DNA of 64,000 nt, taken from assembly GCA_964489835.1 (NCBI GenBank), contig CAZBBC010000005.1, positions 26,123-90,122 on the forward strand, in the 5' to 3' direction. Of this stretch, positions 1-64,000 are shown one piece after another. The notes beneath the pieces are model-generated. The model had not been told where the DNA came from. It ran no database searches and saw only the letters and a list, made by a program, of their open reading frames with translations. Each line of letters opens with the position of its first letter. The first letter of the stretch is position 1. The position numbers and the translations under genes were made by a program. Origin of the DNA: an uncultured Calditrichota bacterium (GTDB lineage Bacteria > Calditrichota > Calditrichia > JAJRVZ01).

Positions 1-357
1 TATAGCTAATGATCTCAATCGCTTTTTCCCATTGCGAAACATGTAAATCAAGATCGCGGGCAAAAGCATTACCGGTTCCTGTAGGCAGGACACCAATTGG
101 AATTTTTTTCTTTTGTTGATTCTTATAATAGCCATTAATTACTTCAAAAAGCGTACCGTCGCCTCCGGCGGAAACGAGTCCATCATATTTATCAAAATCA
201 GCATGACGGACAATTTCAGTGGCATGTTCCGGGTAGTCGGTTAAACAAAGATCGAAATCGATATGGTGATCAGTAAACATCGATTCTACCAACGGTAGTA
301 ATTTTTTTGCCCGTTTGTGGCCGGCTTGAGGATTATATATCAGGAGAATTTTCATTA
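1..357 (-). CDS. DAGK-catalytic-domain lipid kinase (YegS/BmrU-like); 3' end lies outside window
   Basis: Minus-strand ORF running off the window start; ATG at 355-357; N-terminus MKILLIYNPQAGHKRA...SAGGDGTLFEV...GVLPTGTGNAFARDL carries the GGDGT and PxGTGN lipid-kinase motifs. Confidence 0.6.
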
Positions 358-548
358 TTGATTGCTTTCATGATGGATGACCCGCTGCTTATTTAAGCTA
401 AAGATTTTTATTTTCGATATCAATTAACAAGATAAAAACAGAAAAATGCATAAATTATTATTTTACCGATTATGTCAATTACTTTCTAAAAATTGTATAG
501 ATTGCTTTCCCGACGTGTCGGGACTCACAATGACGACCACATATCATT

Positions 549-1943
549 TCAAACATCTAAAAGGGCTCCCCTCTGTGTTAAAATCTGACGTACTTTCTTA
601 AAATTCACGCTGCGAGGGTTACATTTCTGTTTAATCGCCAGGGCCGTGGTTATCCCTGCAGCCTGTCCCATCATCGATCCGGTGGTACTCACGCGTGCTG
701 ATGAGAGCGCCAGCTGATCGGCCGAAAAACAGCGTCCGGCCATCATTAAATTTTTTCCGTCTTTTGCAATCAATGAGCGTATCGGAATCTGGTATGGAGG
801 TACTTCTAATTGATCTTTTGGTAAAATATAGGTGCGTTTATCATCATCAGGTTTATGACCGTCCAGATAATAGGTTCCCCGGGCGACACCATCTTCAAAT
901 GCGCGTCCGGCACGCAGATCATCAACGGTGAGTACGTAATCACCCAGTATCCGGCAGCCTTCACGAATACCAATAATTGGAGAACAATGATCCAATAACC
1001 AGTTTTTTTTCTCTACTCTCTGGAAATAATCTAATACTTCCATCATTCGTCGGCGGGCGTGGATCTCCGCGGTTGTTAGACTTTCTGTGTTTGTTGAATC
1101 AAACATGGGTATTTTAATTTTAATCGCATTGGCACCGGGGCCATCCGGCCAGATACTGGTCATTGGCAGATCTTCCTTGGTTTCAATACGCTGAAACCAG
1201 CCTTCTGGGAGTTGAATCTTTGCATATTCCGGGTCAACATGACGAATAAAAAACATCAGTGACATAGGTAATTGCAGATTATCCGAAGGTCTGCCCTTTA
1301 TTGTCTGAAAACCGAGAGAGCGGGCGACATCAGCTTCCCCCGTACAATCAATAAATTGCTTCGCCCGGATGGCTTCTAATCCCGATTTACCACTGACCAA
1401 ACACTCGGTAATCTGACCATTTTTTATCTGAGCATCTACAAATCGGGTATGCAAAAGTAACTTAACCTTGCGCCGGTAAAGAAGCTCTTGCAGAATAATT
1501 GCCAGGATTTCATAATGAAAGACAGAATCACGTTTGGGACCTCCTAATGCCTGAAAATCTTTCAGATCGGTGAGAATGGAATCAAATACTTCACCCTGCC
1601 CATTCATCTGACCACAAAAATTAGCCACACCGCCGGTTGTTAACATTCCACCGGTTACAGCAAATCTTTCAATGAGTATAACCTTAGCACCGGATTTAGC
1701 GGCAGCGCAGGCAGCAGAGATTCCGGCAATTCCACCACCGACAACAACGATATCGGCTTCATAGCGGACGGGCACCTTACGTGTATATTGAATATCCTGA
1801 CTATCCGATGTTGTGCTGTCCGGTGACGAATCGGGAAGTTTTTTGTTTTTTGGTTGGAAAGCATGCGCAGAAAGAACAGATGCGCCTGCTGTTGCCCAGG
1901 CTGTCTTAGTTAAAAATATTCTTCTAGTCCAGTCTTTTATCAT
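549..1943 (-). CDS. FAD-dependent oxidoreductase (PF12831-like), secreted via TAT-type signal
   Basis: 464-aa ORF; N-terminal RRIFLTKTAWATAGASVLSAHA twin-arginine signal; dinucleotide fold VVVGGGIAGISAACAAAKSGAKVILIER. Confidence 0.7.
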   Translation of the reverse strand: MIKDWTRRIFLTKTAWATAGASVLSAHAFQPKNKKLPDSSPDSTTSDSQDIQYTRKVPVRYEADIVVVGGGIAGISAACAAAKSGAKVILIERFAVTGGMLTTGGVANFCGQMNGQGEVFDSILTDLKDFQALGGPKRDSVFHYEILAIILQELLYRRKVKLLLHTRFVDAQIKNGQITECLVSGKSGLEAIRAKQFIDCTGEADVARSLGFQTIKGRPSDNLQLPMSLMFFIRHVDPEYAKIQLPEGWFQRIETKEDLPMTSIWPDGPGANAIKIKIPMFDSTNTESLTTAEIHARRRMMEVLDYFQRVEKKNWLLDHCSPIIGIREGCRILGDYVLTVDDLRAGRAFEDGVARGTYYLDGHKPDDDKRTYILPKDQLEVPPYQIPIRSLIAKDGKNLMMAGRCFSADQLALSSARVSTTGSMMGQAAGITTALAIKQKCNPRSVNFKKVRQILTQRGALLDV

Positions 1944-1999
1944 TTATCCTCCTTTTTCTTTTCTTGTCATCCAATGCGGTTTATGTGGGTGATTTTTTT

Positions 2000-2066
2000 A
2001 CCACAGAGCACACGAAGTTTTTAAATATTTTTATTATCTTCGTGGGCTTCGCGCACTTCGTGGTTC
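2000..2066. repeat. heptamer inverted-repeat element (CACAGAG/CACGAAG arms flanking AT-rich loop)
   Basis: accacagagcacacgaag ... tttttaaatatttttattat ... cttcgtgggcttcgcgcacttcgtggtt; same architecture as elements at 17608, 34204, 42835, 50730, 57050. Confidence 0.6.
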
Positions 2067-2335
2067 AATAAATACTGACTTTCTTTGTGATCGGCGCCTG
2101 TCCTCAAGACTGATTGGTCGAAGGACGCCTTCTTGGTGTTTAATTTTTAATAACTTTTTTTACGGCTGGCTCTTCTTATCATTTACAATATTTTGAATAA
2201 TATATGTGATACCAGAGAACAATGCCACCATCATCCGGAGAAAAAAAAGTCATTGAGTTTTAAGCGTGATTGAAAAACCTGTAGAGTAATTCCAATTTAG
2301 TGGGTCTAAAGGAGAGTTTATTAACGATATAAAAT

Positions 2336-2364
2336 AAAAAAACCCCGGCTACAATTAGCCGGGG
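2336..2364 (-). terminator. rho-independent terminator downstream of cspA
   Basis: 8-bp GC stem ccccggct/agccgggg with 6-nt loop; on minus strand followed by a 7-nt U-tract (RC of aaaaaaa at 2336-2342); 23 nt after the csp stop. Confidence 0.75.
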
Positions 2365-2386
2365 TTTCTCATTTAACGTATAAAAA

Positions 2387-2587
2387 TTAAATTTTTGTTA
2401 CGTTAGTTGCCTGCAATCCTTTTGGACCCTGGCCAACCTCAAATTCAACTTTGTCGCCTTCTTCCAGTGATCTGTAACCATCACCTTGGATAGCGTTGTA
2501 GTGCACAAAGACGTCATCGCCTTCTTCTCTGGTGATGAAACCATAACCCTTAGCGCCATTGAACCACTTGACAGTTCCTTTTTCCAT
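2387..2587 (-). CDS. cspA: cold-shock protein (CspA family)
   Basis: 66 aa; [30 protein letters not shown] has canonical RNP1/RNP2 cold-shock domain motifs; long AT-rich 5' UTR region upstream. Confidence 0.95.
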
Positions 2588-2968
2588 TACATTTACCTCT
2601 TAAAAAAAATATGTGTTGCGTACATCTGTGTTTCCAGCCTGTTCCGGACAAAAAAAAATCGCTTTGAATAGTACTATGTACCATTCTCAACGAATTCCTT
2701 TTTTGTCTAACGAGCATCCAACATAAACAGTGTTATCACCAGATACAGAAAGGCGAAAAAAACAAGTACAATTAATTAGTGATATAATATACAACGAATA
2801 AAATGAAATCGCAACAATTAATTGTATCTCTTAATTTTTTATCATTGGGCCCTACTCACTTGAGATCTGTGTAAAACACTGATATTGCAGAGATTGTCAT
2901 ATATTTATATTGTATTATACCCCCTGGATACTTCATTTCTGCAATACTAATATTTATTCCTTTATACC

Positions 2969-3958
2969 TTATACCTTTACCCAATATCCGCTGACAGCAC
3001 TTTTTTTAATTGCTTCGATCACTTTCATGTTAGCTACCGAATCTTCAAGTGGAGTAGGAACAGGTATATTATTTTGAATTGTCCGGGAAAACAGATCGCC
3101 CTGAATGGAATATTGATCACAGCGGTCAAATATAATTTCTTTTACCTCTGACTCTGTCTGATGCCAGATTTTGCAAGCTATATCGGGAGGAGCAATAAAG
3201 GGGGTTTCAATTTCCACTCTTCCCCTGGTGCCAAAAATGTTAACATGTTGATATTCGCTCAACTGTGTTGCACAGGTGAAAGTTGAAATCTCATCGCCAA
3301 AATCCAGAATAGCTGACGCATGGCGATCCACATTGAATCGGGGGTCGTATTCGAGAACACCCAAAACACGTTCGGGTTCCCTTTCAAACAGAAATCGTGA
3401 AAGAGAAATATTATAACAACCAATATCCATCAGACTTCCACCGCCCAATTCAACTTTGTTCCCAATGCTGGCGGGATCATCGTCAAAATAAGAAAAGAAG
3501 GATTGAATACTTTTTAAGTCTCCAATTTTTCCGCTACGAACGATTTGTTTTGTTTTCTGCCACTGCGGATGAAAACGATACATAAAGGCTTCCATCACCT
3601 TTAAATTCGGGTAGTCAGAGGAAACCCTCAGAAGTTTCTGAGCTTCGGTGGCATCCATGCTTATCGGTTTTTCACAAAGCACATGTTTACCTGCCTCTAA
3701 TGATTTGATTGTCCAGTCAACATGCATGTGATTGGGTAAAGGAATATAAACCGCTTCTATCTCTTTATCATTTAACAACTCCTGATAAGAGCCATAAAAT
3801 TTTTGAATGTTTAATTTTGATGCTATTTTTTTTGCTTTTTCAATATTCCGCGAGGCGATGGCCTTGACTTCCGAATATTCCCCCTTTTGCATGGCCGGAA
3901 TTACTTTTTCTACAGCAATAGATGCTGTACTCAACACCCCCCAGGTAATTTGTTTCAT
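2969..3958 (-). CDS. Gfo/Idh/MocA family NAD(P)-dependent oxidoreductase
   Basis: Rossmann N-terminus MKQITWGVLSTASIAVEKVIPAMQ and EKP motif (HVLCEKP). Start moved to ATG at 3958 because the ORF-track N-terminal extension overlaps the upstream gene. Confidence 0.8.
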   Translation of the reverse strand: MKQITWGVLSTASIAVEKVIPAMQKGEYSEVKAIASRNIEKAKKIASKLNIQKFYGSYQELLNDKEIEAVYIPLPNHMHVDWTIKSLEAGKHVLCEKPISMDATEAQKLLRVSSDYPNLKVMEAFMYRFHPQWQKTKQIVRSGKIGDLKSIQSFFSYFDDDPASIGNKVELGGGSLMDIGCYNISLSRFLFEREPERVLGVLEYDPRFNVDRHASAILDFGDEISTFTCATQLSEYQHVNIFGTRGRVEIETPFIAPPDIACKIWHQTESEVKEIIFDRCDQYSIQGDLFSRTIQNNIPVPTPLEDSVANMKVIEAIKKSAVSGYWVKV

Positions 3959-4029
3959 CGCATCCTTCCCAATATCTTCAAACCGTCCATTTTCTTTGGG
4001 CTCTTTAAGAAAATTAACTCGATCGATAG

Positions 4030-5229
4030 TTATGACTGCTTTCGCGCTTTTCGATAAAACATTGTGAGTCCGACTCCAAGAATTAATACCAGTAAACAAA
4101 TGGTGACGATTATGGACATTTGCAGAGGAGATTCATTTACATTGGTGACAGATTTTTCGGTATCCGGATCCCCGCGACTGGCTGAAGAGGTAATATTACT
4201 GCTTTTTGTATGATCCGCCTGCTTATTTCCAGGAACAGAACCGGTATCAGCTTCTGCATTCTGGATTTTATTTAAGAGGGCGGGGTTGTAATAACCGGTT
4301 CTCATGATTCGACCTATTTCCATCTTTATCAGGGGATTTTCGGGATCAAATCCCAGATTCTTTACCAGGTGATCATGCCATTTTTTATTCCAGCGGATGG
4401 GCAACATCGTTCCCAGAATCCAGTTTTTATCAATATCGCATTCACAATCGGCGCCGACCATGAAAAGAATATCACTGAGATTATTTTTCGTTATTTCCTC
4501 ATTTTTGAATAAGGGGCCCATCCAGCGGGCTCTGCCATAAATAACAGCCGCATGGGGTTTGTCGATTTTATCGATATCCAGACCAAGACTCCAGAGCAGA
4601 ATTTTTTCACGGGCGAATGATGCCCTCTTTATTACCATCAAAACCGGCGGATGGTCGATAGGCTTAGGCATCATATCCATTTTTTTGCTGAGTCTTTCGA
4701 TAGCAGAGGTAGCCGCTTTATCGGCTCTGCTATTTTCTTTTTTATTATTTCCTTCGATTAATAGTACAACAGCATAGTGCTCGATCGTCTTCTGAAGGAT
4801 TTCATCACGTTTTGGTGAAAAAAGAAGCTCATTAAGTGACGAGCTTAAGGATTGTTTAAATCCAACATCAGTTTTCGTTAGTGAGAGAGCAATAAATTGT
4901 CCATCGGGGGACACGAGAATGGCCGAGGGAAATGAGTTGATCTGTAATGAATCCAGGTAATGAATCGCCGGATGGTCCTTTTGATCATCAATATTGATCA
5001 ATTCGAATATAATATTGCTGTCCTTTAAATAATCAGGGGCTAAGCTGGAAAAACTGGAGATAATATCGGCTCCTGTTTCGCTCTTGATGTAACCGAACAG
5101 ATAATATTGTTCTCTGCCCAGATCAGAGAAACCGACTTCACGTACATTATATTGACACGAATAGACCGGGTGAATATGAAAAAAACTCCACAAACCGAGG
5201 ATGAATATAAATTTATATCGTCTGATCAC
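4030..5229 (-). CDS. hypothetical bitopic membrane/secreted protein (N-terminal signal, Ser/Thr/Asp-rich linker, C-terminal TM anchor)
   Basis: 399 aa; signal MIRRYKFIFILGLWSFFHIHPVYSC; C-terminal hydrophobic IIVTICLLVLILGVGLTMFYRKARK; no recognisable family; operonic between the PQQ/PA14 giant protein and Gfo/Idh/MocA. Confidence 0.5.
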   Translation of the reverse strand: MIRRYKFIFILGLWSFFHIHPVYSCQYNVREVGFSDLGREQYYLFGYIKSETGADIISSFSSLAPDYLKDSNIIFELINIDDQKDHPAIHYLDSLQINSFPSAILVSPDGQFIALSLTKTDVGFKQSLSSSLNELLFSPKRDEILQKTIEHYAVVLLIEGNNKKENSRADKAATSAIERLSKKMDMMPKPIDHPPVLMVIKRASFAREKILLWSLGLDIDKIDKPHAAVIYGRARWMGPLFKNEEITKNNLSDILFMVGADCECDIDKNWILGTMLPIRWNKKWHDHLVKNLGFDPENPLIKMEIGRIMRTGYYNPALLNKIQNAEADTGSVPGNKQADHTKSSNITSSASRGDPDTEKSVTNVNESPLQMSIIVTICLLVLILGVGLTMFYRKARKQS

Positions 5230-5311
5230 TATTATCCTCCGGTATCAGGTAAACATAACAAATTGTACACTGAGGAGTAATTCTATCATAGTTTTCCTTT
5301 TCTACCGCTTT

Positions 5312-8300
5312 CTATTCTTTAGTTTTATGAAATAGTACACGGGCAGTAATTTCCTGCTTTTTTAGAGTGGTGCTTTCCCAGCTTACTTTCAAATCCTTAG
5401 ATCCTCCCATTTGAAAGTATTTTACTTTAATCGGATATTCTCCCGCTTTTAAGGCAATTTTTCCGGATTTTTCAATCGTGCCATGTCCGCCATCATTATC
5501 GATCAATTCCTCTTCATTCAGAAATAATTTGCTTCCATCATTCGATGCGAGGTAAAAAATATAGATATCATCCTCCGGAATAAGGATATATCCGTGATAA
5601 ATGTAACCAAATTCATTGACACCATTACGCGGTTTCATTTCAAACTGCGTCATGAGCCCGGACTTTACAGGCTTGGCTTTATCAAGATCGGCAACTGACC
5701 GATAGGAACCTTCAAAATAGTCGCACTGGAGTCCGACTTCAATGTTACCCGGATCTATCACCCTGGCATATTCTACCTTTTTAAAATTTTCCGTCACAAC
5801 AAAGCTTGTGGCCTGATTATTAGCAAAGGCGCGCATTTTAAGCGTTATCGGATTATTTAGCGGAAATGGTCTGGTATATAATTTCGATTGCAGTGTCGGT
5901 TCGGTCCCATCAACCGTATAACGAATACGTGCTCCTTTTGTATCACAAGCCAGAACGACTTTAGTTGTACCAACAAAGTATGTATTATTAGAGCTCACAT
6001 AAGGCGTAGGAACTGTTGAATTACCACCGAAACATCGAACAGACCCATCTTCCAAAGTAACAATAATCTTTCCATCACGACTTATCGCAAGTCCCCAGGG
6101 TACCGGCGAATATTCCAAAGGTTGCGACCAAAGCACTCTTCCATTACTGAGATCAAGAACAACGATATCTGTTTTTTCAGCGATAACGACAGCATTTTTA
6201 CAAGCTGCCAGGGCAACACTTCCCTCACAATTGTATTCCCAGTAGGGCTCGGAGGGAATATCGAGATTTGCCCAGATTGGAGCGAGATATCCTGTAAAAC
6301 TCTGTCCTCTAACACTATTATTTAAAACATTTTTATCAATAGGCGGATAGCATAAAACTTTTTTCTGGTTCACCCAAACGATATCCCGTTTGCCGACAGA
6401 TGTGTGCAACAATTTATTTTTAACCGTTTCGTCGTATACGGTATGTTTGGGGTGACTGTAAAATGGTTTACCGCTGGCGACGACATGATCTCCAACGAGA
6501 TAGAGTTCCCAACCGCGCGGGCTGAGTGATTCACAATTTTTAAGGAGTTCAGGATCGTTAAGGCACCGGCCATCGGTAACATCATAAACAGCTGGTGAGA
6601 GTGATGTACCACTTGCCATATAAAGTCTGTCTTTTTTAAGAAGTAAATGTCCCATGACGCTTGCCCCTGTGCGGGCCTCGGGATATAAATGGCCCGAGGT
6701 ATTGTTCTGCCATTTTATTTTCCCGGTTGCCGCGTCAAGTGCATAGACATGTGTTCCGTCATAATTAACGATTCCGGCAGCTGCATAGGCAATACCATCC
6801 TGAACCCGTACACCGCTGGCTACGGGCCAGGTCGAAATCAAAGATCCATAAACGGGAATCTTACGATCTATAGGAGCGGCCCGGAATCGCCAGATCATAT
6901 CACCTGTCCGTGCTTCCAGACAATATACATACCCATCCCCTGATCCAATCAGCAACCGGCCATTCCATACAGTTGGTGCCAGACGGACAGCGCCTCCGGT
7001 ATAGGCTTGCCAAACAAGCTGGCCGCTTATAACATCCACTGCCCGTACGACACCGTCAGAGCTTCCATAAAATACAAGGCCATCAACAGTAACCGGGGCT
7101 GTCAGTACCGTATAATGTTCATGTCCGAAAACATTTGTGGTCACAATATAGCCATCGTATTCCGGGAATCGCCAGAGCTCGTATCCCTTTTTAGAAATCA
7201 AGGCATTGCTCGTTACCCGGCATTGATTGTCCTTGCGAAAAGAGGGCCAATCGGCAGGAGTTTCGATCATGTTATTGATCATGGATAAATCGGCAGTGCC
7301 TTTTTCCAGCCGCTCTTCCTCTTTTGCCTTTATATTAAATCCAAAGTCACCGGCCGGACCCAGACAGTTAAAACCATAAATTGATAGTTGACAATCACAG
7401 ACAAATGGCCAAAAATAGAGCTGTCCATTGGCAATGGTGACACCGTCGAAACACGGCGGTCGCATTGGTGATATCCATTGAGGCATATAACTAGCAAGAT
7501 CGAAGCGAACCGTACCACCATTGGCTCTGAAAAATATAGCATCAGCGGTAGCACTGGGTCGGGTACAGGCCCTGCGGCCTGTGGGCAAATCTGCCAGGAT
7601 CTCACCGGTGAGAGGATCAAATTTTTTACTTACATTATTCCGCCAGGGACCACTGATACCAAATAAACCATCGTCTCGCAGAACAATTTGAAAATTATTG
7701 TAAGAATTTTTCCACAAAACACTACCGTCTTCAGTTGAAACGGCGAGTAGTTTGTCAATTTGTGGTCCTGCAAAATACAAGGCGTCGTCCGAACATAAAA
7801 TATAATTTCTGGTTCGCCAATTGGTTTCCCAGCTCTGCCGGGGAAGATATTCACCGAAGGCTTCAAATAGCTCCGGTGCGTTTTCTCTAGTTTTTCTCCA
7901 GATAATTTTACCGGATTTTGCGTTAAGGCAGGTCAAAAATGATCCGAATCGAAACAGGTAGATCCGACCGTTCTTCAAACCGGTACCGCGGCTGTCGATG
8001 GCTTCATCTTCCTGGTAATGCCACAGAACCTTGCCGGTTATGGGATTCATAGCCAGCATGTTCTTACCGAATCCCCATGAATGTTCAGATTGATTGAAGC
8101 CTTTTGATATGTCTGTCCAGGGCCACCCATGTTTTTGACGGCGCCATCGCATCACCGGATCCTTTTGCTCCTGATCTCCGATAAGCGCATAGAGAACATC
8201 GTCTTCCATTCCCATCCATTTCCAGAAAGTTCCTCCGGCAACTTCTAATGGGGGCTTGATCTCACCCTTTAGTTGACCCGTTTCTGTATCGATCAGCTTA

Positions 8301-9109
8301 CAGGATTTGTCATCACCCACAAATAGAGTTGTGGGTGTGGCGATCATCGTATTGCGGTGGAGCATTATGCCCGGAACCAAATCACGCTTCCATAGCATAG
8401 TACCATTATAACCATTAAAGGCCACTAAGGTATTTAGAAATGGTTCCTCCCGTTCATGGAAGGCGACATTTCCAAATCCCTTGAATACACGTCCTGCTGA
8501 TGCCACTGCTACCTGTGTCACCGGTCCATAATAAGGTTCAGCCAGGAATTGGGTCAGATAGGGTGCCAAGACAACCTTGTCTTTGGATTGTGTGTTGTTA
8601 TCCGGACCGTGATAAGGATGACTCCAGTCATCGACACCTTCAGGAAAAGGCTTAACCAGATCTTTGTTTTTAAATAGTGCTTTTCCCTCCGGCCGCAGAA
8701 TTCTGAGTACTTCATTTTCTGTAATGTGTAGCGTATCGCTTAAAGCGATAAGCACATCAGCAATGTTATCAGCAAGATTAATTGTTTGGGGGTCACTTTT
8801 CTCGACATAAATACGCGTCCCATAAAATCCGGCGGCATCAGCTGCCCGGCGTGCGGCCAATACCTGATCATCCTTTGACAAAGGGACATAAATTACCAAT
8901 TCACTTTTTTGGACCAGATCGAGGGAGAATTTGCAATTTTGATCACTCAACACAACGCAAATGCCCCGTGAAACACCTATCCTGTCAAGAATCTTATCAT
9001 CAACTGTACCTGTTTGTTGAAAATCACCTTTCTCTTCCTGACAGTTTAGACAAATCACCGCTAACAGAGTCACAGTCAGTATAAAAAATAGCCTCCGGAA
9101 GGATTTCAT
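5312..9109 (-). CDS. large lipoprotein with PQQ-like beta-propeller repeats, Fn3/chitobiase-like module and C-terminal PA14 domain
   Basis: 1265 aa from the Met 12 codons in (MKSFRRLFFILTVTLLAVICLNC lipobox); repeated G-x-(V/I)-(L/I)-W PQQ/BamB-type blades (GKVLWHYQ, SGKIIWRK, DGSVLWKN, SGQLVWQA, TGDMIWRF, TGKIKWQN, NGRVLWSQ); C-terminal GLQCDYFEGSY...YIFYLASNDGSKLFLN matches PA14. Confidence 0.75.
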   Translation of the reverse strand: MKSFRRLFFILTVTLLAVICLNCQEEKGDFQQTGTVDDKILDRIGVSRGICVVLSDQNCKFSLDLVQKSELVIYVPLSKDDQVLAARRAADAAGFYGTRIYVEKSDPQTINLADNIADVLIALSDTLHITENEVLRILRPEGKALFKNKDLVKPFPEGVDDWSHPYHGPDNNTQSKDKVVLAPYLTQFLAEPYYGPVTQVAVASAGRVFKGFGNVAFHEREEPFLNTLVAFNGYNGTMLWKRDLVPGIMLHRNTMIATPTTLFVGDDKSCKLIDTETGQLKGEIKPPLEVAGGTFWKWMGMEDDVLYALIGDQEQKDPVMRWRRQKHGWPWTDISKGFNQSEHSWGFGKNMLAMNPITGKVLWHYQEDEAIDSRGTGLKNGRIYLFRFGSFLTCLNAKSGKIIWRKTRENAPELFEAFGEYLPRQSWETNWRTRNYILCSDDALYFAGPQIDKLLAVSTEDGSVLWKNSYNNFQIVLRDDGLFGISGPWRNNVSKKFDPLTGEILADLPTGRRACTRPSATADAIFFRANGGTVRFDLASYMPQWISPMRPPCFDGVTIANGQLYFWPFVCDCQLSIYGFNCLGPAGDFGFNIKAKEEERLEKGTADLSMINNMIETPADWPSFRKDNQCRVTSNALISKKGYELWRFPEYDGYIVTTNVFGHEHYTVLTAPVTVDGLVFYGSSDGVVRAVDVISGQLVWQAYTGGAVRLAPTVWNGRLLIGSGDGYVYCLEARTGDMIWRFRAAPIDRKIPVYGSLISTWPVASGVRVQDGIAYAAAGIVNYDGTHVYALDAATGKIKWQNNTSGHLYPEARTGASVMGHLLLKKDRLYMASGTSLSPAVYDVTDGRCLNDPELLKNCESLSPRGWELYLVGDHVVASGKPFYSHPKHTVYDETVKNKLLHTSVGKRDIVWVNQKKVLCYPPIDKNVLNNSVRGQSFTGYLAPIWANLDIPSEPYWEYNCEGSVALAACKNAVVIAEKTDIVVLDLSNGRVLWSQPLEYSPVPWGLAISRDGKIIVTLEDGSVRCFGGNSTVPTPYVSSNNTYFVGTTKVVLACDTKGARIRYTVDGTEPTLQSKLYTRPFPLNNPITLKMRAFANNQATSFVVTENFKKVEYARVIDPGNIEVGLQCDYFEGSYRSVADLDKAKPVKSGLMTQFEMKPRNGVNEFGYIYHGYILIPEDDIYIFYLASNDGSKLFLNEEELIDNDGGHGTIEKSGKIALKAGEYPIKVKYFQMGGSKDLKVSWESTTLKKQEITARVLFHKTKE

Positions 9110-9243
9110 CGATTCCGGCTTGCCAATATCTTCTTTTGTGTCCATTTTTATCTTTCCTCCTGTTGAAATGATAAAAGTACTCGATCGGTAATTATATTTA
9201 GTAAGGTACCCAGTGGCTTAAATTGTTCACATTTTTTTTGAAC

Positions 9244-9897
9244 TCATTCGATCCGGCCGTTTCTTAAATGAATGATACGATCGGCAAATGAGTCGGCCAT
9301 TTTTCCGTGAGTGACAAGGATTACCGTTCCTTTTTGACGGTGAAATTCCACAAGATATCCGATCACTTCCGAGGCATTTTCAGGGTCAAGATTTCCGGTT
9401 GGTTCATCAGCAAGGATGATTTTTGGTTTTTTTAGCAGGGCTCGTGCAATAGCGGTACGCTGATGCTCTCCGACACTGAGAGCGGATGGTTTGTGATGAG
9501 CACGCTCTGATATCTGAAAACGCTTCATCAGTTTCATTGCTTCGGCTTGTGCTTCAGGTTTGAAGCCGGCATTGACCGAGAGTAATATATTTTCGATACT
9601 GTTCAAATAAGGAATCAGGTGAAACATTTGAAAAACAAAACCAATATTTTCTGCCCGGAACTTTGCTCTTTTTCTCTCATTCAGAGCATATATATTGCTT
9701 TTATCAGATATAACCGTACCACTTGTCGGTTGCATCATTCCACCAAGGGTTAATAACAACGTGGTTTTTCCACTACCGCTGGGTCCCTGTATAACCACAA
9801 ACTCGCCGTCCTTAACCTCCATGTTTATATTCTCCAGGGCAATAACCATCTCAGCGCCGCTTCCATAATGCTTGGATACCTGTTCAAGTTTCAACAT
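9244..9897 (-). CDS. ABC transporter ATP-binding protein (LolD/MacB/FtsE family)
   Basis: Walker A GPSGSGKTT, signature LSVGEHQR, Walker B ILADEPTGNLD; start set to MLKLEQ (ATG 9895-9897), 2 nt after the permease stop. Confidence 0.9.
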   Translation of the reverse strand: MLKLEQVSKHYGSGAEMVIALENINMEVKDGEFVVIQGPSGSGKTTLLLTLGGMMQPTSGTVISDKSNIYALNERKRAKFRAENIGFVFQMFHLIPYLNSIENILLSVNAGFKPEAQAEAMKLMKRFQISERAHHKPSALSVGEHQRTAIARALLKKPKIILADEPTGNLDPENASEVIGYLVEFHRQKGTVILVTHGKMADSFADRIIHLRNGRIE

Positions 9898-9899
9898 AG

Positions 9900-11045
9900 C
9901 TATTCCCCTCTTAATGTTTGGGCCGGGTCCTGCGTGATAGCTATCATTGTTGGTATGACAGCAGAAAATGCGGCAAGTGTTGTAGCAGCTACGAGAGACC
10001 ATACCAGCAGATTGTAAATGGGTTTGACAGAATTGGCCGTAACTTTGAATATGTCGGGTCCATATATTAACGATAGCGCGGTGCCAATACCGAATCCCAA
10101 AATCGCTCCCAAAACCCCGAATAATACCGCCCTTCCCAAAAATAAGCCGGCAATTTTTCCTGAGCGGTAGCCCAGTGCCCGCAGGATTCCGATTTCCTGA
10201 CGTCTGTCTCTAACATTCAATAAACTGATTACACCAATCCATACGGCACAGGTAATTACAATAAAGGGTATGATAAAAGCAAAGTAATTTTCAAGCATCA
10301 GTCTCTGTCTTTCACGGGCAACAGCAATGGTCCGATTCATTATTACCTTCGCCTCTGGCAATATCTCTGATAGTTGTTCGCGCAAGTTGTCGAGCGGGTC
10401 ATCCTCACCAGAAGTAAGGCACAGACAATTCAGAGCTTTGATCTCATTGATCATCCCTTTCATATCCAGTAGGTCCTGAACATCATGAAGTGTGGCATAA
10501 ATGCGAATATCGGCATCACTCCCAGTCTCGGAGAGGGTTCTTTCTATCGTAAATTTTTTTCCGAGGATATCAATTGTTTCACCCTCAATAAGATTTAAAC
10601 TGTTTGCGATTTCATAACCGACATAAACAGTTCCCGCTTTGATTGCATAAATCATTGGTGTTTTTTTTGCGCCCGAGGGTTCGATCTCTCCGGATATTCC
10701 CGTTAAAACCACTTCTTTATTACGCCAGGATACCTTTTGGTGTAATATGGCAGTCAAATGGGCATAAGATACATCTTTAAATGCCGTAAAACGAAGAACG
10801 TATTCCTCGGGCATTGTATCCTCTGAAAATCCGGTGGTCCAGAATCCATCCATATCCGTTTTTTGAGGGATTATCCGTAAATTGAATCCCATATCGCGGG
10901 TTAAGCGGATTGTTTCCCGTTTTGATGCTTCACTGGTCGTGAAAAAGAACACAAAAAAGGCCACGGCGATTATAATCGCCAGCATCCCCAGAAGAAAATT
11001 AAACTTTCTATGAATAATTTCTTTAATAATTAGACGAATCGTCAT
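9900..11045 (-). CDS. ABC transporter permease, FtsX/MacB/LolC-E type
   Basis: 381 aa; N-terminal TM, about 220-aa periplasmic domain, then 3 TM with FtsX-domain motif RRQEIGILRALGYRSG. Confidence 0.85.
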   Translation of the reverse strand: MTIRLIIKEIIHRKFNFLLGMLAIIIAVAFFVFFFTTSEASKRETIRLTRDMGFNLRIIPQKTDMDGFWTTGFSEDTMPEEYVLRFTAFKDVSYAHLTAILHQKVSWRNKEVVLTGISGEIEPSGAKKTPMIYAIKAGTVYVGYEIANSLNLIEGETIDILGKKFTIERTLSETGSDADIRIYATLHDVQDLLDMKGMINEIKALNCLCLTSGEDDPLDNLREQLSEILPEAKVIMNRTIAVARERQRLMLENYFAFIIPFIVITCAVWIGVISLLNVRDRRQEIGILRALGYRSGKIAGLFLGRAVLFGVLGAILGFGIGTALSLIYGPDIFKVTANSVKPIYNLLVWSLVAATTLAAFSAVIPTMIAITQDPAQTLRGE

Positions 11046-11086
11046 TAGTAATATCCCCTGAATATTCTTGTTTAAATTACCACCAT

Positions 11087-11929
11087 TTAAAGGACTTTTT
11101 TTATTAATTGAATACCGCCTGCCTCCACAGAAATAATTCTCTTTTTGTAAAGAGCACCAATTGCTTTTTTGAATGTTTTCTTACTCACTCCAAACCACTC
11201 ATAGACAATTTGTGGGGAGCTTTTGTCGGTGAGGGAAATATATCCCCCCTCTTTTTCTATTATTTGAACGATTTTTTTCGATAAATCATCTATTTTTTCA
11301 TAACCCGGTTTGTATAAACAAAGGTCTATTTTTTTGTCTTCTCTTACTTTATTAATAAATCCTTTTATTTTCTGTCCTCTTTTTAATGGTTGGAAAACCT
11401 CATTTTTATAAAGAATACCCCGGTGGGTATTATTAATAATCGCCTGAAAGCCGATGTCAGTCTGATTCTCGATCAACAGATCCACGGTTTGTCCTTTCTG
11501 ATACTCAACCACCTGCTTATCAAGAAATTTATCAAGTTTCGATGAAGCAGCAATTCGATTGCTTTTATGATCCAGATAGACAAAGACAATATAGGATTGG
11601 CCCTCTTTCATTTTTTGCTTCTGTTCGCGAAAGGGCACCAGCAGATCTTTTTGTAAACCCCAGTCAAGAAAGGCTCCGACAGAACTTTCCGAAACAACTT
11701 TTAGAAAAGCAAATTCGCCAACCAGGGCATAAGGTTTCTCGGTAGTGGCAATGATCAGGTCTTCGGAGTCAAAGTATATAAAAACCCGGATACGGTCATC
11801 TATGGTACATTTCTCAGGCACGTATCGGTTCGGTAGTAATATTTCACCAAGATCTTCTCCATCAAGATACACACCAAAGTCCACTTTTTTTAGTATCCTG
11901 AGGTTATTAAATTTTCCAATTTCTACCAT
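11087..11929 (-). CDS. S1 RNA-binding domain protein, CvfB/YitL family
   Basis: 280 aa; S1-like repeats plus C-terminal winged-helix region typical of CvfB (GEILLPNRYVPE, SESSVGAFLDWGLQKDLLVP). Confidence 0.7.
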   Translation of the reverse strand: MVEIGKFNNLRILKKVDFGVYLDGEDLGEILLPNRYVPEKCTIDDRIRVFIYFDSEDLIIATTEKPYALVGEFAFLKVVSESSVGAFLDWGLQKDLLVPFREQKQKMKEGQSYIVFVYLDHKSNRIAASSKLDKFLDKQVVEYQKGQTVDLLIENQTDIGFQAIINNTHRGILYKNEVFQPLKRGQKIKGFINKVREDKKIDLCLYKPGYEKIDDLSKKIVQIIEKEGGYISLTDKSSPQIVYEWFGVSKKTFKKAIGALYKKRIISVEAGGIQLIKKVL

Positions 11930-11982
11930 GTCTTAATAATCACCGGTTAGTATATAAATGCGATTGTATCAAAAAACTTTGT

Positions 11983-12627
11983 TTACAGAAGTCCCATAGA
12001 CACCAAAGACGATCTTAACATAGAGACACTTTGATAATGTATTGTATTCATACCTAATTGTTCTGCCGTATGTATATTTGCGGCTGTATCATCAATAAAT
12101 ACAATTCTTTCCGGATTTACCCCCTGTTTATTCAGAAAGTATTCAAAGATATCCCGATCCGGCTTCTTCATGCCGATCTCCCCGGATACGACAATATCAT
12201 CAAACAGCGATAAAAAATTATATTTATTTACGGCAATCGGAAATTTTTCTGCAGACCAATTCGTCAAGGCATATATGGAATATCCTTTTTCTTTTAATTC
12301 TTCGAGTACTCGAGTATTCTCAAAATATTCTTCTCCAAGCATTTCTTCCCAGCGCCGATCGTATGCCTCAATTAAACCTTCATAAGCGGGATAGATAGCT
12401 TTAAGAATTGCTTTTCCTTCATTGAAGGATCTACCGGCATCTTGTTCCAGATTCCATTCATGATTACATATCGATGATAAGAAATATTCAATGCCCGCCG
12501 GATCATCGGGTAAAATTTTACGATAAAGATGTCGGGGATCCCAATCGATTAAAACGCCCCCAATATCAAACACCACCGTATCTATTTTCAATGGTTCCAA
12601 CGGGTCATCCATGATTAATTTTTGCAC
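11983..12627 (-). CDS. HAD-superfamily hydrolase
   Basis: Motif I VVFDIGGVL (DxG), motif near C-terminus FIDDTAANI. Confidence 0.75.
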   Translation of the reverse strand: MQKLIMDDPLEPLKIDTVVFDIGGVLIDWDPRHLYRKILPDDPAGIEYFLSSICNHEWNLEQDAGRSFNEGKAILKAIYPAYEGLIEAYDRRWEEMLGEEYFENTRVLEELKEKGYSIYALTNWSAEKFPIAVNKYNFLSLFDDIVVSGEIGMKKPDRDIFEYFLNKQGVNPERIVFIDDTAANIHTAEQLGMNTIHYQSVSMLRSSLVSMGLL

Positions 12628-12660
12628 TTCAATTGTCTCTTCTGTCTCTGTTCTGAATTC

Positions 12661-13677
12661 TCATTTTATCCAGTACTCTCTGAGTCTGTAAAATTCTTTA
12701 AACATTACCTCAGCGATCGTCTCACTCACTCCGATACCTTCAGGATCTCCATAATTGAAAACAATAAAACCACCTTCCGGTGTAGACCAGTTCTCAATCA
12801 ACTCTCTGGCTTCGGCCCGCACCGCTTTGCTGTCCTCTTTCGGCAATGTGGCCTGGATGTCAACGGTGGTCAGAAAACAAATTCTCCCGGCAAAAGATTC
12901 CCCGATCTCCTTTATGCCGTAAGTTTGTGGTTGTCCCATATTCAGTACATCCGCACCCATATCTATAAAATAGGGTACAAAATCGTTCACCCGCCCGCAA
13001 CTATGCAAAATAACATGCCATCCATGTCCATGAATAACATTGAACAGCTGTGTGTACCTGTCAAAAAAATATTCCATAAAGACTTCCGACGAAACGATAG
13101 TACCGTTTTGGGTACCCCAATCATCGGTAAGAAAAAGGCCATGCACCCGGTTGCCAAATTGTTTGGCCGCTTCGTTAATATGATCGATCTTATGATTCAG
13201 GATCATATCAAGTACCTGGTGTGTTTTTTTGGGCTCCAGATAAAAATCTTCAAGGGTTTGGCGAAAACCATGCAGCATGTACAGCCGTTCGAAAAGAGTA
13301 AAATGACTGGTCAGAACAACATATCGATTAGCAGCATCCCGGATTTCTTTTTCAATTCTTTGGAAATAGAAGGGATTTCGCGGGTCCGGCGGGATGTAGG
13401 TTGACAGTTTACTCCATTCCTCGAGGGGATGACCGACGACTTGACCCATGTTTTTGACCGCGGTTCTTTTCCATTGACAACCCCAGTCATCTCCTGCAGG
13501 ATTATCAAAAAACCACCCGTTTTCCTGACGGTCCATTTCCCAGCAATCACAGACATCATTAGGAAAATTTTTTATTACAGAGGATAGTTTTTTACCCCAG
13601 GAGCCTCCCAGGAAGAAGGGCAAACGTGGTGGTCTGTCGAATTCTATGGCCCTTCGAACAATCTCAGTGCTTTCCAT
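12661..13677 (-). CDS. uroporphyrinogen decarboxylase (URO-D) family protein, MtaA/CmuA-like
   Basis: 338 aa with URO-D fold signature stretches (FDRPPRLPFF, LHSCGRVNDFVPYFIDMGADVLN); probably not a haem-pathway enzyme given the context. Confidence 0.65.
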   Translation of the reverse strand: MESTEIVRRAIEFDRPPRLPFFLGGSWGKKLSSVIKNFPNDVCDCWEMDRQENGWFFDNPAGDDWGCQWKRTAVKNMGQVVGHPLEEWSKLSTYIPPDPRNPFYFQRIEKEIRDAANRYVVLTSHFTLFERLYMLHGFRQTLEDFYLEPKKTHQVLDMILNHKIDHINEAAKQFGNRVHGLFLTDDWGTQNGTIVSSEVFMEYFFDRYTQLFNVIHGHGWHVILHSCGRVNDFVPYFIDMGADVLNMGQPQTYGIKEIGESFAGRICFLTTVDIQATLPKEDSKAVRAEARELIENWSTPEGGFIVFNYGDPEGIGVSETIAEVMFKEFYRLREYWIK

Positions 13678-13906
13678 TGAATTTTTTTTAAGGGTAACTT
13701 TTTCCGGACTAAAATTAATTACTCATCCGATATTTTTGCCTGTCGAATCTAAATAATTCACTAACCTGAATTATTCACCACGAAGATCATCCTTCGAGGT
13801 TTATGCTTTTATAGCCAAAAACTTTGTTGTTTTAACAAAATTTTTACAAACTGAATATATTCATTTAACGCAGAGACCGCAGAGATTTTTTTATAATACA
13901 TTTTTT

Positions 13907-14008
13907 AATTCGTGAAAATTCGTGTCAGTCTGCGCCTGATCCGGCTTCGACGGATAATTCGTGGACTTCTTTTTTGGATTGCAGCAATAGGCTGCGGCAT
14001 GAATAGAC
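13907..14008 (-). repeat. gene-end structured repeat, family A copy 1 (about 97% identical to 21437-21536)
   Basis: aattcgtgtcagtctgcgcctgatccggcttcgacggataattcgtggacttcttttttggattgcagcaataggctgcggcatgaatag; 3 mismatches in 91 nt against the reverse complement of 21437-21527; lies 88 nt 3' of the sialidase-like gene in the same relative orientation as the other copies. Confidence 0.8.
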
Positions 14009-14095
14009 CAGGCTAATTACCCAACCGTAATAAATCTAAAATAATATTTAATACAAACCAATCATTAATATAGGTCATTCGATTTATTGATGAGT

Positions 14096-15274
14096 TCAAG
14101 GAGCTGAAACCGGTGTCGTATCGGATGATCTATTTTTTTCGCGAAAGTTTTTTATTCGGTGAAACGTCAGATAATTTGCATCATGGGCATTATGTGCCCC
14201 GCCGAGGCCGTCCTCAAATGCTGTCCGTGAAACAGCAACAATATCATTACCTTCGAATAGCCAATCGACATATTGAAATCCTGATTTTTCGAAATCCTGC
14301 GAGCGTAATACAACAAAACGCACCGACCATTCCAACAAATCCTTTGACGAAATCAGTGCCAGGGTATTGCGGGTGCGCTCCGCGTTCCATTTACCAACAT
14401 CATCGGGATGAATCCAATTAGTGAGCGACCAGTAAAGATTGCTTTTGGTATCATGGTGAATACTAAATTTTTTGCATCCTCCCGGGAAATCGATAAAATC
14501 AGTTTTATCATCAAAAGATATGTATTTTCCATTGTTGGAGATCCGGACCAATGCTGCTTTACCACCTTTTGTCGGTTCATGCACACGCAGTATATTGACA
14601 AGTTTATCGTCCGGAGTGATGACAATATTACCCTCCAACCAGCCGCTGTAGGGTTCCCAGTCGCCCCACTGTAAATGATTGCTGATGGTCCAGTTCTCCG
14701 CAGAAAGGAGGTTGGCATCAGCGGGGGCACTCATCACAAACGGCTGGAAGCCGCTACCCCATCGTCCGGTAACTTTTTCCCAGGCCCGCCAGATGCGGTC
14801 ATTATGAATAACTACCGGTACCGGGGCACAATGGTATTGACCATCCCTCCGCAAAATACCCGATTGATTCGAAGGTTCCGTCCAGGTTAAACCACCATCG
14901 TCAGATCGACGAATGATCACATAACCATCTGCCTTACTGGTACCAATAAGATACAAATTGTCGGCATGAACAAATAATGAGGACCACCACTGACCATCAA
15001 TATCGGTCATCACTTCCCATGTTTCCCCTTTGTCACTTGATCTATGGATTCGTGTTCTGTTATTCGATGAACCGGGGCCAAAGAAATCATGAGAGGCGAT
15101 AAAGTCTCCATTCGGAAGAATGGCAATGCTGGGAGAGCCGATATATTGCATTGAAGAAGCGGGAGAATGATCGATAACGATTCCCGGAACTTTTGAATGA
15201 TCAACCGTGGATTTAGTCAAACATCCCACAACGCTTAAGGCAACAGTGAACATGATAAATTTAAATATATTCAT
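14096..15274 (-). CDS. BNR/Asp-box repeat glycoside hydrolase (sialidase-like), lipoprotein
   Basis: Signal MNIFKFIMFTVALSVVGC; two Asp-boxes SDKGETW and SDDGGLTW. Confidence 0.65.
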   Translation of the reverse strand: MNIFKFIMFTVALSVVGCLTKSTVDHSKVPGIVIDHSPASSMQYIGSPSIAILPNGDFIASHDFFGPGSSNNRTRIHRSSDKGETWEVMTDIDGQWWSSLFVHADNLYLIGTSKADGYVIIRRSDDGGLTWTEPSNQSGILRRDGQYHCAPVPVVIHNDRIWRAWEKVTGRWGSGFQPFVMSAPADANLLSAENWTISNHLQWGDWEPYSGWLEGNIVITPDDKLVNILRVHEPTKGGKAALVRISNNGKYISFDDKTDFIDFPGGCKKFSIHHDTKSNLYWSLTNWIHPDDVGKWNAERTRNTLALISSKDLLEWSVRFVVLRSQDFEKSGFQYVDWLFEGNDIVAVSRTAFEDGLGGAHNAHDANYLTFHRIKNFREKNRSSDTTPVSAP

Positions 15275-15329
15275 AAGTGTAACTCCAGGGATAAAAGGTT
15301 GTTTTGAAGATTTTAAAAAAACCGCACCA

Positions 15330-16205
15330 TTATTGGAGATGGGAAAAATCCTTCTTATATCGATTTAAGATATCCTCTTTAGAACCTTTGAACAGATAAA
15401 TCTTGCCCCGTATCGTTTTATTCTCTCCTCGTTTTAATGGACCCACACGAACAGATAAATGCATACATTTCCAGGGGTTGTGACCCTGAACCGAAAGATA
15501 CGATTCCCAGGCAATACCTGTTACCCATTTATTATCTTCGGACTCCCGAATGATTAGGCCGGCATGGGCATTTCTTTGGGAGGTGGGCCATTTAGCATTG
15601 AAGACGAATTGGCTGGCCTCACTCTCTTTATGCCAGGCCATCACGGATGATCGGTATTTATAATTAAAATGAATTTCCCGCGGATATTCTTCTCCTTTTA
15701 TTAATTCAAGACTACTTTTACCAAGAAAATAAGTGTTTGTATGGCTCTTGTCAAAAAACACAGGATTTGCTATGGCATCGGTAATCTTTCTTGAATCTGC
15801 GCCCGGATTGAAACAGGGAATGATTGCCGCGATTTCCGGCCAATCATGATCTGAAATATTGGTGATATCCAATACCATATCTGCGCCATCTGCGGTTGCC
15901 TCCAATTTCAATTTCAGCCACCCCGAATCCATTTGCGCTAACACTCCTGATGAATCAACCTGCCATTTCCAATTGGATGTTCCTGGTGTATGCTCTCCAC
16001 TTTTTACGGCATCAAATAAGTGCCACTCATAAAACCATAAATAGGCAAAACCTTCAGAATCGTGGCGGGATTCAACTTTTACACCGCGGTCCCACAGGCG
16101 CAACCTGATCAAATTTTCCGTTTTTTCATTTTCATTCAGGCAGGCGGATAGAAAGAAACATTGTATTACAATGATAGTCGATATAAGAATAATTTTATAC
16201 TTCAT
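15330..16205 (-). CDS. hypothetical lipoprotein
   Basis: 291 aa; lipobox FFLSAC; no family recognised. Confidence 0.5.
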   Translation of the reverse strand: MKYKIILISTIIVIQCFFLSACLNENEKTENLIRLRLWDRGVKVESRHDSEGFAYLWFYEWHLFDAVKSGEHTPGTSNWKWQVDSSGVLAQMDSGWLKLKLEATADGADMVLDITNISDHDWPEIAAIIPCFNPGADSRKITDAIANPVFFDKSHTNTYFLGKSSLELIKGEEYPREIHFNYKYRSSVMAWHKESEASQFVFNAKWPTSQRNAHAGLIIRESEDNKWVTGIAWESYLSVQGHNPWKCMHLSVRVGPLKRGENKTIRGKIYLFKGSKEDILNRYKKDFSHLQ

Positions 16206-16310
16206 CTCACCGCCTTTGTTTTGGTAAGGTAGTCAAAAATAACCACAGATTATGCCGAGTCTTTTATGAAACTTCTGCTTGTATCAAATATTTTTTTGTC
16301 GAGTAATCGC

Positions 16311-17570
16311 TCAATAAAGTTGCGGAACCTTGAGTAATTCCCCACCGCGTAGCGCAGACTCGTGGGCAACAATACCGGGAACGGTATAAGCCAATGCTTC
16401 GGTAATATCGATAGCAGGCCGACGATTATGAATGAGTGCATCAATAAATTCGTGAGTCAGGAATGTATGCGAGCCCTGATGACCGGAGTTATGACGTAAT
16501 GGTTCAGGCAATAAGTCCGTGTCCCACCAATCCGGTTGTTCGTAGGGTTCCAATTCTGGCAAGTAGCGTACAAAACCGGCGTCATCTTTTTCTGTGCGGT
16601 TACGATCGGGTCTGACAATAACGGGTCCAAGACCGTTGGGATGGGCTGCATAAAAACTCATATCACTACCGATCCATTGCGCTCTTTCACAACCACGATG
16701 TGCGCCCTTCCACCAGATATTAACCCGAAAAGCATGTCCGCGGTCAGTTCTGAACATCGCTGATTCATTCCAGAAAGGATTATTGTTATAGGCGTTTTTT
16801 TTGCAGATATCACTCTCATCTCCCCAACCGTGACAGACGACCTCTGTCAATTTTTCTCCGGTAACGCCTGTTAAATGCGCAATACAGTGGGTCGGATACA
16901 ACATTGGCGGAAAACCATGGCGCCAGGTCGGTTTACCGTTTTCAAAGAAAAGAACCTCCAGGCCCGAATGCTGATATTCTGACTCACAATAATAAATCTC
17001 ACCGAATTTTTTTTCCTGATAAAATTGGCGTGCAGAAATCGTATGTTGCTGATAGAAGCTTGTTTCTGCCATCATGTATGTCAAGCCACTTTCCTTTACA
17101 GCATCGAGAAGTCTCTGTGCTTCTTCCACCCCACTGCCGGCACAAGCCGGAACGGCGCAAATCGCATGTTTGCCATGTTTCAATACCTCAATCACATGCT
17201 TTGCATGATTCGGACCCTCTGTAAAGACGGCAACCGCATCAATGTTTTTATCTTTTACCAATTCTTCCAGACTGTTATAAGACTTGCTGCATTGATAAGT
17301 TTTCATTAGGTGATCACGACGAGCAGGTCTTAAATCACTCACGGCCTCAACAATACAATTCGGATGTTCATGCCAATAAAAATGCGATCCAAAATTACCG
17401 CCGACCACACCGATGTGTATTTTCCTGTCGACAGTATCCGCGGCAAGTAATCGGTTTCCGGATAATGATAAACCGGTAACGGCGATGCTTCCTATCTTAA
17501 GAAAATTTCTTCGGGTCAGGTTAGAACCACCGACCACAGTCCTGGCGGTGATTATAGATTTCTTTTTCAT
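16311..17570 (-). CDS. Gfo/Idh/MocA family oxidoreductase with TAT signal (GH109-like architecture)
   Basis: TAT motif TRRNFLKIGSIAVTG; Rossmann HIGVVGGNFGSHF; 419 aa. Confidence 0.8.
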   Translation of the reverse strand: MKKKSIITARTVVGGSNLTRRNFLKIGSIAVTGLSLSGNRLLAADTVDRKIHIGVVGGNFGSHFYWHEHPNCIVEAVSDLRPARRDHLMKTYQCSKSYNSLEELVKDKNIDAVAVFTEGPNHAKHVIEVLKHGKHAICAVPACAGSGVEEAQRLLDAVKESGLTYMMAETSFYQQHTISARQFYQEKKFGEIYYCESEYQHSGLEVLFFENGKPTWRHGFPPMLYPTHCIAHLTGVTGEKLTEVVCHGWGDESDICKKNAYNNNPFWNESAMFRTDRGHAFRVNIWWKGAHRGCERAQWIGSDMSFYAAHPNGLGPVIVRPDRNRTEKDDAGFVRYLPELEPYEQPDWWDTDLLPEPLRHNSGHQGSHTFLTHEFIDALIHNRRPAIDITEALAYTVPGIVAHESALRGGELLKVPQLY

Positions 17571-17607
17571 TTCTCAGTCCTTTGCTTTATACAGCAGTGT
17601 TAAAAGT

Positions 17608-17746
17608 AACCACGAAGCACACGAAGATATTATTATTGATTTTATAGAAAAAATGCAATACTAAAATTTGAACAGGAATTCCTTTATAGATTTACAATAA
17701 ATATTTTTTTTATGCTTTCGTGCTCTTCGTGCGCCTCGTGGTGATT
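17608..17746. repeat. heptamer inverted-repeat element (CACGAAG arms, 90-bp AT-rich core)
   Basis: left aaccacgaagcacacgaag; right ctttcgtgctcttcgtgcgcctcgtggtgatt (RC carries cacgagg/cacgaag/cacgaaa). Confidence 0.7.
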
Positions 17747-17809
17747 AAATTTGTCATAGAACTGTCCTAAATGAAGAATTACAGAGTGTTGAGCCTTGCA
17801 TTATGTCGT

Positions 17810-18760
17810 TCAATAGTTACCTTCGTTTCGCCATATATTAAGCATCAATTCATATCGTGACAGACGCATGCCCGTGTAAATACAATTACTGGTAGAGAAA
17901 ATGTATCCCCCTCCCGGCATTCCCTGACTGAGTGAATAGCGCGCCGATTCGATGACTTCCTGGTCGGTTCCGGTATCCAGTGCGCCGCAATTAACATTAC
18001 CGATCAGACAGACCCGGTTTCCATACAAACGTTTCACTTCAGCCATATCAATTCCGGCCTGGGGATCTAGGGAGTGCAATGCATGCGGCCCGGCTTCAAC
18101 TAACTGGTCGATGATGGGCATGATGTTTCCGTCGGTATGTTTTATGGTATAAAAACCCATATCACGGTAGCCCTGGATTAGTTGGGTAAGGTAGGGTGTT
18201 GTAAATTCGGCAAACTGATCCGGGCTCAGAAAAGGTCCGTTATTAAAGCAGTAATCCATACATAAGGCGAAACCATCTAATCCCCCATGTTTTTGATAAA
18301 GTTCCGCCTGCCTCAGAGCTGTTTCCACCATGGCCCTGGCTTCTGCTTTAACTTTATCGGGCTCTTCTGCCAGACGGCAAGAAAATGACATCATATCTTT
18401 CCCTTCCGGTATGCCGATCGTCGCATCTCCATGCCGCATTAAAAAATATTGGTCACCGGTTCGCTCACGAATCAGATCAATCTGCCGGATCGTCTCTTCT
18501 ACAGAATCAGGATTTAGATGCAGAAAAATGGCGCTGTGTTCAAATTTTCGGGCAGTCGCGATATAGAGATCTGCCATATCAACGCGGTGCAGTTCCCGTT
18601 CTTTTTCTTCCATTTGAAGCCATTGATCATACAACCGGTGGTTGGGATGTACTTTCCCGAAAGCTTCCATGGTTAAAAAGAAAACTAATTCAAAATGTGG
18701 GACTCTTCCCTTAAGTGGTTGAAGTTCCAGCGCCGCAATGAAACGTTCTCTTGGATTCAT
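17810..18760 (-). CDS. URO-D family protein (second paralog)
   Basis: 316 aa; URO-D-like stretches (GDATIGIPEG, YTIKHTDGNIMPIIDQLVEAG). Confidence 0.65.
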   Translation of the reverse strand: MNPRERFIAALELQPLKGRVPHFELVFFLTMEAFGKVHPNHRLYDQWLQMEEKERELHRVDMADLYIATARKFEHSAIFLHLNPDSVEETIRQIDLIRERTGDQYFLMRHGDATIGIPEGKDMMSFSCRLAEEPDKVKAEARAMVETALRQAELYQKHGGLDGFALCMDYCFNNGPFLSPDQFAEFTTPYLTQLIQGYRDMGFYTIKHTDGNIMPIIDQLVEAGPHALHSLDPQAGIDMAEVKRLYGNRVCLIGNVNCGALDTGTDQEVIESARYSLSQGMPGGGYIFSTSNCIYTGMRLSRYELMLNIWRNEGNY

Positions 18761-18944
18761 CTTATTCTTCTCTTAGTAATTCGAAATCATTGTTTTTTAA
18801 TATCATAGCACAGCCCAAGGCTGCAAATAAAGAACAAATAATCCGTGGATAAAAGTTTTTGACTGTAAAACAATAATGGTACAATATAATTTAAAAATAG
18901 CAGTTTTAAAATAGTATCATATGTTACGGTATCTGTTTATTTTT

Positions 18945-19000
18945 TGACAGGATAATCCCGACTGGGTCGGGATCCAAAAAACGGACAGGATTTACAGGAT
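18945..19000 (+). repeat. GACAGGAT-flanked hairpin motif, copy 1 (copy 2 at 51016-51074)
   Basis: ttttttgacaggataatcccgactgggtcgggatccaaaaaacggacaggat; 8-bp stem atcccgac/gtcgggat; about 88% identical to 51016-51074. Confidence 0.7.
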
Positions 19001-19347
19001 GATAAAAACAATGAATCATCAGTTATCAAAAAATATCAAGTTTCACCCGTTTATTGCTATTTATATCATGAATGTCTGGTTAAAAAAATCGATTCAATAG
19101 ATGTAACCGGATACTCCTGATGTTATATATTAATCTTTGTAGTGCATAACAGTCTCTGGAATGAGCTACTCGGTTGATTGAATTTGAATTTAATTGAAAT
19201 CGAAGGGTTGATTAACTAATTTGAAGAAAATAAATTAGTGCATCAGTGATTTTTTTAATAGATACTCACATAAATTTAAGCGAGTAAAATACCAGTGGAA
19301 AAATTGGTGCTTAAGAATAATCGAACATCAAAAAAATTGGAGTTTTA

Positions 19348-21435
19348 ATGGCCATCTTAAGCAAAGAAAAACAGCTTAAGAAAGAGCTGTCGTTATTCAA
19401 CATTTATACCATTGCCACTGGAGCCACCATTGCCTCTGGTTTCTTTCTGTTACCGGGTTTGGCCTATGCCCAGGCTGGTCCAGCCATGGTGCTTAGCTAT
19501 CTGATAGCGGCAATCCCGGTTATTCCGGCCTTGTTCAGCACATCTGAACTTTCGACAGCAATGCCGCGTGCCGGCGGCATTTATTTTTTCCTGGACCGCA
19601 GTATGGGGCCGCTAATGGGCACCATTGGTGGTATAGGAACCTGGCTGGCTCTGATACTGAAAACAGCTTTTGCATTGGTGGGTATTGGTGCCTATATGCG
19701 TTTGTTCTTACCTCAAATTCCAATGTTACCACTGGCTGCTTTTTTCGCCATTCTTTTTGGTATCGTCAATCTTTTAGGTGTAAAAAAAGCCGGTATCTTT
19801 CAGGGTATATTTGTTATAGGCCTGTTGCTGCTTCTGGGCCTATTTTCAGGAATCGGTTTAACATATTTGAATTTCCAGAATTTCAATGGTTTTTTTGACA
19901 AGGGATTCAATTCAATATTTGCTACCGCCGGTCTTGTTTATGTCAGTTATATCGGGCTTTCTAAGATCGCCAGTGTTTCTGAAGAAGTTAAAAATCCGGA
20001 TAAAACGATACCCTTGGCAATGTTTCTGGCACTGGGCACGGCGATTTTGGTATATACTATTGGTACTTTGGTTATGATCGAAGTGATACCGGCCGAAAAA
20101 TTAACCAACGATCTGACACCGGTAGCCTCCGCGGCCGAAATTATGATAGGAGAGTGGGGCGCGATCTTGATGACCACCGCTGCAATCTTGGCTTTTTTAT
20201 CAGTAGCAAATGCAGGAATTCTCAGTTGTTCACGCTATCCGCTGGCGATGAGCCGTGACCATCTAATGCCCCGTTTTTTGCGCTCTTTCAGTAAACAAAA
20301 AACGCCAAAATACGCTATCCTGATCACCGTAATATTTATTTTACTGATGCTCTTACTCCTTGATCCCGCAAAGATTGCTAAACTGGCCGGTGCCTTCCAG
20401 TTACTTCTTTTTGCACTGCTTTCACTTGCTGTTATTGTCATGAGGGAAAGCCGATTAGATTCTTATGATCCCGGATTCCGTTCCCCCTTATATCCATGGA
20501 TGCAAATTTTTGGGATGATTGCTCCCTGTTGGCTGATCATTGAAATGGGCTGGTTTCCGTCTATTTTTGCACTGGCATTGGTTGGATTGGGCACATTTTG
20601 GTATTTTTATTATGGAAAGAAAAGGGTCGTCAGGGACGGTGCCATTTACCATATTTTTGCCCGTCTTGGTCAGCGACAGTTCGAAGGTCTTGATATTGAA
20701 TTGAGAAGCATTTTAAAAGAAAAGGGTTTGCGTGATAAGGATCCGTTTGATGCTGTCGTTGCCAGTTCTGTATTTATTGATATTAATGAAAAAACTTCTT
20801 TTGAAGAAATCGTAAAAAAGGCCTCCTCAAGTTTATCAAAAAAATTTCACTGCGATGCCAAACTATTAGAAAGATCATTTATGGAGGGTACCCAAGTAGG
20901 GGCAACTCCGGTTTCACACGGTACCGCACTCCCGCACCTTCGTATTCAGGGAATGCCGCATTCTGAAATGATCATGGTTCGCACACAGATCGGCATCACG
21001 GTTGATTTTGATACAAATCTTTTAGGGGAGCAGGATGCGGATAATCCCATATATGCATTATTCTTTTTAGCCAGCCCGGAAGATAATCCGGGGCAGCATT
21101 TACGTATCCTGGCCCAGATTGCCAGCCATGTGGATAATGAAAATTTTATTAATCAATGGCTTGATGCCAATAATGAACAGGAATTAAAAGAGCTGCTTCT
21201 GCGGGAGGACCGGTATATCTCTTTGCAGCTGACAGCTGGTACAACAACCGAAACACTGATTAACTGTGAGATTCGAAACATTGAGCTGCCTGTGGGAAGT
21301 CTGATTGCGATCATTCACAGAAGGGGAGAAATGATAATTCCGAGAGGACAAACGGTTCTGCATGAGCATGACCGTTTAACCATTATCGGTTATCCCAAGG
21401 GTATTCAGGAATTGTACGATAAGTATTTAACCTGA
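19348..21435 (+). CDS. APC-superfamily amino-acid permease fused to PTS EIIA(Ntr/Fru-type) and TrkA_C regulatory domains
   Basis: 695 aa; roughly 12 TM permease domain (aa 1-430); EIIA-2 motif SHGTALPHLRIQG with conserved His; C-terminal TrkA_C-like GSLIAIIHRRGEMIIPRGQTVLHEHDRLTIIG. Confidence 0.8.
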   Translation: MAILSKEKQLKKELSLFNIYTIATGATIASGFFLLPGLAYAQAGPAMVLSYLIAAIPVIPALFSTSELSTAMPRAGGIYFFLDRSMGPLMGTIGGIGTWLALILKTAFALVGIGAYMRLFLPQIPMLPLAAFFAILFGIVNLLGVKKAGIFQGIFVIGLLLLLGLFSGIGLTYLNFQNFNGFFDKGFNSIFATAGLVYVSYIGLSKIASVSEEVKNPDKTIPLAMFLALGTAILVYTIGTLVMIEVIPAEKLTNDLTPVASAAEIMIGEWGAILMTTAAILAFLSVANAGILSCSRYPLAMSRDHLMPRFLRSFSKQKTPKYAILITVIFILLMLLLLDPAKIAKLAGAFQLLLFALLSLAVIVMRESRLDSYDPGFRSPLYPWMQIFGMIAPCWLIIEMGWFPSIFALALVGLGTFWYFYYGKKRVVRDGAIYHIFARLGQRQFEGLDIELRSILKEKGLRDKDPFDAVVASSVFIDINEKTSFEEIVKKASSSLSKKFHCDAKLLERSFMEGTQVGATPVSHGTALPHLRIQGMPHSEMIMVRTQIGITVDFDTNLLGEQDADNPIYALFFLASPEDNPGQHLRILAQIASHVDNENFINQWLDANNEQELKELLLREDRYISLQLTAGTTTETLINCEIRNIELPVGSLIAIIHRRGEMIIPRGQTVLHEHDRLTIIGYPKGIQELYDKYLT

Positions 21436-21436
21436 C

Positions 21437-21536
21437 CTATTCATACCGCAGCGTATTGCTGCAATCCAAAAAAGAAGTCCACGGATTATCCGTCGAAGCC
21501 GGATCAGGCGCAGACTGACACGAATTAACACGGATT
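21437..21536 (+). repeat. gene-end structured repeat, family A copy 2
   Basis: Starts 2 nt after the permease stop codon; reverse complement of copy 1. Confidence 0.8.
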
Positions 21537-21613
21537 AAAACTAAAATAATTATTAATAAATAATAACATCGCTGCGCCGCTGCGAGAAATGAAGAATTCG
21601 AGTACCAAAAATT

Positions 21614-21672
21614 TTGCTAAAAAACAAAGTTTTTGGAATAATAGCATAGCGTAGCGAGATGGGGTGGGGCAG
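21614..21672. repeat. repeat module M (ttgctaaaaaacaaagtttttggaataatagcatag) plus partial GC-rich hairpin-family fragment
   Basis: Module M about 92% identical to 50920-50958; agcgtagcgagatggggtggg is the RC of cccaccccRtctcgctacgct found at 47761, 55040 and 59668. Confidence 0.65.
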
Positions 21673-21699
21673 TAATCCACGAACTTCACGAAATTTATT

Positions 21700-22446
21700 C
21701 TATTTCCCCGGTATATTTCTATGCAGTTTCACCGGAACGACCAGTTTTTTACGCATTCGAATATTGAGCATCTCCACGCCAACCGAAAAAGCCATCGCAA
21801 AATATATATAGCCTTTTGGAACATGCACATCAAAACCTTCGACCATTAGAGTAACACCGACCAAAAGCAAAAATGAAAGTGCAAGAATCTTGATCGTTGG
21901 GTGTGTTTCAACAAATTCTCCTAATGATTTTGCCGCGGATAGCATGACCACAACCGCCAGAACGATAGCGACCGCCATTATAGAAACGTGTTCTACCAGA
22001 CCGATCGCTGTGATCACTGAATCCAGAGAAAAAACAATATCCAGAACGGTAATCTGTATCAATACCATTCCCACACTGGTTGCAGCAACTTTGGGGTGCC
22101 TATTTTCTTTACCTTCTAAACTATGGTGAATCTCATGGGTCGCTTTTGCCAGAAGAAAGAGACCGCCTCCGATCAGAATGATATCACGTCCTGAAATTGC
22201 CTGGCTAAATACCGAGAACCATGGTTTGGTTAACCCCATCACCCAGGAAATGGAAAACAACAGGGCCAGGCGGGCAATCATCGCAAGGCTGAGCCCAATT
22301 TTTCTCGCAGACGCCTGTTGATTTCGTGGGAGCCGGCCCACAAGAATTGAGATAAATATAATATTATCGATGCCCAAAACAATCTCTAAGGCAATTAATG
22401 TACCTAAAGCAATCCATCCCTCGGGGCTTGCTATCCATTCAAACAT
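21700..22446 (-). CDS. TerC family integral membrane protein
   Basis: EIVLGIDNIIFISIL and FSLDSVITAIGL TerC motifs. Confidence 0.85.
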   Translation of the reverse strand: MFEWIASPEGWIALGTLIALEIVLGIDNIIFISILVGRLPRNQQASARKIGLSLAMIARLALLFSISWVMGLTKPWFSVFSQAISGRDIILIGGGLFLLAKATHEIHHSLEGKENRHPKVAATSVGMVLIQITVLDIVFSLDSVITAIGLVEHVSIMAVAIVLAVVVMLSAAKSLGEFVETHPTIKILALSFLLLVGVTLMVEGFDVHVPKGYIYFAMAFSVGVEMLNIRMRKKLVVPVKLHRNIPGK

Positions 22447-22634
22447 TTAATACTCCGATTTTAAAGGTATAATAATTTTAATTATGAATTAACACATAAT
22501 CTTAATAAATTTATTACTCCTATATACAAAATATAATGAAAAATTTTAATGTTAGATAAAATCTGCTATAAGAAATATAAAAACTTTCTTTCCTGATTTT
22601 CGTAAGAACAGAAAAAATCGAAAACATCTTCAGT

Positions 22635-23714
22635 GTGAAAAAAATTCAACTGGTATTTCATACTTTTAGTATGATATGGTTATTTTCTGTCCAGGCCATT
22701 TCTGCAGAGAATCTAATTCAGGATACCTTGTTTGTATCCTTTTCTGAACAGAATGATATTAGTTTCCTAAATTCCCTTATCGATACGGTCATCGATGCCA
22801 GAAAACTGGATCCCCACTATCTTGGAAATTATGAGATTAACAAATACTGGATCATACCGGTTGACTTGCTCATTTATACCGAACATCCACTTTCTGAAAA
22901 CTTTAAAAATATTGCCGGTCAACTCAAATCCAAGAGCACAGAAAAATTAAAAATAGTCATTGAAAAATTTTGGTTATCGAAAATGACAAATAGCCTGATC
23001 TATCCTCATTATAGGATAGATGCATCGGTTCAACTATATGATATGAGCAGTCAACTTCAACCAGCAATGAAGGGCCAATTGTTATATGAAGTGATATATC
23101 GGGAACCTTTATTCAAAGATGACCTGAAGGAGGGATTTGAATCAGTTATACGAATCTGGGAAAATGACTTTGCAGACGATCTCGAAAAAGTAACACAGGA
23201 TAGTTTTTCATCCTCCGATCCAAATATGACAAATTTTCGTAAAGAGTTGAAAGAGATAAAATGGATCAACCTGATGGCAGGTATTGATTATATTTTTAGT
23301 TATCATGAAAGATTTATCGATGGGGAATTATTATTTTCACATCGAGAATCCAGAAGTGTATTATTCCGAAGTGGATATGGGCTTCGCTACCGCAGGTCAG
23401 AGAAATTTGAATCCATTGAATTTGGCAGTTCAGTGGATTACCTGTTTTATCGATTTAATAATAATTTCCAAATGCAATTCAAATCACAGATATTAATCGG
23501 AGTAAACCGTTGGAAAGATTATAAAACATACGATCATAAATTCTATGATGCGATCATTCTTGATTTTGCCTTTAATCAAAAAGTGACTTTTAATCCTCTG
23601 GACCGGAATTCTCTGCTGGTTGGATTCGGTTTATCCGAAGATATGTCTTATATATATTCACGGGGATTTAATATCCAGTTTGGATTTTTAATCTCTTTGG
23701 GACTGAAACTATGA
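22635..23714 (+). CDS. hypothetical secreted/outer-membrane protein, translationally coupled (ATGA) to downstream TonB-dependent receptor
   Basis: 359 aa; signal peptide; aromatic-rich C-terminal half suggestive of beta-strands; no family recognised. Confidence 0.45.
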   Translation: MKKIQLVFHTFSMIWLFSVQAISAENLIQDTLFVSFSEQNDISFLNSLIDTVIDARKLDPHYLGNYEINKYWIIPVDLLIYTEHPLSENFKNIAGQLKSKSTEKLKIVIEKFWLSKMTNSLIYPHYRIDASVQLYDMSSQLQPAMKGQLLYEVIYREPLFKDDLKEGFESVIRIWENDFADDLEKVTQDSFSSSDPNMTNFRKELKEIKWINLMAGIDYIFSYHERFIDGELLFSHRESRSVLFRSGYGLRYRRSEKFESIEFGSSVDYLFYRFNNNFQMQFKSQILIGVNRWKDYKTYDHKFYDAIILDFAFNQKVTFNPLDRNSLLVGFGLSEDMSYIYSRGFNIQFGFLISLGLKL

Positions 23715-26083
23715 AAATCTGTTTATACTTAACCTTACTGGTATTTCTACCGGCAGCTTTTCTTATGGCTCAGAGCTATACAGTCTCGGGGTATGTGATT
23801 GATGGTGAGACAGGAGAAACGCTCATCGGGGTGAATGTTGTTGCTCCGGGAGAAAAAAAAGGGGCAGCTTCAGATAATAATGGATATTTCTGGATATCAG
23901 ATCTCTTACCGGGTAACTATTCTCTGGAATTTTCATATATCGGATATGCGACTAAGAAAGTTGAGATTGTTGTTCAAAATCAGAGTATGATTTTGGACGA
24001 AATCGCCCTGGTACCGGAAGAACTTCTACTTGATGAAATCACCGTAACAGCCCAGAACTCAGAATTGGTTGATCCGGAAATTGAAACAAGCCCGATTCAG
24101 ATCACACAGGATGCTATTAGGAATATTCCGGCTGTGAATAAAGATCTGTTTAAATCGTTAAAATATTTTCCCGGTGTGGAGGGCCTTGATCCATTATCTC
24201 AACTTTACGCAGTACGCGGGAGCGATTCTGGTGAAAATCTGGTTCTGCTGGATGGAATTACAATTTATAATCCCTATCATTTTGTTACCGGCACTAGTCT
24301 TTTTAATGTGTATGCCCTGAAGAAAGCGGAAATGCTGGTGGGAGGTTTCGGTGCTGAATATGGCGGGCGGAATTCTTCCGTTCTCTATATTACATCACGT
24401 GAAGGAAATAGTAAAAGTCTGCATGGGGAGATTGAACCAACTACTACAATGACTAAAGCGGCTTTTGATTTTCCAATCGGGGAAAAACTCACCATGATGG
24501 TCTCCGGCCGATATTATTATAATTTAATCGCCCGTTTTCTGATGTCTACACCCAATTATTTTTATGATACGAATATCTCTTTAAATTGGAAAATTAATGC
24601 CTATAACCGGGTGAATTTACGGTATTTTCAATCGAGAGATTATATGGATTATAGCTTTTCCCGTTTGTCACATTATTTCAAGGCGATGCTTGATAATGAA
24701 GAGAGAGAGATTTTCGATAATTATGACATAATCTTCAATACAATTTGGAATAATCACGCCCTATCATTCTCACTTAAATCAATTATCAGTCCGGCAGTTT
24801 ATCTGGAGACACAATTATCGGGATCATTTTTTTCTGCGGAAAATCGCACGGCATTTGAATTTCAATACACCGATGACGAGGATAATAAAACCGTTGAGTT
24901 AAGGTATGATACAGATATTCAGAACAAAATCAGTGATCTGGGTGCAAATATTATATTAAATGTCAATTTGTATTCTGCCAATGCAATCAAACTCGGATTG
25001 AAATATAATCAATATCGATTTAACAATGATATACGGATTAATTCTCTGGAGGAGGGTCTGGTAACCCGCAAACCAGATTTAATTTCCACTTTTGTTGAAG
25101 ATAAAATTACACTTGGAAACTTTTCCATCCGCCCCGGTATACGTTTTTCAAAGTTTGGATATGCGGATCAGTGGTATCAGGAACCTCGCCTAAATGCGGT
25201 TGTAAAATTTAGGGATGATTATAAACTAAAATTTGCCTGGGGACAGTATTATCAGTACATCATTAGTATTAATTCTCAGGAATACGAATTAAGTCAGTTT
25301 TTAGATTACTATTACCCTTTAAGATTAAAAAGTCCAGGCGCATCCACCCATTATATTTTTGGTATGGAGAAAGCACTCTTAGAAGTGTTATATGTATCTG
25401 TGAATTGCTATTATAAGAATCTATCCCGTGTTTATACCTTCGATTATAACGCCAGTGAGCTCGACATATTTCATTTTTCGGACAAGCTAAAGGAAGGATC
25501 CGGAAAATCTTATGGGATCGAGCTGTTTGTAAGAGGCAGATGGAACAATTTGTCCGGCTGGTTGAGCTATGGTCTAAGCCGGTCCACCCGATCCTATCCG
25601 CATATTATGAAGGGAAAAGATTTTCTGTTTGATTATAACAGAACGCATTCTTTGAAAGCTTTTGGACATTACCAGGTCAATCCGTCTCTTTCGTTTAGTG
25701 CTACATGTTGTCTCCTGTCCGGCGTACCCAGGACCTTAGAATCCGGGATAAAATCTTATTTTTATTATGATCCTCAGAGTAATCAATACTCCTACTATTT
25801 CACCTATATTAATAATGTTAAGAATAATGGGAGAATGCCCTGTATATTAGATCTGGATCTGGGGATGAAGAAACATCTTCGTACCGGTTTCGGGGCAGAG
25901 TTAGCTGATTTTTTAGGTGCCAGCGAATCATATGTTAATATTGCTCTGGAAAATATTCTTTTCTTTTTGCATAGAAATGTCATTTATTATTTCCCAATCG
26001 AGATCGATAACTCGGTTGAGCTTTATGGATTAGGAACCAATTATTTCCCGATGATTAGTGCCGGATATACGGTTAAATTTTAA
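23711..26083 (+). CDS. TonB-dependent receptor with N-terminal carboxypeptidase-regulatory-like domain and plug
   Basis: 790 aa; SYTVSGYVIDGETGETLIGVNVV (CarbopepD_reg); plug-region EITVTAQ; C-terminal ...SAGYTVKF barrel terminus. Confidence 0.75.
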   Translation: MKICLYLTLLVFLPAAFLMAQSYTVSGYVIDGETGETLIGVNVVAPGEKKGAASDNNGYFWISDLLPGNYSLEFSYIGYATKKVEIVVQNQSMILDEIALVPEELLLDEITVTAQNSELVDPEIETSPIQITQDAIRNIPAVNKDLFKSLKYFPGVEGLDPLSQLYAVRGSDSGENLVLLDGITIYNPYHFVTGTSLFNVYALKKAEMLVGGFGAEYGGRNSSVLYITSREGNSKSLHGEIEPTTTMTKAAFDFPIGEKLTMMVSGRYYYNLIARFLMSTPNYFYDTNISLNWKINAYNRVNLRYFQSRDYMDYSFSRLSHYFKAMLDNEEREIFDNYDIIFNTIWNNHALSFSLKSIISPAVYLETQLSGSFFSAENRTAFEFQYTDDEDNKTVELRYDTDIQNKISDLGANIILNVNLYSANAIKLGLKYNQYRFNNDIRINSLEEGLVTRKPDLISTFVEDKITLGNFSIRPGIRFSKFGYADQWYQEPRLNAVVKFRDDYKLKFAWGQYYQYIISINSQEYELSQFLDYYYPLRLKSPGASTHYIFGMEKALLEVLYVSVNCYYKNLSRVYTFDYNASELDIFHFSDKLKEGSGKSYGIELFVRGRWNNLSGWLSYGLSRSTRSYPHIMKGKDFLFDYNRTHSLKAFGHYQVNPSLSFSATCCLLSGVPRTLESGIKSYFYYDPQSNQYSYYFTYINNVKNNGRMPCILDLDLGMKKHLRTGFGAELADFLGASESYVNIALENILFFLHRNVIYYFPIEIDNSVELYGLGTNYFPMISAGYTVKF

Positions 26084-26227
26084 ATGTATATTTATTATAA
26101 GATGGATTTAAAATGAAAAATATTACTTGTAAATAAAAACTCCAGACATAATTGATGAGATTTTACAAAGTAATAAGAGATATCCAAAATATATCTGAAG
26201 TGAAAAATAAAATACAATGACTAAAAG

Positions 26228-27040
26228 ATGAATAAATTAAACAGTAAATATTTCATTATTGTACCTTTTGTAACATTCCTAATGATTGCTTGCGATTTGC
26301 CGTGGAATCCCGGACCACAGCCCACTTACTTTGATACTCATGACTTTCAACCCGGTCTAAATGTATTGGGTATCATTCGACCAGGCACAACCAAGGGTCT
26401 ACCCCAATCTTTTGTTCATCTGGAAAAATCTCATGCCTATCTTGATTTCCCGGATTCGCTGGAGGTCAAAGATGCCAAAGTTCAATTATATCTTTATCAT
26501 GAAAGTACGATCATCGATAGTACTTTATTAATATATACGGACTTTGGAGGATTATTTTTAAAACATGAATATCGCCATTGGCAATTGGAATCGGCAAATT
26601 CCACACTTGGCGGACAAACTTATGGTATTTCCTGCAAGAAATCAGGGTATCCGGCATTGACCGCGATTACAACCGTTCCCCTGGTCCCAGTCATCCAAAA
26701 CGATAGCATATCTATTAATGCCGGCCAATGTGAATTTACCCTCCTGAGAGATACCAGAGTTGGTGCCTATGATATATATTTAATTTTTGGAAAAAAACAG
26801 TATTATAAGCGGTTGCTTCCATCTGGGGTCGGAAACACTGCGGTGAAGATTTATTTGGAAAACGATTCTGTCAAGGAAGGAAAATTGGTTATTTATGCCT
26901 ATGATCTAAAATTATCAGAGTATATCACATATAATATTGTTATTAAACCACAGACCTATCAATCAAACTACAGTACAGTTAATAACGGTTATGGTTGTTT
27001 TGGCTCATTGAATCTTCTTGAAAAAACACTGACATTTTAA
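26228..27040 (+). CDS. lipoprotein, DUF4249-like (receptor-associated)
   Basis: 270 aa; lipobox LMIAC; position and size match DUF4249 proteins that follow SusD-less TonB-dependent receptors. The family call rests on context. Confidence 0.4.
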   Translation: MNKLNSKYFIIVPFVTFLMIACDLPWNPGPQPTYFDTHDFQPGLNVLGIIRPGTTKGLPQSFVHLEKSHAYLDFPDSLEVKDAKVQLYLYHESTIIDSTLLIYTDFGGLFLKHEYRHWQLESANSTLGGQTYGISCKKSGYPALTAITTVPLVPVIQNDSISINAGQCEFTLLRDTRVGAYDIYLIFGKKQYYKRLLPSGVGNTAVKIYLENDSVKEGKLVIYAYDLKLSEYITYNIVIKPQTYQSNYSTVNNGYGCFGSLNLLEKTLTF

Positions 27041-27639
27041 ATTTAATTATCAGGGTAATGTTAAATAATATCCATAAGTATTTAATATTTGTTTTTATTG
27101 AATATTGAACAAGGATTAACAATTAACGAATTTTGAAGTAAAGTTGATTTAAAAATTTTTTGCTCATTTTTCCTGGAATACCATCGAAGGCTAACAAAGA
27201 AAAACCGATTTTTATTGTAATTCGAATTATAATTAATAAATTAAGCATATTCCTTTCATACCTGCCCAGATTTTTACTGTAACTAAATTATTTAGTAAAC
27301 TTCCGCTTTCGAGAATGATGACCAGCAGGTGATCGTATTTTTTAATACCCGGCATAAACAATTCTAGTATCAATATAAATCTGCCAATTGAATATTTAAT
27401 TGTAATACTATTTTGTACGCTAACCACGAAAAATATATGGGGAAAATGGTGGGGATAAGAAGAGATTATTAAAGATAAATGTCATGGGGCATAATGTGGA
27501 AAAATCGTAAAGGAAGAAAATATTTTATATATGGAATTATCTCAGCATAAAATTCTTTTGTCTTTTTTCTTTTGTCTTGGATTTGTTTGCAGCCTTGATC
27601 TGTGTTATGAATAGGTTAGGTTAATTAATTGAGGAGGAT

Positions 27640-30381
27640 TTGGCCATGAATCAGCAAAAAATATTAATCACTTTTTTATTGTGTTTATCGCTGGTTTATA
27701 TCCTACCGGCTCAGAGCTGGCATCCTGAAATCACTCACCGACCGCGACTGGTTTTGCTGGAATCGGAAATTGACACGATTCGTGCGCGACTTTCCGAAGG
27801 TGTTTATAATCAACTTTGGAGCAATGATTATACCAGCAGAAAAGGAGCTGCCGTTAATGGTATTTATCAAAAAGCAGGAGAAGAGCAGGATATAAGTCCC
27901 AATACGGAAGAAACGCCGCGAGCCTATGCCGATGTCCGGGCCTGGATCGCCAAACATGCTGCCTTTGTTTATACTATCAATAAAAGGGCAAACGGTATTG
28001 ATAGTCTTAATGCATTTACCGGAGAATCCGATCCCCATCCGCGGGACTGGTATAAAGATCATGCCCTGGAATATTTACAAACCATTGACCCGGGGGTGTT
28101 AGGACCCACAAATCCTTTTGACTTTGTAGACAAGGCTATCTTTGTGGACAACTGGCAATGGCGGGTCAAAGAATTGATCAATTACTGTCAGGCCTATGAC
28201 ATGCTATTGGGTGTCGGGGTGGCGGTCCCGGATACGGTTAAAACTCTTCTGGATCTATTTGCTCATAATCTGTTCCAGAAATATGCATTGGTCCAATCGA
28301 TCCCACAGCAGGTTGGTTTCGACTTCTATCTTATTAGTAAGAATAATCATCGTTTAATGCTCGCGGCTGCCCTGGGCCAGGCGGCGGTTACTTTAAACGA
28401 TTCTGAAAACGCCGGTGCTTGGATTCAACTGGCGATGAGTGTGATTCAGTACGTTCTATTTGAAGACGGTAATGAAGCTTATCAAAGTCTCCGGCAAGTG
28501 GATGCGGATGGCGGCTATGCGGAGGGTCCCTACTATTTAAAATATGTTTTAAAGCATCTGATCCCGTTCTTTATCGCCATGCGAAATTTTAACGGTGACT
28601 GGACAGAGGAATATACCTATGAAAATATTCCGCGCTCTATACAATCGCCCTGGTTTGATCCGGAATACCAGAAAATTTACGACTGGATAACCAAGATCCG
28701 TATGCCTGAGGGACGGTTACCTGCGTTGGAGGATTCATACCAGGATCATTACCTGCCTGATCTGGCGGTCTTTGGGGGATATTATTCCTGGCCTTATCAG
28801 TCATTCGATGATCAGCTTACTAAGGAGGCTTTATTAAACCAGCAACTAACCGATCCTTTTGATTTGAGGATCGAATATGTGGTCGCCGGAAATGCCGGAG
28901 AAACAGAGGTGCCACCGGGGTGGGAAAATGTTCAGGTTTTGCCGGAAGCCGGCAGTGCTGTCTTCCGGAGTGACTGGGGAACAGAGGCCCTATATCTCCA
29001 TTTATACGGTCAACACGATTCGGCCCGGGAATCAGGATCGACCCATGATCATGCCGATGTGACCAGTTTTATTCTGGGGTATATGGGACAGGTTTTGGCA
29101 CTGGATGCAGGATATATAAAATGGGATCAACATTATCGTGTCAATAAACCAGAAAATCATAATTTGATCCTGGTTGACGGCTATGGTCCCAGGCCACCCT
29201 CTGGTCCTATTGTGCGGGTCAATGGTTTTACTCTATCTATCAAAAATGCGCCCAGTCCCACCGATGGTTCCTTTACCACAACCTATATCGCCGACAATTT
29301 TTCATATGTGGATGTACAAACCGAATACGGTCAGCGGTATGAACTGGTCGATTCTCTGGACCAACAGGAAGCCTGGGAATATGTTGAGAGTGACACCACT
29401 GAATTTTCTATGAATAGAGGGGTTCTGTTTGTTGATAATCGTTATTTTGTTATCTGTGATGATCTGGATAATTTAGATAGTGATTTGAAAAATTATCAGT
29501 TTTTATTACATGGTAATGGTGGCGGTACAAGCGGCGGTACCTATGAATCAATCCTTAATGGTGCGGTTTGGACGAGGGACAATGTCAAATTGACGACCCA
29601 GATTACCGCCTTAAACGGAGGGGTAAACTTTAGTGATTCTTTATATACCCATGGAGACGGGTTCAATACCCCTAAGACGCACACCTGCCTCCGGGCCACA
29701 AAGGAGGCGGTGGATACAAAATATTTAAGTGTCTTATTTCCGGACGTAACTGACCGTACGGCGGATTTCTTTGAACAGAGTAACGATACATCGGCCGGTT
29801 TCCTGGTCAACCGTGATCCATTGGCATCTGAAGGACGTTATGACTTTATTTTTACTCAAAAAGACCAGGATTCTTTATATATTCCTGAACAAACGTTTGG
29901 GTCGATGACGATAAAATCTATCCATACCGATGCCGAGCTATTGGTCATGAGTTTTGATAAACAGGATCCGGATAATCCTGAATCAATGAAGATCTTTGGT
30001 AAGTCAATTTCATATTTGACCTATGATGACGGTTATTTTATTTTTAAACCGGATAGCAGTATTACCTCTAATTTTAGTATTATTACAGGAACGCCTGCCA
30101 ATGTCAGTCGTGTACCCACGAAATATACATTGGCCCAGAATCATCCCAATCCATTTAATCCGAAAACAGTTATCAGTTATCAGTTGGCAGGTGGCAGTGA
30201 CGTTGAATTGAGTATTTATAATCTGCTTGGGCAAAAGGTTGCAACACTGGTTTCGGAAAGACGGAAAGCCGGATATCATCAAGTGGAATGGGATGCATCG
30301 TTATATGCGAGCGGGATTTATTATTATAAAATTGTGGCTGGAGAATTTCGATCGGTTAAAAAAATGATACTGCTCAAATAA
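27640..30381 (+). CDS. secreted heparinase II/III-like polysaccharide lyase-family protein with T9SS C-terminal sorting domain
   Basis: 913 aa; signal peptide; GSTHDHADVTSFILGYMGQVLALDAGY resembles the Hepar_II_III HxHxDxxSF motif; C-terminal HPNPFNPKTVISYQL...IYNLLGQKV...YYYKIV is a type-A T9SS CTD. Confidence 0.55.
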   Translation: MAMNQQKILITFLLCLSLVYILPAQSWHPEITHRPRLVLLESEIDTIRARLSEGVYNQLWSNDYTSRKGAAVNGIYQKAGEEQDISPNTEETPRAYADVRAWIAKHAAFVYTINKRANGIDSLNAFTGESDPHPRDWYKDHALEYLQTIDPGVLGPTNPFDFVDKAIFVDNWQWRVKELINYCQAYDMLLGVGVAVPDTVKTLLDLFAHNLFQKYALVQSIPQQVGFDFYLISKNNHRLMLAAALGQAAVTLNDSENAGAWIQLAMSVIQYVLFEDGNEAYQSLRQVDADGGYAEGPYYLKYVLKHLIPFFIAMRNFNGDWTEEYTYENIPRSIQSPWFDPEYQKIYDWITKIRMPEGRLPALEDSYQDHYLPDLAVFGGYYSWPYQSFDDQLTKEALLNQQLTDPFDLRIEYVVAGNAGETEVPPGWENVQVLPEAGSAVFRSDWGTEALYLHLYGQHDSARESGSTHDHADVTSFILGYMGQVLALDAGYIKWDQHYRVNKPENHNLILVDGYGPRPPSGPIVRVNGFTLSIKNAPSPTDGSFTTTYIADNFSYVDVQTEYGQRYELVDSLDQQEAWEYVESDTTEFSMNRGVLFVDNRYFVICDDLDNLDSDLKNYQFLLHGNGGGTSGGTYESILNGAVWTRDNVKLTTQITALNGGVNFSDSLYTHGDGFNTPKTHTCLRATKEAVDTKYLSVLFPDVTDRTADFFEQSNDTSAGFLVNRDPLASEGRYDFIFTQKDQDSLYIPEQTFGSMTIKSIHTDAELLVMSFDKQDPDNPESMKIFGKSISYLTYDDGYFIFKPDSSITSNFSIITGTPANVSRVPTKYTLAQNHPNPFNPKTVISYQLAGGSDVELSIYNLLGQKVATLVSERRKAGYHQVEWDASLYASGIYYYKIVAGEFRSVKKMILLK

Positions 30382-30413
30382 TGCCAACCTAGGAATCAAC
30401 GCGACATAAATTC

Positions 30414-31238
30414 CTAATTACCAGCCAGGGTCACGGAAATCCAAATCTCCTCACCATCCATATCGGGCATGGAACGATTGCCACCTCTCATGCCACCGCC
30501 TCTCATTCCACCACCAGGCATACCAGCACCGGGACGGCCTCTGTCCATACCGCCACCGCGCATACCGGTACCTCTTCTCTCGGCCATTTGTTCCTCTATT
30601 TCTTTCTTTTTTTCTTCATTCAATCCGGAAATTTCCAAACCGATCATTATTTCATTCGCAGCGGATATTTTTAAATAACCGATAGATCCATTTGTCGGCG
30701 TGAGGGGTATACTAAATTCGAAACAATACAAACCGTCCTGATAACCGGCACTGGCATAGAAACCGGCTGTTTCTTTAATCGAAATACCGGTTAAAGAATC
30801 ATTTTTTGCCAGTGTGAATTGCCCCTTTGGTTCAGGGACTCGTGGGCGACTATTTCCACCACGATCTTTATCCGACTCTCCGTTAAACCTCCGGGACCTG
30901 ACCAGATCTTTTAGATTTTCATCTTTGTAGTGGATACCGAGGGTTTTTTCTTCCTGATCCTCAACATTAATCCAAACCGTAAAACCGCGCCTGGCAAACG
31001 TTTGAGCCAGTCTCTGATCATTGAAACGAACCATAAAGTCGATGGAGCGATCATCATTTACAACACCATAAACCAGATTCATATCTTCCTGATATTGCAA
31101 GGGAAGGCCGTCCCAGTCTTTACCGTTTCCATCGATGACTACCGGTTGCGTTTTCCATGTGCTTTCTATTTTTTCCCCGCAACTGACAAGTGCTGACATG
31201 ACCAAAACCCAGATTATATTTTTTTTAAATGCACCCAT
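30414..31238 (-). CDS. hypothetical lipoprotein with Met/Gly/Arg-rich C-terminal tail
   Basis: Lipobox LVSC; tail GTGMRGGGMDRGRPGAGMPGGGMRGGGMRGGNRSMPDMDG; start ambiguous (31259 or 31238). Confidence 0.55.
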   Translation of the reverse strand: MGAFKKNIIWVLVMSALVSCGEKIESTWKTQPVVIDGNGKDWDGLPLQYQEDMNLVYGVVNDDRSIDFMVRFNDQRLAQTFARRGFTVWINVEDQEEKTLGIHYKDENLKDLVRSRRFNGESDKDRGGNSRPRVPEPKGQFTLAKNDSLTGISIKETAGFYASAGYQDGLYCFEFSIPLTPTNGSIGYLKISAANEIMIGLEISGLNEEKKKEIEEQMAERRGTGMRGGGMDRGRPGAGMPGGGMRGGGMRGGNRSMPDMDGEEIWISVTLAGN

Positions 31239-31492
31239 ATTTACTTCTCCTATATTCATTTTTATTTTAGACTGGATAACAGGATAAACAAGATAAAAAT
31301 AATTTATTAATTGTATTAATGATGATTATCTTACATATGTAGAGACGTCCCGGCGGGACGTCTCTAAGCATATACAATTGCCAGTAATGAAATCCTGTTA
31401 TCCTGTTATGTTAAAAAACAAGCAAAAAATAAACATACATATTCGCCGCCTATGATACTAATTCATCAAGATCAATTGTTGGCTCGAGGATT

Positions 31493-32317
31493 CTATTTCT
31501 CTTCATGCTTCATATCAAATTCATCGGTCATTGTTTTAACGGCTTTGTGGATTTCCTCACGGGAAGCACCACTTGCCCGCATTTCCCCGATCCTTGTGCG
31601 TACCGCCTGACGTTGTTCATCGGTTAAAAATGGCCATTTCTCCCCGTGTCTGCCCGGCTTTTCCGGAATTTCAATGCCATAGCCTTTGAGCATTTCCGTG
31701 ACCGCCGCATGGATCTCTTCTCTGCCGGCCTTATTTTCCCTCATAGATTCAACTTTTTCCCGTATCGCCATCCGTTGCTCTTCGTTCAGGTCGATTCCCG
31801 GGAATCCGTGAGGGAAACCTTCCCCTCTCCCCATCCGCTGAAGAGAATCACTTGGCACATCAACCCCAAATTCTTTGAACATTTTCTGAACCTCTGCATG
31901 TATTTCCTTACGGGAAGCCCCTTGTTCATGTAATTGATCAACTTTCTCTTTCAGTGCGGATCTTTGTTCCTCATTAAGATCCTTAAAATGTCTTCCCATG
32001 AATCTGCCCGGTCTGTGTTCCCGCATTGGGGGAAATAGTGTCGCGTCATCCGGTACATCGAGGCCATACTCTTTTAACATTTCTTTGACTTTTTCATGGA
32101 TAATCTCCGGCGATTCCCCGCTGTCATGGAGATCCCTGACCGTGTTTTTAATGGTTTCCCTCTGCTCTGCTGTTAATTGATCCATGTAATTAAAACGCGG
32201 GCCTTTTTTTAAATGATCCGCAGCAATTAGATTAACAGGATTGAAAGTGATCGTTAATAAAAGAGCGATAAACAGCAAGCCTGAAAGAATTAATGATTTT
32301 TTCATTTTGTCCTCCAA
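31493..32317 (-). CDS. periplasmic LTXXQ-motif repeat protein (CpxP/Spy-like), four tandem repeats of about 60 aa
   Basis: LTAEQRETIKN..EIIHEKVKEM; LNEEQRSALKE..EIHAEVQKMF; LNEEQRMAIRE..EIHAAVTEML; LTDEQRQAVRT..EIHKAVKTMT; signal peptide. Confidence 0.7.
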   Translation of the reverse strand: MEDKMKKSLILSGLLFIALLLTITFNPVNLIAADHLKKGPRFNYMDQLTAEQRETIKNTVRDLHDSGESPEIIHEKVKEMLKEYGLDVPDDATLFPPMREHRPGRFMGRHFKDLNEEQRSALKEKVDQLHEQGASRKEIHAEVQKMFKEFGVDVPSDSLQRMGRGEGFPHGFPGIDLNEEQRMAIREKVESMRENKAGREEIHAAVTEMLKGYGIEIPEKPGRHGEKWPFLTDEQRQAVRTRIGEMRASGASREEIHKAVKTMTDEFDMKHEEK

Positions 32318-32599
32318 TCTTAAAATGGTTTTTTAATATTTCATTTTGTAAAACTCTGATGCGTTTTTCAAAAGGTTAGACAACCGGACGGGGATTTTAT
32401 TCCATTGAAGATATAAAAGGAAAAGAAGGGCAGGTAAGAGAAGGGAACCGGGAAATTCCAAATAACAAGCACCAAATAGCAAATAAATCCGAAATTCGAA
32501 TATCCAATTCCCTTCCATAGGCCGGCAGGCGAAACAAATATCAAATATAAATGACTTAAATTCAAAACCTGTCAATTTAACAGATAAGATTCAAAATTT

Positions 32600-32715
32600 T
32601 GGTTATTTGGAATTGGGAATTATTTGGGATTTGGGATTTGGTTCTTGGGATTTTTTTTCCTATTTCCTACTTCCCACGTCTTACTTCCTACTTACAGTTC
32701 CCAATTCCCAATTTT
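32600..32715. repeat. 115-bp imperfect long palindrome built from TTGGGA (left half) and TCCCAA/TTCCTA (right half) units
   Basis: ttggaattgggaattatttgggatttgggatttggttcttggga ttttttttcc tatttcctacttcccacgtcttacttcctacttacagttcccaattcccaatt; begins right after the CpxP-like gene stop; smaller relative at 53521-53560. Confidence 0.6.
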
Positions 32716-32719
32716 TTAA

Positions 32720-33127
32720 TCAATCTTTCGGTCTTCGCCTGTCAAATTTTTCTCTGGGCTTTCTGGGGAATGGCGGTCTTTCCATTAATCTCTTTTTTAA
32801 ACGTTCCAGCTGATCGGGCCTGAGTACCGGTTCCAGCTCTTTAAGCAGGGAATCGGCATGGTTTTTTATCCGCTCCATGCCCTCTTTTCCAAATTCAAGC
32901 ATTTTCTGGTGGTTTTTTATCAGAATGTCATTTATGGCTTCTCTCTGTTCCGGATCCGGCTGAATCACCTCAATCAGGCGTTGTGTAAAGCCTTCCGGTG
33001 TTCTAAACCGGGCAATCCGGTCTTCAAATAAATTACGTCTTACCATCGTGCTGCCCATGGCACCAATAATTATTCCTATTAAAAGGGCACCGATAATGAC
33101 AAGGATTGATTTTGTTTTTGTATTCAT
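32720..33127 (-). CDS. membrane-anchored periplasmic protein, CpxP/Spy-like helical domain
   Basis: 135 aa; N-terminal TM ILVIIGALLIGIIIGAMG; helical, charged C-terminal domain; in operon with the ECF sigma and anti-sigma. Confidence 0.45.
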   Translation of the reverse strand: MNTKTKSILVIIGALLIGIIIGAMGSTMVRRNLFEDRIARFRTPEGFTQRLIEVIQPDPEQREAINDILIKNHQKMLEFGKEGMERIKNHADSLLKELEPVLRPDQLERLKKRLMERPPFPRKPREKFDRRRPKD

Positions 33128-33129
33128 TT

Positions 33130-33555
33130 TTATTCCTCCATTGCAAGTGTTAGTGTCGGATCATAAACTTCATCCAGGGTTACCTCCGGGACAGCCAGTG
33201 CGCCTTCGAGAGAGATTTGTCCGCTCGAACCGATATTGTAGCCAATGGCAATGACAATTAAAACAGTGGCGGCAATAGCAACCGGTCTGAATAAAGCAAA
33301 TAACCTTTCAAAGAAAAGATCTTCTTCGTTTTCTTTATCAATATCATAAACTCTTCCCATGACCCGATCGGCGAAAAACGGTTCGAAGGACTGTTTTTTT
33401 CCGGAAGCAATATTGTCACGAAGGGCAGAGATTCTATCTTTTTCAATTTTTAAGTCTGATGATTGTCTCAGTGCTATATCGAGCTGTTTTTTTTCTTCCG
33501 GACTAAGATCAGTGTCGAAAGAGCGGTAAAGTAACTTTTTTAATTTTTCATCCAT
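33130..33555 (-). CDS. putative anti-sigma factor (single-pass membrane protein)
   Basis: 141 aa; overlaps the sigma factor stop by 8 nt; cytoplasmic N-domain then TM VAIAATVLIVIAIGY. Confidence 0.5.
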   Translation of the reverse strand: MDEKLKKLLYRSFDTDLSPEEKKQLDIALRQSSDLKIEKDRISALRDNIASGKKQSFEPFFADRVMGRVYDIDKENEEDLFFERLFALFRPVAIAATVLIVIAIGYNIGSSGQISLEGALAVPEVTLDEVYDPTLTLAMEE

Positions 33556-34108
33556 TGTTCACCTCCATGATAGGTGAAAGTATTTGTTTTAATTTTTGCT
33601 GGCCCCGGGCCAACCGGGATAAAACGGTACCGACGGGTAATTTTAGGATCTTGGCTGTTTCTTCCGTCGAATATCCATCAATTAAGCGCAGGACAATTAC
33701 CGACCGGAATTTAGGGGTCAGTTTTTCAATGGCCCGCCGGACAAATTCCTTATCTTCCTGTTCTCCCTTACCGTTGCCCGGATTAGCGATATCATCTAAT
33801 CCTTCCTCTGAGAAGGAATAAAAGTGATGCCGTCTCTGACGGCGTCTCAATTCGTTGATCGAAAGATTGATCGCAATACGGGTAAGATAAGTACCAACGG
33901 TGGACTCTCCGCGAAATTTATCTAATGCTTTGTAAAAACGGATAAAGACTTCCTGACCCACGTCATCGACTTCGGAACATTTGCCGAGCATACCGATCAC
34001 CGTCGCCGCTACCAGTGACTCATAGCGCTTAATCAGCTCTTTAAAAAGGGATGTGTTGCCCTTGCGAATTTTCTGGATAATCTGCAAATCGTCCATGGGA
34101 TCGGTCAA
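33548..34108 (-). CDS. RNA polymerase sigma-70 factor, ECF subfamily
   Basis: Region 2 VGQEVFIRFYKAL.KFRGESTVGTYLTRIAINLSINELRRR; region 4 EETAKILKLPVGTVLSRLARGQQKL. Confidence 0.9.
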   Translation of the reverse strand: MTDPMDDLQIIQKIRKGNTSLFKELIKRYESLVAATVIGMLGKCSEVDDVGQEVFIRFYKALDKFRGESTVGTYLTRIAINLSINELRRRQRRHHFYSFSEEGLDDIANPGNGKGEQEDKEFVRRAIEKLTPKFRSVIVLRLIDGYSTEETAKILKLPVGTVLSRLARGQQKLKQILSPIMEVNNG

Positions 34109-34203
34109 TGGGTCCTTGTTTATCGGTTAGACAATGTGAAATTAATAATATTCCAGGAATTATAAAATTTTTGTATATTATGCTATTATGACTAATAGCT
34201 TAT

Positions 34204-34283
34204 ATCCACGGATTACACGGATTAAAACTAAAATAATAATAATTTTTAGATGAAATCCGTGCTAATCCGTGTAATCCGTGGAC
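34204..34283. repeat. heptamer inverted-repeat element (CACGGAT arms)
   Basis: atccacggattacacggatt ... aatccgtgctaatccgtgtaatccgtggac; followed at 34297-34330 by a family-A fragment tttgcagcagtgggctgtggtatgaatagatc. Confidence 0.7.
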
Positions 34284-34343
34284 AAATTCTTTTATGTTTG
34301 CAGCAGTGGGCTGTGGTATGAATAGATCAAATTAAAAAGCAGA

Positions 34344-34595
34344 TTGGTACCAATGGAAAAAACGGTAAAGATATTTACACTCGAGAAAAAAGATGAAACA
34401 CTTATTCCGCTGATACGAGAAACCTTTGCAGAGGAAAATATTGCCATTGAAATTCGAAGTAAGTATGATACGGCTTATGATGGACTATTTATCGGTCAGA
34501 AAGGCCTGGCGGATATCTATGTAATGAAAAAGGACGCCAAACGATCTTTGGAAATACTTAACGATTTGCTGGTGGATCTTTCTTCCAGTCTTTAA
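34344..34595 (+). CDS. hypothetical small protein (possibly DUF2007-like). Doubtful call
   Basis: 83 aa; overlaps 38 nt of the convergent Cys-rich gene; lies where a 3' element of the cbb3 operon is expected. Confidence 0.25.
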   Translation: MVPMEKTVKIFTLEKKDETLIPLIRETFAEENIAIEIRSKYDTAYDGLFIGQKGLADIYVMKKDAKRSLEILNDLLVDLSSSL

Positions 34596-34938
34596 CTATC
34601 TGAATGATTTCCCGTACAAATACCCCCTCGCATTCTTCCGGGCAGGGTTCCAGTCTAAATTTAAACAAACAATATTCCGGGCATTTCTCATCGCCCATCA
34701 AATTCCTGGAATAAACCGGGCCATTATAGAGATCTCTGAATTCTCCACTGAGCACAGACATCGTCGATTTACAGTAAAGATGATTAAAGAGAAAAAGACC
34801 ACCATCGAGGTCCTGAAAATGGGCCTGGTAACCAACCAGTTTTATAGCCGGGTCGCTTAAAAACTTATCGCGCGACAGCCAGGAATGATTACAATTGGGA
34901 CATTTTTTAAAGTGCTTTTTTCCGGAATCTGATTTCAT
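34558..34938 (-). CDS. Cys-rich zinc-ribbon-like small protein, last gene of the cbb3 cluster
   Basis: 126 aa; CPNC...CPEYC...CPEEC; ATGA overlap with fixH. Confidence 0.5.
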   Translation of the reverse strand: MKSDSGKKHFKKCPNCNHSWLSRDKFLSDPAIKLVGYQAHFQDLDGGLFLFNHLYCKSTMSVLSGEFRDLYNGPVYSRNLMGDEKCPEYCLFKFRLEPCPEECEGVFVREIIQIVKDWKKDPPANR

Positions 34939-35390
34939 CTAATTACCACCGTACCTTCTTCATAATAATCGGTTTGATTTAGTTGCCAGAATATTTTTAA
35001 CTTCCATAAGCCCGGGGACAAATGTTTTGTACTAACGGTGTGGCTACCGTCCGATAGCAGTTTTATAGCGATCAGCCGGTCCATCCGCGCATCGGAGGGG
35101 CGGAATAATAAAACATTTCCACTGATTAATCCATATTCCAGATTGGCCGGAAAATTTATCGTAAGTAATTTATCATCACTGTCATATTTCCAGATAACCG
35201 GATCAGATAATGACTTTGATCGTTGGATGCGATCAATTTGATTTTGGTACATTATTTCCTGCGTATAATAATCCTTCGTCACCAGATCATTGTTCTGATA
35301 TTGTGAAAAAATGACAAATGCCACCAATAGCAGTATGAATAAAAGGTAAACAGAAGCAATAGCCAGCGGCCAGAGACTGGATTTTCTCAT
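34935..35390 (-). CDS. fixH: FixH family protein
   Basis: 151 aa; N-terminal TM then FixH-domain; position after ccoG. Confidence 0.8.
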   Translation of the reverse strand: MRKSSLWPLAIASVYLLFILLLVAFVIFSQYQNNDLVTKDYYTQEIMYQNQIDRIQRSKSLSDPVIWKYDSDDKLLTINFPANLEYGLISGNVLLFRPSDARMDRLIAIKLLSDGSHTVSTKHLSPGLWKLKIFWQLNQTDYYEEGTVVIR

Positions 35391-36808
35391 TTTCTGTCTT
35401 TCTTTTGGTTTGGATCGGGACCGATAAAGGATGTCCTGACCTCCTCGAATATCTCCTGCCCGGAATATACGTCGATATAAACCGGGATTCGTGAAAACCG
35501 GATATTTTTTTTAGGAATTTCCACAAAAAAAGCAGATTCGGAAAGACCACCTTCAGGAACAGACAGAATTCCTCCCACCATTCTGATTGTCCCCTTTGGA
35601 GATTTAATCTTTAATTCAATGAATTTTTTCTCATAGGTTTTATTAATAACTTTTAAATTATACAAATTCAGGATATCACCTTTTTCATTTTCATTATATA
35701 ATAATCCGGGTGTACGCAAAATTGTTATCTCGACCGATGGGCGGTTAAATAAAAAGATATTAGTGACAAGAAGTAACACGAGTAAAATAGCGGAGTAACC
35801 GGCGATCCGTGGTGTAAATTTTAATTTTATCCCTTCGAGAATACCATTGTATGACGCATAGCGAATCAATCCGGTCGGCCAGTCCAGTTTTTTCATAACC
35901 GTATTACAGGTGTCGATACAGGCGGTACAATTGATACATTCCAGCTGAGTACCGTTCCGGATATCAATGCCGGTCGGACATACTACCACACATTGCCGGC
36001 AATCGATACAATCACCATTCTTTTTTCTGTCCCGATTTTTTTTATACTTTCCTCTCAGTTCACCACGTTTAAAATCATAAGCAACCACCAGTGAATTAGG
36101 ATCAAGTAATACCCCTTGCAAGCGTCCGTAGGGACAAACCATTGTACATACCTGTTCTCTGAAGAAGGCAAACACCCAGTAAAAAACAGCACTGAAAAGG
36201 ATCATGATGGATAGACCAATAAAGTGATCAGAAGGGGGATCGTTAATGATTTTGAGTAGTTGATCAGAACCGATGATATAGGCAAGAAATATATTACCGA
36301 TCAGAAAAGCAATTAAATAAAAGATCACATGTTTAAGGATTTTCTTAAATATTTTATTACCAGTCCATGGGGCTTTTGCCAGGGCAATTTGTTTACGTGC
36401 ATCCCCTTCAATCCAGTATTCAATCTTTCGAAAGACCATTTCCATAAAAACGGTCTGGGGACAGGCCCAGCCACACCATAAACGACCCATAATGACCGTG
36501 AATAAGACAATAAAAACGACCAGGGATATGGTGGACAGTACAAAGAGATAAAAATCCTGAGGCCAGAAAACCAATCCGAATAATACAAATTTGCGATTAA
36601 GAATATCGAATAAAAGAAAAGGATGCCCCTTTACTTTGATAAAAGGAGCAATAAATAAAAAGGCAAGCAGAAAAATAGCCACGATTTCCCGGGCACGGGT
36701 AAACGAACCTTTCGGTTTCTTAGGATAAATCCAAATCCTTTTCCCTTTTTCGTCGATGGTCGATACTTTATCACGATAGGCTTCTGTATCTTTTTGTGTG
36801 GCAGGCAT
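35387..36808 (-). CDS. ccoG: cytochrome c oxidase accessory protein CcoG (4Fe-4S ferredoxin-type membrane protein)
   Basis: CIDCRQCVVVCPTGIDIRNG...CINCTACIDTCN ferredoxin motifs; multiple TM. Confidence 0.9.
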   Translation of the reverse strand: MPATQKDTEAYRDKVSTIDEKGKRIWIYPKKPKGSFTRAREIVAIFLLAFLFIAPFIKVKGHPFLLFDILNRKFVLFGLVFWPQDFYLFVLSTISLVVFIVLFTVIMGRLWCGWACPQTVFMEMVFRKIEYWIEGDARKQIALAKAPWTGNKIFKKILKHVIFYLIAFLIGNIFLAYIIGSDQLLKIINDPPSDHFIGLSIMILFSAVFYWVFAFFREQVCTMVCPYGRLQGVLLDPNSLVVAYDFKRGELRGKYKKNRDRKKNGDCIDCRQCVVVCPTGIDIRNGTQLECINCTACIDTCNTVMKKLDWPTGLIRYASYNGILEGIKLKFTPRIAGYSAILLVLLLVTNIFLFNRPSVEITILRTPGLLYNENEKGDILNLYNLKVINKTYEKKFIELKIKSPKGTIRMVGGILSVPEGGLSESAFFVEIPKKNIRFSRIPVYIDVYSGQEIFEEVRTSFIGPDPNQKKDRK

Positions 36809-36831
36809 ACATCATCCATGAAAAAAAATAA

Positions 36832-37692
36832 TTAATTCGAAAATATTTCCGCTTTCTCACCTTGTGGAGCCTTGGCATTAGGAGGATTTGAACCATGGAG
36901 GGTCAAAATATAACTGGCCACCTGGAGAATCTGCTCCTCTTTCAGAATGGATCGCCAGGAGATCATACCTTTGGCCGGGACGCCATTTAGGATAGTGGTA
37001 ATCATATTGCTTAGTGTGGGACCGTGGATAAAATATTCGTCGGTCAGGTTCGGCCCGATACCCCCTGCACCAAGTTTTCCGTGACAGGTTATACAATTGG
37101 TGATGTATATGGCTTCACCGGCCGATAAACTTCCGGTATCCGTTAATGGTTGAATAACTATTGCCGGTTCTTTTACCCCTATAATTTTTTCTTTTTCTAC
37201 GCTTTTCCCCTTCTGATACTCGGCCCAGATTTCGGGGAAATTGGTCTTCAGTTTATCCAGATCTTCACTACTGGCAACGCGCATCGCGGCAATCATAATT
37301 TCGTTGAAATTCAGATCCTGTATAGCAGAGCCGCCCCCCTCCTTCTCTTTTTGGGCAGCTAAAATTGCCGCTTCTTTTTCTTTCGCCAGGGCTGTTTGAA
37401 TACGGCTCAGCGGTGTAACCTCTTCAACAGATGTATAAAAAGGAGATTGATAGCCGATCGAAAATTTTGCGCCAGAAATTATTACTTCCTGTTGCGGATT
37501 CATTTCCTTCAAATATTCCACTTCCGATGAGTCACCGGTGCCCAAAACGTGAAAATAAATCAAATAAAAGATGCTCCAGATAATGGAAATGTAGAACAAC
37601 CACAACCACCAGGGCGGCAAATCATTGTCTAATTCCTTAATACCATCATAGTCTTGATCCAGCAAAACATCTTTTTCTTTCTTCTCAACCAT
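36832..37692 (-). CDS. ccoP: cbb3-type cytochrome c oxidase subunit III (CcoP), single CxxCH visible
   Basis: DGIKELDNDLPPWWLWLFYISIIW FixP N-terminus; CITCHG haem c site. Confidence 0.85.
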   Translation of the reverse strand: MVEKKEKDVLLDQDYDGIKELDNDLPPWWLWLFYISIIWSIFYLIYFHVLGTGDSSEVEYLKEMNPQQEVIISGAKFSIGYQSPFYTSVEEVTPLSRIQTALAKEKEAAILAAQKEKEGGGSAIQDLNFNEIMIAAMRVASSEDLDKLKTNFPEIWAEYQKGKSVEKEKIIGVKEPAIVIQPLTDTGSLSAGEAIYITNCITCHGKLGAGGIGPNLTDEYFIHGPTLSNMITTILNGVPAKGMISWRSILKEEQILQVASYILTLHGSNPPNAKAPQGEKAEIFSN

Positions 37693-37873
37693 GATTTAAA
37701 TCTCCGTTGCTATTGGATGAATCAAGCGGCAATTGTTTCATTTTGTTTAAATACTTTTTATCAACTTTAATACTCCAATATATCACACCCAGGAATATTA
37801 GAAAGAATAAGATCAGGGAGATTATACCATAGACTTCAATACCTGACATTGATTTAAATATATCTTTAAACAT
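37685..37873 (-). CDS. ccoQ: cbb3 oxidase small subunit CcoQ/FixQ-like
   Basis: 62 aa; single TM YGIISLILFFLIFLGVIYW; between ccoNO and ccoP. Confidence 0.6.
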   Translation of the reverse strand: MFKDIFKSMSGIEVYGIISLILFFLIFLGVIYWSIKVDKKYLNKMKQLPLDSSNSNGDLNHG

Positions 37874-37910
37874 TTTTCTCCCTAATCAGATAAATAATTT
37901 TATAAAAAAT

Positions 37911-38000
37911 AACCACCACGCCAGTAGGCGGATCCGCCCACTGGCGGGCTCAGAGTGATCCTCTGTGGGCTCTGCGTGCCCGCCTACTGGCGTGGTGGTT
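37911..38000 (-). terminator. intercistronic hairpin (21-bp perfect stem, 48-nt loop) with U-tract between ccoNO and ccoQ; candidate attenuator/partial terminator
   Basis: aaccaccacgccagtaggcgg (37911-37931) and ccgcctactggcgtggtggtt (37980-38000) are perfect reverse complements; on the minus strand the stem is followed by AUUUUUUAUAAAAUU; the stem begins at the ccoNO stop codon. Confidence 0.65.
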
Positions 38001-40126
38001 TAGTTCTTATTATCCCCTTTAATGTCTGTTCCTAGTCGTTGCAGATAGGCAATCAGAGCAATGATTTCCTTATCTGATTTGGTCTCAATACCGGCTTCCT
38101 TCAGCCTTGCCTTGATCTCTTCTGCCTGATGTTTAAGATCGGGTAGCGCTTTTTTATCATAATCGGTTGGATAAGGAACACCAAGACTTTGCATGATACG
38201 GATTTTCCGCTCTGTGGAAGACGTATTTAGTTGATTGGTAATCAACCAGGGAAAGGGCGGCATTATCGAACCCGGTGACATGAGTTCCGGTTCTAGCATA
38301 TGATTATAATGCCAGGCATCAGGATATCGGCCACCCTCACGGTGCAGATCAGGACCGGTCCGTTTTGAGCCCCATTGGAAAGGGTGATCGTAAACGAATT
38401 CTCCGGCTTTTGAATATTCACCGTATCGTTCCGTTTCTGATCGGAACGGACGGATCATTTGTGAGTGACAGTTATAACAACCTTCCCGCACATAAATATC
38501 CCGGCCTTCCAGTTCAAGAGGTGTATATGGTTTTACACTCATGATGGTTGGTATATTAGATTTAACCAGAAACGTTGGAATTACCTCAACCAGGCCACCG
38601 ATTAATATGGCAATAATGGCGGCGATAGAAAACTGTATCGGCCGGCTTTCCAGCCAGCGGTGGGCATATATCTTACCGGTTTCATGGATTTTCTGCACTT
38701 GGAGGGGAAGGGCTTTTGCCTTTTCATCGGCGACGATCGAGCCTCTTTTCACTGTTCTGGCCAGATTGACTATCATAAAGACAACACCGGTATAATAAAG
38801 TGTACCGCCTATGGCCCGCAGGATGTACATGGGAACAATCTGTAATACGGTTTCGAGAAAAAGTGGATATTGCAGATAACCCTCGGCAGTAAATTCTTTC
38901 CACATCAAACCCTGGGTAATACCGGCCCAATACAAAGGTATGACGTAGAAGATCATCCCCAGGGTGGCTATCCAGAAGTGAAAATTTGCCAGTTTTATAG
39001 AGAAAAGTTTCGTATTGTAAAGACGTGGAATCAGCCAGTAAAGAATGCCAAAGGTAAGTAAGCCATTCCAACCCAGGGTACCGACATGTACATGGGCGAT
39101 TGTCCAATCGGTATAATGCGAGAGCGCATTAATGCTTTTTATTGCCAGCATAGGACCTTCAAAGGTGGCCATGCCGTAGGCGGTAACTGCAACGACCATA
39201 AATTTGAGTATGGGATCTTCGCGCACGCGATCCCAGGCCCCACGAAGCGTAAGCAAACCATTCAACATCCCCCCCCAGGACGGAGCGATTAGCATGATAG
39301 AAAATACCGTGCCTAAGGATTGTGCCCAGTCGGGGAGAGCGGTATAGAGTAAATGATGTGGTCCGGCCCAGATATAGATAAAAATTAAGGACCAGAAATG
39401 GACAATTGACAAACGATAAGAATAAATCGGCCGGTTAGCCGCTTTTGGAAGAAAATAATACATCAAACCCAAATAAGGTGTGGTAAGAAAAAAAGCAACG
39501 GCATTATGACCATACCACCATTGAACAAGGGCGTCCTGCACGCCGGCATAAACCGGATAACTCTTAAGAAAGGTCACCGGAATTTCAATTGAATTCACCA
39601 CATGCAGAATTGTTATTGTAAAGAAAGTGGCAAGATAAAACCAGATGGCCACATACATATGTCTTTCTCGGCGTTTTATAATCGTACCGATCATATTGAT
39701 ACCAAAAGCCAGCCAAATAACAGCGATAGCAACATCGATCGGCCATTCCAGTTCCGCATATTCCTTGCTGGCGGTAATACCGAGGGGTAAGGTGATGGCG
39801 GCCGATAAAATGATCAGCTGCCAGCCCCAGAAGTGAAATTTACTCAGGAAATCATTGTACATCCTTGATTTGCACAAACGCTGCAAAGAATAATAGATAC
39901 CCATGAATATGCCGTTTCCAACAAAAGCAAAAATAACTGCATTGGTATGTAAGGGCCGGATTCGGCTGAACGTGGTGAAGGGAATACCGAGATTCCATGC
40001 AGGCAAGAACATCTGGAAAGCAATGATAAGGCCGACAAGCATGCCGACGGAACCCCACAGTATCGTAGCAAATGCAAAGTTCCGTACTATCCTGTTGTCA
40101 TAACTAAATGTCTCAAACCCAGCCAT
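38000..40126 (-). CDS. ccoNO: cbb3-type cytochrome c oxidase fused subunits I+II (CcoN-CcoO)
   Basis: 708 aa; 12+ TM haem-copper oxidase domain with conserved His; C-terminal CcoO part with CYNCHSQMIRP. Confidence 0.95.
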   Translation of the reverse strand: MAGFETFSYDNRIVRNFAFATILWGSVGMLVGLIIAFQMFLPAWNLGIPFTTFSRIRPLHTNAVIFAFVGNGIFMGIYYSLQRLCKSRMYNDFLSKFHFWGWQLIILSAAITLPLGITASKEYAELEWPIDVAIAVIWLAFGINMIGTIIKRRERHMYVAIWFYLATFFTITILHVVNSIEIPVTFLKSYPVYAGVQDALVQWWYGHNAVAFFLTTPYLGLMYYFLPKAANRPIYSYRLSIVHFWSLIFIYIWAGPHHLLYTALPDWAQSLGTVFSIMLIAPSWGGMLNGLLTLRGAWDRVREDPILKFMVVAVTAYGMATFEGPMLAIKSINALSHYTDWTIAHVHVGTLGWNGLLTFGILYWLIPRLYNTKLFSIKLANFHFWIATLGMIFYVIPLYWAGITQGLMWKEFTAEGYLQYPLFLETVLQIVPMYILRAIGGTLYYTGVVFMIVNLARTVKRGSIVADEKAKALPLQVQKIHETGKIYAHRWLESRPIQFSIAAIIAILIGGLVEVIPTFLVKSNIPTIMSVKPYTPLELEGRDIYVREGCYNCHSQMIRPFRSETERYGEYSKAGEFVYDHPFQWGSKRTGPDLHREGGRYPDAWHYNHMLEPELMSPGSIMPPFPWLITNQLNTSSTERKIRIMQSLGVPYPTDYDKKALPDLKHQAEEIKARLKEAGIETKSDKEIIALIAYLQRLGTDIKGDNKN

Positions 40127-40129
40127 AAA

Positions 40130-40318
40130 CTAGCTCTCCTTACTTTTACTATGATTCCCCGTATTTCCGGAATCACTCTTTTTATCCTCGAAGAGGATTC
40201 TGACTTTTGGTGTATATTTATCTTCAAACTGTCCGCTTTTAACCGCCCATAAAAAGGCAATTAGAAATCCTATGGCCACCAGTAAACTGGCTAATATCAG
40301 TAAAAACATAGCACTCAT
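40130..40318 (-). CDS. ccoS: cbb3 oxidase maturation protein CcoS
   Basis: 62 aa; TM then WAVKSGQFED CcoS motif. Confidence 0.8.
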   Translation of the reverse strand: MSAMFLLILASLLVAIGFLIAFLWAVKSGQFEDKYTPKVRILFEDKKSDSGNTGNHSKSKES

Positions 40319-42765
40319 AATCGAAAACCCAATTTTTTCCCGATAAAAGCAGTGGCACCGATAGTAAATAAAATAACCGTGAGTGAACTGGCGGGCATCA
40401 GAACGGCTGCAATCAGAGGCGAAAGAGTCCCCCTTACAGCAAAAAATAAACCAACAATATTATATATAAATGAAATTAAAAAACTAATAAAAATAATCCT
40501 AATACTAATCTTTGAAAATCTCAGAAATTGGGGTAAGTGCTTGAACTGACTGGCATCCAAAATACCATCGGAAGCCGGTGTAAAGGTGTTGACATCCTCA
40601 GAAATCGAAATGCCGGCATCGCTTTGCATGAGGGCCCCTGCATCATTGAGCCCATCCCCGATCATCAGAACTTTCCCGGATTTCTGTTGAATATTCTTAA
40701 TAAAATTCAATTTGTCATAGGGAGTCTGATTAAAGAACAAGTATTTACCGTTACCAAATACGCGGGCCAGATTTTCTTTTTCTCCATCGTTGTCACCGGA
40801 AAGCAAATAAACCCGGAAGCGATTGCCTAATCGCTCGATCATCCGTCTGATCCCTTTCCGGTAATTAAGAGGAAGACTGAAATATCCCCGATATTTCCCG
40901 TTGATCTCTACATGAACAATACTTGCCAGGGATTGATTTGAAAGATAGATTGCATTTGGAATTAACCGTTCGGATCCTAGTTTTACCCTATTACCGGAAA
41001 TATTTCCGGTCAGGCCCTGACCCGGATACTCCATGAAATCGGTTATGCTCGGCAATTGATCAGCCTTTATAGCCGAATAGAGACGTCTGCTCAGGGGATG
41101 CGTTGATTGTTTTACCAGTGACCGGACCCATTGAATTTCCTCCGGATTCAGACCGTGAGGACGATCTTTAGTTGGGTTGAAGGCGACAGATGATCCACCG
41201 GAATGGGTCAACGTTCCGGTTTTGTCAAATACAATCGTTTGTACTTTGGCGAGTATCTCAATTATGGATACATTTTTAAGATAAAAATTATTTTTGCCGA
41301 AAATTCGTAAGGTATTACCCAGTGTAAAAGGTGTTGAAAGAGCCAGAGCACAGGGACAGGCAACAATAAGTACGGCAGTAAAGGCATTAAGTGCCAGCGA
41401 TATATTTTCCGGCAGCCAATACATGGCCGATAAGGTGGCCACACTTAAAACAATAAAAGTAAAATACCTGCTAACGGTATTGGCCAGGGTGGTAATTTTG
41501 CTTTCATTCGTATGCTTGTTGAATGCATCATCGTTCCAAAGTTGGGTTAGGTAACTTTGGGAAACATCTTTTATCACCTCCATCTCAATCTGGCTGCCGA
41601 TATGCATCCCTCCGGCATATATGATATCCCCGGAAATTTTCTCAACCGGTGTAGACTCACCGGTGACAAAGCTGTAATCGACTAATGAGGGACCCTTGAT
41701 CAGGACGCCATCAGCGGGAATTAATTCTTTATTGGCAAGTATAATTCTGTCACCAATTTTAAGTTTAGCCAGGGGAATAATAACTTCTTTGTTTTTTTCT
41801 TTCCGGGTTACAGAAAGGGGAAAATAAGAACGATAATCACGATCAAAAGAAAGAGCATCATACGTTTTTTTCTGAAAGAGTTTTCCGACTAAAAGTAGAA
41901 ATACCAAACCAGCAAAAGAATCCAGATAACCACCTCCCTCGCCGGCAACAATATGCCAGATACTGCGGCTAAACAGAGTAATAATCCCAAGGGAAATTGG
42001 GACGTCCATATTGACAGATGCTTGTTTTAGGGATGTAAGGGCTGATTTGAAGTAGCCCATACTGCTATAGAATAAAACAGGTAGGGCAAGAAAAATACTT
42101 AAATAACCAAAGAAAGACCGGAATTCCAGATCAAGAGTTTCATTGACCGCCAGATATTCAGGGAAACTCAGGAGCATAATATTGCCGAAAGCAAAACCGG
42201 CGACTCCGATCTGCAGATAAAGTTCTTTATCCGTGCTTTTTTGCAACTGTTTCCGGATAGAGGCTAAATTAATCTCCGGTTCATATCCGAGGGAAGAGAG
42301 AACTTCAACGATTTTTCGCAGCGAGGTTTTGGTCTCAAGAAAAGCGAGAGATAATTCTTTTCGTAAAAAATTTACTTTTGATTCAATAATACCAGGATCA
42401 ACCCGGTAGAGATTTTCCAGCAACCAAATACAAGAACTGCAGTGGATCATGGGAATCTTGAAGGAGACTTTGTTGATATTGCCGTCGCTAAAATTCAGTA
42501 ATTGACGTTTAACAGTATTATCATCCAAATAACTATACTTAGAAGAAATACCTGATTCCAGTGGTGTGGTTCCCGGGGCCCGGGCCAGCGAATAATAAGC
42601 ACAGAGATCCTTCTCTTCTAATAATTCATACACCAATCGACAGCCATTACAGCAAAACACCTTTTCACCAATTTGGATATTGGTATTGGGGCATGAATCG
42701 CCACAGTGATAGCATTCAATTCGGGCATCTTTTGCCTTGATTTTCGATTTCTGAACAGTATTCAT
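40315..42765 (-). CDS. ccoI: copper-translocating P1B-type ATPase (CcoI/FixI)
   Basis: N-terminal CYHCGDSC metal site; CPC in ACPCALALSTP; DKTGTLT; GDGLNDAGAL. Confidence 0.9.
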   Translation of the reverse strand: MNTVQKSKIKAKDARIECYHCGDSCPNTNIQIGEKVFCCNGCRLVYELLEEKDLCAYYSLARAPGTTPLESGISSKYSYLDDNTVKRQLLNFSDGNINKVSFKIPMIHCSSCIWLLENLYRVDPGIIESKVNFLRKELSLAFLETKTSLRKIVEVLSSLGYEPEINLASIRKQLQKSTDKELYLQIGVAGFAFGNIMLLSFPEYLAVNETLDLEFRSFFGYLSIFLALPVLFYSSMGYFKSALTSLKQASVNMDVPISLGIITLFSRSIWHIVAGEGGGYLDSFAGLVFLLLVGKLFQKKTYDALSFDRDYRSYFPLSVTRKEKNKEVIIPLAKLKIGDRIILANKELIPADGVLIKGPSLVDYSFVTGESTPVEKISGDIIYAGGMHIGSQIEMEVIKDVSQSYLTQLWNDDAFNKHTNESKITTLANTVSRYFTFIVLSVATLSAMYWLPENISLALNAFTAVLIVACPCALALSTPFTLGNTLRIFGKNNFYLKNVSIIEILAKVQTIVFDKTGTLTHSGGSSVAFNPTKDRPHGLNPEEIQWVRSLVKQSTHPLSRRLYSAIKADQLPSITDFMEYPGQGLTGNISGNRVKLGSERLIPNAIYLSNQSLASIVHVEINGKYRGYFSLPLNYRKGIRRMIERLGNRFRVYLLSGDNDGEKENLARVFGNGKYLFFNQTPYDKLNFIKNIQQKSGKVLMIGDGLNDAGALMQSDAGISISEDVNTFTPASDGILDASQFKHLPQFLRFSKISIRIIFISFLISFIYNIVGLFFAVRGTLSPLIAAVLMPASSLTVILFTIGATAFIGKKLGFRL

Positions 42766-42834
42766 CGGTTTTGATCAATTTATAAATTTTTCTTGCATTT
42801 TTGGAGTCGCATACCGTGTTGATCTTAATATCAA

Positions 42835-42953
42835 CTTCGAAGAACACGAAGCACACGAAGTTTTTAATTATTAATATAATTTTTGTGTTAACTTCGATTT
42901 TGATAAAAAAATAGTCAATATAATATCTTTGTGACCTTCGTGGACTTCGTGGT
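42835..42953. repeat. heptamer inverted-repeat element (CACGAAG arms)
   Basis: cttcgaagaacacgaagcacacgaag ... ctttgtgaccttcgtggacttcgtggt. Confidence 0.7.
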
Positions 42954-43128
42954 AAAAGCTTTTTATATGTTCTAATTTGAACGGCCACAGGCCGTCGCTC
43001 ACCCAAGGGTGAGCCCTAGGATCTTTGCGTAATCTTTGTGGTCAAAAATTTACCCTGCTAGTTACTAATTTTGATTAGTTTTTATCTTCAGGGTAATCTG
43101 ATAATACATAAAATTTAGAAAAAGCCGT

Positions 43129-43839
43129 TTAGAAAAGCCAATAGAATCTCATCCAGCCAAGGGCATCAATACCGCGTAAGATCGTCACCAATGCCAGGAT
43201 CATGACCATAACGGCAGCCAGCCGGTATAGGCGATGCCGTATCTTAGCAGATATCAGATGTGCGGATAAACCGGTAATCAACATAGCTGGGAGGGTGCCC
43301 AGACCGAAGACAAGCATGGTCAGCATTCCACCGACAAAGCTCTGGGTGGCAGCTGCTTTGGCACCGGCTGCATATACCAAACCGCAGGGTAAAAATCCTA
43401 AAATCAGACCCAGGCCAAAAATATTTCTTCGATTGACACGGTTAAATAAAGAGGTGATCATACGTTTAAAAATATTGACACCGGGAAAAGAATCCGGGGT
43501 CAGAGAAGGAATCCAGCCGGCCAGTTCGATACCCATAAAGAGCATGATAACACCCGCGAATAGCTGTAAAGAACCTTGAAAATCCCGAATGGCAAAGATT
43601 ATACCCAGGGTACTGCCAATCAGGCCAAAAATTTCACCCAAAAAGGTATAGGTCAGTATCCTCCCGCCATTATAGAAAACATGTGGTTTGATCGTCTGCC
43701 ATTTTGAGGGTTTAAAGATCGGATCATTTTCCCCGACTTTTAAGGTATAGGTAAGTACAATACCACCACACATTCCGATGCAATGGCTGAATCCGCCGAG
43801 AAATCCTATCAGAAAAAGAGCTATAAAGTCAATATTCAT
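43129..43839 (-). CDS. DsbD_2/TauE-SafE-like membrane protein with HCxGMCGG motif
   Basis: 236 aa; LIGFLGGFSHCIGMCGGIVL in TM1; about 6 TM; adjacent to the cbb3 maturation genes. Confidence 0.6.
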   Translation of the reverse strand: MNIDFIALFLIGFLGGFSHCIGMCGGIVLTYTLKVGENDPIFKPSKWQTIKPHVFYNGGRILTYTFLGEIFGLIGSTLGIIFAIRDFQGSLQLFAGVIMLFMGIELAGWIPSLTPDSFPGVNIFKRMITSLFNRVNRRNIFGLGLILGFLPCGLVYAAGAKAAATQSFVGGMLTMLVFGLGTLPAMLITGLSAHLISAKIRHRLYRLAAVMVMILALVTILRGIDALGWMRFYWLF

Positions 43840-43868
43840 TATCCAAAACTTTTTTAAAATAGTACATA

Positions 43869-43883
43869 TTGATAATTTATCAA
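43869..43883. promoter_or_regulatory. perfect 7-1-7 palindrome TTGATAA-T-TTATCAA, 30-44 nt upstream of the DsbD_2-like start; candidate Fur-family-type operator
   Basis: ttgataatttatcaa; resembles Fur/Zur/PerR 7-1-7 boxes. Confidence 0.3.
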
Positions 43884-44044
43884 TAAAACATCATAAGTGT
43901 CTGGTTAGAAGGTAAATCATTGAAAATTTTTACCATAATTTCAAATGGTTTATAGATTTAAGAAACATAAAGATTTAATTAAAAGAACTCGCTCTAAATT
44001 TCCGCCAAAGGGCAGATCCGCCTACCGGTTCGACCTTTCTTTAG

Positions 44045-44160
44045 TATAGACTGGAGACATAGGTAACACTATATTTCCTTTTTACTTGGACAAAAACTCT
44101 CCCCCTATCCCCCTCTTTTGAAAAGAGAGGGGGAATTTTATTCATGAAACGTAATGAAAA
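44045..44160 (+). repeat. intergenic tandem-duplicated element, copy 1 (hairpin ccccctct/agaggggg + T-tract + atgaaacgtaatgaaaatgcaag)
   Basis: About 70-nt core near-identical to 44425-44510. Confidence 0.7.
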
Positions 44161-44394
44161 TGCAAGATTTCTTCTAAATGCAATAAAGAAAAGAATAGTA
44201 TTTGCAGTAAATATTAATCGGATTCTGCTCCCCTTCTCTTCTCAAGAGAAGGGGCTGGGGGATGAGTTTTTTAAATATAAAAAGAATAAACTTTATTTAA
44301 CCGGACACTAATGATATAAAATACTTAATAAGTAGGGATAATCAAAAAATAATAACTACCCCTCCATTGTTGTTTTGACCAGAGAGATGGATAA

Positions 44395-44525
44395 AAGGAT
44401 CCGGGGACATAGTTTACACTTTTTGTATCTTCTACTTGGATATAAACTCTCCCCCTGACCCCCTCTCTTGAAAAGAGAGGGGGAATTTTATTCATGAAAC
44501 GTAATGAAAATGCAAGAATTCTTTA
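44395..44525 (+). repeat. intergenic tandem-duplicated element, copy 2
   Basis: acttggatataaactctccccctgaccccctctcttgaaaagagagggggaattttattcatgaaacgtaatgaaaatgcaagaattc. Confidence 0.7.
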
Positions 44526-44632
44526 ATAGAAATCAAAATAATGGGTGGGAGAAGGAAATGCTTTGTTAAATTTTGAGGGTTTAATTAAATTCTTCAACAG
44601 ATACAAAGATTTATTAAAAATTGAGGTTGTGA

Positions 44633-45775
44633 ATGAAACGTAAAGATTTTTTGGAACTTTCTGGAAAATCTTTATTTGGACTGGCAATTATGAACCAGCT
44701 GCCGGCAAATTTATTATCAAAGTCTTCAGAAGTAAATAAACTAAGCAGTGGAGGAAACATGATCGAGGTGAAAACAAGACGCCTCTTCCTTGAAGATACC
44801 TGGACAATTGCACGTAATTCTAGTGATTATAAAGATAATGTTTTTGTAAAAATCGAAAAAGATGGTGTCGCAGGCTACGGAGAAGCGGCGCCAAACGTTC
44901 GCTATGGAGAAGATCACCATAAAACCCTGGATCGCATAAAAGATGTAAAAAACCTGGTTGAAAAACACGATCTCTGGCATTATGTGGATCTGAAAGATGA
45001 TATCTTTGCTGCCATAAGAGATCAAAATTGTGCCTGCTGTGCCCTGGATATTGCCATCATGGATTGGATCGGGAAAAAATTAAATATCCCACTTTTCCGG
45101 TTATGGGGACTTGATAAATCGAAAACACCCTTAACGTCTTATTCCATTGGTATGGATACACCGGAAGTTATTAAGAGAAAAGTCAAAGCGGCAGAAAAAT
45201 ACCCCCTTTTGAAAATAAAAGTAGGTAAGGATAATGATGAAGAAATAATTGAAACCGTTCGGAGTGTTACCGATAAACCGATCCGTGTTGATGCCAATGA
45301 AGGATGGAAATCAAAAGAGCTGGCCCTGGAAAAAATAAAATGGCTGCAGGAAATGGGAATTGAATTTATTGAGCAGCCGATGCCGTCAGAGATGCTTAAA
45401 GAAACCCAGTGGTTGCGGGATCGTATTGACATTCCCATCATAGCCGATGAAGCAGTAAAAACCTCTGCCGATATACCAAAACTGGCAGAAGCCTATGATG
45501 GGATTAATATCAAACTTATGAAAGCCGGTGGTGTGCAGGAAGCGATGCGAATGATAAACCTGGCAAAGTCATTAAATTTGAAGATCATGCTCGGTTGTAT
45601 GATTGAAAGTTCAATTGCCATTGCGGCTGCGGCACATTTGTCGCCCCTTGTGGACTGGGCTGACCTTGACGGAAATCTTCTGTTGCGCGAAGATCCTTTT
45701 TGTGGAGTGGAAGTTGACAATGGGAAATTGATCTTAAATGATAGGCCTGGTTTGGGTATTAGTGGGGAATTTTAG
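44633..45775 (+). CDS. dipeptide epimerase (enolase superfamily, L-Ala-D/L-Glu epimerase-like); N-terminal 42 aa signal-like extension
   Basis: KIKVGKDNDEEIIETVRSV, RVDANEGW, FIEQPMP, IADE catalytic-region motifs; alternative start at MIEVKTRRL (44759). Confidence 0.8.
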   Translation: MKRKDFLELSGKSLFGLAIMNQLPANLLSKSSEVNKLSSGGNMIEVKTRRLFLEDTWTIARNSSDYKDNVFVKIEKDGVAGYGEAAPNVRYGEDHHKTLDRIKDVKNLVEKHDLWHYVDLKDDIFAAIRDQNCACCALDIAIMDWIGKKLNIPLFRLWGLDKSKTPLTSYSIGMDTPEVIKRKVKAAEKYPLLKIKVGKDNDEEIIETVRSVTDKPIRVDANEGWKSKELALEKIKWLQEMGIEFIEQPMPSEMLKETQWLRDRIDIPIIADEAVKTSADIPKLAEAYDGINIKLMKAGGVQEAMRMINLAKSLNLKIMLGCMIESSIAIAAAAHLSPLVDWADLDGNLLLREDPFCGVEVDNGKLILNDRPGLGISGEF

Positions 45776-45880
45776 ATTGCTTCGCTAACGCTCGCAATGA
45801 CGGCCACATTATCGTCATTGCGAGTCACGAAGAATGAGTAGCCTGCCCGCCGACCGGCGGGACGAAGCAATCTAATGATT
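45776..45880. repeat. nested hairpin element between convergent genes
   Basis: gattgcttcg...cgaagcaatc outer arms; inner cgcaatgacg/cgtcattgcg and ccgccgaccggcgg palindromes. Confidence 0.6.
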
Positions 45881-45991
45881 CTATTAAATTCATCGATTAC
45901 TCTAATGAGTAAATCCTCTCATCAGTAATTTTAATCTAAATAATGTTATGATTCAACCTTCGTATTTTTCGTGGTAAATAAATGAATCAGG

Positions 45992-46915
45992 CTAAGCAAT
46001 TGGTGTGAGCCAGTCTGGCGGTACTTTTCTTTTTCCATTAAAGATATTAAAGAATTCGTTTTGTAGTTTTTCTGTGATCTCGCCCCGCTTGCCATTTCCG
46101 ATTTTTATCTTATCAATGCTTCGAATAGGGGTAATTTCTGCCGCTGTACCGGTAAAAAATACTTCGTCGGCAATATAAAGGAGCTCTCTCGGAATCTGTA
46201 CCTCTTTGACTTCATAATTTAATTCATTTAATATATGAATCACGGTGTTACGGGTTATTCCAGGCAACACAGAAGCACTTAACGGTGGGGTTAAAACAGT
46301 CCCATTTCTGATAACAAAAATATTTTCTCCACTGCCTTCAGAAACACATCCGGTATGATCAAGTGCGATTCCCTCGCTGTAACCATCGACGATAGCTTCC
46401 ATCTTGATTAATTGTGAGTTCATATAATTTGCCGCACATTTAGCCATTGCCGGTAATGTATTCGGTGAAAATCTGCTCCATGATGAAAAACAGACATCCA
46501 CACCGTTCTCCAGGGCGTCACTGCCAAGATAGGCTCCCCATTCCCAGACGGCAATATAGGTTTCAAGCGGATTTTTAAACGGATTAACGCCGAAAGAACC
46601 GAAGCCTCTAAATACAACAGGACGAATATAACAGGCACCGAGTCCATTTTTTCTGACCGTGTCCACACAAGCTTTGTTAATTTCCTTTACGGTCCAGGAT
46701 ACATCCATCCGGTATATTTTGGCCGATTCGTATAATCGCTGAATATGATCATTCAAGCGGTAAACGGCTGGTCCGAGATGCGTATCGTAAACCCGGATAC
46801 CCTCGAAAACAGATGATCCGTAATGGATTACGTGTGACATAATGTGAATTTTTGCATCTTCCCAATTTATATATTCACCATTATGCCAGATATATTTTCC
46901 GAATACATTTTCCAT
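45992..46915 (-). CDS. ilvE: branched-chain amino acid aminotransferase
   Basis: Class IV PLP fold; MENVFGKYIWHNGEYINWEDAKIH...; start set to the internal Met (ATG 46913-46915). Confidence 0.85.
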   Translation of the reverse strand: MENVFGKYIWHNGEYINWEDAKIHIMSHVIHYGSSVFEGIRVYDTHLGPAVYRLNDHIQRLYESAKIYRMDVSWTVKEINKACVDTVRKNGLGACYIRPVVFRGFGSFGVNPFKNPLETYIAVWEWGAYLGSDALENGVDVCFSSWSRFSPNTLPAMAKCAANYMNSQLIKMEAIVDGYSEGIALDHTGCVSEGSGENIFVIRNGTVLTPPLSASVLPGITRNTVIHILNELNYEVKEVQIPRELLYIADEVFFTGTAAEITPIRSIDKIKIGNGKRGEITEKLQNEFFNIFNGKRKVPPDWLTPIA

Positions 46916-47033
46916 TTTTACTCCCAAATATTTAAACGGTAGTGTCAAATAAACCACCTGGCGGAGCAAGAGCTGCGCGGGGTAGCTTTTCGAAACTACG
47001 GGTCCCCGAAAAGAAGATGACAAAGGGTGATCG

Positions 47034-47381
47034 TTACTTTTTCTTACGGATAAAATACGTTAAAAAAGTCTGCAAACCTCTGAATAATCCGGCCAGAGTG
47101 GCGAACGCTTCCAATGCAGGTTCTCTGATTTCTTCAGAAATTCTTTGTTCAAATTCTACAATATCACCGACCACATGATTTACTTTTTTGGTGGCCCTTG
47201 AGGTATGGTCAGTTATTTCATCGATATTTTCGAGAATCTGTGGTAATCCCCGGTTAACCTCATCCAATGTTTTCGATAACTTTGTAAGTGTTTTAAAAAG
47301 ACTGACGACTGTAGGAATCAGCAAAATTATCAAAACAGTAAAAACCAGCAAAAAAATAACGAGAGCAACTTCCCATACCAT
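47034..47381 (-). CDS. DUF948 family membrane protein
   Basis: 115 aa; N-terminal TM plus coiled-coil; typical partner of YtxH. Confidence 0.6.
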   Translation of the reverse strand: MVWEVALVIFLLVFTVLIILLIPTVVSLFKTLTKLSKTLDEVNRGLPQILENIDEITDHTSRATKKVNHVVGDIVEFEQRISEEIREPALEAFATLAGLFRGLQTFLTYFIRKKK

Positions 47382-47409
47382 AGACGACTCCTTAAGGTCT
47401 TGTCATTAA

Positions 47410-47724
47410 TTATTCACTTTTTGATTTAGGGGTAGGGGTCCGGGTCTTCCTTTTCGGCTTTTCTTCCTCATTTTCGTCGGCATCATCCTTTTCTTTGGTC
47501 AGTTTCTCAATTATTTTATCCCGGCCTTCTTCAAAAGATTTCATTGCCGCTTTACGGGCATGTTCAAAATCAGTTTTGCCATGCGCGTAAATTTTTTCCG
47601 CCTCTTCACCTAATTCTTCACGCATTTCGCGTCCGCTTTTAGGGGCAAGAAGAACACCTAAAACGGCACCGAAAATGCCGCCCAAAATAAACCCTTTGAA
47701 AAAACTATCACCACTATCGGCCAT
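47410..47724 (-). CDS. YtxH domain protein
   Basis: GFILGGIFGAVLGVLLAPKSGREMREEL N-terminus. Confidence 0.65.
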   Translation of the reverse strand: MADSGDSFFKGFILGGIFGAVLGVLLAPKSGREMREELGEEAEKIYAHGKTDFEHARKAAMKSFEEGRDKIIEKLTKEKDDADENEEEKPKRKTRTPTPKSKSE

Positions 47725-47760
47725 GATTATTCTCCTAAAAGATGTTTTTTATTGATGAAA

Positions 47761-47836
47761 ACCCACCCCGTCTCGCTACGCTCGACACCCCTCCCTATCC
47801 GGCAAAGCCGGACAGAGAGGGGATGGGTGATGGTCA
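47761..47836 (+). repeat. GC-rich nested-hairpin element, copy 1
   Basis: acccaccccgtctcgctacgctcgacacccctccctatccggcaaagccggacagagaggggatgggtg. Confidence 0.75.
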
Positions 47837-48034
47837 CTTATGAATTATTTGTTTGCAGCCCTGGGCCGCGTTATAAATAGTTCAGGTTAATAATTCGGGC
47901 AAAAATATTCTTAAAATAAATTAATTTACATTTAAAAACAAATTGAATTAAATTTTGAAAACGATAAAAAATAAATATCGGAAAACAATCTTTACAATTT
48001 CTGCATCGTTAAGGATATAATCAGTCTTGTTATT

Positions 48035-49144
48035 ATGACTTTTGGTAAACGAATAGAACATTTTATTAAGGATATGACTGCGGCTTTTCTACGGAAAATT
48101 CTGGAACAACCGTCACAAACTCTCCAGCCACCTTTCCATCGCATTCTTTTTCTGCGTTTCGATGTTTTAGGAGATATGATCCTCTCAATTCCCGTGTTCA
48201 AAACAACGCGTTCTGTTTTGCCCAACGCAGAGATCGATGTCCTCTGCAGTCAAAAAAATTATATTTTGCTGAAAGGGACAACCCTGGCCGATCATCTGCA
48301 TATCTATCAAAAAAATCCTTTGTGTCTGTTAACGCTGATATGGCGGATCCGAAAAAAAAAATATGATCTGATCATAAACCTGGTCACCCGTGCTTCGTTT
48401 ACTTTTGGCCTTGTGGCCCGTTTGGGTGGACCGCACGCCGTCCGTTTAGCCGCTGATCAGGAACAATTCTCATATTTTTATAATCACATCGTTGAGTTAC
48501 CTCCTAAAAGCGAAATCCACATGTTGAGGCGTAAGTTTTTGCTATGTGCTGAAATCATACAGGATCAAATCAGACATACGGATATTCCCTGGGTCGATTT
48601 TGATACTGCGGTTAAACACAGCGCCGGGCAGATTTACCGGAAAGTCCTGACGGATTTAAAAATCGACGGGGATACAGCAAAGGTGACAGCGATCAATCTT
48701 TCTGCAGGATTGGTGAGGCGTGAGTGGCCATTGGAGAAGAACGTGCACTTTTTGAAAGAGGCTATCAATAAATATCAGGATAAGATAGAGGCATGGGTTG
48801 TTTTTACTGATCCGGCAAAGCCGCATGAGGCCACTGAGTTAATACGTCTTGTCAATAATCCGCGAGTCAGGGCGATCCCGGCCCAATCCGATTTCAGGGT
48901 AATCATTGAATTCCTGCAGCTTGTTACCGTGCTGGTTACACCGGATACCTCTATCATGCATGCCGCTTCCGCAACTGGTACACCGGTGTTGGCATTGATG
49001 ATCGGAGAAAACATTAAAATCTGGGATCCGGTAGGTGTTGTTAATAAAATTGTTCTATCCGATGATCCCTTTACATTGAAAAACTTATCAGTGCAGAAGG
49101 TCCTGGCGGGATTTGACCAACTGATGCAGCAGATCGGGATTTAA
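48035..49144 (+). CDS. glycosyltransferase family 9 (LPS heptosyltransferase-like)
   Basis: RILFLRFDVLGDMILSIPVF N-terminus; C-terminal GTPVLAL region. Confidence 0.8.
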   Translation: MTFGKRIEHFIKDMTAAFLRKILEQPSQTLQPPFHRILFLRFDVLGDMILSIPVFKTTRSVLPNAEIDVLCSQKNYILLKGTTLADHLHIYQKNPLCLLTLIWRIRKKKYDLIINLVTRASFTFGLVARLGGPHAVRLAADQEQFSYFYNHIVELPPKSEIHMLRRKFLLCAEIIQDQIRHTDIPWVDFDTAVKHSAGQIYRKVLTDLKIDGDTAKVTAINLSAGLVRREWPLEKNVHFLKEAINKYQDKIEAWVVFTDPAKPHEATELIRLVNNPRVRAIPAQSDFRVIIEFLQLVTVLVTPDTSIMHAASATGTPVLALMIGENIKIWDPVGVVNKIVLSDDPFTLKNLSVQKVLAGFDQLMQQIGI

Positions 49145-49164
49145 TAATCAATAAAACCATTGGC

Positions 49165-50661
49165 ATGAACAGAAAAATCATAGGTATTGGTATTATCATA
49201 CACCTTATCGCGGCTGTATTCAGTGTGGGATATTATCATGTCGATGAGCATTTTCAAATTTTGGAATTTACGAGTCTGAAACTGGAACTGGCCCAGGCAG
49301 ACGACTTGCCCTGGGAATATCAAGCCCGGTTACGACCAGCATTACAACCCACGGTAGCCTATCTCCTGATAAAAATCATGCAAACATTTTCCCTGGATAA
49401 TCCATTTTATCAGGCCATGAATTTGCGAATCATCTCGGCATTATTATCGTTGTGGTGTATGTATTTACTGTTTTTAACATTTGATGAAAAAATCAGAGAT
49501 GCCTTTCTTAAACGATGGTTTGTGTTTTTTTCAGTATTGATCTGGTTTATGCCTTATTTACATGTCCGGTTTTCCTCAGAAAACTGGGCCGGTTTTGTAT
49601 TCTGGATTGGTTTTGCTCTACTGTATATTAAAAACCCGGGATATCAATTATTTAAAAAAATATATGTAAAAGATCTGCTGATTGGCATGATCCTGGGTTT
49701 ATCTTTTGTGTTAAGATTCCAGATGGGCCTGATGATCGCCGGGTTATTCCTATGGCTTTTCTTTATCAAAAAAGAAAAACATTCCCGCCTGCTTTTGTTA
49801 ATCCTGGGCATGCTTATCCCGGTACTGATGGGTGTGATCATTGATTACTGGTTTTATGGGGAATGGACGTTTACCGCCTGGAATTATCTAACAGCTAATA
49901 TCATCGAGAACCGGACGGCAGATTTTGGAGTTGAACCGTGGTGGTATTACCTGGTGGAAATCATTGTTAAAGGAATTCCTCCTTTCAGCATTGTCATCCT
50001 TATCAGTACCCTGCTCATTTGGTTTTATTATCCCAAACATGTATTAACCTGGATTACCGTACCCTATCTTGCCATCCATTTACTTATTGGTCATAAAGAA
50101 TTACGTTTTTTATTTCCCCTGGTTAATATTTTACCCTTTATACTGGTTCTTTCATTTCAAGTAATAAAAGAGGATGTAAGATTTTATCGGGTCAAGACAT
50201 GGGTGAAGAATTATAAAAAGCTCATTGTGTATACCTTTTTAACTATTAATACCGTTTTATTAATGATCGTTTGCTTCAAACCGGCAGACATGCATATCTA
50301 TCTGTACCAATACATTTATAATCATTATGATCCCGAAGAAACGGAATTATTATATGTTAATAAAAGTCCCTTTCATGCAAGAGCAGTCCCGGTGAATTTT
50401 TATCGAAAGAAGAATATGAAGTTGATAAAGTTTAAAAATACAAAAGCGCTTGTCAATTATACCCGGCAAACGGAGAAAATACACTTATTTACAACAGAAA
50501 AACCGGCGCTTGATCCTATAATGAAAACGCTCGGGTGTATTAATGTGTTTCAGACACTTCCGCAAGCGGCTAATTATATTAACATCAACCATTGGGTTGA
50601 AAGAACACCGAAATGGATCCTGTATGAATGCCGGGGCCTGGAAGGAAAGTCAGATCATTGA
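49165..50661 (+). CDS. integral-membrane glycosyltransferase, GT22-like (ALG9/PIG-B-type mannosyltransferase motif HxDEHFQ)
   Basis: 498 aa, about 11 TM; YYHVDEHFQILEF near N-terminus. Confidence 0.55.
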   Translation: MNRKIIGIGIIIHLIAAVFSVGYYHVDEHFQILEFTSLKLELAQADDLPWEYQARLRPALQPTVAYLLIKIMQTFSLDNPFYQAMNLRIISALLSLWCMYLLFLTFDEKIRDAFLKRWFVFFSVLIWFMPYLHVRFSSENWAGFVFWIGFALLYIKNPGYQLFKKIYVKDLLIGMILGLSFVLRFQMGLMIAGLFLWLFFIKKEKHSRLLLLILGMLIPVLMGVIIDYWFYGEWTFTAWNYLTANIIENRTADFGVEPWWYYLVEIIVKGIPPFSIVILISTLLIWFYYPKHVLTWITVPYLAIHLLIGHKELRFLFPLVNILPFILVLSFQVIKEDVRFYRVKTWVKNYKKLIVYTFLTINTVLLMIVCFKPADMHIYLYQYIYNHYDPEETELLYVNKSPFHARAVPVNFYRKKNMKLIKFKNTKALVNYTRQTEKIHLFTTEKPALDPIMKTLGCINVFQTLPQAANYININHWVERTPKWILYECRGLEGKSDH

Positions 50662-50666
50662 AGAAA

Positions 50667-50744
50667 TCAGCTAATTAGCCTGATCTATTCATAGCGCAGC
50701 GATGCTGCAAACAAAAAAAAATAGTCCACGGATTCCACGGATTT
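50667..50744 (+). repeat. gene-end structured repeat, family A copy 3 (diverged), starts 6 nt after the GT22-like stop
   Basis: gctaattagcctgatctattcatagcgcagcgatgctgcaaacaaaaaaaaatagtccacggattccacggatt. Confidence 0.65.
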
Positions 50745-50919
50745 TATTTAAAAATTATTATTATTTTATTTTTTAATCCGTGCAAATCAGTTTCCGCCAT
50801 GTTGTATATCCCGTTTCACGGGATAGGAGGATCCGCTGTGGCGGATAATCTGCGTCATCCGTGTTCTATTAATATCGCTGCGGCGCTGTGAGAAATTAAT
50901 TATTCCGCTTTGTACAAAT

Positions 50920-50958
50920 TTTGCTAAAAAAACAAAGTTTTTTGGTATAATAGCATAG
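50920..50958 (+). repeat. repeat module M copy 2
   Basis: gctaaaaaaacaaagttttttggtataatagcatag. Confidence 0.65.
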
Positions 50959-51015
50959 ACGAGCCCATGGCTATAAAAAAGAAATAAATCAATCACTCCC
51001 GATGGAGGAATTTTT

Positions 51016-51074
51016 TAGACAAGATAATCCCGACAAAGTCGGGATCCAAAAAACGGACAGGATGGCAGGATAAA
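51016..51074 (+). repeat. GACAGGAT-flanked hairpin motif, copy 2
   Basis: ttttttagacaagataatcccgacaaagtcgggatccaaaaaacggacaggat. Confidence 0.7.
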
Positions 51075-51190
51075 AATTTTTTTTTAATATCTTGTTCACC
51101 TTTTTTATGTAGAATAATAATATCAGATAAATCCAGAACTTCTGACTTATCGTGATTTAATCTGTTGCTAATAAAAAAAACGCCTAATCC

Positions 51191-51440
51191 AATAATCGTA
51201 TCCTCGTAGAGGATAAATTATTGTAATAAAATATGTATAAACCAATACCACATCCTCGTAGAGGATGCATTATTGGTGGTATTTGTAGATTTAGTGAAAA
51301 ATATTTAATTGAATATTTTGATTAAATTCCTCAAAACATGTTGACGGTTCTATAATATCCTCAATTATAAATCCTCTACGAGGATTATATATTTTTGGGT
51401 TACGCTTTATTTTCTACAATAATGAAACCTCTACGAGGTT
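51191..51440. promoter_or_regulatory. array of four ATCCTC-GTA-GAGGAT-type palindromes upstream of the M1 aminopeptidase gene
   Basis: Sites 51200-51214, 51252-51266 (atcctcgtagaggat), 51371-51385 (atcctctacgaggat), 51426-51440 (aacctctacgaggtt); sites 1-2 sit in longer hairpins (aataat.../...attatt; ccaata.../...tattgg). Confidence 0.4.
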
Positions 51441-51551
51441 AATAATCTAATTTATTCAAATGGTATAAAAGGGAAACTTACACTTATCTAAAGAACATAA
51501 TATTTATGTTATAAACTATAAAGGCATCCATATTTATAAATCAATCGTTTT

Positions 51552-53477
51552 ATGAAAATCTTAGTTAAATCATTTATTTTACTTCTCATTACCGGTTTTT
51601 CAGCAGCGCAGGACATGCCGCTTGATAACCGGCATTTTAAAAAATTTTTATTTTCAGCGAATGATGAAAATAAACAAATCCAAAATAATCTGCGGGTCGA
51701 TTCACATCCGGAATATGATGTATTAAAATATGATATCAACATCTCTCTCCTGCCGGATGAGCAAATAATCAATGCCCGGGTCACCATAGATTTTGTCGCC
51801 GTAGAAGATATCGATGATAAACTGGTGTTTGATTTTGCCGGCTTGCCCATTGATTCGGTATTTTGGGAAAATCGTGTCGTATCGGCAAGAATACAGAATG
51901 AAACATTGCAGATCCCGGTCCCTATATCCATCATGGCCGGTGATACCCACTTTGTGCAAATTTATTACCAGGGAAAGCCGCAAAAAGGACTGTACTTCAG
52001 AAGTAACGGACAGGGGGATCCCGTAATTTATACGCACAATGAGCCCTATGATGCCCACTTCTGGTTCCCTTGCAAAGATGATCCCTCGGACAAGGCAAAA
52101 CTGGAGATGAAAATAACCGTTCCCGGACCATTGATTGTATTGAGTAATGGTAAGTTGATCGGTCAGAGTTTTAGCGGACCCGGATATACGCTGTTCTCCT
52201 GGAAAGAAGATTATCCGATTGCCACCTATCTGGTATCATTAGCGGTCGGTCACTTTACGGTAGTAGACAAAATTTTCCCATGGAACACCGTTGATTTACT
52301 CCTGCAATACTATGTATACCCTGAGGATGTTGAAAGGGGAGAATCCGCCCTGGAGTCAACAGCAGAAATGATGGATTTTTATAGTGATTATATCGGTGAA
52401 TATCCTTTTATTTCCGAGAAATATTCGATGGTGGAGGTCCCGATGAGGGAAGCAGCGGCAATGGAAAATCAAACGGCGACGACAATGGGTGATTTTGTTA
52501 TGGATAATCAGGGGGTGATCGCTCATGAATTGGCGCATCAGTGGTGGGGGGATGCTCTAACACCGTCTTTCTTTAAAGATATCTGGCTCAATGAGGGTTT
52601 TGCCAGTTATTTCGATGCCCTGTTTACGGAATTCAAAGACGGTAAAGAATCATTAATGACTAAAATGGATAATTTTCGTAACCGTATAACAACAGACGGT
52701 TCACTACTCTACCCGATATATGATCCGCCTCTCCGATATCTATTCGGAAATGCCGTATATTATAAAGGGGCCTGGGTATTGCATATGCTACGCGCGAAAA
52801 TAGGAGATGAAACGTTCAGGAAAATTTGCCACCGGTATTATGAGGACTTCCGGTATAAAAATGTAACTACAGCTGATTTTATCCATACGGCAGAGCTAAT
52901 ATCCGGGTATTCTTTATCGGATTTTTTTAATCAATGGCTGGAATATGGAGGTCTTCCGGTAATCATTGGAACCTGGAATCAGATCAACGGGACGGTTGAG
53001 CTGTCACTGCAACAGGATCAAGAAGAACCTGTTTACTGCTTTGATCTTGACGTATTGATTAAAGGCGCATCCACAGACACATTGCTGGAAATACCGGTTA
53101 CTGAAAGTTTTGTCTGCCAGCGCATTTCCTTTGCGGAGCCGGTGGCAGGAATAGTCATCGATCCCGATAAAAAAATATTAAACACCAATAACAGTCCCCT
53201 CTATCTGATACCCAAACGATCCCGGTTGGTGCGTGTATATCCAAATCCCTTTAATGAAAGAGTTACGATTTCCTATCAGCTGAGCAGACGGGAGAAGATA
53301 TCGATAACCATTTATAATTTATTAGGTGAAAAAGTGGCATCATTAGTCGATGATGAAAAGAATATCGGCATCTACACGATCGACTGGTCGGGAATTTCTG
53401 TTGCCACAGGCGCTTATTATTGTGTCATGAAAACAAATAAGGATCTTGATATCCGGAAAATGGTTCTTTTGAAATAA
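51552..53477 (+). CDS. M1 family zinc aminopeptidase with T9SS C-terminal sorting domain
   Basis: HELAHQWWGD...WLNEGFASY zinc motif; GAMEN-like AMEN; C-terminal YPNPFNERVTISYQL...IYNLLGEKV...YYCVMK. Confidence 0.9.
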   Translation: MKILVKSFILLLITGFSAAQDMPLDNRHFKKFLFSANDENKQIQNNLRVDSHPEYDVLKYDINISLLPDEQIINARVTIDFVAVEDIDDKLVFDFAGLPIDSVFWENRVVSARIQNETLQIPVPISIMAGDTHFVQIYYQGKPQKGLYFRSNGQGDPVIYTHNEPYDAHFWFPCKDDPSDKAKLEMKITVPGPLIVLSNGKLIGQSFSGPGYTLFSWKEDYPIATYLVSLAVGHFTVVDKIFPWNTVDLLLQYYVYPEDVERGESALESTAEMMDFYSDYIGEYPFISEKYSMVEVPMREAAAMENQTATTMGDFVMDNQGVIAHELAHQWWGDALTPSFFKDIWLNEGFASYFDALFTEFKDGKESLMTKMDNFRNRITTDGSLLYPIYDPPLRYLFGNAVYYKGAWVLHMLRAKIGDETFRKICHRYYEDFRYKNVTTADFIHTAELISGYSLSDFFNQWLEYGGLPVIIGTWNQINGTVELSLQQDQEEPVYCFDLDVLIKGASTDTLLEIPVTESFVCQRISFAEPVAGIVIDPDKKILNTNNSPLYLIPKRSRLVRVYPNPFNERVTISYQLSRREKISITIYNLLGEKVASLVDDEKNIGIYTIDWSGISVATGAYYCVMKTNKDLDIRKMVLLK

Positions 53478-53674
53478 ACCGGAGAACGGAAACCGGAGGC
53501 AGGAGACCGGATAAATAAAAAATTTGGAAATAGGAATTGGGAACTTGGAATTTCCCAACGGGCGGGAGGACGATATATTTTATCGGGGAGATTTGATTTG
53601 ACATTAAAACGTCGTGTTCTTCGTGCGCTCGGTGGTAAATATTTATGATCAAGTTAGTCGAGAAAACAGGTCGT

Positions 53675-54202
53675 ATGATGGAAAATATTGAAATAAAAGC
53701 ACGGGTCGGTGGCCTTGATAGCATTCGCAACCGGGTATTGAAAATGAAGCATAAATTTCTTGGGAGTGATCATCAGGTAGACACCTATTTTAAAACCAAC
53801 AATGGCCGGATGAAATTACGGGAGTCTTCTCTTTCCGGACCCTATCTAATTCTTTATCTGCGGAATGATTGGGGTGGTCCAAAGTGTTCTATCTATGAAA
53901 CCTTAGCAGTAGAGAATGCACTGGGAGTAAAAAATCTTTTGAGTCAGATGTTAGGGATACATACTATCGTTGAAAAAGAACGGGAGATCTATATTTATGA
54001 AAATGTCCGTATCCACCTTGACCGGGTGAAGGATCTTGGTACCTTCCTTGAATTTGAAGCGGTTTTAAATGAGGAGTACCATGACCGGACGGCAGAAAAA
54101 ATGAAAGTCTATCAGTTGATGGAAACATTTGGGATTACAGAAGATAATCTCATAGCAAATTCTTATCAAAATTTAATTCTTCGACAGAACGGCCAGGCTT
54201 AA
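53675..54202 (+). CDS. CYTH-domain protein (class IV adenylyl cyclase CyaB / triphosphate tunnel metalloenzyme family)
   Basis: MENIEIKARV...EIYIYENVRIHLDRVKDLGTFLEFE; start ambiguous (53645, 53675 or 53678). Confidence 0.7.
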   Translation: MMENIEIKARVGGLDSIRNRVLKMKHKFLGSDHQVDTYFKTNNGRMKLRESSLSGPYLILYLRNDWGGPKCSIYETLAVENALGVKNLLSQMLGIHTIVEKEREIYIYENVRIHLDRVKDLGTFLEFEAVLNEEYHDRTAEKMKVYQLMETFGITEDNLIANSYQNLILRQNGQA

Positions 54203-54252
54203 GACGGAGAAGCAAAGTCTCATAGTTTCTCTGTGGCTCCGCGGTATAAAAT

Positions 54253-55026
54253 ATGGGGGTAGAATTGAAAATTTACAGCTGGAATGTGAACGGCATCCGG
54301 GCAGCAGCTCAAAAGGGTCTTACCGACTGGTTGGGTGAAACCTCACCGGATATTCTTTGTCTGCAGGAAACCAAGGCCCAGCGGGAACAACTGGATAACC
54401 ACCTGGCCCAACCTGACGGTTATATGGCTTTCTGGAATTCGGCAGAAAAAAAGGGATATAGCGGTGTGGTCACCTATTCCAAAGCGGAACCGCTTGCGGT
54501 AAAATATGGATTAGGACTGGAAGAATATGATGGTGAGGGACGGGTGATTGAGACAGAATATGAGGAGTTTATTCTGTTTAATATTTATTTTCCTAATGGC
54601 AAGCGTGATCTCAGCCGGGTAGGATATAAACTGGCATTTAGCGATGCCGTCCTTGATCGCTGTGAAAAACTTAAGGCACAGGGAAAAAATCTGATCATTT
54701 GTGGTGACTATAATACGGCACACAAAGAGATCGATTTGCGTTATCCGAAGGCCAATCAGAAGACCACAGGATTTTTACCGGAAGAGCGGGCCTGGATCGA
54801 CAAATTTATCGCCCATGGATATGTGGATACTTTACGGCAGTTTAACCAGGAAGCGGGTCAGTATACCTGGTGGACGTATCGGCTCGATGCCCGGAATAGA
54901 AATATCGGCTGGCGGATCGATTATTTCTTTGTCAATGAAAGTTTTATGCCGCGGGTAAAAGATGCTTTTATTTTACCGGAGATTTTGGGTTCTGATCATT
55001 GCCCGCTGGGGATTGAGATAATCTGA
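54253..55026 (+). CDS. xth: exodeoxyribonuclease III
   Basis: IYSWNVNGIRA...LCLQETK...SDHCP. Confidence 0.9.
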   Translation: MGVELKIYSWNVNGIRAAAQKGLTDWLGETSPDILCLQETKAQREQLDNHLAQPDGYMAFWNSAEKKGYSGVVTYSKAEPLAVKYGLGLEEYDGEGRVIETEYEEFILFNIYFPNGKRDLSRVGYKLAFSDAVLDRCEKLKAQGKNLIICGDYNTAHKEIDLRYPKANQKTTGFLPEERAWIDKFIAHGYVDTLRQFNQEAGQYTWWTYRLDARNRNIGWRIDYFFVNESFMPRVKDAFILPEILGSDHCPLGIEII

Positions 55027-55039
55027 TGAATCGACTTTG

Positions 55040-55110
55040 ACCCACCCCGTCTCGCTACGCTCGACGCCCCTCCCTGTCAGGCTTTGCCAGACAGGGAGGG
55101 GTGACCTTTA
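55040..55110 (+). repeat. GC-rich nested-hairpin element, copy 2
   Basis: gacccaccccgtctcgctacgctcgacgcccctccctgtcaggctttgccagacagggaggggtgac; 14 nt after the xth stop. Confidence 0.75.
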
Positions 55111-55132
55111 GGTCGGGAAGGATCAAATATAA

Positions 55133-57001
55133 TCACACCGCAAACTGCAGTTCATATAAATATTTATATCTCTGACATCGTTTGAGGAGCTCGTCGTGGG
55201 AGCCTTCGTCTAAAATCTGCCCGTTCTCTAATACGAGGATGGTGTCAGAATTCATGATCGTGGATAAACGGTGGGCGATCAGAAAAACGGTGCGGTCTTT
55301 CAATAGATTCTCGATCGCTTCCTGAATGAGTCTTTCGGATTCGGAATCGAGGGAGGACGTCGCTTCGTCAAAGATCAGGATCGGAGGATTTTTCAAAATA
55401 GCCCTAGCGATTGAGATACGCTGTCTCTGCCCCCCGGAAAGACGGATACCTCTCTCTCCGATCATCGTGTCAAAACCTTCGGACATATCTTGGATAAATT
55501 CATGGGCATTGGCCAAATGAGATGCCCGGATGATTTCATCTTTTGAATAATCGGGCAGGCCGTAGGCAATATTATTGGCCACCGTGTCATTGAATAAGAT
55601 CACATCCTGAGTGACGATACCCATCAGACGGCGCAGACTATCCATGGTCATATCACGAATATCCAGATCATCAATTTTTATTGATCCACTTTCTACTTCA
55701 TAAAAACGGGGCAGCAGATTGACCAGAGTCGTTTTACCGGCACCACTTCCACCGACAATAGCGAATTTCCTGTTTTTTTCCACTTCCAGATTAATGTCAT
55801 TGAGTACCAGAGCCCCTTTTGGTGAGTAACGAAACGTCACATTCTCAAAGCGAATGCTCGTTTTAAACTCGGTTTTTGTCAAAGCTCCGGGGTGATCGGT
55901 AATTTCTGCCGGAGTATCCAGGATCTTAAAGACGCGGCGACCGGAAGCCAGTGAAATCTGTATATCATTGTTAAATTGTCCCAATTTTTTGATCGGATCC
56001 ATCAAAGAAAATAAAACGACTATAAAACGTATAAAATCTTCGGAGTTGAGTAACTCACCGGAAAGCACCAGCTGACCACCATACCATAATACACAGACCA
56101 TAATGCCGATTCCCATGGTTTCGGAGAGCGGTCCGGAAAGGCGATTCAGCCGGACCTGTCTGACTACCGCACGGAAATGTTCGAAGGTTTTATGATTAAA
56201 TTTGTCGCTTTCATACTTTTCCATCGAGAATGCTTTAACCACTTTAACCCCGGAAAAAGTCTCCTGCAAAACGGTAGTGACATCGGCCAGGCGTTCCTGT
56301 ACGCGACGGCTTTTTCTTTTCAGACTTTGTCCGATTTTGGTGATCAGAATTCCCGTCAAAGGGAAAACAATAGAAGCGATCAAACTCAATTGCCAGCTGA
56401 TACTGACCAGAAGGGTCACAAAAATGATGATCATAAAGGGATCGCGGATAATCTTGGTAAAGTTGTTCTTCAGAGATTCATTCAAAACATTGATGTCATT
56501 GGTGATTCGTGACATCAGGTTTCCGGTTTGATACTTGCTGAAAAAACTGAGCGGCTGCCAGAGAATATGCTCATAGGTCTGATCGCGCAGATCTTTGATA
56601 AATCCCTGCTCCACCCGGGCAACCCACCACGATTCCAGATAAGCAAAGGTGTTCTTAATCAGAAATGAAAAAAATAAAAAGATACAGAGTATCTTTAATG
56701 TGTCGACTTTACTGTCTCGTTTAAAAAATTTATCGATGCGCAGTTTTAACCACTGATTTAAATCGAATATACTGGTCTCAACTTTTACCGGTTCGGATTC
56801 CACTCGTTGGTTGTTAACGGATTCCTCCGATTCAAAAATCGTATTGATCAAAGGAGCAACCATCCATATCGAGATTGTATTGGAGATAACGAACAGAAAA
56901 TTAAATAACAGCACTAAAAAAATCGTGCGGATATAGGGCCGAAAATAGGATAAAATCCGAAAATATAACCGCCAGCTATTATCATCGGGAATTTTTTTCA
57001 T
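55133..57001 (-). CDS. ABC transporter ATP-binding/permease protein (MsbA-like exporter)
   Basis: 6-TM domain + GGSGAGKTT, LSGGQRQR, ILIFDEATSSLD. Confidence 0.85.
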   Translation of the reverse strand: MKKIPDDNSWRLYFRILSYFRPYIRTIFLVLLFNFLFVISNTISIWMVAPLINTIFESEESVNNQRVESEPVKVETSIFDLNQWLKLRIDKFFKRDSKVDTLKILCIFLFFSFLIKNTFAYLESWWVARVEQGFIKDLRDQTYEHILWQPLSFFSKYQTGNLMSRITNDINVLNESLKNNFTKIIRDPFMIIIFVTLLVSISWQLSLIASIVFPLTGILITKIGQSLKRKSRRVQERLADVTTVLQETFSGVKVVKAFSMEKYESDKFNHKTFEHFRAVVRQVRLNRLSGPLSETMGIGIMVCVLWYGGQLVLSGELLNSEDFIRFIVVLFSLMDPIKKLGQFNNDIQISLASGRRVFKILDTPAEITDHPGALTKTEFKTSIRFENVTFRYSPKGALVLNDINLEVEKNRKFAIVGGSGAGKTTLVNLLPRFYEVESGSIKIDDLDIRDMTMDSLRRLMGIVTQDVILFNDTVANNIAYGLPDYSKDEIIRASHLANAHEFIQDMSEGFDTMIGERGIRLSGGQRQRISIARAILKNPPILIFDEATSSLDSESERLIQEAIENLLKDRTVFLIAHRLSTIMNSDTILVLENGQILDEGSHDELLKRCQRYKYLYELQFAV

Positions 57002-57049
57002 TGAATGCTCACCAGCTTAAAATGGGTAGTTTAAAAAAATAACCACAGA

Positions 57050-57130
57050 GTAAACAGAGTAAATATTTAATATTTATTGAATTAAAGAATTTATTTTTTA
57101 CCCCTCTCTGTGGCCTCTGTGGTTGTGTTT
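57050..57130. repeat. heptamer inverted-repeat element (CACAGAG arms)
   Basis: aaccacagagtaaacagagtaaa ... ccctctctgtggcctctgtggtt. Confidence 0.7.
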
Positions 57131-57285
57131 TTATTATCATTCGGAGAATTTTGGTATTATTTAAAGCTGTTAGTTTTATAATATCTATAATCAAGTTAGT
57201 TTATTTTTTTTATTTATTACAACAAAATTTGATAATTATTTCGTATTTTAGGGCTATAAAATAAAATAGATACAGGTGATCGAAT

Positions 57286-58065
57286 ATGAAAATCTCTATC
57301 TTCCATGTTGATGCATTTGCAAACCAGGCATTTTCCGGCAATCCGGCGGCTGTCTGTCCCCTTGATTACTGGCTGAGCGATGATGATATGCAGAAAATAG
57401 CTGCTGAGAATAATCTTTCGGAAACCGCCTTTTTTGTAAATCGCGGAGACTACTATCAGATACGCTGGTTCACACCGCAGACGGAAGTTGAGTTATGCGG
57501 ACATGCAACATTGGCCAGTGCCTGGGTGATCATGAATAAAATAGAACCCAATAATGCTAAAGTCACCTTCGGAAGCCCCGGTGGAGAATTGATCGTACGC
57601 CGGGAGGCTGATATCTATTTATTGGATTTTCCGGCTCATAAGCCGGGCAAGTGCGAGGTACCTGAGAATTTTGTAAAAGCATTGGGAGCCAAACCGGTGG
57701 AAATTCTAGCTTCAAATTATTACCTGGCCGTCTACAATTCTGAAGAGGAGGTCCACAATTTACGGCCTTATATGAAGCTTCTTAAGGAACTGGACCGCAT
57801 AGGAGTAGTCGTCACTGCACCAGGGAAAGATGTTGATTTTATTTCCCGGTTTTTTGCACCGGCAGTCGGCATTCCGGAAGATCCTGTCACCGGCTCTGCG
57901 CATTGTACGTTAATCCCCTATTGGGCGGAAAAATTGAATAAGAAAAAGATGATCGCCAGACAAATATCCTGCCGCGGTGGTGAACTCCATTGTGAAGACA
58001 AAAACAACCGTGTGATTATTGGTGGAGAGGCAAAACTTTTCCTGGAAGGGCATATTACCTTTTAG
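57286..58065 (+). CDS. PhzF family phenazine-biosynthesis-like isomerase
   Basis: FHVDAFANQAFSGNPAAVC...SETAFF. Confidence 0.85.
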   Translation: MKISIFHVDAFANQAFSGNPAAVCPLDYWLSDDDMQKIAAENNLSETAFFVNRGDYYQIRWFTPQTEVELCGHATLASAWVIMNKIEPNNAKVTFGSPGGELIVRREADIYLLDFPAHKPGKCEVPENFVKALGAKPVEILASNYYLAVYNSEEEVHNLRPYMKLLKELDRIGVVVTAPGKDVDFISRFFAPAVGIPEDPVTGSAHCTLIPYWAEKLNKKKMIARQISCRGGELHCEDKNNRVIIGGEAKLFLEGHITF

Positions 58066-58148
58066 TCCTTTTTTACTTTGTCCGTGATGTCACTCTCTAT
58101 ATATCGTCATTCCTTATTTTGTAGTAACTGAAATCTCCGGATGTTGAA

Positions 58149-58769
58149 ATGAAAATCGAAACCATTACCGTTAGTGCTTTTTCCATGAATTGCTACCTGG
58201 TCATAGATGAGAAAAGCAGGGAAGCCATCTATATAGATCCGGGTGCTGAAGCGGATCTGTTGATCGAGAAAATATCAGACTTTGGCGTTAATCTAACATA
58301 TATTATAAATACCCATGGTCATATTGATCATACCGCGGAAGTTTCCAGAGTAAAAAAGTACTTTAATATACCTTTTTATATGCATCAGGGTGATCAGTCA
58401 TTATTAGAAGCACTACCTGCGCAGGGGGAATTTTTTGGTATAGCTGTGCAGGAGATTCCGGAAGTAACAGACTTTGTTCATGACGGTGATATACTTGAAT
58501 TTGGTAATATCAAGCCGACGATCATTCACACCCCGGGACATTCACCCGGTGGAATTTCTATAAAAATTGATAACCATGTTTTTGTTGGCGACTGTTTGTT
58601 CCTGGATTCGATTGGGCGGACGGATTTGCCGGGAGGGGATTACCAGCAACTCATTCAGTCGATACGGGAGAAATTATTAACACTGCCCGATCTAACCATT
58701 GTATACCCTGGCCATGGCCCTTCGACTACCATCGGCCGGGAACGTCTGCATAATCCATTTTTACAGTAG
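58149..58769 (+). CDS. MBL-fold metallo-hydrolase (glyoxalase II-like)
   Basis: THGHIDH metal-binding motif. Confidence 0.85.
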   Translation: MKIETITVSAFSMNCYLVIDEKSREAIYIDPGAEADLLIEKISDFGVNLTYIINTHGHIDHTAEVSRVKKYFNIPFYMHQGDQSLLEALPAQGEFFGIAVQEIPEVTDFVHDGDILEFGNIKPTIIHTPGHSPGGISIKIDNHVFVGDCLFLDSIGRTDLPGGDYQQLIQSIREKLLTLPDLTIVYPGHGPSTTIGRERLHNPFLQ

Positions 58770-58836
58770 CCGCTAACCTGGATAATTTATTTCTCGCGAG
58801 TGATTATTCAAACATTTAACTTCCAGTGGAGATTAT

Positions 58837-59559
58837 TTGCATCTAAAAAATAAAGTGATATTGATAACCGGTGGTGCTGTTAGGATAGGCAGGGTGATTA
58901 CCCTGGAGATGGTATCTGCCGGTGCAAAGGTATTCTGTCATTATTATAAGAGCGAGCAAGAAGCGGAAGCATTAAAAAATATGGTTCCCGATATACTGTT
59001 AATAAAGGGAGATCTCCGGCAGGTCAGCACCACGAAGTCACTCATCGATGAAGTTGTTCAAATTGCCGGTACCATCGATGTTCTGATTAATAATGCGGCT
59101 GTGTTTATAAAAACTCCATTGGGGACTGTGACAGAAGAAACCTGGGACACATTATTTTCTCTAAATCTGAAAGCCGGTTTTTTCCTGGCACAGGAAGCTG
59201 GCCGGATTATGGTTAAAAACAACAGTGGGAAGATTATCAATATTGCCGATACCAGTGGTTATCGCCCGTTTCCATCTTACATTCCCTATGCTTTAACAAA
59301 GAGCGGCATGATCAGTATGACAAAAGGATTGGCGAAAGCATTGGCACCGTATGTGCAGGTCAATGGTATCAATCCCGGACCGGTGCTTATACCGGAGTCT
59401 TATACAGATGAAGAAAGAAGAAAGGCAGTAGATAAAACATTATTAAAGCGTGAGGGCCGGGCGGAAGATGTGGCTGCCGCGGTAAGATTTTTATTAGAAG
59501 ACGGAGATTATATCACCGGTATTGTTCTGGCGGTCGACGGTGGGCGCAGTCTGAATTAG
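58837..59559 (+). CDS. SDR family oxidoreductase
   Basis: ITGGAVRIGR; NNAA; YxxxK (YALTK). Confidence 0.85.
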   Translation: MHLKNKVILITGGAVRIGRVITLEMVSAGAKVFCHYYKSEQEAEALKNMVPDILLIKGDLRQVSTTKSLIDEVVQIAGTIDVLINNAAVFIKTPLGTVTEETWDTLFSLNLKAGFFLAQEAGRIMVKNNSGKIINIADTSGYRPFPSYIPYALTKSGMISMTKGLAKALAPYVQVNGINPGPVLIPESYTDEERRKAVDKTLLKREGRAEDVAAAVRFLLEDGDYITGIVLAVDGGRSLN

Positions 59560-59667
59560 AAACTTACCTTTGATTTTTGATAATTCTTTTGCTAAAATCT
59601 CAATCTTTATATTAATTACCATATTAGCATTACGCAGCCTATGGCTGCAAACAAAATAAATATTTCT

Positions 59668-59740
59668 AACCCTCCCCCAGCCCCTCCCTGCTTGCAGGGA
59701 GGGGTGTCGACCCGCCTCAGGCGGGGAGACGGGGTGGGTA
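59668..59740 (-). repeat. GC-rich nested-hairpin element, copy 3 (inverted)
   Basis: cccctccctgcttgcagggagggg ... gagacggggtgggt (RC of acccaccccgtctc). Confidence 0.7.
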
Positions 59741-59796
59741 ATAAATCAAATTAGATATCGCAACAAACAATCAAAAAAATACTAGGAAAGAAATAT

Positions 59797-62349
59797 ATGC
59801 CAATACAATTTCAATTACCCCCCTCTTTGGAAAAATTGGGGGAACTGGCTACTAATCTTTGGTTTAGCTGGAATCCGGATGTCCGTGATTTATTTAGGGA
59901 GATCGATCTGGTTTCTTGGAGAAATTGCGGGAGGAATCCCGTTAAATTTCTTTTGGAAATTGATCCATCCAAACTAGAAAAAATATCAACCGATTCTTCT
60001 TTTTTAGAAAAGTTAAACAGCAGCTGGGAAAGGTATAATCAATATATTGAAGAGAAGCAAACAGCCTACGCCAGGAATTATCCAAAAATGCTGGACCATT
60101 CGATTGCCTATTTCTCAACAGAATATGGTATTCACGAATCTCTGCCAAATTATGCCGGTGGTCTTGGGATACTCGCCGGCGATCATACCAAATCTGCCAG
60201 TGATCTGGGACTTCCATTTATTGCTGTCGGTTTGATGTATAAACATGCATACTTTCATCAGCAAATCGATGCACAGGGTAATCAGGTTGAGTTTTATCAG
60301 GAACTTGATTTTGAGCAAATGCCCACGGATCTTGTAGTAACCGCAAATGGTAAACCACTGCTGGTCGCCGTACCACTATTAGATCGTGAAGTATATATCA
60401 AAGTATGGGAAGTTAAAGTCGGGCGGGTTTCCATCTTTCTACTGGATTCGACCGTTGATAAAAATAATGATGAAGATAAAAATATCATTCATAGTCTTTA
60501 TGGTGGTTCCCGGGATACACGGATTCAACAGGAGATTATTCTTGGGATCGGCGGGATGCGTGCGATACGGAAAATGGGTTATCAACCAAGCGTTTTCCAT
60601 ATGAATGAAGGACATTCCGCATTTCTTGGCCTGGAACGTATTTACGAATTGATGAATATTGGCATGGATTACAAAACAGCCCTGGATTACGTCCGCTCGA
60701 CCACTGTTTTTACCACCCATACACCCATACCGGCCGGTAATGAGGCCTTTGAATTTGATATGATTAGTAAATATTTTCAAAATTTATGGCCACAGCTGGA
60801 GATCTCTCATGAGACCTTTTTTGATTTAGGAAGAAATACGAATATTCATCAGCATGAAAATTTTTCACTGACCATCCTCGCCCTTAATCTTTCCAATCAA
60901 TGCAATGGTGTCAGTCGGTTACACGGAGAGGTTTCCCGGAATATGTGGCAAAAGATCTTTCCAGGTGTTCCCACGCCGGAGATACCCATCGGGCATGTAA
61001 CCAATGGTGTTCATCCTTTCACCTGGCTTCACCGGTTTATGATCACCCTCTTTGATCAGTCTTTGGGCCCGGAATGGCGACAGGAAGTACGGAATCAAAA
61101 TTATTGGGATAATATTTATGATATCCCTAACGACGTATTCTGGCGTGTTATGCAGCAAATGAAGGGGGAGATGATTCGACATATCCGGCTGACCTATCAG
61201 GATCGCATCGATCGTTACGGTGACGGTTATGCCGGATATCCGCGGTCAGAAGAGATTTTACAATCTAATATTTTGACCATCGGTTTTGCCCGCAGGTTTG
61301 CCCCTTATAAACGCTCATTGCTGTTTTTTAATGACATTGAGCGGTTAAAGCAAATAATGAATCATTCGGAAAGGCCGGTCCAGATTCTGTTCTCCGGAAA
61401 AGCGCATCCGGCTAATGAAGCGGGCAAAGATCTGATAAGAAGAATCAATGAGCTCTCAAAAGAAGCGGGACTGCGCGGCAATGTAGTCTTTGTAGAAGAC
61501 TATACCATGAATAAAGCCCGGGCCTTGATTTCTGGTGTTGATGTCTGGATGAATACACCACGACGCCCGTTGGAGGCGAGTGGGACCTCCGGACAGAAGG
61601 TACCCATTAATGGAGGGATTAATTTTAGTGTTCTTGATGGATGGTGGTTGGAAGGCTACAACGGACAAAACGGCTGGGCGATCGGTCAGGACAGGCACTA
61701 TGATGACAATGAATTGCAGGATAAAGAAGATGCAGATTCACTGTATGAAATACTGGAAAAAGAAATTGTACCTCTGTTTTATAGAGTAGATGCGAAAGGA
61801 ATTCCCAATGAATGGATTGAGAAAGCAAAACATTCTTTTCATTCGACGATCACAAATTTTAGCGCTCACCGTATGGTTTGGGATTATCTGCAAAAATACT
61901 ATCTGCCGGCAATGAAACGCGCTGAAAAATATTCTCAGGAGGAATATAAAGAGCTGCATCGTTTCTCAACCTGGAAAAAGCGGCTTGAGCGTTTGTGGGG
62001 AAAAATTGAACTGCAGATTAAAAATGGTTCCGGTATGGATGAGGATCGGCGTATTCTATCCGCCGGTGAAGAGCGTGAAATTTCCCTACAGGTTTATTCT
62101 GCTGGGCTCGATCCAAATGATCTTTTGGTGGAAATTGTTCTGGAAAGACAGGATGCCTATCGTGGCCATCAGTCGATGAAAATCATTCCCATGGGGCTGG
62201 TAGCAAGAAATGGTGATAACCAGCTGACATATCATGCGCATGTAATTACTGATAGCGATGGTTCGTACCGGTTTAATTGCCGAATTCTACCGAAACACCC
62301 GGATCTCTACCATAAATACGAAACCAGATTAGTCAAATGGCTGGATTAA
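59797..62349 (+). CDS. glgP: alpha-glucan (glycogen) phosphorylase, GT35
   Basis: N-terminal DUF3417 region (LWFSWNPDVRDLF), PLP region FSGKAHPANEAGKDLI. Confidence 0.9.
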   Translation: MPIQFQLPPSLEKLGELATNLWFSWNPDVRDLFREIDLVSWRNCGRNPVKFLLEIDPSKLEKISTDSSFLEKLNSSWERYNQYIEEKQTAYARNYPKMLDHSIAYFSTEYGIHESLPNYAGGLGILAGDHTKSASDLGLPFIAVGLMYKHAYFHQQIDAQGNQVEFYQELDFEQMPTDLVVTANGKPLLVAVPLLDREVYIKVWEVKVGRVSIFLLDSTVDKNNDEDKNIIHSLYGGSRDTRIQQEIILGIGGMRAIRKMGYQPSVFHMNEGHSAFLGLERIYELMNIGMDYKTALDYVRSTTVFTTHTPIPAGNEAFEFDMISKYFQNLWPQLEISHETFFDLGRNTNIHQHENFSLTILALNLSNQCNGVSRLHGEVSRNMWQKIFPGVPTPEIPIGHVTNGVHPFTWLHRFMITLFDQSLGPEWRQEVRNQNYWDNIYDIPNDVFWRVMQQMKGEMIRHIRLTYQDRIDRYGDGYAGYPRSEEILQSNILTIGFARRFAPYKRSLLFFNDIERLKQIMNHSERPVQILFSGKAHPANEAGKDLIRRINELSKEAGLRGNVVFVEDYTMNKARALISGVDVWMNTPRRPLEASGTSGQKVPINGGINFSVLDGWWLEGYNGQNGWAIGQDRHYDDNELQDKEDADSLYEILEKEIVPLFYRVDAKGIPNEWIEKAKHSFHSTITNFSAHRMVWDYLQKYYLPAMKRAEKYSQEEYKELHRFSTWKKRLERLWGKIELQIKNGSGMDEDRRILSAGEEREISLQVYSAGLDPNDLLVEIVLERQDAYRGHQSMKIIPMGLVARNGDNQLTYHAHVITDSDGSYRFNCRILPKHPDLYHKYETRLVKWLD

Positions 62350-62363
62350 TTCAGGGATTTTAA

Positions 62364-64000
62364 TCACTCTGTCAATTCCGGTTGTGCAAAATACCAGTTC
62401 ATTTCCGGGTAGGTGTGATAAGATCGTCTTTTGGAAAGATCATAGTCAATTTTAAAAGTCGAATTTTTATCATCCAGTTTAAATTGTATCACATCATATC
62501 CGGGGAACTGAAGTAAAATATTGACAGAAATTCTTCCACTGATCCTGGAAAATTCAAACCGGTTATATTTTTCACCCGCCGTATACTCAACACCGATTTT
62601 GCCGGATGTGAAGGGCAGGATAGTGGAAACGAATGCCACTTCCTTAGGAAAATTAGGATGAAAATAAATTTGGTTATTCAGGGCATCCGGCTGATAACCG
62701 ATAAAATCCTGATAAAGATTCCGGATAAATTCAGCCAGGCTCCGGGCCTGGGAAACGGAACCTGATAGGGAAAAATTTCCATTTTCTTTTCCCGGAAGCA
62801 AACCGTGTAACTGCGAATAATTTCCGATGGCATCATCATATAGAATTTGTATTGCTTCATTATAATAAAGGCTAAAGGCTAATTCTTCCTGATTAAAACC
62901 AAGCAGACTGCTGATCTGCGGTCCGGCGAGCCAGTTCCAGACGGTGCCGTTGTGAAATGCCTCCTGCGGAATATAGAATTTTGGTGGGTGATACCAGGGA
63001 TGAAAATCTTTATCTTCCTGTGAAAGAGAAGCAACGCCGTAGCGATAAGTCAGTTGATGGAGCACATTGCTGGTAACGAAAGCCCTTATATTTTCCGGAA
63101 TCAGTGGTTGAATCCCGGGCATACGGGGAATATAAACCGCCAGTATCTGATTTGGCCTCACTTTCCGGTCAGCCGATCCGTCCGCATTAAGGTGGTCATA
63201 CATCTTGTTCTTAAAATCATTCCAAAAGTCGCGGATAAAATTCTCTTTTAACGTCTGAGAAATAGCCAGCCAGTATTCCTTTAATGACTGATCATTATGC
63301 CGCCCGGCAAATATTGATCCGATTTGAAGAGCTGTATACCACAATGCTTGTATTTCGACGGCCCGGTTACCACGCGGAGACAAAGCACCGTCCGGTCCCA
63401 CAGCATCCATCCAGGTTTCAGTCTCCCCATGGATTAAGTAAAAATTTTCATCAATACGGTGGCGAATGGCACCGGTTAGCGCCCGATTTATCACTGGGTA
63501 TATTTGTCGTGAAAATGTTGTATCTCCACTAAATAAGAAATACTCGTAGGCTGAACGAATAAACAACCAGGTCACATCGCTTGTATTATAGTAGACTTCT
63601 TTATCGGTGGTCCTGTTGGGAATACGGCCATACCAGTAGTCATCTTCTATCTGTAACTGAAGGCGGCTGACTGATTCCAAAACCTCTCTGGCTTGTTCAA
63701 ATTTTCCATTGATCAGCAAAGCAGCGGTTAATGAAGTAAAAGTATCTCTTCCCCGGTAATGATTGAATTCAGGCAAACCGGTATGAATTCCACTACTTTT
63801 TGATGTGGTTACCAGAGCATTCAATGATAATTGTGCCCAGGAAATAGCGTCGGTCAACTCCGGTATATTGGTATGGGTGTCGTTGAGTTTAAGAAAGGTA
63901 GCCATACCTCTGATTCTACGCTGTACACAATCTTTATAATTTTCTGTTAAATGGTTGAGCAAACGATCCAGCTTCTCTTCATTTTCATCCACGGCGCCAA
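62364..64000 (-). CDS. amylo-alpha-1,6-glucosidase (GDE_C) family protein; 5' end probably outside window
   Basis: HYRGRDTFTSL GDE_C motif; in-window start would be GTG at 63990-63992; the frame stays open to the window edge. Confidence 0.65.
   Translation of the reverse strand, partial: GAVDENEEKLDRLLNHLTENYKDCVQRRIRGMATFLKLNDTHTNIPELTDAISWAQLSLNALVTTSKSSGIHTGLPEFNHYRGRDTFTSLTAALLINGKFEQAREVLESVSRLQLQIEDDYWYGRIPNRTTDKEVYYNTSDVTWLFIRSAYEYFLFSGDTTFSRQIYPVINRALTGAIRHRIDENFYLIHGETETWMDAVGPDGALSPRGNRAVEIQALWYTALQIGSIFAGRHNDQSLKEYWLAISQTLKENFIRDFWNDFKNKMYDHLNADGSADRKVRPNQILAVYIPRMPGIQPLIPENIRAFVTSNVLHQLTYRYGVASLSQEDKDFHPWYHPPKFYIPQEAFHNGTVWNWLAGPQISSLLGFNQEELAFSLYYNEAIQILYDDAIGNYSQLHGLLPGKENGNFSLSGSVSQARSLAEFIRNLYQDFIGYQPDALNNQIYFHPNFPKEVAFVSTILPFTSGKIGVEYTAGEKYNRFEFSRISGRISVNILLQFPGYDVIQFKLDDKNSTFKIDYDLSKRRSYHTYPEMNWYFAQPELTE

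Follow-up and report, generated by a model that had tools for sequence, protein, structure and literature searches.

Type VII ABC systems, among them FtsEX, LolCDE, MacAB and YbbAP, form a small set of cell-envelope machines that perform mechanical work. Hydrolysis of ATP in the cytoplasm moves a periplasmic domain of these systems and no solute is carried across the membrane. In the NosDFY-NosL system an ABC complex passes Cu to the propeller enzyme N2O reductase; NosY is not a permease of the FtsX type. The mechanotransmission paradigm of the type VII systems has been laid out before (PMC5985334, PMC7668044, PMC12646458) and background on NosL is available as well (PMC8457098).

The locus described here lies within a stretch of 64,000 nt from an uncultured Calditrichota bacterium (the window, to which all positions refer). 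All six ORFs reported in a preliminary description are present on the minus strand where it had placed them, with small corrections, and its domain calls were borne out by Pfam and NCBIfam. The ORFs encode a CvfB protein (11087-11929, S1_2/CvfB_WH), an FtsX/MacB-type (type VII ABC) permease of 381 aa (9900..11045, FtsX), an ABC ATPase of 217 aa (9244..9897, ABC_tran), a giant secreted propeller protein, here called PQQ1 (5312..9145, PQQ_2, CHB_HEX_C_1/Fn3_assoc and PA14), a 399-aa protein, here called U399 (4030..5229), which was characterized by its AF2/Foldseek fold, and a Gfo/Idh/MocA oxidoreductase (2969 to about 3958, GFO_IDH_MocA). The gaps between them are 41, 2, 98, 82 and 71 nt. The spacing given earlier was 41-135 nt, but the ATPase ORF begins just 2 nt past the stop codon of the permease. 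Since the ATG at 9145 is preceded by AGGAGG at a distance of about 9 nt, PQQ1 probably comprises 1277 aa and not 1265 aa as proposed initially; its PQQ, Fn3/chitobiase-like and PA14 domains were recovered. The GTG at 5229, the start of U399, is preceded by GGAGG.

The operon is real. It represents a single copy of a four-gene module of the cell envelope that occurs in at least six bacterial phyla and of which the literature searched contains no earlier description. A search of genomes with a U399 profile yielded 119 stretches, and 80 loci from these were retained for analysis. A propeller homolog was present in 68 of these 80 loci, and both the FtsX and the ABC gene in 54. The analysis of synteny was based on the 33 loci in which U399 is flanked by at least 6 kb on either side. 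Here, 32 loci carried a propeller gene (28 of them a PQQ1 ortholog) and 27 carried FtsX and ABC genes within 7 kb of U399, or 29 if frameshifted copies are counted. All 28 PQQ1 genes and 26 of the 27 FtsX and ABC genes shared the strand of U399. The repeated occurrence of the four genes side by side on one strand, seen in dozens of species-level genomes, far exceeds what chance would produce, and the data support a functionally coupled module which consists of the FtsX-type permease, the ABC ATPase, PQQ1 and U399 only. Its content is constant though the gene order varies by clade: FtsX-ABC-PQQ1-U399 in the window and in loci L006 and L028, PQQ1-U399-[PQQ2]-FtsX-ABC elsewhere. In several loci, mostly from Verrucomicrobiota (L027, L035, L084), and in the KSB1 locus L004 no ABC pair is located close by, so that the PQQ1-U399 pair can be encoded apart from it.

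All loci derive from MAGs, which belong to the Planctomycetota, Verrucomicrobiota, Bacteroidota, Calditrichota, Cloacimonadota and Hydrogenedentota. Due to this spread over six phyla the module is not lineage-specific, contrary to what had been suggested at first. Between related loci of different phyla the proteins share 50-72% (PQQ1), 46-66% (FtsX), 48-60% (ABC) and 33-55% (U399) identity. The coupling proposed earlier was supported for the ABC pair, the propeller protein and the 399-aa protein, but not for the outer genes. CvfB, HAD and URO-D genes did not recur beside the module in related loci, and a Gfo/Idh/MocA gene recurred only sporadically, in several loci including the window.

The permease matches Pfam FtsX (PF02687) at residues 257-370 with 54.9 bits (cut-off 25.5), and MacB_PCD with 24.7 bits, slightly under the cut-off of 27. 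Hydrophobic stretches can be read off the sequence at residues ~17-37, 254-276, 297-325 and 343-368, and ~210 residues separate the first two. The predicted layout is therefore about TM1, a periplasmic domain of ~210 aa and TM2-4. Among PDB sequences, the permease best matches MacB, YtrF, LolF, LolC/E and FtsX. The ATPase (ABC_tran, 112 bits) contains Walker A GPSGSGKT, the signature LSVGE, Walker B ILADEP and the H-loop VTHG, which are conserved in 53 orthologs; its closest NCBIfam models are LolD, DarD, FtsE and MacB, every one below its cut-off. Together with the matches to FtsX and ABC_tran and to the PDB sequences, this supports the assignment of the pair to the MacB/Lol/FtsX (type VII) kind, in agreement with the preliminary description.

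Like FtsEX-EnvC-amidase, YbbAP-TesA, LolCDE-LolA and MacAB-TolC, the module comprises an FtsX-domain permease for which four TM helices and a large periplasmic domain after the first of them are predicted, a separate LolD/FtsE/MacB-like ATPase directly downstream and a conserved genetic linkage to extracytoplasmic proteins, which fits the logic of mechanotransmission (PMC5985334, PMC7668044, PMC12646458). Unlike these systems, it lacks an EnvC-like coiled coil, LolA, a membrane-fusion protein and a TesA-like hydrolase, and the ABC pair is instead joined by a double propeller and a tail-anchored protein with two thioredoxin folds in tandem. None of the known systems could be assigned. For LolCDE, the scores were 203 for LolD (TIGR02211, cut-off 307.75) and 43.9 for lolCE (TIGR02212, cut-off 362.45). 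In the case of MacAB-TolC, the MacB model NF007826 reached 175 (cut-off 966) and the ATPase and the permease are encoded separately; neither the block, by Pfam, nor the conserved neighbor clusters of the 80 loci contained an adaptor of the HlyD type. With respect to FtsEX, FtsE (TIGR02673) scored 181.8 (cut-off 264.85), the periplasmic domain of ~210 aa is MacB-like and not small, and no EnvC- or PcsB-like gene is present.

The permease, U399 and PQQ1 each carry an invariant C-x-C which, according to the predicted topologies, is located outside the cytoplasm. In the permease it is C207-L-C209 (10419..10427, minus strand), with both cysteines present in 53/53 aligned orthologs. An invariant periplasmic C-x-C is not known from MacB, LolC/E or FtsX. 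C207 and C209 are the only periplasmic cysteines of the window permease, so that a conventional structural disulfide to a remote cysteine of the same chain would not account for them.

U399 had been described as a bitopic protein of no known family. It has indeed no Pfam, NCBIfam or PDB sequence match, but its thioredoxin-like fold and the C-x-C signature shared with the permease and PQQ1 had been missed. Its signal peptide (residues 1-24) precedes the thioredoxin-fold domains (~25-310); from there a disordered linker (312-366) leads to the C-terminal TM anchor (368-398). With a cleavable-looking signal peptide and only one C-terminal TM helix, mature U399 should be a single-pass protein. The AF2 model (mean pLDDT 80, folded core >90) contains two beta-alpha-beta-alpha-beta-beta-alpha units, and Foldseek matched it with a probability of 1.0 to the PDI-family structures Eps1p and ERp57 bb' and also to calsequestrin and ERp44; the ectodomain is thus modeled as two tandem thioredoxin folds. 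The family includes 1116 clusters at 50% identity. Cys25 (5155..5157, minus strand), the predicted first mature residue, is invariant in 58/58 sequences and opens the conserved motif C-[RQ]-Y-N-V-R-E. The preceding residues are A/V-x-A/S (AFA, ASA, ALA, VYS; also ARA, SRA), which would fit a signal peptidase I site rather than a lipobox. The second cysteine motif, D261-C-E-C264 (4438..4449, minus strand), is invariant in alignment A1; exact DCEC was found in 215 of 269 family representatives and a CxC in all 269. Apart from C25, C262 and C264, the only further cysteine lies inside the TM helix. Consecutive thioredoxin folds with prolines at the cis-Pro position (P101, P225) resemble the PDI-family proteins ERp57 b-b', Eps1p and ERp44 as well as calsequestrin. 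In contrast to the PDI family, U399 is bacterial, periplasmic, C-terminally anchored and without detectable sequence similarity, and it shows the invariant mature N-terminal Cys and the DCEC after the last helix of domain 2 instead of a CXXC. A catalytic thioredoxin, PDI or Dsb oxidoreductase was rejected, as U399, despite its modeled thioredoxin fold, has no CXXC anywhere and no CXXC or CXXS active site at the N-terminus of helix 1.

PQQ1 is likely the effector or client of the module. Over the first ~1000 aa it shares 58-75% identity with the listed homologs and 50-72% with its counterparts in the genome loci, and 307 of 1006 columns are at least 95% conserved. Such identity across phyla would not be expected of a cell-surface adhesin, one of the functions considered earlier. 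The signal peptide (9041..9145, minus strand) ends with AVIC32-L-N-C35, followed by QEEKGD, with C35 as putative lipidation site. The lipobox suggested before is plausible, since the Cys is kept in nearly all tail-bearing homologs inspected (FNC, TGC, IGC, SSC and similar) ahead of a variable linker, but Asn at position -1 of the window protein is non-canonical. PQQ1 is therefore probably a lipoprotein in the window's clade, and most short planctomycetal forms have an AxA-type site and lack the Cys. A lipoprotein served by a Lol-like ABC pair leads to a reading in which the pair and U399, as a PDI-like holdase, would only fold, sort or insert PQQ1 in a Lol- or Bam-like manner, with a function of PQQ1 unrelated to thiols. 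It can draw on LolD as top NCBIfam match of the ATPase, on the resemblance of U399 to the non-catalytic, substrate-binding b-b' domains of PDI and on the BamB-like propeller. Lol and Bam are housekeeping systems, whereas the distribution of the module is patchy and accessory-type. Moreover, planctomycetal orthologs with AxA signal peptides keep the ABC pair, the equivalog scores for Lol, FtsE, MacB and BamB are all far under their cut-offs, and a pure sorter would not need the permease's own invariant C-x-C. Dedicated biogenesis is hence very unlikely, and lipoprotein sorting as considered in the preliminary description was not supported.

The propeller recognized in the giant protein is present, but there are two in tandem, and an N-terminal domain had been overlooked. 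The latter (residues ~48-165, 8651..9004, minus strand) is Rossmann/class-I methyltransferase-like: residues 49-157 match PDB 3dlc, a putative SAM methyltransferase (E 0.0028), and strands and helices alternate in the AF2 model. An intact class I SAM methyltransferase was discarded, because the Gly-rich motif I (D/E-x-G-x-G-x-G) and the acidic residue of strand 2 are missing. Propeller A (residues ~170-600, 7346..8638, minus strand) was delimited by AF2 secondary structure and invariant columns and contains the invariant motifs DDWSHPYHGPDNN, RRAC527TRP, RPPC565 and VC583DC585Q. Exactly at the most conserved motifs the pLDDT drops below 50, which would fit sites that need a ligand or partner. 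Propeller B (residues ~640-1045, 6011..7228, minus strand) is BamB/PQQ_2-like (Pfam PQQ_2 2.1e-30, PDB sequence matches to BamB ~1e-10), and Foldseek matched it to BamB, tetrathionate hydrolase and tandem-WD proteins such as Utp21. The TM-scores normalized to the target are 0.53-0.64 for BamB and tetrathionate hydrolase. BamB is a single propeller of ~390 aa, whereas PQQ1, with its 1277 aa, combines two propellers and a Rossmann-like domain, and the Cys-rich motifs are specific to the PQQ1 family and set it apart from BamB/PQQ_2 propellers. BamB itself (TIGR03300, 84.4 bits, cut-off 285.2) and a PQQ-dependent dehydrogenase (TIGR03075, 59.7, cut-off 480) were both rejected. The Pfam PQQ match covers residues 721-810 only.

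The motif C583-D-C585 (7391..7399, minus strand) is found as V-C-D-C-[QN] in 46/47 orthologs. The PQQ2 paralogs, which are only 22-28% identical to PQQ1 and have a different domain order, carry C-[TS]-C in 41 of 42 cases. Where PQQ2 aligns to PQQ1, Cys is kept at the positions of C282, C527, C565 and C585, and either Cys or Ser stands at that of C583; PQQ2 has not retained the PQQ1 histidines. In the reading we prefer, with a probability of roughly 0.4, a type VII ABC mechanotransducer powers a periplasmic thiol-based hand-off which involves the propeller protein. From the conserved gene set, the folds, the topology signals and the cysteine motifs we infer a physical complex, with the four gene products treated as a single machine. 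U399 would be held at the inner membrane by its C-terminal anchor, and PQQ1 would be exported to the periplasm, where the form of the window lineage would probably be lipid-anchored and equipped with a glycan-binding Fn3-associated/PA14 tail. By mechanotransmission, the ATP-driven motion of the periplasmic domain of the permease would act together with U399 on PQQ1 and would load, unload or switch its thiol-bound ligand or disulfide state. The ligand may be a sulfur species or a thiophilic metal or metalloid, and PQQ1 would act as the effector. Several points speak against this reading: Pfam and NCBIfam revealed no family of metal-binding, redox or sulfur-transfer proteins in the module, a CXXC motif is absent, the ABC pair is missing beside PQQ1 and U399 in the loci named above, and conserved cysteines in the periplasm can have a purely structural role.

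The tail of the window PQQ1 consists of an Fn3-associated/chitobiase C-terminal-like module (residues 1057-1121, 5783..5977, minus strand; CHB_HEX_C_1 5.8e-16, Fn3_assoc 1.8e-15) and a PA14 domain (residues 1177-1266, 5348..5617, minus strand; Pfam PA14 1.9e-18). In the PDB, the sequence of the PA14 region matches the PA14 domain of RsgI3 and a solved sulfatase in its C-terminal region. The accessory carbohydrate-binding modules suggest glycans rather than metals, an observation that speaks against a thiol hand-off. The double propeller may accordingly be a lectin or an enzyme. Its target would be an envelope glycan or a polysaccharide, which might be sulfated, and the ABC pair and U399 would activate the propeller protein or extract its product. 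Three carbohydrate-binding-type modules are fused within the propeller family (CHB_HEX_C/Fn3_assoc and PA14 in the window, Malectin in a paralog), the similarity to a sulfatase points in the same direction, and GH38 (6/80 loci), sulfatases (nine loci) and Gfo/Idh/MocA (several loci) occur as neighbors. The host phyla, however, are rich in carbohydrate-active enzymes, so that such neighbors are expected by chance, and GH38 is confined to six of the 80 loci. The ~1010-aa planctomycetal orthologs lack the Fn3-associated module, and judging from the aligned homologs the tail is an add-on of one clade, while the conserved core has no carbohydrate-binding module. Neither sequence nor fold matched a glycoside hydrolase or polysaccharide lyase. 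This includes the propeller lyases put forward initially: no PL24/PL25-like or other lyase was among 55 PDB sequence matches (E<=0.01) or the 50 best Foldseek PDB matches. The C-x-C in all three proteins would also be left unexplained. Overall, we regard a glycan machine as unlikely; a connection to glycans is possible only via the accessory modules PA14, CHB_HEX_C and Malectin.

The PQQ2 paralogs bear on a further explanation. They retain two features that PQQ1 has lost, the GxGxG loop and the acidic residue with which strand 2 ends (LVLDcGeG and IIGVE.D in PQQ2 vs. VVL(G/S)Dxx-C and IYVQL in PQQ1), corresponding to the SAM-methyltransferase-like motifs I and II. The module may act in detoxification, with a MacB-like pump that clears the periplasm or outer leaflet of a toxic thiophilic species such as a metal, metalloid or polysulfide, and with U399 and the propeller proteins as scavengers or modifiers. 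In some lineages PQQ2 or a lipoprotein-like methyltransferase may carry out this modification as a methylation. The C-x-C motifs and the N-terminal Cys would suit this function, as would a SAM methyltransferase with signal peptide in 9/80 loci and a Mo/W/sulfate-type ABC importer which is inserted into the operon in ~16/80 loci. Beside the importer, ModA-like binding proteins (13 loci), TauE-like genes (10) and, in the locus examined, an MsrQ-like gene were found. The carriers, mostly MAGs and many of them from sediments and anaerobic digesters, are also in line with it. On the other hand, the window copy is without any of these accessory genes, the module has neither a membrane-fusion protein nor an outer-membrane duct as a conserved companion, and a scavenger's need for so conserved a 1000-aa protein is hard to see. 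A supply of SAM in the periplasm is not known. Efflux of this kind therefore seems distinctly improbable.

The proposed thiol-based hand-off would resemble NosDFY-NosL-NosZ in its logic, in which an ABC complex and a membrane-anchored chaperone serve a periplasmic beta-propeller with thiophilic-ligand chemistry. The likeness concerns the working principle only: there is no sequence relationship, and neither a NosD beta-helix, NosL or cupredoxin domain nor a NosY-type permease was detected in the module by Pfam. A wider version of this reading, which we consider rather doubtful, would see in the module a new class of type VII ABC systems, an ATP-powered periplasmic cysteine relay spread by horizontal transfer. 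The C-x-C on the permease, the tandem-thioredoxin U399 with its free N-terminal Cys and the double propeller would then hand a metal, metalloid, sulfur species or disulfide along.

To our knowledge, every newly described set of type VII partners has revealed a new envelope process. The carriers of this module are abundant and mostly uncultured members of the Planctomycetota, Verrucomicrobiota and the FCB group. On a cautious reading, two large families of "hypothetical" or "BamB-like" proteins are given a fold, a topology and partners, and the routine annotation "outer membrane protein assembly factor BamB" is corrected. If the motifs form a relay, the module would represent a new way to couple ATP to periplasmic metal, sulfur or redox chemistry.

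An unbroken series of six ORFs on the minus strand spans positions 2969-11929 of the window. It consists of a CvfB-like gene (11087-11929; S1_2 and CvfB_WH domains in Pfam), a gene for an FtsX-type permease (9900-11045; FtsX, 54.9 bits), an ABC ATPase gene (9244-9897; ABC_tran, 112 bits), the gene for the giant secreted double-propeller protein PQQ1 (5312-9145; PQQ_2, CHB_HEX_C_1/Fn3_assoc and PA14), the gene for the 399-aa protein U399 (4030-5229), which matched no family in Pfam or NCBIfam, and a Gfo/Idh/MocA gene (2969 to approximately 3958; GFO_IDH_MocA). In this order the ORFs are separated by 41, 2, 98, 82 and 71 nt, and the preliminary description of the six genes needed correction only in small details, namely the gaps and the start of PQQ1. 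Shine-Dalgarno-like boxes precede the module genes (AGGAGG, 9146-9165; GGAGG, 5230-5245; GAGGGG, 9898-9915; AGGGGA, 11046-11065). The first of them lies before the ATG at 9145, so that PQQ1 most likely comprises 1277 aa, and the second before the GTG of U399 at 5229.

A promoter and terminator scan yielded no terminator-like sites in the intergenic gaps of this run, and the counts of both elements in the window were not above shuffled expectation. The sole strong terminator-like hairpin (2370-2337) belongs to a cspA-like cold-shock gene further downstream, which together with its leader is located at 2322-2732 on the minus strand (Rfam cspA thermoregulator, 57.9 bits, below the gathering threshold of 78; E 1e-12) and probably marks the next transcription unit after Gfo/Idh/MocA. 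Besides this sub-threshold match, Rfam returned four chance-level matches for the window region, all at 2322-2732, and the search for riboswitches and leaders gave no match in seven related loci.

The homolog search for U399 retrieved 582 proteins, every one of them unnamed or annotated as hypothetical, and the U399 and PQQ1 families were co-located on the same contigs. One genome per GTDB species was scanned with a U399 profile, which resulted in 80 loci, all of them from MAGs. According to the record titles 56 belong to Planctomycetota, 11 to Verrucomicrobiota, five to Bacteroidota, two to Calditrichota and one each to Cloacimonadota and Hydrogenedentota, while four are unclassified. The window proteins were searched by BLASTP against the ORFs from all six frames of each locus, which were taken from stop to stop, so starts and overlaps are approximate. 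A propeller homolog was present in 68 of the 80 loci, the FtsX permease and the ATPase in 54 each. CvfB and HAD recurred in none of the 80, URO-D in only two, and the recurrence of Gfo/Idh/MocA was sporadic. Within the stricter subset of 33 loci, in which U399 is flanked by 6 kb or more on either side, 32 contained a propeller gene, 28 a close PQQ1 ortholog and 27 the FtsX and ABC genes at a distance of up to 7 kb, with frameshifted copies in two more. All 28 PQQ1 genes, and the FtsX and ABC genes in 26 of 27 loci, are encoded on the same strand as U399. Based on this co-occurrence, in which CvfB, HAD, URO-D and Gfo/Idh/MocA are not kept, the conserved unit consists of four genes and is not lineage-specific. 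The larger gene block proposed earlier is thus not upheld, and neither is the restriction to one lineage, since the module is spread over several phyla.

Gene content is maintained between loci, with differing gene order. The window, locus L006 and locus L028 from a Calditrichia genome share the order FtsX-ABC-PQQ1-U399, and most Planctomycetota show the order PQQ1-U399-[PQQ2]-FtsX-ABC, in which PQQ2 is a second propeller class paralogous to PQQ1. Some loci have no ABC pair nearby, mostly those of Verrucomicrobiota (L027, L035, L084) and additionally the KSB1 locus L004. That the module is a biogenesis system dedicated to the propeller protein is an explanation that we regard as very improbable. 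In L004 (MAG JAFGMA010000079, 8144-10001) a tail-bearing PQQ1 gene occurs alone, with neither U399 nor the ABC pair; it lies behind approximately 1.8 kb devoid of ORFs of at least 80 aa and adjoins genes for a sigma-54 activator and GAF/PAS histidine kinases.

The nearest copies of the module derive from Calditrichia and KSB1, and a PQQ1 fragment at least 90% identical to that of the window (TFG49236.1) was deposited under the MAG label 'Candidatus Brocadiia bacterium'. Just upstream of the module the window harbors two URO-D/MtaA-CmuA-like genes of the methylcobamide methyltransferase family (12661-13677 and 17810-18760) and a second Gfo/Idh/MocA gene (16311-17570). Between these genes lie two ORFs (14096-16205) that encode 392 and 291 aa and lack a Pfam match; all are on the minus strand. 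Apart from the rare URO-D and sporadic Gfo/Idh/MocA cases given above, none of the genes of this stretch recurred with the module in other genomes. A CarboxypepD_reg TonB-dependent receptor and a T9SS sorting-domain protein are encoded at 23711-26083 and 27640-30381, respectively. These two proteins suggest that the window derives from the FCB group, and the provenance of the nearest module copies makes a member outside Bacteroidia probable.

As read from its sequence, the permease starts with an N-terminal hydrophobic helix, which is followed by approximately 210 residues with a weak Pfam match to the MacB periplasmic core domain and then by three more helices. Among solved structures, those closest to it in sequence are MacB, YtrF, LolF, LolC/E and FtsX. 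The ATPase possesses the full set of ABC motifs, which are kept in 53 orthologs; its signature (residues 140-144) reads LSVGE versus LSGGQ/E, the third position being variable in the orthologs with L, S, G and E retained. The NCBIfam equivalog cut-offs for LolD, LolC/E, FtsE and MacB were all missed by a wide margin, and the pair is best classified as a subfamily of its own within the type VII superfamily, distinct from Lol, MacAB and FtsEX. A function in anti-phage defense was dismissed, as PADLOC returned generic ABC and FtsX matches only. No membrane-fusion protein was linked to the module, either in the window block or among the neighbor clusters of the 80 loci, and periplasmic detoxification or efflux appears distinctly unlikely.

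The AF2 model of U399 (mean pLDDT 80, core above 90) displays a signal peptide, two thioredoxin folds, a disordered linker (residues 312-366) and a C-terminal transmembrane helix with basic residues behind it. In both folds the customary cis-Pro position is occupied by proline, a CXXC motif is absent, and Foldseek matched the model to the PDI-family proteins Eps1p and ERp57 bb' and to ERp44 and calsequestrin. The profile found nothing among PDB sequences even at an E-value of 5, and a Pfam scan of 58 members gave only weak matches to TraF, Thioredoxin_2 and OST3/6. As modeled, U399 has the thioredoxin fold but does not belong to the catalytic thioredoxins or PDIs. Clustered at 50% identity, the family comprises 1116 clusters, of which 865 have E ≤ 1e-10, and its invariant residues include C25, H86 and D261-C-E-C264. 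C25 is the first residue of the conserved motif C-[RQ]-Y-N-V-R-E and is preceded by a signal-peptidase-I-type site (A/V-x-A/S; Pro at -4, in some cases Arg at -2), and mature U399 therefore probably starts with this Cys. A lipobox at C25 was judged unlikely, because the AxA rule is obeyed before the Cys and sequence conservation begins right at it. In one family representative (P0284, 1541 aa) U399 (residues 3-396) appears to be fused to a propeller protein of the PQQ2 type. This may be a true fusion or, as the U399 and PQQ2 ORFs of the loci overlap out of frame with each other, an artefact of frameshift or gene calling; P0284 was set aside as evidence.

The first approximately 1000 residues of PQQ1 share 58-75% identity with the homologs listed, the majority of which are proteins of about 1010 aa devoid of the Fn3/PA14 tail, and the named ones among these derive from Planctomycetota or KSB1. 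The Fn3-associated/chitobiase-like module and PA14 are confined to a clade of approximately 1270 aa with named members from KSB1 and tail-bearing loci from Calditrichia, Cloacimonadota and Cytophagia. Nearly all tail-bearing homologs inspected keep the Cys that closes the signal peptide, behind which a linker of variable sequence begins, and this suggests a lipoprotein in this clade; the short planctomycetal forms mostly have AxA-type sites instead. Tat export of PQQ1 was rejected, since the RR of the window sequence (S-F-R-R-L-F-F) is not conserved among homologs. The AF2 model (mean pLDDT 74.5) shows two tandem propellers, which Foldseek matched to tandem-WD proteins, BamB and tetrathionate hydrolase, and the N-terminal domain is Rossmann/methyltransferase-like (PDB 3dlc, E 0.0028) with loss of the Gly-rich loop. 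Conservation reaches 95% or more in 307 of the 1006 core columns and is highest in the motifs DDWSHPYHGPDNN and RPPC...VCDCQ, the very stretches at which AF2 has low confidence. EMC1-like matches in Pfam did not reach the cut-off and are explained by a general similarity of the PQQ type. BamB, PQQ dehydrogenase and PL24/25 failed the cut-offs or gave no match in NCBIfam, PDB sequences and Foldseek, and the same searches revealed no hydrolase, lyase or PQQ dehydrogenase. Judged from its sequence, PQQ1 has blades of the PQQ_2/BamB type, yet it can be counted neither as BamB nor among the quinoprotein dehydrogenases.

A Cys-x-Cys motif recurs in all the extracytoplasmic partners. It is C207-[LVY]-C209 in the periplasmic domain of the permease (53 of 53), where the window protein has no other periplasmic Cys. 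In U399 a CxC is present in 269 of 269 sequences and the exact D-C-E-C in 215, in PQQ1 the motif is V-C583-D-C585-[QN] (46/47), and the PQQ2 paralogs carry C-[TS]-C (41/42). PQQ2 is encoded between U399 and FtsX in many Planctomycetota (L002, 11236-14592; L058, L024, L082 and others), is 22-28% identical to PQQ1 and has the order propeller B, methyltransferase-like domain, propeller A. Where it can be aligned, PQQ2 has Cys at C282, C527, C565 and C585 and either Cys or Ser at C583, and it lacks the histidines that are conserved in PQQ1. Despite a signal peptide PQQ2 retains SAM-methyltransferase-like motifs I and II (LVLDcGeG, IIGVE.D). We regard the invariant extracytoplasmic thiol motif, common to three unrelated folds of one conserved operon, as the strongest functional clue. 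It speaks for thiol chemistry, in which a metal, a metalloid or a sulfur species is bound or disulfides are exchanged, and not for the cleavage of glycans. A glycan-acting machine is still conceivable, if unlikely.

Further genes accompany the module in other loci, none of which is present in the window copy. A Mo/W/sulfate-type ABC importer permease is encoded between PQQ1 and U399 in approximately 16 of 80 loci; the importer has a WtpC-like ATPase and a Mo_ABC_porter/ModB-like permease and is joined by ModA-like binding proteins (13 loci) and TauE-like genes (10 loci). The cassette of L002 (4279-9868) includes three ModA-like genes, of which one exceeds the modA cut-off, a TauE-like gene and a gene with an MsrQ/MamZ-like heme-b domain. 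These ModA-like proteins have a Cys near the N-terminus, and we assume that this segment may correspond to part of the ModA anion site. Signal-peptide-bearing SAM methyltransferases were found in nine of the 80 loci, prepilin-like genes in 12, GH38 in six and sulfatases in nine. The accessory genes, which lie outside the core, give a hint that the chemistry in some lineages involves oxyanions, redox reactions or methylation.

Gene content, synteny, conservation, folds, topology signals and Cys motifs are the observations on which we build a working scheme, in which complex formation, mechanotransmission, cargo and target are all conjectural. By analogy to characterized type VII ABC systems (PMC5985334, PMC7668044, PMC12646458), the ATPase should set the periplasmic domain of the permease in motion. 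Jointly with the PDI-like U399 in its anchored position, this motion would load, unload or switch a thiol-bound ligand or the disulfide state on PQQ1. In the clade of the window the PQQ1 effector would probably be lipid-anchored and positioned on glycan by its PA14 tail. To such an ABC-driven, U399-assisted thiol hand-off on PQQ1 we assign a probability of roughly 40%. Its closest working analogy is presumably NosDFY-NosL-NosZ. Background on NosL is available (PMC8457098).

Full-text searches of the literature found no description of the four-gene set. We class the module as a type VII ABC system, presumably a mechanotransducer, whose partners are new. That it stands for a separate, new class, an ATP-driven relay of periplasmic cysteines, is a real though minor possibility.

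Follow-up and report, generated by a model that had tools for sequence, protein, structure and literature searches.

Inverted arms made of short tandem units in variable number are a familiar feature of eukaryotic foldback (FB) elements and of transposons with subterminal repeats, such as CACTA, hAT and elements with Tn7/Mu-type ends. Transposases of the IS200/IS605-type Y1 (HUH) class act on single-stranded DNA hairpins and leave no target duplication. Among bacterial intergenic repeats, TAACTGA heptamers arranged as direct repeats have been described in Beggiatoaceae, Cyanobacteria and Bacteroidetes, where they occur in 2-6 copies, often just upstream of start codons (MacGregor 2015, PMC4679880). 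In that work, 169 direct-repeat sets were found as compared to one indirect repeat, and their mechanism is not known, with a binding protein being suspected (PMC4679880). Caldithrix abyssi carries an intergenic 18-nt palindrome, aAACCGTTgaAACGGTTt, considered REP-like by its authors (Kublanov et al. 2017, PMC5317091). Literature searches on the heptamer word, on repeats of Calditrichaeota and on phased heptamers returned analogues only.

The DNA analyzed here (the window) is a stretch of 64,000 nucleotides from an uncultured Calditrichota bacterium, for which a dense family of intergenic inverted repeats with tandem heptamer arms had been proposed. This family is genuine: all six full sites and both fragments of the original prediction were located and have the architecture ascribed to them, the words CACGAAG, CACGGAT, CACAGAG and CACGAAT were confirmed at these sites, and further sites were found beyond the eight.

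Foldback architecture and the mosaic cassette

At the sites first proposed, a left arm of 2-3 units, [A/T]CCAC-NNNN-NN-CACNNNN, leads into an AT-rich core of 20-89 nt, followed by inverted units that close with GTGG[T/A]. Arms consist of 2-4 tandem units of a single 7-nt word, C-[A/G]-C-R-R-A-[G/T], usually separated by 2 nt, and the number of units often differs between arms (e.g., 2 versus 3). Loops of the foldbacks span 5-89 nt, while the window copies possess arms of 16-27 nt, measure 60-140 bp and contain no internal ORFs. The earlier description requires correction in that heptamer periods of 8 and 10 are present besides the reported 9, that the 2-nt spacers are mostly non-complementary between arms, and that the foldbacks represent sub-modules of longer repeats instead of free-standing units. 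The following features were identified in the window, with a strand given where one applies:

1998-2066: foldback with left arm CACAGAG-ca-CACGAAG, a 20-nt AT core and right arm CTTCGTG-gg-CTTCGCG-ca-CTTCGTGG; RNA fold z = -5.2 (minus strand) and -4.4 (plus strand); ends 57 nt upstream of a FAD-oxidoreductase gene (549-1943, minus strand; Pfam)
13773-13802: arm fragment CACCACGAAGATCATCCTTCGAGG in the leader of a URO-D-like gene (12661-13677)
13866-13928: mismatched arm pair, CGCAGAG x2 and ATTCGTG x2, without folding (z = +1.2); recombinant junction within mosaic cassette copy 1
13960-14022 (minus): cassette start module 'T', with TAATTAGCCTGA (stop codons in three frames), CTATTCAT, a hairpin GCAGC-N3-5-GCTGC and an A-run into the heptamer array; other copies at 21423-21475 (plus), 50672-50723 (plus) and 34286-34335 (minus), from self-blast and alignment
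17606-17745: the foldback originally flagged, with left arm CACGAAG x2, an 89-nt AT core and right arm CTTTCGTG/CTTCGTG/CCTCGTGG; fold of -41.3 kcal/mol, z = -7.1 (minus strand); its arms differ at two positions, which pair as G-U on the minus strand; ends 38 nt upstream of a Gfo/Idh/MocA gene
21476-21545 (plus): left-arm array CACGGAT / CACGAAT / CACGGAT, interrupted by a 31-nt hairpin insert and without a right arm; the core beside it is flipped relative to the copy at 34203-34284
21672-21695 (plus): lone direct array CACGAAC-tt-CACGAAA
34203-34284: foldback with CACGGAT word (2 + 3 units) and near-perfect arms; fold z = -8.7 and -8.1; ends 96 nt upstream of an ECF sigma gene
37908-38002: perfect 21-bp hairpin between ccoNO and ccoQ, enclosing the mini-foldback CGCAGAG-cc-CACAGAG-gatca-CTCTGAG (37955-37985), which is also present in L206 at 5866-5895; fold of -63.5 kcal/mol, z = -9.2
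42833-42955: CACGAAG-word foldback upstream of ccoI, with 3 + 3 units around a 66-nt core; fold z = -3.4 and -5.5
45780-45990: decayed remnant, CACGAAA-aa-TACGAAG ... CTTCGTG, in the spacer of the convergent aminotransferase and MR_MLE genes
50724-50800: foldback with CACGGAT word and degraded right arm in mosaic cassette copy 3; fold z of about -3.3
50909-50957 (plus): promoter-like end module 'P', TTGCTA-N17/18-TATAAT-AGCATA; further copies at 13802-13850 (minus) and 21607-21648 (plus)
53605-53637 (plus): right-arm-only array GTCGTG-tt-CTTCGTG-cg-CTCGGTGG, 10 nt ahead of the start of a CYTH gene
57040-57126: CACAGAG-word foldback, flanked by ABC-transporter and PhzF genes in divergent orientation; fold z = -4.4 and -5.1

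A separate palindrome family containing GTAG, ATCCTCGTAGAGGAT, occurs at 51200-51438.

Exact heptamer pairs in the window most commonly show a period of 9, and CAC-heptamer pairs with this period number 19 as compared to 3.0 +/- 1.2 in shuffles, an excess of about 6-fold. Although intergenic DNA makes up 15% of the window, 18 of the 19 arrays are intergenic (p = 2e-14), and coding repeats were rejected on this basis. Complete copies reach hairpin folding z-scores of -3.3 to -9.2, as opposed to +1.2 for the mismatched pair at 13866-13928, and strong hairpins are predicted on both strands. Because both arms normally carry the same word, a complete element present as a single strand of DNA or RNA would fold into 7-bp helices that alternate with 2x2 internal loops and surround an AT-rich loop. 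The window contains no Rfam match at gathering thresholds, and related and phage-like loci searched in E-value mode yielded only sub-threshold generic hairpins (four miRNA-precursor models and the sRNA anti-hemB).

The foldbacks belong as modules to a mosaic cassette of 230-330 bp, of which at least four copies are present in the window (82-92% identical by self-blast and alignment), while 116 metagenome loci of the same lineage match the start-module pattern. The cassette is ordered as three-frame stop, small hairpin, A-run, foldback, optional GC hairpins and an outward promoter-like end, the hexamers of which suggest a promoter function. A GC-hairpin insert between the promoter-like hexamers characterizes many end modules of the lineage, and the CTCTGCG pair of 13866-13928 is part of the promoter-like module in many lineage copies. 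When the start module was assessed for abutting a stop codon, only 16 of 107 copies did so under a crude ORF criterion. The 116 lineage copies display modular combinations, nesting and alternative modules behind the same start hairpin, and signs of nesting or recombination include inserts within arms and loops, one flipped core and one junction of arms with different words. Some subfamilies are alignable beyond their arms: the GGAT subfamily comprises 12 sequences from 11 distinct loci with one common core, 34203-34284 among them, and the L002 subfamily comprises 5 copies alignable over about 170 bp with a mean column identity of 66%. The cores of the window GAAG copies are unrelated to one another.

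Turnover, gene context and proposed mobilization

Among syntenic relatives, array density ranges from 0 in 21 kb (L212, L214) to 12 in 22 kb (L002), and presence or absence of individual elements is clear, with alternative alleles holding other repeats. For example, strain L202, whose genes are 96% identical to those of the window, carries CACAGAG and CACAAAG foldbacks at the site of 17606-17745 instead. At the ccoI site, L213 has a CGCAAAG foldback and L209 retains only a proximal CTTCGCG arm, while L206, L212, L214 and L002 lack a foldback, L206 having a different hairpin repeat at this position. The site of the remnant at 45780-45990 is occupied by intact CACGAAT foldbacks in L209 and L211, and L001, a second sample of the window locus, is identical. 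Neither the relatives nor a search for strain pairs yielded a precise empty site with clean insertion boundaries, and the two candidate strain-level insertion polymorphisms among the lineage contigs were not informative on foldbacks. Comparison of these loci shows that the cassette has multiplied in the spaces between the genes of this Calditrichia lineage and is gained, lost, nested and recombined quickly.

The original observation that these elements lie upstream of genes holds, as arms end 38-96 nt upstream of the starts of the FAD oxidoreductase, Gfo/Idh/MocA, ccoI, ABC (msbA-like) and ECF sigma genes. Copies occur in co-directional, divergent and convergent spacers as well as inside the cco operon. 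The suggestion that they are promoter-embedding hairpins for adjacent genes is unlikely, because the corresponding sites of relatives have no element or a different one, and because elements are also found between convergent genes (L209, L211). Promoter and terminator scans of the foldbacks 17606, 42833 and 57040 gave no signal over shuffles, an intrinsic terminator consensus was not found in these three foldbacks, and the elements have no consistent T-run; one terminator-like match, at 42723-42737, falls outside element 42833. Any effect on neighboring genes, through transcript-end hairpins or imported promoters, would probably be a by-product and not the reason for existence of the elements. 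The pattern fits a REP/BIME- or MITE-like repeat and not a conserved regulator. Some persistence of position, such as that of a proximal arm ahead of ccoI in the window as well as in L213 and L209, could reflect function.

The explanation that we favor, with middling confidence, is that of an interspersed repeat that is non-coding and forms hairpins, a bacterial 'foldback' of the REP/BIME or MITE kind, for which the steps of propagation and heptamer recognition are inferred. Such elements would be propagated in trans or via recombination; IS200/IS605-type Y1 (HUH) transposases, encoded elsewhere in the lineage, would be a candidate enzyme class, and the heptamer, not the whole arm, would be the unit recognized by an element-handling protein. 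It had been argued that a MITE origin is unsupported for want of a nearby transposase. It is correct that Pfam analysis of 47 window ORFs, nine of them without any Pfam match, detected no transposase or integrase domain, but this is no reason to dismiss a MITE-type origin, as 12 GGAT copies with one core show spread by copying. No direct repeat accompanies the (A)CCAC...GTGG(T) ends of any window copy, as judged by an inspection by eye whose power is limited by nested contexts; target-site duplications, one of the checks proposed at the outset, were thus not seen. Y1_Tnp proteins are encoded by contigs L404, L444 and L448 of the lineage. The L404 protein (Pfam, 4.7e-26) scores above the cut-off of the NCBIfam IS200 model and below that of the REP_Tyr_transpos model; what precedes its gene is a different palindrome, ATCCTCTACGAGGAT, instead of heptamer foldbacks, and the contig stops within or beside the gene. 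A link between this transposase and the foldbacks is speculative. An autonomous element with the same arms was not found in the window, between distant arm pairs in phage contigs or in the genome fragments searched, and the ORFs between such distant arm pairs are ordinary phage genes. Descent from a master copy leaves unexplained both the same words and architecture in phage-like contigs of 47-69% GC and the combination of pairing heptamers with non-pairing spacers.

Arm covariation and the proposed recognition unit

The agreement between arms within each copy is borne out by larger samples. In 0.9 Mb of lineage contigs, an identical word was present in 23 of 88 inward-facing arm pairs as compared to 7.6 +/- 2.5 on permutation, and a covariation analysis of 25 distinct foldbacks, taken from relatives regardless of arm match, returned a score of 0.346 versus 0.218 +/- 0.02, with none of 500 shuffles scoring as high. 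At the site upstream of ccoI both arms have changed word together, the window carrying CACGAAG with CTTCGTG and L213 carrying CGCAAAG with CTTTGCG. The original prediction took such covariation as selection for base-pairing; arms do co-vary, but this conclusion is too strong as covariation alone is insufficient. Several results point instead to the heptamer as the recognized unit, because tandem units within an arm share one word (an identity demanded by the detection itself), the 2-nt spacers are unpaired in 13/25 and 16/25 foldbacks, some copies have arms with different words and the same few words recur in high-GC phage-like contigs. Unit-wise copying could be an alternative source of the same arm-matching pattern.

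The phage-like contigs in question, of 47-69% GC, contain CACGAAG, CACAGAG, CACAAAG, CACGGAT and CGCGAAG in the same architecture, with copies located between phage structural genes too. An inverted partner accompanied 8 of the 120 viral-contig matches listed, as compared to 0/120 for a reversed-word control; the pattern and its control each gave at least 120 matches, which makes the raw counts useless as an enrichment test. Among cultured phages, blastn with a phage-type foldback gave no real match, and Microcystis phage vB_MaeS-yong1, the nearest cultured relative of one array-bearing contig (portal protein 55% identical), is devoid of arrays. The recurrence of the words in phage-like contigs hints at a heptamer-recognizing partner. 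A bolder and rather doubtful proposition is that C-R-C-R-R-A-K words, the 9-nt phase and inward arrays constitute the cis-element of a widespread undescribed system in bacteria of different phyla and their phages, with a heptamer 'vocabulary' read by a family of small nucleic-acid-binding proteins or by an enzyme acting on hairpins, the Calditrichia foldbacks being one expansion and not lineage-private junk.

The leading alternative to an interspersed repeat, which we regard as unlikely, is that of protein-binding arrays, in which the heptamer would be the site of a small DNA-, ssDNA- or RNA-binding protein packed every 9 nt and the arms would match through a common protein and not through mutual pairing. 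Ribbon-helix-helix proteins on tandem heptads or met-boxes, and transposases on subterminal repeats, are comparable cases. Among the 25 foldbacks, it is the heptamer columns that co-vary between arms, while the spacer columns vary without pairing, and phasing is tight, the spacer measuring 2 nt in 82% of viral arrays and in 54% of those of the lineage. Such proteins would further account for a small discrete vocabulary that recurs in unrelated genomes and phage-like contigs, for arrays that stand alone or in direct orientation (L166, window 21672, L023) and for arms with differing words (window 13866-13928; L104, L155, L165). Nevertheless, the excess of inward-facing over outward-facing arm pairs in lineage contigs (88 versus 13) and the unit-by-unit match of arm words in L209 also fit pairing. 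To read the roughly ten words of a single lineage, either many proteins or a loose specificity would be required, a candidate binding protein was neither found nor linked to arrays, and patchy presence in close relatives together with copies between convergent genes speaks against a regulon.

Functional RNA hairpins, i.e., insulators, 3'-end or stability elements or RNase processing sites between genes under selection for pairing, are likewise improbable. E. coli REPs and the RNase III sites of phage T7 exemplify such intergenic RNA hairpins, and this explanation accommodates the strong predicted folding, heptamer-column covariation above all shuffles, and copies located between phage structural genes and within the cco operon. 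In copies 17606 and 1998, the positions at which the arms differ pair as G-U on the sense strand of both flanking genes, and foldbacks linked to a start module fold better on one strand (26 versus 10, p = 0.001), a weak test as these copies are related by descent. This strand preference is nonetheless inconsistent, since 42833 favors the other strand and the L002 copies favor the strand antisense to their genes. The three foldbacks scanned have no U-tract or terminator signal, specific words and identical tandem units are unnecessary for a plain stem, and the elements are dispensable at orthologous sites.

Invertons, in which a site-specific recombinase would flip the AT-rich core between the inverted arms as a promoter switch, are very improbable: AT-rich cores with flanking inverted repeats do lie just upstream of genes, and the core beside 21476-21545 is opposite in orientation to that of 34203-34284, but cores as small as 5-20 nt (window 1998-2066; mini-foldbacks of L202 and L206) seem too short to invert, the window encodes no recombinase (47 ORFs, Pfam), the cores of three scanned foldbacks have no promoter signal, and variants in orientation were not observed, the one additional sample of the locus (L001) being equal to the window. 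DnaA boxes or origin-like iterons were rejected on account of too many copies and the wrong consensus, attP arm-type sites and integron attC sites because of cores that are too short and the wrong consensus, and a CsrA sponge RNA because GGA is present only in the GGAT and ACAGGAT words and its sites would be base-paired.

Significance and comparison with known systems

If the reading as an interspersed foldback repeat is correct, one modular hairpin repeat would make up a large part of the intergenic DNA in an uncultured lineage of phylum level. Annotation would be affected through the three-frame stops and promoter-like ends that come with the cassette, metagenome assembly through possible contig breaks at the repeats, and comparative genomics because intergenic regions become unalignable between strains with 96% identical genes. 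Paired heptamers with unpaired dinucleotides, in which word changes extend across all units and both arms, would also offer an unusually clean natural system, and the arms could help to tell apart selection for pairing, protein recognition and copy-correction in the concerted change of repeats. Should the same words in high-GC phage-like contigs reflect a common partner, this would represent an unrecognized and widely distributed nucleic-acid recognition system.

With respect to known systems, the TAACTGA repeats resemble the foldbacks in being intergenic arrays of one heptamer in distant phyla, yet they involve a single word in essentially direct orientation, without an inverted partner or hairpin. 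The Caldithrix abyssi palindrome belongs to the same phylum and shares the 7-2-7 layout of a heptamer and its inverse, but it is single and short, has another word and lacks tandem arrays and a long loop. The likeness to FB, CACTA, hAT and Tn7/Mu ends is one of analogy and not of homology, as their arms or sites are longer and their transposases are known. In contrast to bacterial MITEs (Correia/NEMIS, ERIC, Nezha), the foldbacks have no visible target-site duplication, and a cognate IS sharing their ends was not detected; their arms are internally repetitive and common to very different genomes, and their cores are unrelated between subfamilies. On the other hand, they share with MITEs a non-coding nature, a size below 350 bp, terminal inverted repeats and folding into long hairpins, as well as an intergenic, multi-copy distribution, full-length alignability within subfamilies, and outward promoter-like ends with stop codons. 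Unlike the REP, with its one continuous 20-40 nt palindrome, the foldbacks are phased arrays of 7-nt words with unpaired 2-nt spacers; their loops are long and AT-rich, only mini-foldbacks (about 30 nt) fitting the REP size, and they lack GTAG/CTAC, their arms starting with C-[A/G]-C and ending with G-[T/C]-G. Furthermore, unlike REPs with their RAYT, no Y1 gene was seen flanked by foldbacks, and the one examined is preceded by a GTAG-containing palindrome family. Nevertheless, like the REP/BIME/REPIN repeats of proteobacteria (RAYT), the foldbacks are abundant extragenic hairpin repeats arranged in mosaic clusters with other short motifs, they vary between strains in a lineage that encodes Y1/HUH transposases, and they possess a short conserved core in variable stems, GTAG in REPs and C-R-C here.

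Architecture of the heptamer foldbacks

The sites named in the original prediction all carry the architecture it described, and the family it recognised proved to be denser than first reported. At each of these sites the left arm consists of two or three units in the pattern [A/T]CCAC-NNNN-NN-CACNNNN, followed 3' by an AT-rich core of 20-89 nt and by a right arm of inverted units that terminates in GTGG[T/A]. A mechanical scan in which one mismatch was permitted returned 19 CAC-heptamers at period 9 in the window versus 3.0 +/- 1.2 in shuffles, and 9 was the most frequent period among exact heptamer pairs. With window genes assigned from ORFs and Pfam (coding fraction 85%), the arrays were intergenic in 18 of 19 cases (p = 2e-14). 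The following sites were additional.

Additional heptamer sites in the window
21476-21545: extra site
21672-21695: extra site
37955-37985: extra site
45780-45990: extra site, decayed remnant

Complete window copies form long hairpins on either strand (folding z-scores -3.3 to -9.2), in which the 2-nt spacers are largely unpaired, so that the structure is one of 7-bp helices with 2x2 loops between them. The exception to the arm match is the pair at 13866-13928, whose opposing arms bear unlike words and which has no hairpin fold (z = +1.2).

Mosaic cassettes and turnover among relatives

Self-comparison and alignment revealed a mosaic cassette of 230-330 bp, with at least four occurrences in the window.

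Cassette copies in the window
13680-14050, minus strand: cassette copy
21410-21720: cassette copy
50660-51010: cassette copy
34130-34350: partial cassette copy
13960-14022, 21423-21475, 34286-34335 and 50672-50723: start module copies, each opening with TAATTAGCCTGA

Order of cassette parts
1: TAATTAGCCTGA, stop codons in all three frames
2: CTATTCAT
3: small hairpin GCAGC-N3-5-GCTGC
4: A-run
5: heptamer foldback
6: GC-rich hairpins, optional
7: promoter-like end, TTGCTA-N17/18-TATAAT-AGCATA

The copies vary by insertion or deletion of entire modules, and at 21433 the start-module TGA doubles as the stop codon of a permease gene. The core at 21519-21560, which borders the heptamer array, lies, relative to the start module, in the opposite orientation to the core of the paralogous copy (34225-34255), a flip that recombination between inverted arms would yield. 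A 21-base pattern of the start module matched 116 metagenome loci, in which the start hairpin is followed 3' by alternative modules, nested hairpins and foldbacks with many words. This mosaic make-up explains the mismatched pair at 13866-13928: in many copies the CTCTGCG arm goes with the promoter-like module, and the ATTCGTG arm is part of the adjoining foldback.

In many lineage copies, including positions 3550-3585 of L202 (a strain with genes 96% identical to those of the window), a GC-rich hairpin (e.g. ATCGCCACGGCGATCCGCCGCGGCGG) is inserted into the promoter-like module between its two hexamers, where it would break a sigma-70-type promoter. A further repeated module (18940-19003 and 51011-51066) runs from GACAGGATA through the hairpin ATCCCGAC-NNN-GTCGGGAT and CCAAAAAACG to ACAGGAT units; ACAGGAT(G) resembles the CsrA-binding consensus, and further small hairpins share the form ATCC...GGAT.

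The window is placed in Calditrichota/Calditrichia by a type IX secretion sorting domain, a fused CcoNO gene and protein matches, and its relatives are syntenic loci spanning a range of divergence, among which array density is uneven.

Heptamer arrays in the window and syntenic loci
Window: 19 arrays in 64 kb scanned
L002: 12 arrays in 22 kb scanned
L209: 8 arrays in 21 kb scanned
L212: 0 arrays in 21 kb scanned
L214: 0 arrays in 21 kb scanned

Upstream of Gfo/Idh/MocA, where the gene DNA of L202 and the window is ~96% identical and the spacer unalignable, the window has a single CACGAAG foldback and L202 two elements, a mini-foldback of CACAGAG and a foldback of CACAAAG. The site upstream of ccoI carries CACGAAG/CTTCGTG in the window, CGCAAAG/CTTTGCG in L213, a proximal CTTCGCG array only in L209, another hairpin instead (CCCTCCC...GGGAGGG) in L206, and no element in L212, L214 and L002. 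A mini-foldback 3' of ccoNO is common to the window and L206, and a foldback between convergent genes is common to L209 and L211, of which the window retains only a remnant; the L209 foldback has a variant unit, CACAAAT, mirrored by ATTTGTG at the corresponding position of the opposite arm. These site comparisons indicate that the elements persist for a while, switch word across all their units at once, then decay and give way to others. Foldbacks were found in spacers of every kind. Their most likely nature, to which we give about even odds of being correct, is that of a foldback repeat with rapid turnover, carried within mosaic cassettes.

L202 (3157-3849) lacks a 392-aa gene, weakly matched by BNR_2, that the window has at 14096-15274, and mosaic-repeat DNA bounds this indel, which suggests repeat-mediated gene gain or loss. 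A second hairpin-repeat family, on CCCCTCCC...GGGAGGGG, includes a 91-nt repeat at 93% identity, stands in L206 at the ccoI site in place of the heptamer foldback, and is similar to the 'TMECO' intrastrand-triplex motif of E. coli (PMC4666352).

Copies of the second family
Window: 44083-44173 and 44433-44523; 44229-44271; 47761-47822 and 55040-55101
L206: 1000-1060
L211: 10830-10880

Arm co-variation and its possible meanings

In 0.9 Mb of lineage contigs 377 C-R-C heptamer arrays were detected, and pairs no more than 150 nt apart were inward in 88 cases, outward in 13 and direct in 57. Identical words occurred in 23 of the inward pairs and words with one difference in another 20, while permutation gave 7.6 +/- 2.5 identical-word pairs (maximum 19 in 5000 trials). 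Pairing was counted in 25 distinct foldbacks picked regardless of arm match; these shuffle tests overstate independence because copies share descent, and array detection itself demands similar tandem units.

Pairing in 25 foldbacks
Cells paired: observed 82.8%; shuffles 74.9 +/- 1.4%; as high in 0/500
Cells changed on both sides: observed 55; shuffles 32.1 +/- 4.5; as high in 0/500
Covariation score: observed 0.346; shuffles 0.218 +/- 0.02; as high in 0/500

The compensatory variation of the original prediction is thus statistically supported by permutation and shuffles, but had been over-interpreted as selection for pairing, since base-pairing is one possible reading of it. Protein-binding arrays are a live alternative, partly compatible with a foldback repeat: arms with differing words exist, arrays occur alone or in direct orientation, and a small vocabulary of words recurs, all of which favours the heptamer as a recognised unit. 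An RNA-hairpin function is likewise live and partly compatible, although a plain stem would have no need of identical tandem units. Strand tests were equivocal, as G-U pairs fall on the sense strand in two window copies and one copy prefers the opposite strand; start-module-linked foldbacks folded better on the strand antisense to the module in 26 of 36 informative, non-independent cases (p = 0.001). Simple arm duplication or template-switching palindrome 'correction' fits poorly because the spacers are left unpaired (spacer columns in 13/25 and 16/25 foldbacks; overall complementarity 38% in the lineage and 53% in the viral set).

The window also encodes a CvfB-like protein that combines a winged helix with S1 RNA-binding domains (11087-11929). 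Elsewhere, heptamer repeats have been suggested to be bound by S1-domain and cold-shock proteins.

Phage-like DNA, candidate mobilising enzymes and related repeats

Scanning viral contigs with CCACGAAGNNCACGAAG gave many matches due to chance or coding, and also clear foldbacks with the layout TCAC-(CACGAAG-NN)3 ... (CTTCGTG-NN)3-GTGA, located in phage-like contigs whose GC content is 47-69%. Foldbacks and arrays, typically with this layout, lie between structural genes in the IMG/VR contigs L100, L108, L143, L150, L155, L156, L166, L167, L175, L182 and L194 (50-69% GC); spacers on the CAC strand of such phage-like contigs are purine-rich, and array-bearing contigs also hold arrays of words that were not searched for (CACAGAG, CACAAAG, CACGGAT, CGCGAAG and CGCGGAG). 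Inverted partners were present at 8 of the 120 loci listed for the real pattern versus 0 of the 120 listed for a reversed-word control, and none of the 120 viral-contig loci listed had outward-facing pairs. L175 repeats the order of small GC hairpin, A-rich linker and foldback. The arms sit amid ordinary phage genes, with no transposase between them, and no heptamer foldback was found in cultured phages by blastn with a phage-type foldback or by inspection of the nearest cultured relative of one array-bearing contig. A widespread heptamer-recognition system seems unlikely. Two features would surprise a specialist: the setting of heptamers in phase, and the reappearance of this design in phage-like DNA that is unrelated.

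As originally stated, no transposase is nearby: Pfam scanning of 47 window ORFs, nine of them without any match, returned no transposase or integrase domain. In three lineage contigs, Y1 (HUH) transposase genes were found by tblastn with an IS200 TnpA sequence, the ORF in the lineage contig L404 being confirmed by Pfam Y1_Tnp (4.7e-26) and an NCBIfam IS200 model. Palindromes of the ATCCTCTACGAGGAT family, which contain the REP hallmark GTAG, lie upstream of the L404 gene and occur four times at window 51200-51438, so the lineage has both hairpin-dependent transposases and REP-like palindromes. The four copies at 51200-51438 (two plus two inverted) are of a 15-nt palindrome, ATCCTCGTAGAGGAT, which recurs at L404 480-600, just upstream of the IS200-type Y1 gene; the two look like a REP/RAYT-type pair distinct from the heptamer foldbacks. 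We infer that Y1 transposases may be linked to the foldbacks; no target duplications are visible, which accords with the Y1/HUH class but is not evidence for it.

In the window the heptamer foldbacks show neither the target-site duplication of MITEs, the GTAG of REPs, the U-tract of terminators nor the recombinase and orientation variants of invertons, and they matched no Rfam model; they are therefore filed as a variant of the interspersed hairpin-repeat kind, outside every named family. The closest kinds are REP/BIME/REPIN sequences and bacterial MITEs, and foldback elements with internally repetitive arms offer a structural analogy. The literature has precedents for an unexplained heptamer motif in the TAACTGA heptamers repeated between genes (PMC4679880) and in the 7-2-7 palindrome of C. 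abyssi (PMC5317091).

Follow-up and report, generated by a model that had tools for sequence, protein, structure and literature searches.

The window, as we call the whole 64-kb stretch of DNA analyzed here, carries an ATG-initiated, uninterrupted reading frame for a 695–amino acid protein in which a permease is followed by a PtsN-like PTS EIIA domain and by a TrkA_C domain. Coordinates are collected in Table 1. The assigned start codon is backed by the alignment of homologs, in which the N terminus MAILxKSKxLKKEL is conserved. A convergent TerC gene lies downstream (21700–22446), and the fusion gene looks monocistronic. Upstream of it, a search for sigma-54 and sigma-70 promoters, a terminator, and a riboswitch gave no sigma-54 consensus, no promoter or terminator signal above chance, and no Rfam family. 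T9SS sorting domains, together with the Calditrichia relatives, are in keeping with an FCB-group bacterium.

Table 1. Features of the fusion gene and its surroundings, numbered from the first nucleotide of the window.
Feature	Position	Strand	Basis or remark
Upstream intergenic region, 587 bp	18761..19347		Divergent URO-D-family gene on the far side
GGAG, ribosome-binding-site-like	19339..19342	+	5 nt before the ATG; direct sequence reading
Whole gene, permease-EIIA (PtsN-like)-TrkA_C fusion	19348..21435, stop codon included	+	ORF list, Pfam, homologs
Permease domain, aa 14–436	19387..20655	+	Pfam, GkApcT match, Foldseek
Conserved juxtamembrane linker, aa 429–466	20632..20745	+	Residue conservation
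PTS EIIA type-2 domain, PtsN-like, aa 477–618	20776..21201	+	PF00359, PtsN structures
His530 codon (PtsN His73)	20935..20937	+	Translation, PtsN alignment, conservation
His584 codon in the QHLRILA motif (PtsN His120)	21097..21099	+	Translation, alignment
TrkA_C / RCK_C domain, aa 637–691	21256..21420	+	PF02080, Foldseek, BLASTP

All three domains scored above the Pfam gathering cut-offs on the single chain: AA_permease_2 (PF13520; E 5.8e-46, 157.7 bits versus a cut-off of 27), PTS_EIIA_2 (PF00359; 60.1 bits versus 27), and TrkA_C (PF02080; 37.5 bits versus 27). The permease part was also matched by AA_permease (PF00324; E 2.2e-45, 155.7 bits). The initial annotation had proposed a 12-TM APC permease joined in one polypeptide to an EIIA type-2 and a TrkA_C domain, and this architecture is borne out, with both PTS_EIIA_2 and TrkA_C matched in the C-terminal region. 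Structure-based searches agree with Pfam, pairing the three parts with GkApcT, PtsN, and the RCK_C domains of TrkA and CpaA. The broader idea, that the permease bears a regulatory tail, was likewise correct.

The EIIA domain resembles PtsN at the levels of both sequence and predicted structure. Its sequence matched the PtsN structures 2a0j, 4gqx, 3urr, and 1a6j; when the tail model was submitted to Foldseek, the same four ranked first (TMt 0.71 to 0.80), with EIIA-Mtl (1a3a) at 0.70. The best EIIA-type NCBIfam model, TIGR01419 (PtsN), gave 36 bits versus a cut-off of 138.7, and the domain is therefore not a PtsN ortholog. His530 lines up with E. coli PtsN His73 and with the equivalent histidine of the three other PtsN structures; the GTALPHLRIQG motif (encoded at 20920–20952) thus retains the phospho-acceptor context, as had been annotated. 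Histidine occupies position 530 in all 122 close relatives, in 83 of 83 genome loci from many phyla, and in 110 of 136 distant cluster representatives (81%). About 19% of the latter have Y, N, D, Q, or E instead, and at least some members must therefore work without a phospho-His. The second histidine, His584, aligns with PtsN His120 and is present in 136 of 149 cluster representatives (91%); the neighboring L585, R586, and L588 are nearly invariant. The position of PtsN Arg57 is taken by Gly514, and the family does not have Arg there. We take His120 and Arg57 to be active-site residues of PtsN and EIIA-Mtl. The canonical EIIA-2 His signature, a PROSITE-type pattern of the form [DENQ]-x6-[LIVMF]-[GA]-x2-[LIVM]-A-[LIVM]-P-H-[GAC], was run as a regular expression; it matched E. 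coli PtsN, did not match the query, and of 271 sequences of the family matched only 1. Around the acceptor His, the family has instead the motif A-[LIVMF]-P-H-x-R.

PTS partners were sought with phmmer, using as queries the sequences of E. coli HPr, NPr, EI, and PtsN and of B. subtilis HPr and HprK. All ORFs of 60 aa or longer were scanned, and no EI, HPr/NPr, or HprK was detected either in the window or up to 10 kb away from 80 homologs (loci of up to 22 kb); the sole matches in the window and at these loci were EIIA domains on transporters. The fusion family also occurs in lineages with documented PTS-Ntr. For this reason, and because the genome paper on Caldithrix abyssi describes PTS genes in that phylum (PMC5317091), little weight can be given to the earlier remark that the fusion is notable because FCB-group bacteria mostly lack sugar PTS systems. 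Gating of the permease by PTS(Ntr) phosphorylation is a plausible prediction, against which stand the lack of PTS genes nearby, the missing Arg57 equivalent, the unmatched signature, and the loss of the histidine in some divergent members.

Alternatively, the EIIA-fold domain could be a phosphorylation-independent regulator or scaffold, as in SLC4 anion exchangers, that needs no PTS carrier and whose conserved histidines serve folding or the binding of a ligand or partner. The tail model does match the cytoplasmic domains of AE2, band 3, BTR1, and NDCBE as well, and the missing Arg57, the unmatched canonical signature, the loss of the histidine in distant representatives while HLRILA is better kept (91%), and the lack of PTS genes nearby, both in the window and at the 80 homolog loci, all fit this explanation. 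It accounts less well for A-L-P-H-x-R being invariant across 83 loci, which represent about ten phyla and have an overall identity of only 50 to 69%, which is the pattern expected of a catalytic or acceptor residue, and for PtsN structures ranking above all other folds. We regard a phosphorylation-independent role as somewhat doubtful and retain phosphorylation-dependent gating as the working interpretation.

The membrane domain is related to amino acid transporters. Among solved structures, its best relative is GkApcT (6f34/5oqt; E 9e-35, 26% identity), and the HMMER alignment spans GkApcT residues 19 to 457. In the AF2 model (pLDDT 81), this domain superimposes on 5oqt/6f34 with a Foldseek TM-score of 0.85 over ~435 columns and on BasC, AdiC, and ApcT with scores of 0.79 to 0.87; all hydrophobic segments precede residue 415. 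The alignment, the structural match, and the hydrophobic segments support the 12-TM APC permease that had been predicted, here with a LeuT/APC fold of the SLC7/CAT-like type. When residue roles are taken as assigned for GkApcT (PMC5803215), the positions that bind the amino acid backbone in the TM1 G-x-G stretch and the unwound part of TM6 are kept (S30/G31 for Thr43/Gly44; I202 for Ile234), and Y236 and R296, both conserved, correspond to Tyr268 and Arg327. GkApcT Glu115, Lys191, Asp237, and Met321 are replaced by Ala101, Leu159, Ser205, and Gly290; the GkApcT-type proton-coupling residues Glu115, Lys191, and Asp237 are thus absent in the alignment, and an invariant Lys105 occupies the pocket position of GkApcT Ala119. 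Because these key coupling residues differ, the substrate is not assignable, and none can be inferred from the nearest characterized relatives. No substrate-defined NCBIfam equivalog, including BcaP, AroP, and GABA permease, was reached: TIGR00909, the best NCBIfam match, gave 225 bits versus a cut-off of 557, BcaP gave 198 versus 690, and the other scores were lower still. A KimA-like K+ importer was considered and rejected, as amino acid transporters dominate the 49 PDB sequence matches and KimA is absent from them.

A separate question, distinct from how the tail works, is whether the membrane domain handles another solute or uses another coupling mode than a standard amino acid with a proton; an anionic or large amino acid derivative, exchange, or Na+ coupling would be such options. 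All NCBIfam equivalogs and subfamilies falling far below their cut-offs, the four replaced GkApcT residues with Lys105 at the Ala119 position, and the joining of the tail elsewhere to cation/proton antiporters point in this direction. On the other hand, the backbone-binding sites in TM1 (S30, G31) and TM6 (I202) are conserved, as are Tyr236 and Arg296; EEVKNP is a motif characteristic of amino acid APC transporters; and KimA likeness is missing from the 49 PDB matches. We consider a departure from standard amino acid–proton transport unlikely.

Between the membrane domain and the EIIA domain lies a linker with the pattern R-x-GAIYHIFARLG...GLD.ELR.ILKEKGLR..DPF. Ten of its residues (R429, G431, A432, Y434, H435, F437, G441, L452, R453, and D465) are invariant in 82 sequences, and in a diverse set conservation reaches 90% or more for G431, A432, E451, L452, G460, and D465. 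In the AF2 model, pLDDT is below 50 over linker residues 444 to 464. The linker may act as a coupling element between the permease and its tail.

At the C-terminal end of the tail, Foldseek paired the model with the TrkA C-terminal structure 3jxo (TMt 0.75) and with 5f29/4ys2, the RCK_C domain of S. aureus CpaA with c-di-AMP (TMt 0.80). BLASTP aligned the domain with the RCK_C region (residues 428 to 479) of E. coli CvrA/YcgO (E 6e-7). R658, P665, D675, and G681 are nearly invariant. Pfam found no TrkA_N (RCK_N) partner domain in the query; such a domain is present in some relatives (P0130, L068). It is conceivable that a small ligand of this domain (c-di-AMP, a nucleotide, or a cation) exerts most of the control, with dimerization through RCK_C and the EIIA domain acting as a spacer or adaptor. 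The above-cut-off TrkA_C match, the nearly invariant residues, and the closeness to c-di-AMP–containing CpaA and to KtrA/TrkA would all agree with this scheme, but the query has no TrkA_N partner. The homolog P0269 has an EIIA_2 domain and no Pfam TrkA_C match, and in Phycisphaeraceae, genes coding for CPA + EIIA_2 proteins without TrkA_C adjoin the permease fusion. The EIIA domain can therefore act without RCK_C, and we consider control by an RCK_C ligand, with EIIA as a passive element, quite improbable.

Relatives occur in at least 577 genomes, and no fewer than 80 of these, counted at species level and spread over about ten or more phyla, encode the full-length architecture; the initial view of the fusion as rare does not hold. 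The nearest homologs, from Calditrichia, are 63 to 69% identical. Full-length homologs occur in Calditrichia, Ignavibacteria/Melioribacteraceae, Bacteroidota, Gemmatimonadota, Planctomycetota, and Latescibacterota and also in SAR324, Thermodesulfobacteriota, Dadabacteria, Verrucomicrobia, and Hyphomicrobiales. At 50% identity, relatives form 116 to 330 clusters, the upper figure being that for the tail alone (E ≤ 1e-10, 50%-identity library). The permease-EIIA-TrkA_C design is common in environmental bacteria. With the same four Pfam matches at ~695 aa in 119 of the 120 best database homologs and the same full-length architecture at 80 independent genome loci, an unbroken reading frame, an identical protein on record in NCBI, and a 95% identical JGI homolog, an artifact of misassembly or frameshift, with the permease and a ptsN-like protein encoded by two genes in reality, can be dismissed. 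NCBI labels the homologs only “amino acid permease,” a name that hides the regulatory tail.

Sister architectures carry tails homologous to that of the query (E 1e-49 to 1e-63). They include Na_H_Exchanger + 2× EIIA_2 + TrkA_C (P0152), permease + TrkA_N + TrkA_C + EIIA_2 + TrkA_C (P0130), and permease + EIIA_2 + TrkA_C + 2× Usp (P0160). The tail is modular and always found on transporters. Short matches that resembled stand-alone EIIA + TrkA_C proteins proved to be gene fragments starting in TM12 or in the linker. All-versus-all BLASTP clustering of 4704 ORFs revealed no conserved neighborhood; apart from the gene itself, only antisense shadow ORFs were shared. The searchable literature yielded no paper on an APC-EIIA-TrkA_C fusion and no experiment on any family member.

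A comparable circuit operates in trans in E. coli, where unphosphorylated PtsN binds TrkA as well as YcgO, a K+/H+ antiporter, and thereby switches transport. The domains of CvrA/YcgO are Na_H_Exchanger, TrkA_C, and CorC. Unphosphorylated PtsN binds the cytoplasmic C-terminal region of YcgO and inhibits it, both effects depend on whether His73 is phosphorylated, and the RCK domain has been proposed to activate (PMC11808508; PMC13445646; PMC13104625). The PtsN contact has been assigned to the CorC domain and not to the RCK domain (PMC11808508), which counts against a parallel with the query, a protein that has no CorC. By analogy, we give a probability of roughly 55% to the tail being a fused, cis version of this PtsN-YcgO/TrkA circuit. 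The protein is an APC/SLC7 (CAT-like) secondary transporter of the amino acid–permease type with a self-contained regulatory tail at its cytoplasmic C terminus. An HPr/NPr-type carrier would set the phosphorylation state of His530, which would alter EIIA packing on both RCK_C and the linker, and the permease would be opened or blocked as a result. A second input would come from a ligand bound by RCK_C.

We also put forward, tentatively and at less than even odds, that the family is a “Rosetta stone,” in which a PtsN-type EIIA and RCK_C make up a regulatory pair, old and portable, that serves secondary transporters, and that phosphorylation gates an amino acid–type permease in many nonproteobacterial phyla. 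If so, the output of the regulatory PTS would be direct in Calditrichota, Ignavibacteriota, Gemmatimonadota, Planctomycetota, and others, and amino acid uptake would be tied to the PEP, nitrogen, or K+ status that the PTS senses. The protein would also be the first transporter to carry an EIIA-Ntr–type switch on its own chain and a tractable model for the control of PtsN targets. Both that control and the purpose of the regulatory PTS are debated even in E. coli (PMC13104625; PMC11808508). A PtsN-like domain permanently tethered to its transporter beside RCK_C constitutes independent comparative evidence that the pairing is functional and extends it from K+ carriers to amino acid–type permeases and to phyla outside Proteobacteria. 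A system contained in one polypeptide would be well suited to structural and transport studies.

Compared with known systems, the membrane domain is most like GkApcT, its best solved relative, with which it shares Tyr268, Arg327, and the TM1/TM6 positions contacting the ligand backbone. A cytoplasmic regulatory tail is missing from GkApcT, however, and where GkApcT has its proton-coupling and gate residues (Glu115, Lys191, Asp237, Met321), the query has Ala, Leu, Ser, and Gly, with Lys in place of Ala119. The sister architectures P0152, P0130, and P0160 differ from the query in their carriers or in added sensor domains. The RCK_C domain has the fold of KtrA/TrkA and S. aureus CpaA (TMt 0.75 to 0.80) and, as in those proteins, is the tail domain of a transporter; the query, in contrast, has one RCK_C without TrkA_N, and its carrier is not a cation transporter. 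The SLC4 proteins (band 3/AE1, AE2, NDCBE, and BTR1) also have an EIIA-fold cytoplasmic domain on a transporter (Foldseek E 2e-6 to 1e-4), but they are eukaryotic, the domain is N-terminal, lacks phospho-His chemistry, and is only 11 to 15% identical, and the transporter fold is another one. The E. coli PtsN-YcgO/TrkA circuit shares with the fusion a PtsN-type EIIA that acts with an RCK_C-bearing secondary transporter. It differs in that the query bears its EIIA domain on the same chain, covalently placed after the membrane domain and before RCK_C. The query is moreover an APC amino acid–type permease and not a CPA antiporter, and it has neither Arg57 nor the CorC domain, the proposed docking site of PtsN in YcgO.

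The fusion gene is an uninterrupted reading frame, and sequence inspection reveals a GGAG motif five bases 5′ of its ATG. The initial annotation described an amino-acid permease followed on the same chain by EIIA and TrkA_C domains. This three-domain arrangement was located correctly: Pfam, a PDB sequence search, and hydrophobicity agree, and in the domain search both PTS_EIIA_2 and TrkA_C scored above their Pfam gathering scores. The fusion architecture is therefore real and was correctly read. Since all hydrophobic segments precede residue 415, the C-terminal tail (juxtamembrane linker, EIIA_2, and TrkA_C) is predicted to be soluble. The gene stands alone in the window, with a 587-bp intergenic region between it and a divergent URO-D-family gene and a convergent TerC gene downstream. 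In the 587-bp region, neither a sigma-54 consensus nor an Rfam family was found, and promoter and terminator signals did not rise above chance.

Coordinates of the fusion gene, its parts, and other features (L063, L064, and L068 are loci in other genomes)
Feature	Position	Strand	Description
Fusion ORF	19348–21435	+	No interruption, 695 aa, ATG start
AA_permease_2	residues 14–436		Pfam, E 5.8e-46
Juxtamembrane linker	20632–20745 (aa 429–466)	+	Best-conserved part of tail; ten positions are invariant across 82 sequences
PTS_EIIA_2	residues 477–618		Pfam, 60.1 bits (gathering score 27)
Peptide GTALPHLRIQG	20920–20952	+	From translation
TrkA_C	residues 637–691		Pfam, 37.5 bits (gathering score 27)
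L063 cluster (L064 likewise)	4721–8234 and 10001–12112		EIIA-tailed exchangers and permease fusion
L068 cluster	910–3180 and 3280–5388		Exchanger gene with TrkA_N and permease fusion
1277-aa protein	5312–9145	−	PQQ-type beta-propeller repeats, chitobiase/hexosaminidase C-terminal domain, PA14
URO-D-family paralogues	12661–13677 and 17810–18760	−	Flank cluster 12661–18760
Weak BNR-like protein	14096–15274	−	Between URO-D paralogues
Protein without Pfam family	15330–16205	−	Between URO-D paralogues
GFO_IDH_MocA oxidoreductase	16311–17570	−	Twin-arginine-like N terminus; between URO-D paralogues
cbb3-type cytochrome oxidase cluster	34935–43839	−	
FixH	34935–35390	−	cbb3-type cluster
FixG	35387–36808	−	cbb3-type cluster
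FixP	36832–37692	−	cbb3-type cluster
COX1 (CcoN) + FixO (CcoO)	38000–40126	−	Single 708-aa protein; cbb3-type cluster
P-type ATPase	40315–42765	−	ATPase-cat_bd domain; cbb3-type cluster
DsbD_2	43129–43839	−	cbb3-type cluster
DUF3417 + glycogen-phosphorylase-family protein	59797–62349	+	
Amylo-alpha-1,6-glucosidase GDE_C protein	62364–63992	−	

The fusion had also been called rare, and this claim is refuted by its distribution. When the family alignment was scanned against one genome per species, at least 577 genomes were found to carry relatives; the best 80 of these loci cover residues 1–693 or nearly all of them at 50 to 69% identity. These 80 come from Calditrichia, Ignavibacteria/Melioribacteraceae, Bacteroidota, Gemmatimonadota/Longimicrobiales, Planctomycetota/Phycisphaerae, Latescibacterota, SAR324, Thermodesulfobacteriota, Dadabacteria, Verrucomicrobia, Hyphomicrobiales, and others. 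The best 120 hits among 5.8 billion proteins are 58 to 95% identical and ~695 aa long, and all save one truncated hit have the same four Pfam families. A search of 1.84 billion 50%-identity representatives with the tail alone returned 1058 hits at E ≤ 1e-3, 330 at E ≤ 1e-10, and 116 at E ≤ 1e-30. Short hits in this search were rejected as free-standing modules, being fragments that start in TM12 or the linker. The fusion thus constitutes a widespread family. The best hits are currently named “amino acid permease” (NCBI) or “amino acid transporter/...IIA component (Ntr-type)” (JGI); the fusion will not surprise specialists, because annotation pipelines already label its domains. No experimental study of the family was found in the searched literature.

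The membrane domain is of the amino-acid-transporter type. Its top sequence match among PDB hits is GkApcT, the Geobacillus kaustophilus CAT/SLC7 homologue (E 9e-35), and alignment to GkApcT shows that the backbone-binding positions of TM1 and TM6 are conserved, along with Tyr236, Arg296, and the EEVKNP motif. A KimA-like K+ importer was rejected, as no KimA-like protein was found among the PDB hits. With residue roles taken from the GkApcT paper (PMC5803215), the proton-coupling Glu115 corresponds to Ala101, Lys191 to Leu159, Asp237 to Ser205, and the specificity and gate residue Met321 to Gly290, while an invariant Lys105 occupies the Ala119 pocket position. Because these five positions differ, substrate and coupling ion are not transferable from GkApcT, and known CAT homologues may have others. 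In the permease domain (19348–20655), the changes amount to an acidic-to-basic shift beneath the ligand site. None of the NCBIfam substrate-defined models came near its cut-off for the fusion protein, and “amino-acid permease” is to be taken as a family label, not as an established function.

The first PDB matches of the C-terminal 255 residues are four structures of PtsN (EIIA-Ntr). In these alignments, His530 falls on the phospho-acceptor His73 of E. coli PtsN and His584 (in QHLRILA) on His120, which bears out the retained phospho-acceptor context claimed for GTALPHLRIQG. Histidine occupies position 530 in 122 of 122 close relatives, in 83 of 83 genome-locus sequences, and in 110 of the 136 distant cluster representatives with a residue at that column (otherwise Tyr in 9, Asn in 4, Asp in 4, Gln in 3, Glu in 2, and others). 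His584 is present in 136 of 149 representatives, and L585, R586, L588, F600, and W604 are nearly invariant. Several observations count against a canonical EIIA: the PtsN Arg57 position is Gly514 and is not Arg across the family; the PtsN equivalog model TIGR01419 gives 36 bits where its cut-off is 139; and the PROSITE-type EIIA-2 histidine signature is matched by E. coli PtsN but not by the fusion protein, and by just one of the 271 family sequences. Around His530 the family instead shows a distinct motif, A-[LIVMF]-P-H-x-R. The domain is PtsN-like rather than a PtsN orthologue, and phospho-control of the permease is plausible, the histidine being strongly but not universally conserved.

Structure prediction supports the three-domain arrangement. 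In a full-length AlphaFold2 model based on 82 homologues (mean pLDDT 81), the membrane part superposes on GkApcT (5oqt/6f34) with a TM-score of 0.85 and on BasC, AdiC, and ApcT with 0.79 to 0.87. For a second model of residues 425–695 alone (pLDDT 75), PtsN structures 3urr, 1a6j, 4gqx, and 2a0j rank first (target TM-score 0.71 to 0.80), with EIIA-mannitol behind at 0.70; further matches are to eukaryotic SLC4 exchangers (AE2, band 3, BTR1, and NDCBE), in their cytoplasmic domains of EIIA fold. The last domain resembles Thermotoga TrkA-C (3jxo, 0.75) and the S. aureus CpaA RCK_C with c-di-AMP (5f29/4ys2, 0.80).

As a putative regulator of transporters, the tail is portable, with relatives found on other carriers or with extra sensor domains. 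Among them, P0152 combines Na_H_Exchanger with two EIIA_2 domains and TrkA_C; P0130 is a permease with TrkA_N, TrkA_C, EIIA_2, and TrkA_C; and P0160 and P0269 are permeases with EIIA_2 (+ TrkA_C) and two Usp domains. In the Phycisphaeraceae loci L063 and L064, the permease fusion has two Na_H_Exchanger + EIIA_2 genes as its immediate upstream neighbors; in L068, from another Planctomycetota MAG, a single Na_H_Exchanger + TrkA_N + EIIA_2 gene takes this place. These loci form clusters of EIIA-tailed transporters.

Among all ORFs of the window and the 80 loci (each ≤22 kb), no phosphocarrier, EI, or HprK was found; the queries were HPr, NPr, EI, and PtsN of E. coli together with HPr and HprK of B. 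subtilis. Clustering of all neighboring ORFs revealed no conserved synteny. The nearest named lineage plausibly has a phosphoryl donor, since the Caldithrix abyssi genome is reported to contain two clusters of PTS genes, Cabys_3887-3890 and Cabys_0064-0067 (PMC5317091), and a MAG labeled C. abyssi (L004) encodes a 63%-identical homologue.

Elsewhere in the window, Por_Secre_tail type IX secretion sorting domains end two plus-strand proteins, one heparinase II/III-like and the other an M1 peptidase (27640–30381 and 51552–53477). These sorting domains and the nearest homologues of the fusion protein are consistent with the FCB group. The cluster at 12661–18760 may serve sugar or glycan utilization, and alpha-glucan metabolism genes occupy the window end (59797–63992). 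No tRNA genes or Rfam families at the gathering threshold were detected across the whole 64 kb (1–64000).

In E. coli, the RCK domain of the K+/H+ antiporter YcgO (CvrA) is proposed to activate the membrane domain, and PtsN on the CorC domain to block activation (PMC11808508; also PMC13445646). We confirmed Na_H_Exchanger, TrkA_C, and CorC_HlyC domains in CvrA, and the TrkA_C of the fusion protein aligns to CvrA residues 428–479 (E 6e-7). The simplest reading is that the fusion protein represents a cis version of this circuit, in which His530 phosphorylation and/or an RCK_C ligand would alter engagement of the permease by the tail. The linker would be the segment most likely to transmit the signal; it is the best-conserved part of the tail, yet its residues 444–464 have pLDDT <50 in both models. 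It may form a helix that couples tail and permease, or a motif for binding a partner. The main value of the family would lie in comparative, Rosetta-stone-type evidence and a tractable model. In this family the carrier shares one chain with an RCK_C domain and a PtsN-like domain; unlike the E. coli circuit, the fusion protein has no CorC domain, lacks the Arg57 of PtsN, and has a carrier of the APC type in place of a CPA one. PtsN-type control of RCK-bearing transporters is already known; its proposed cis form, fused onto an APC permease, would be new.
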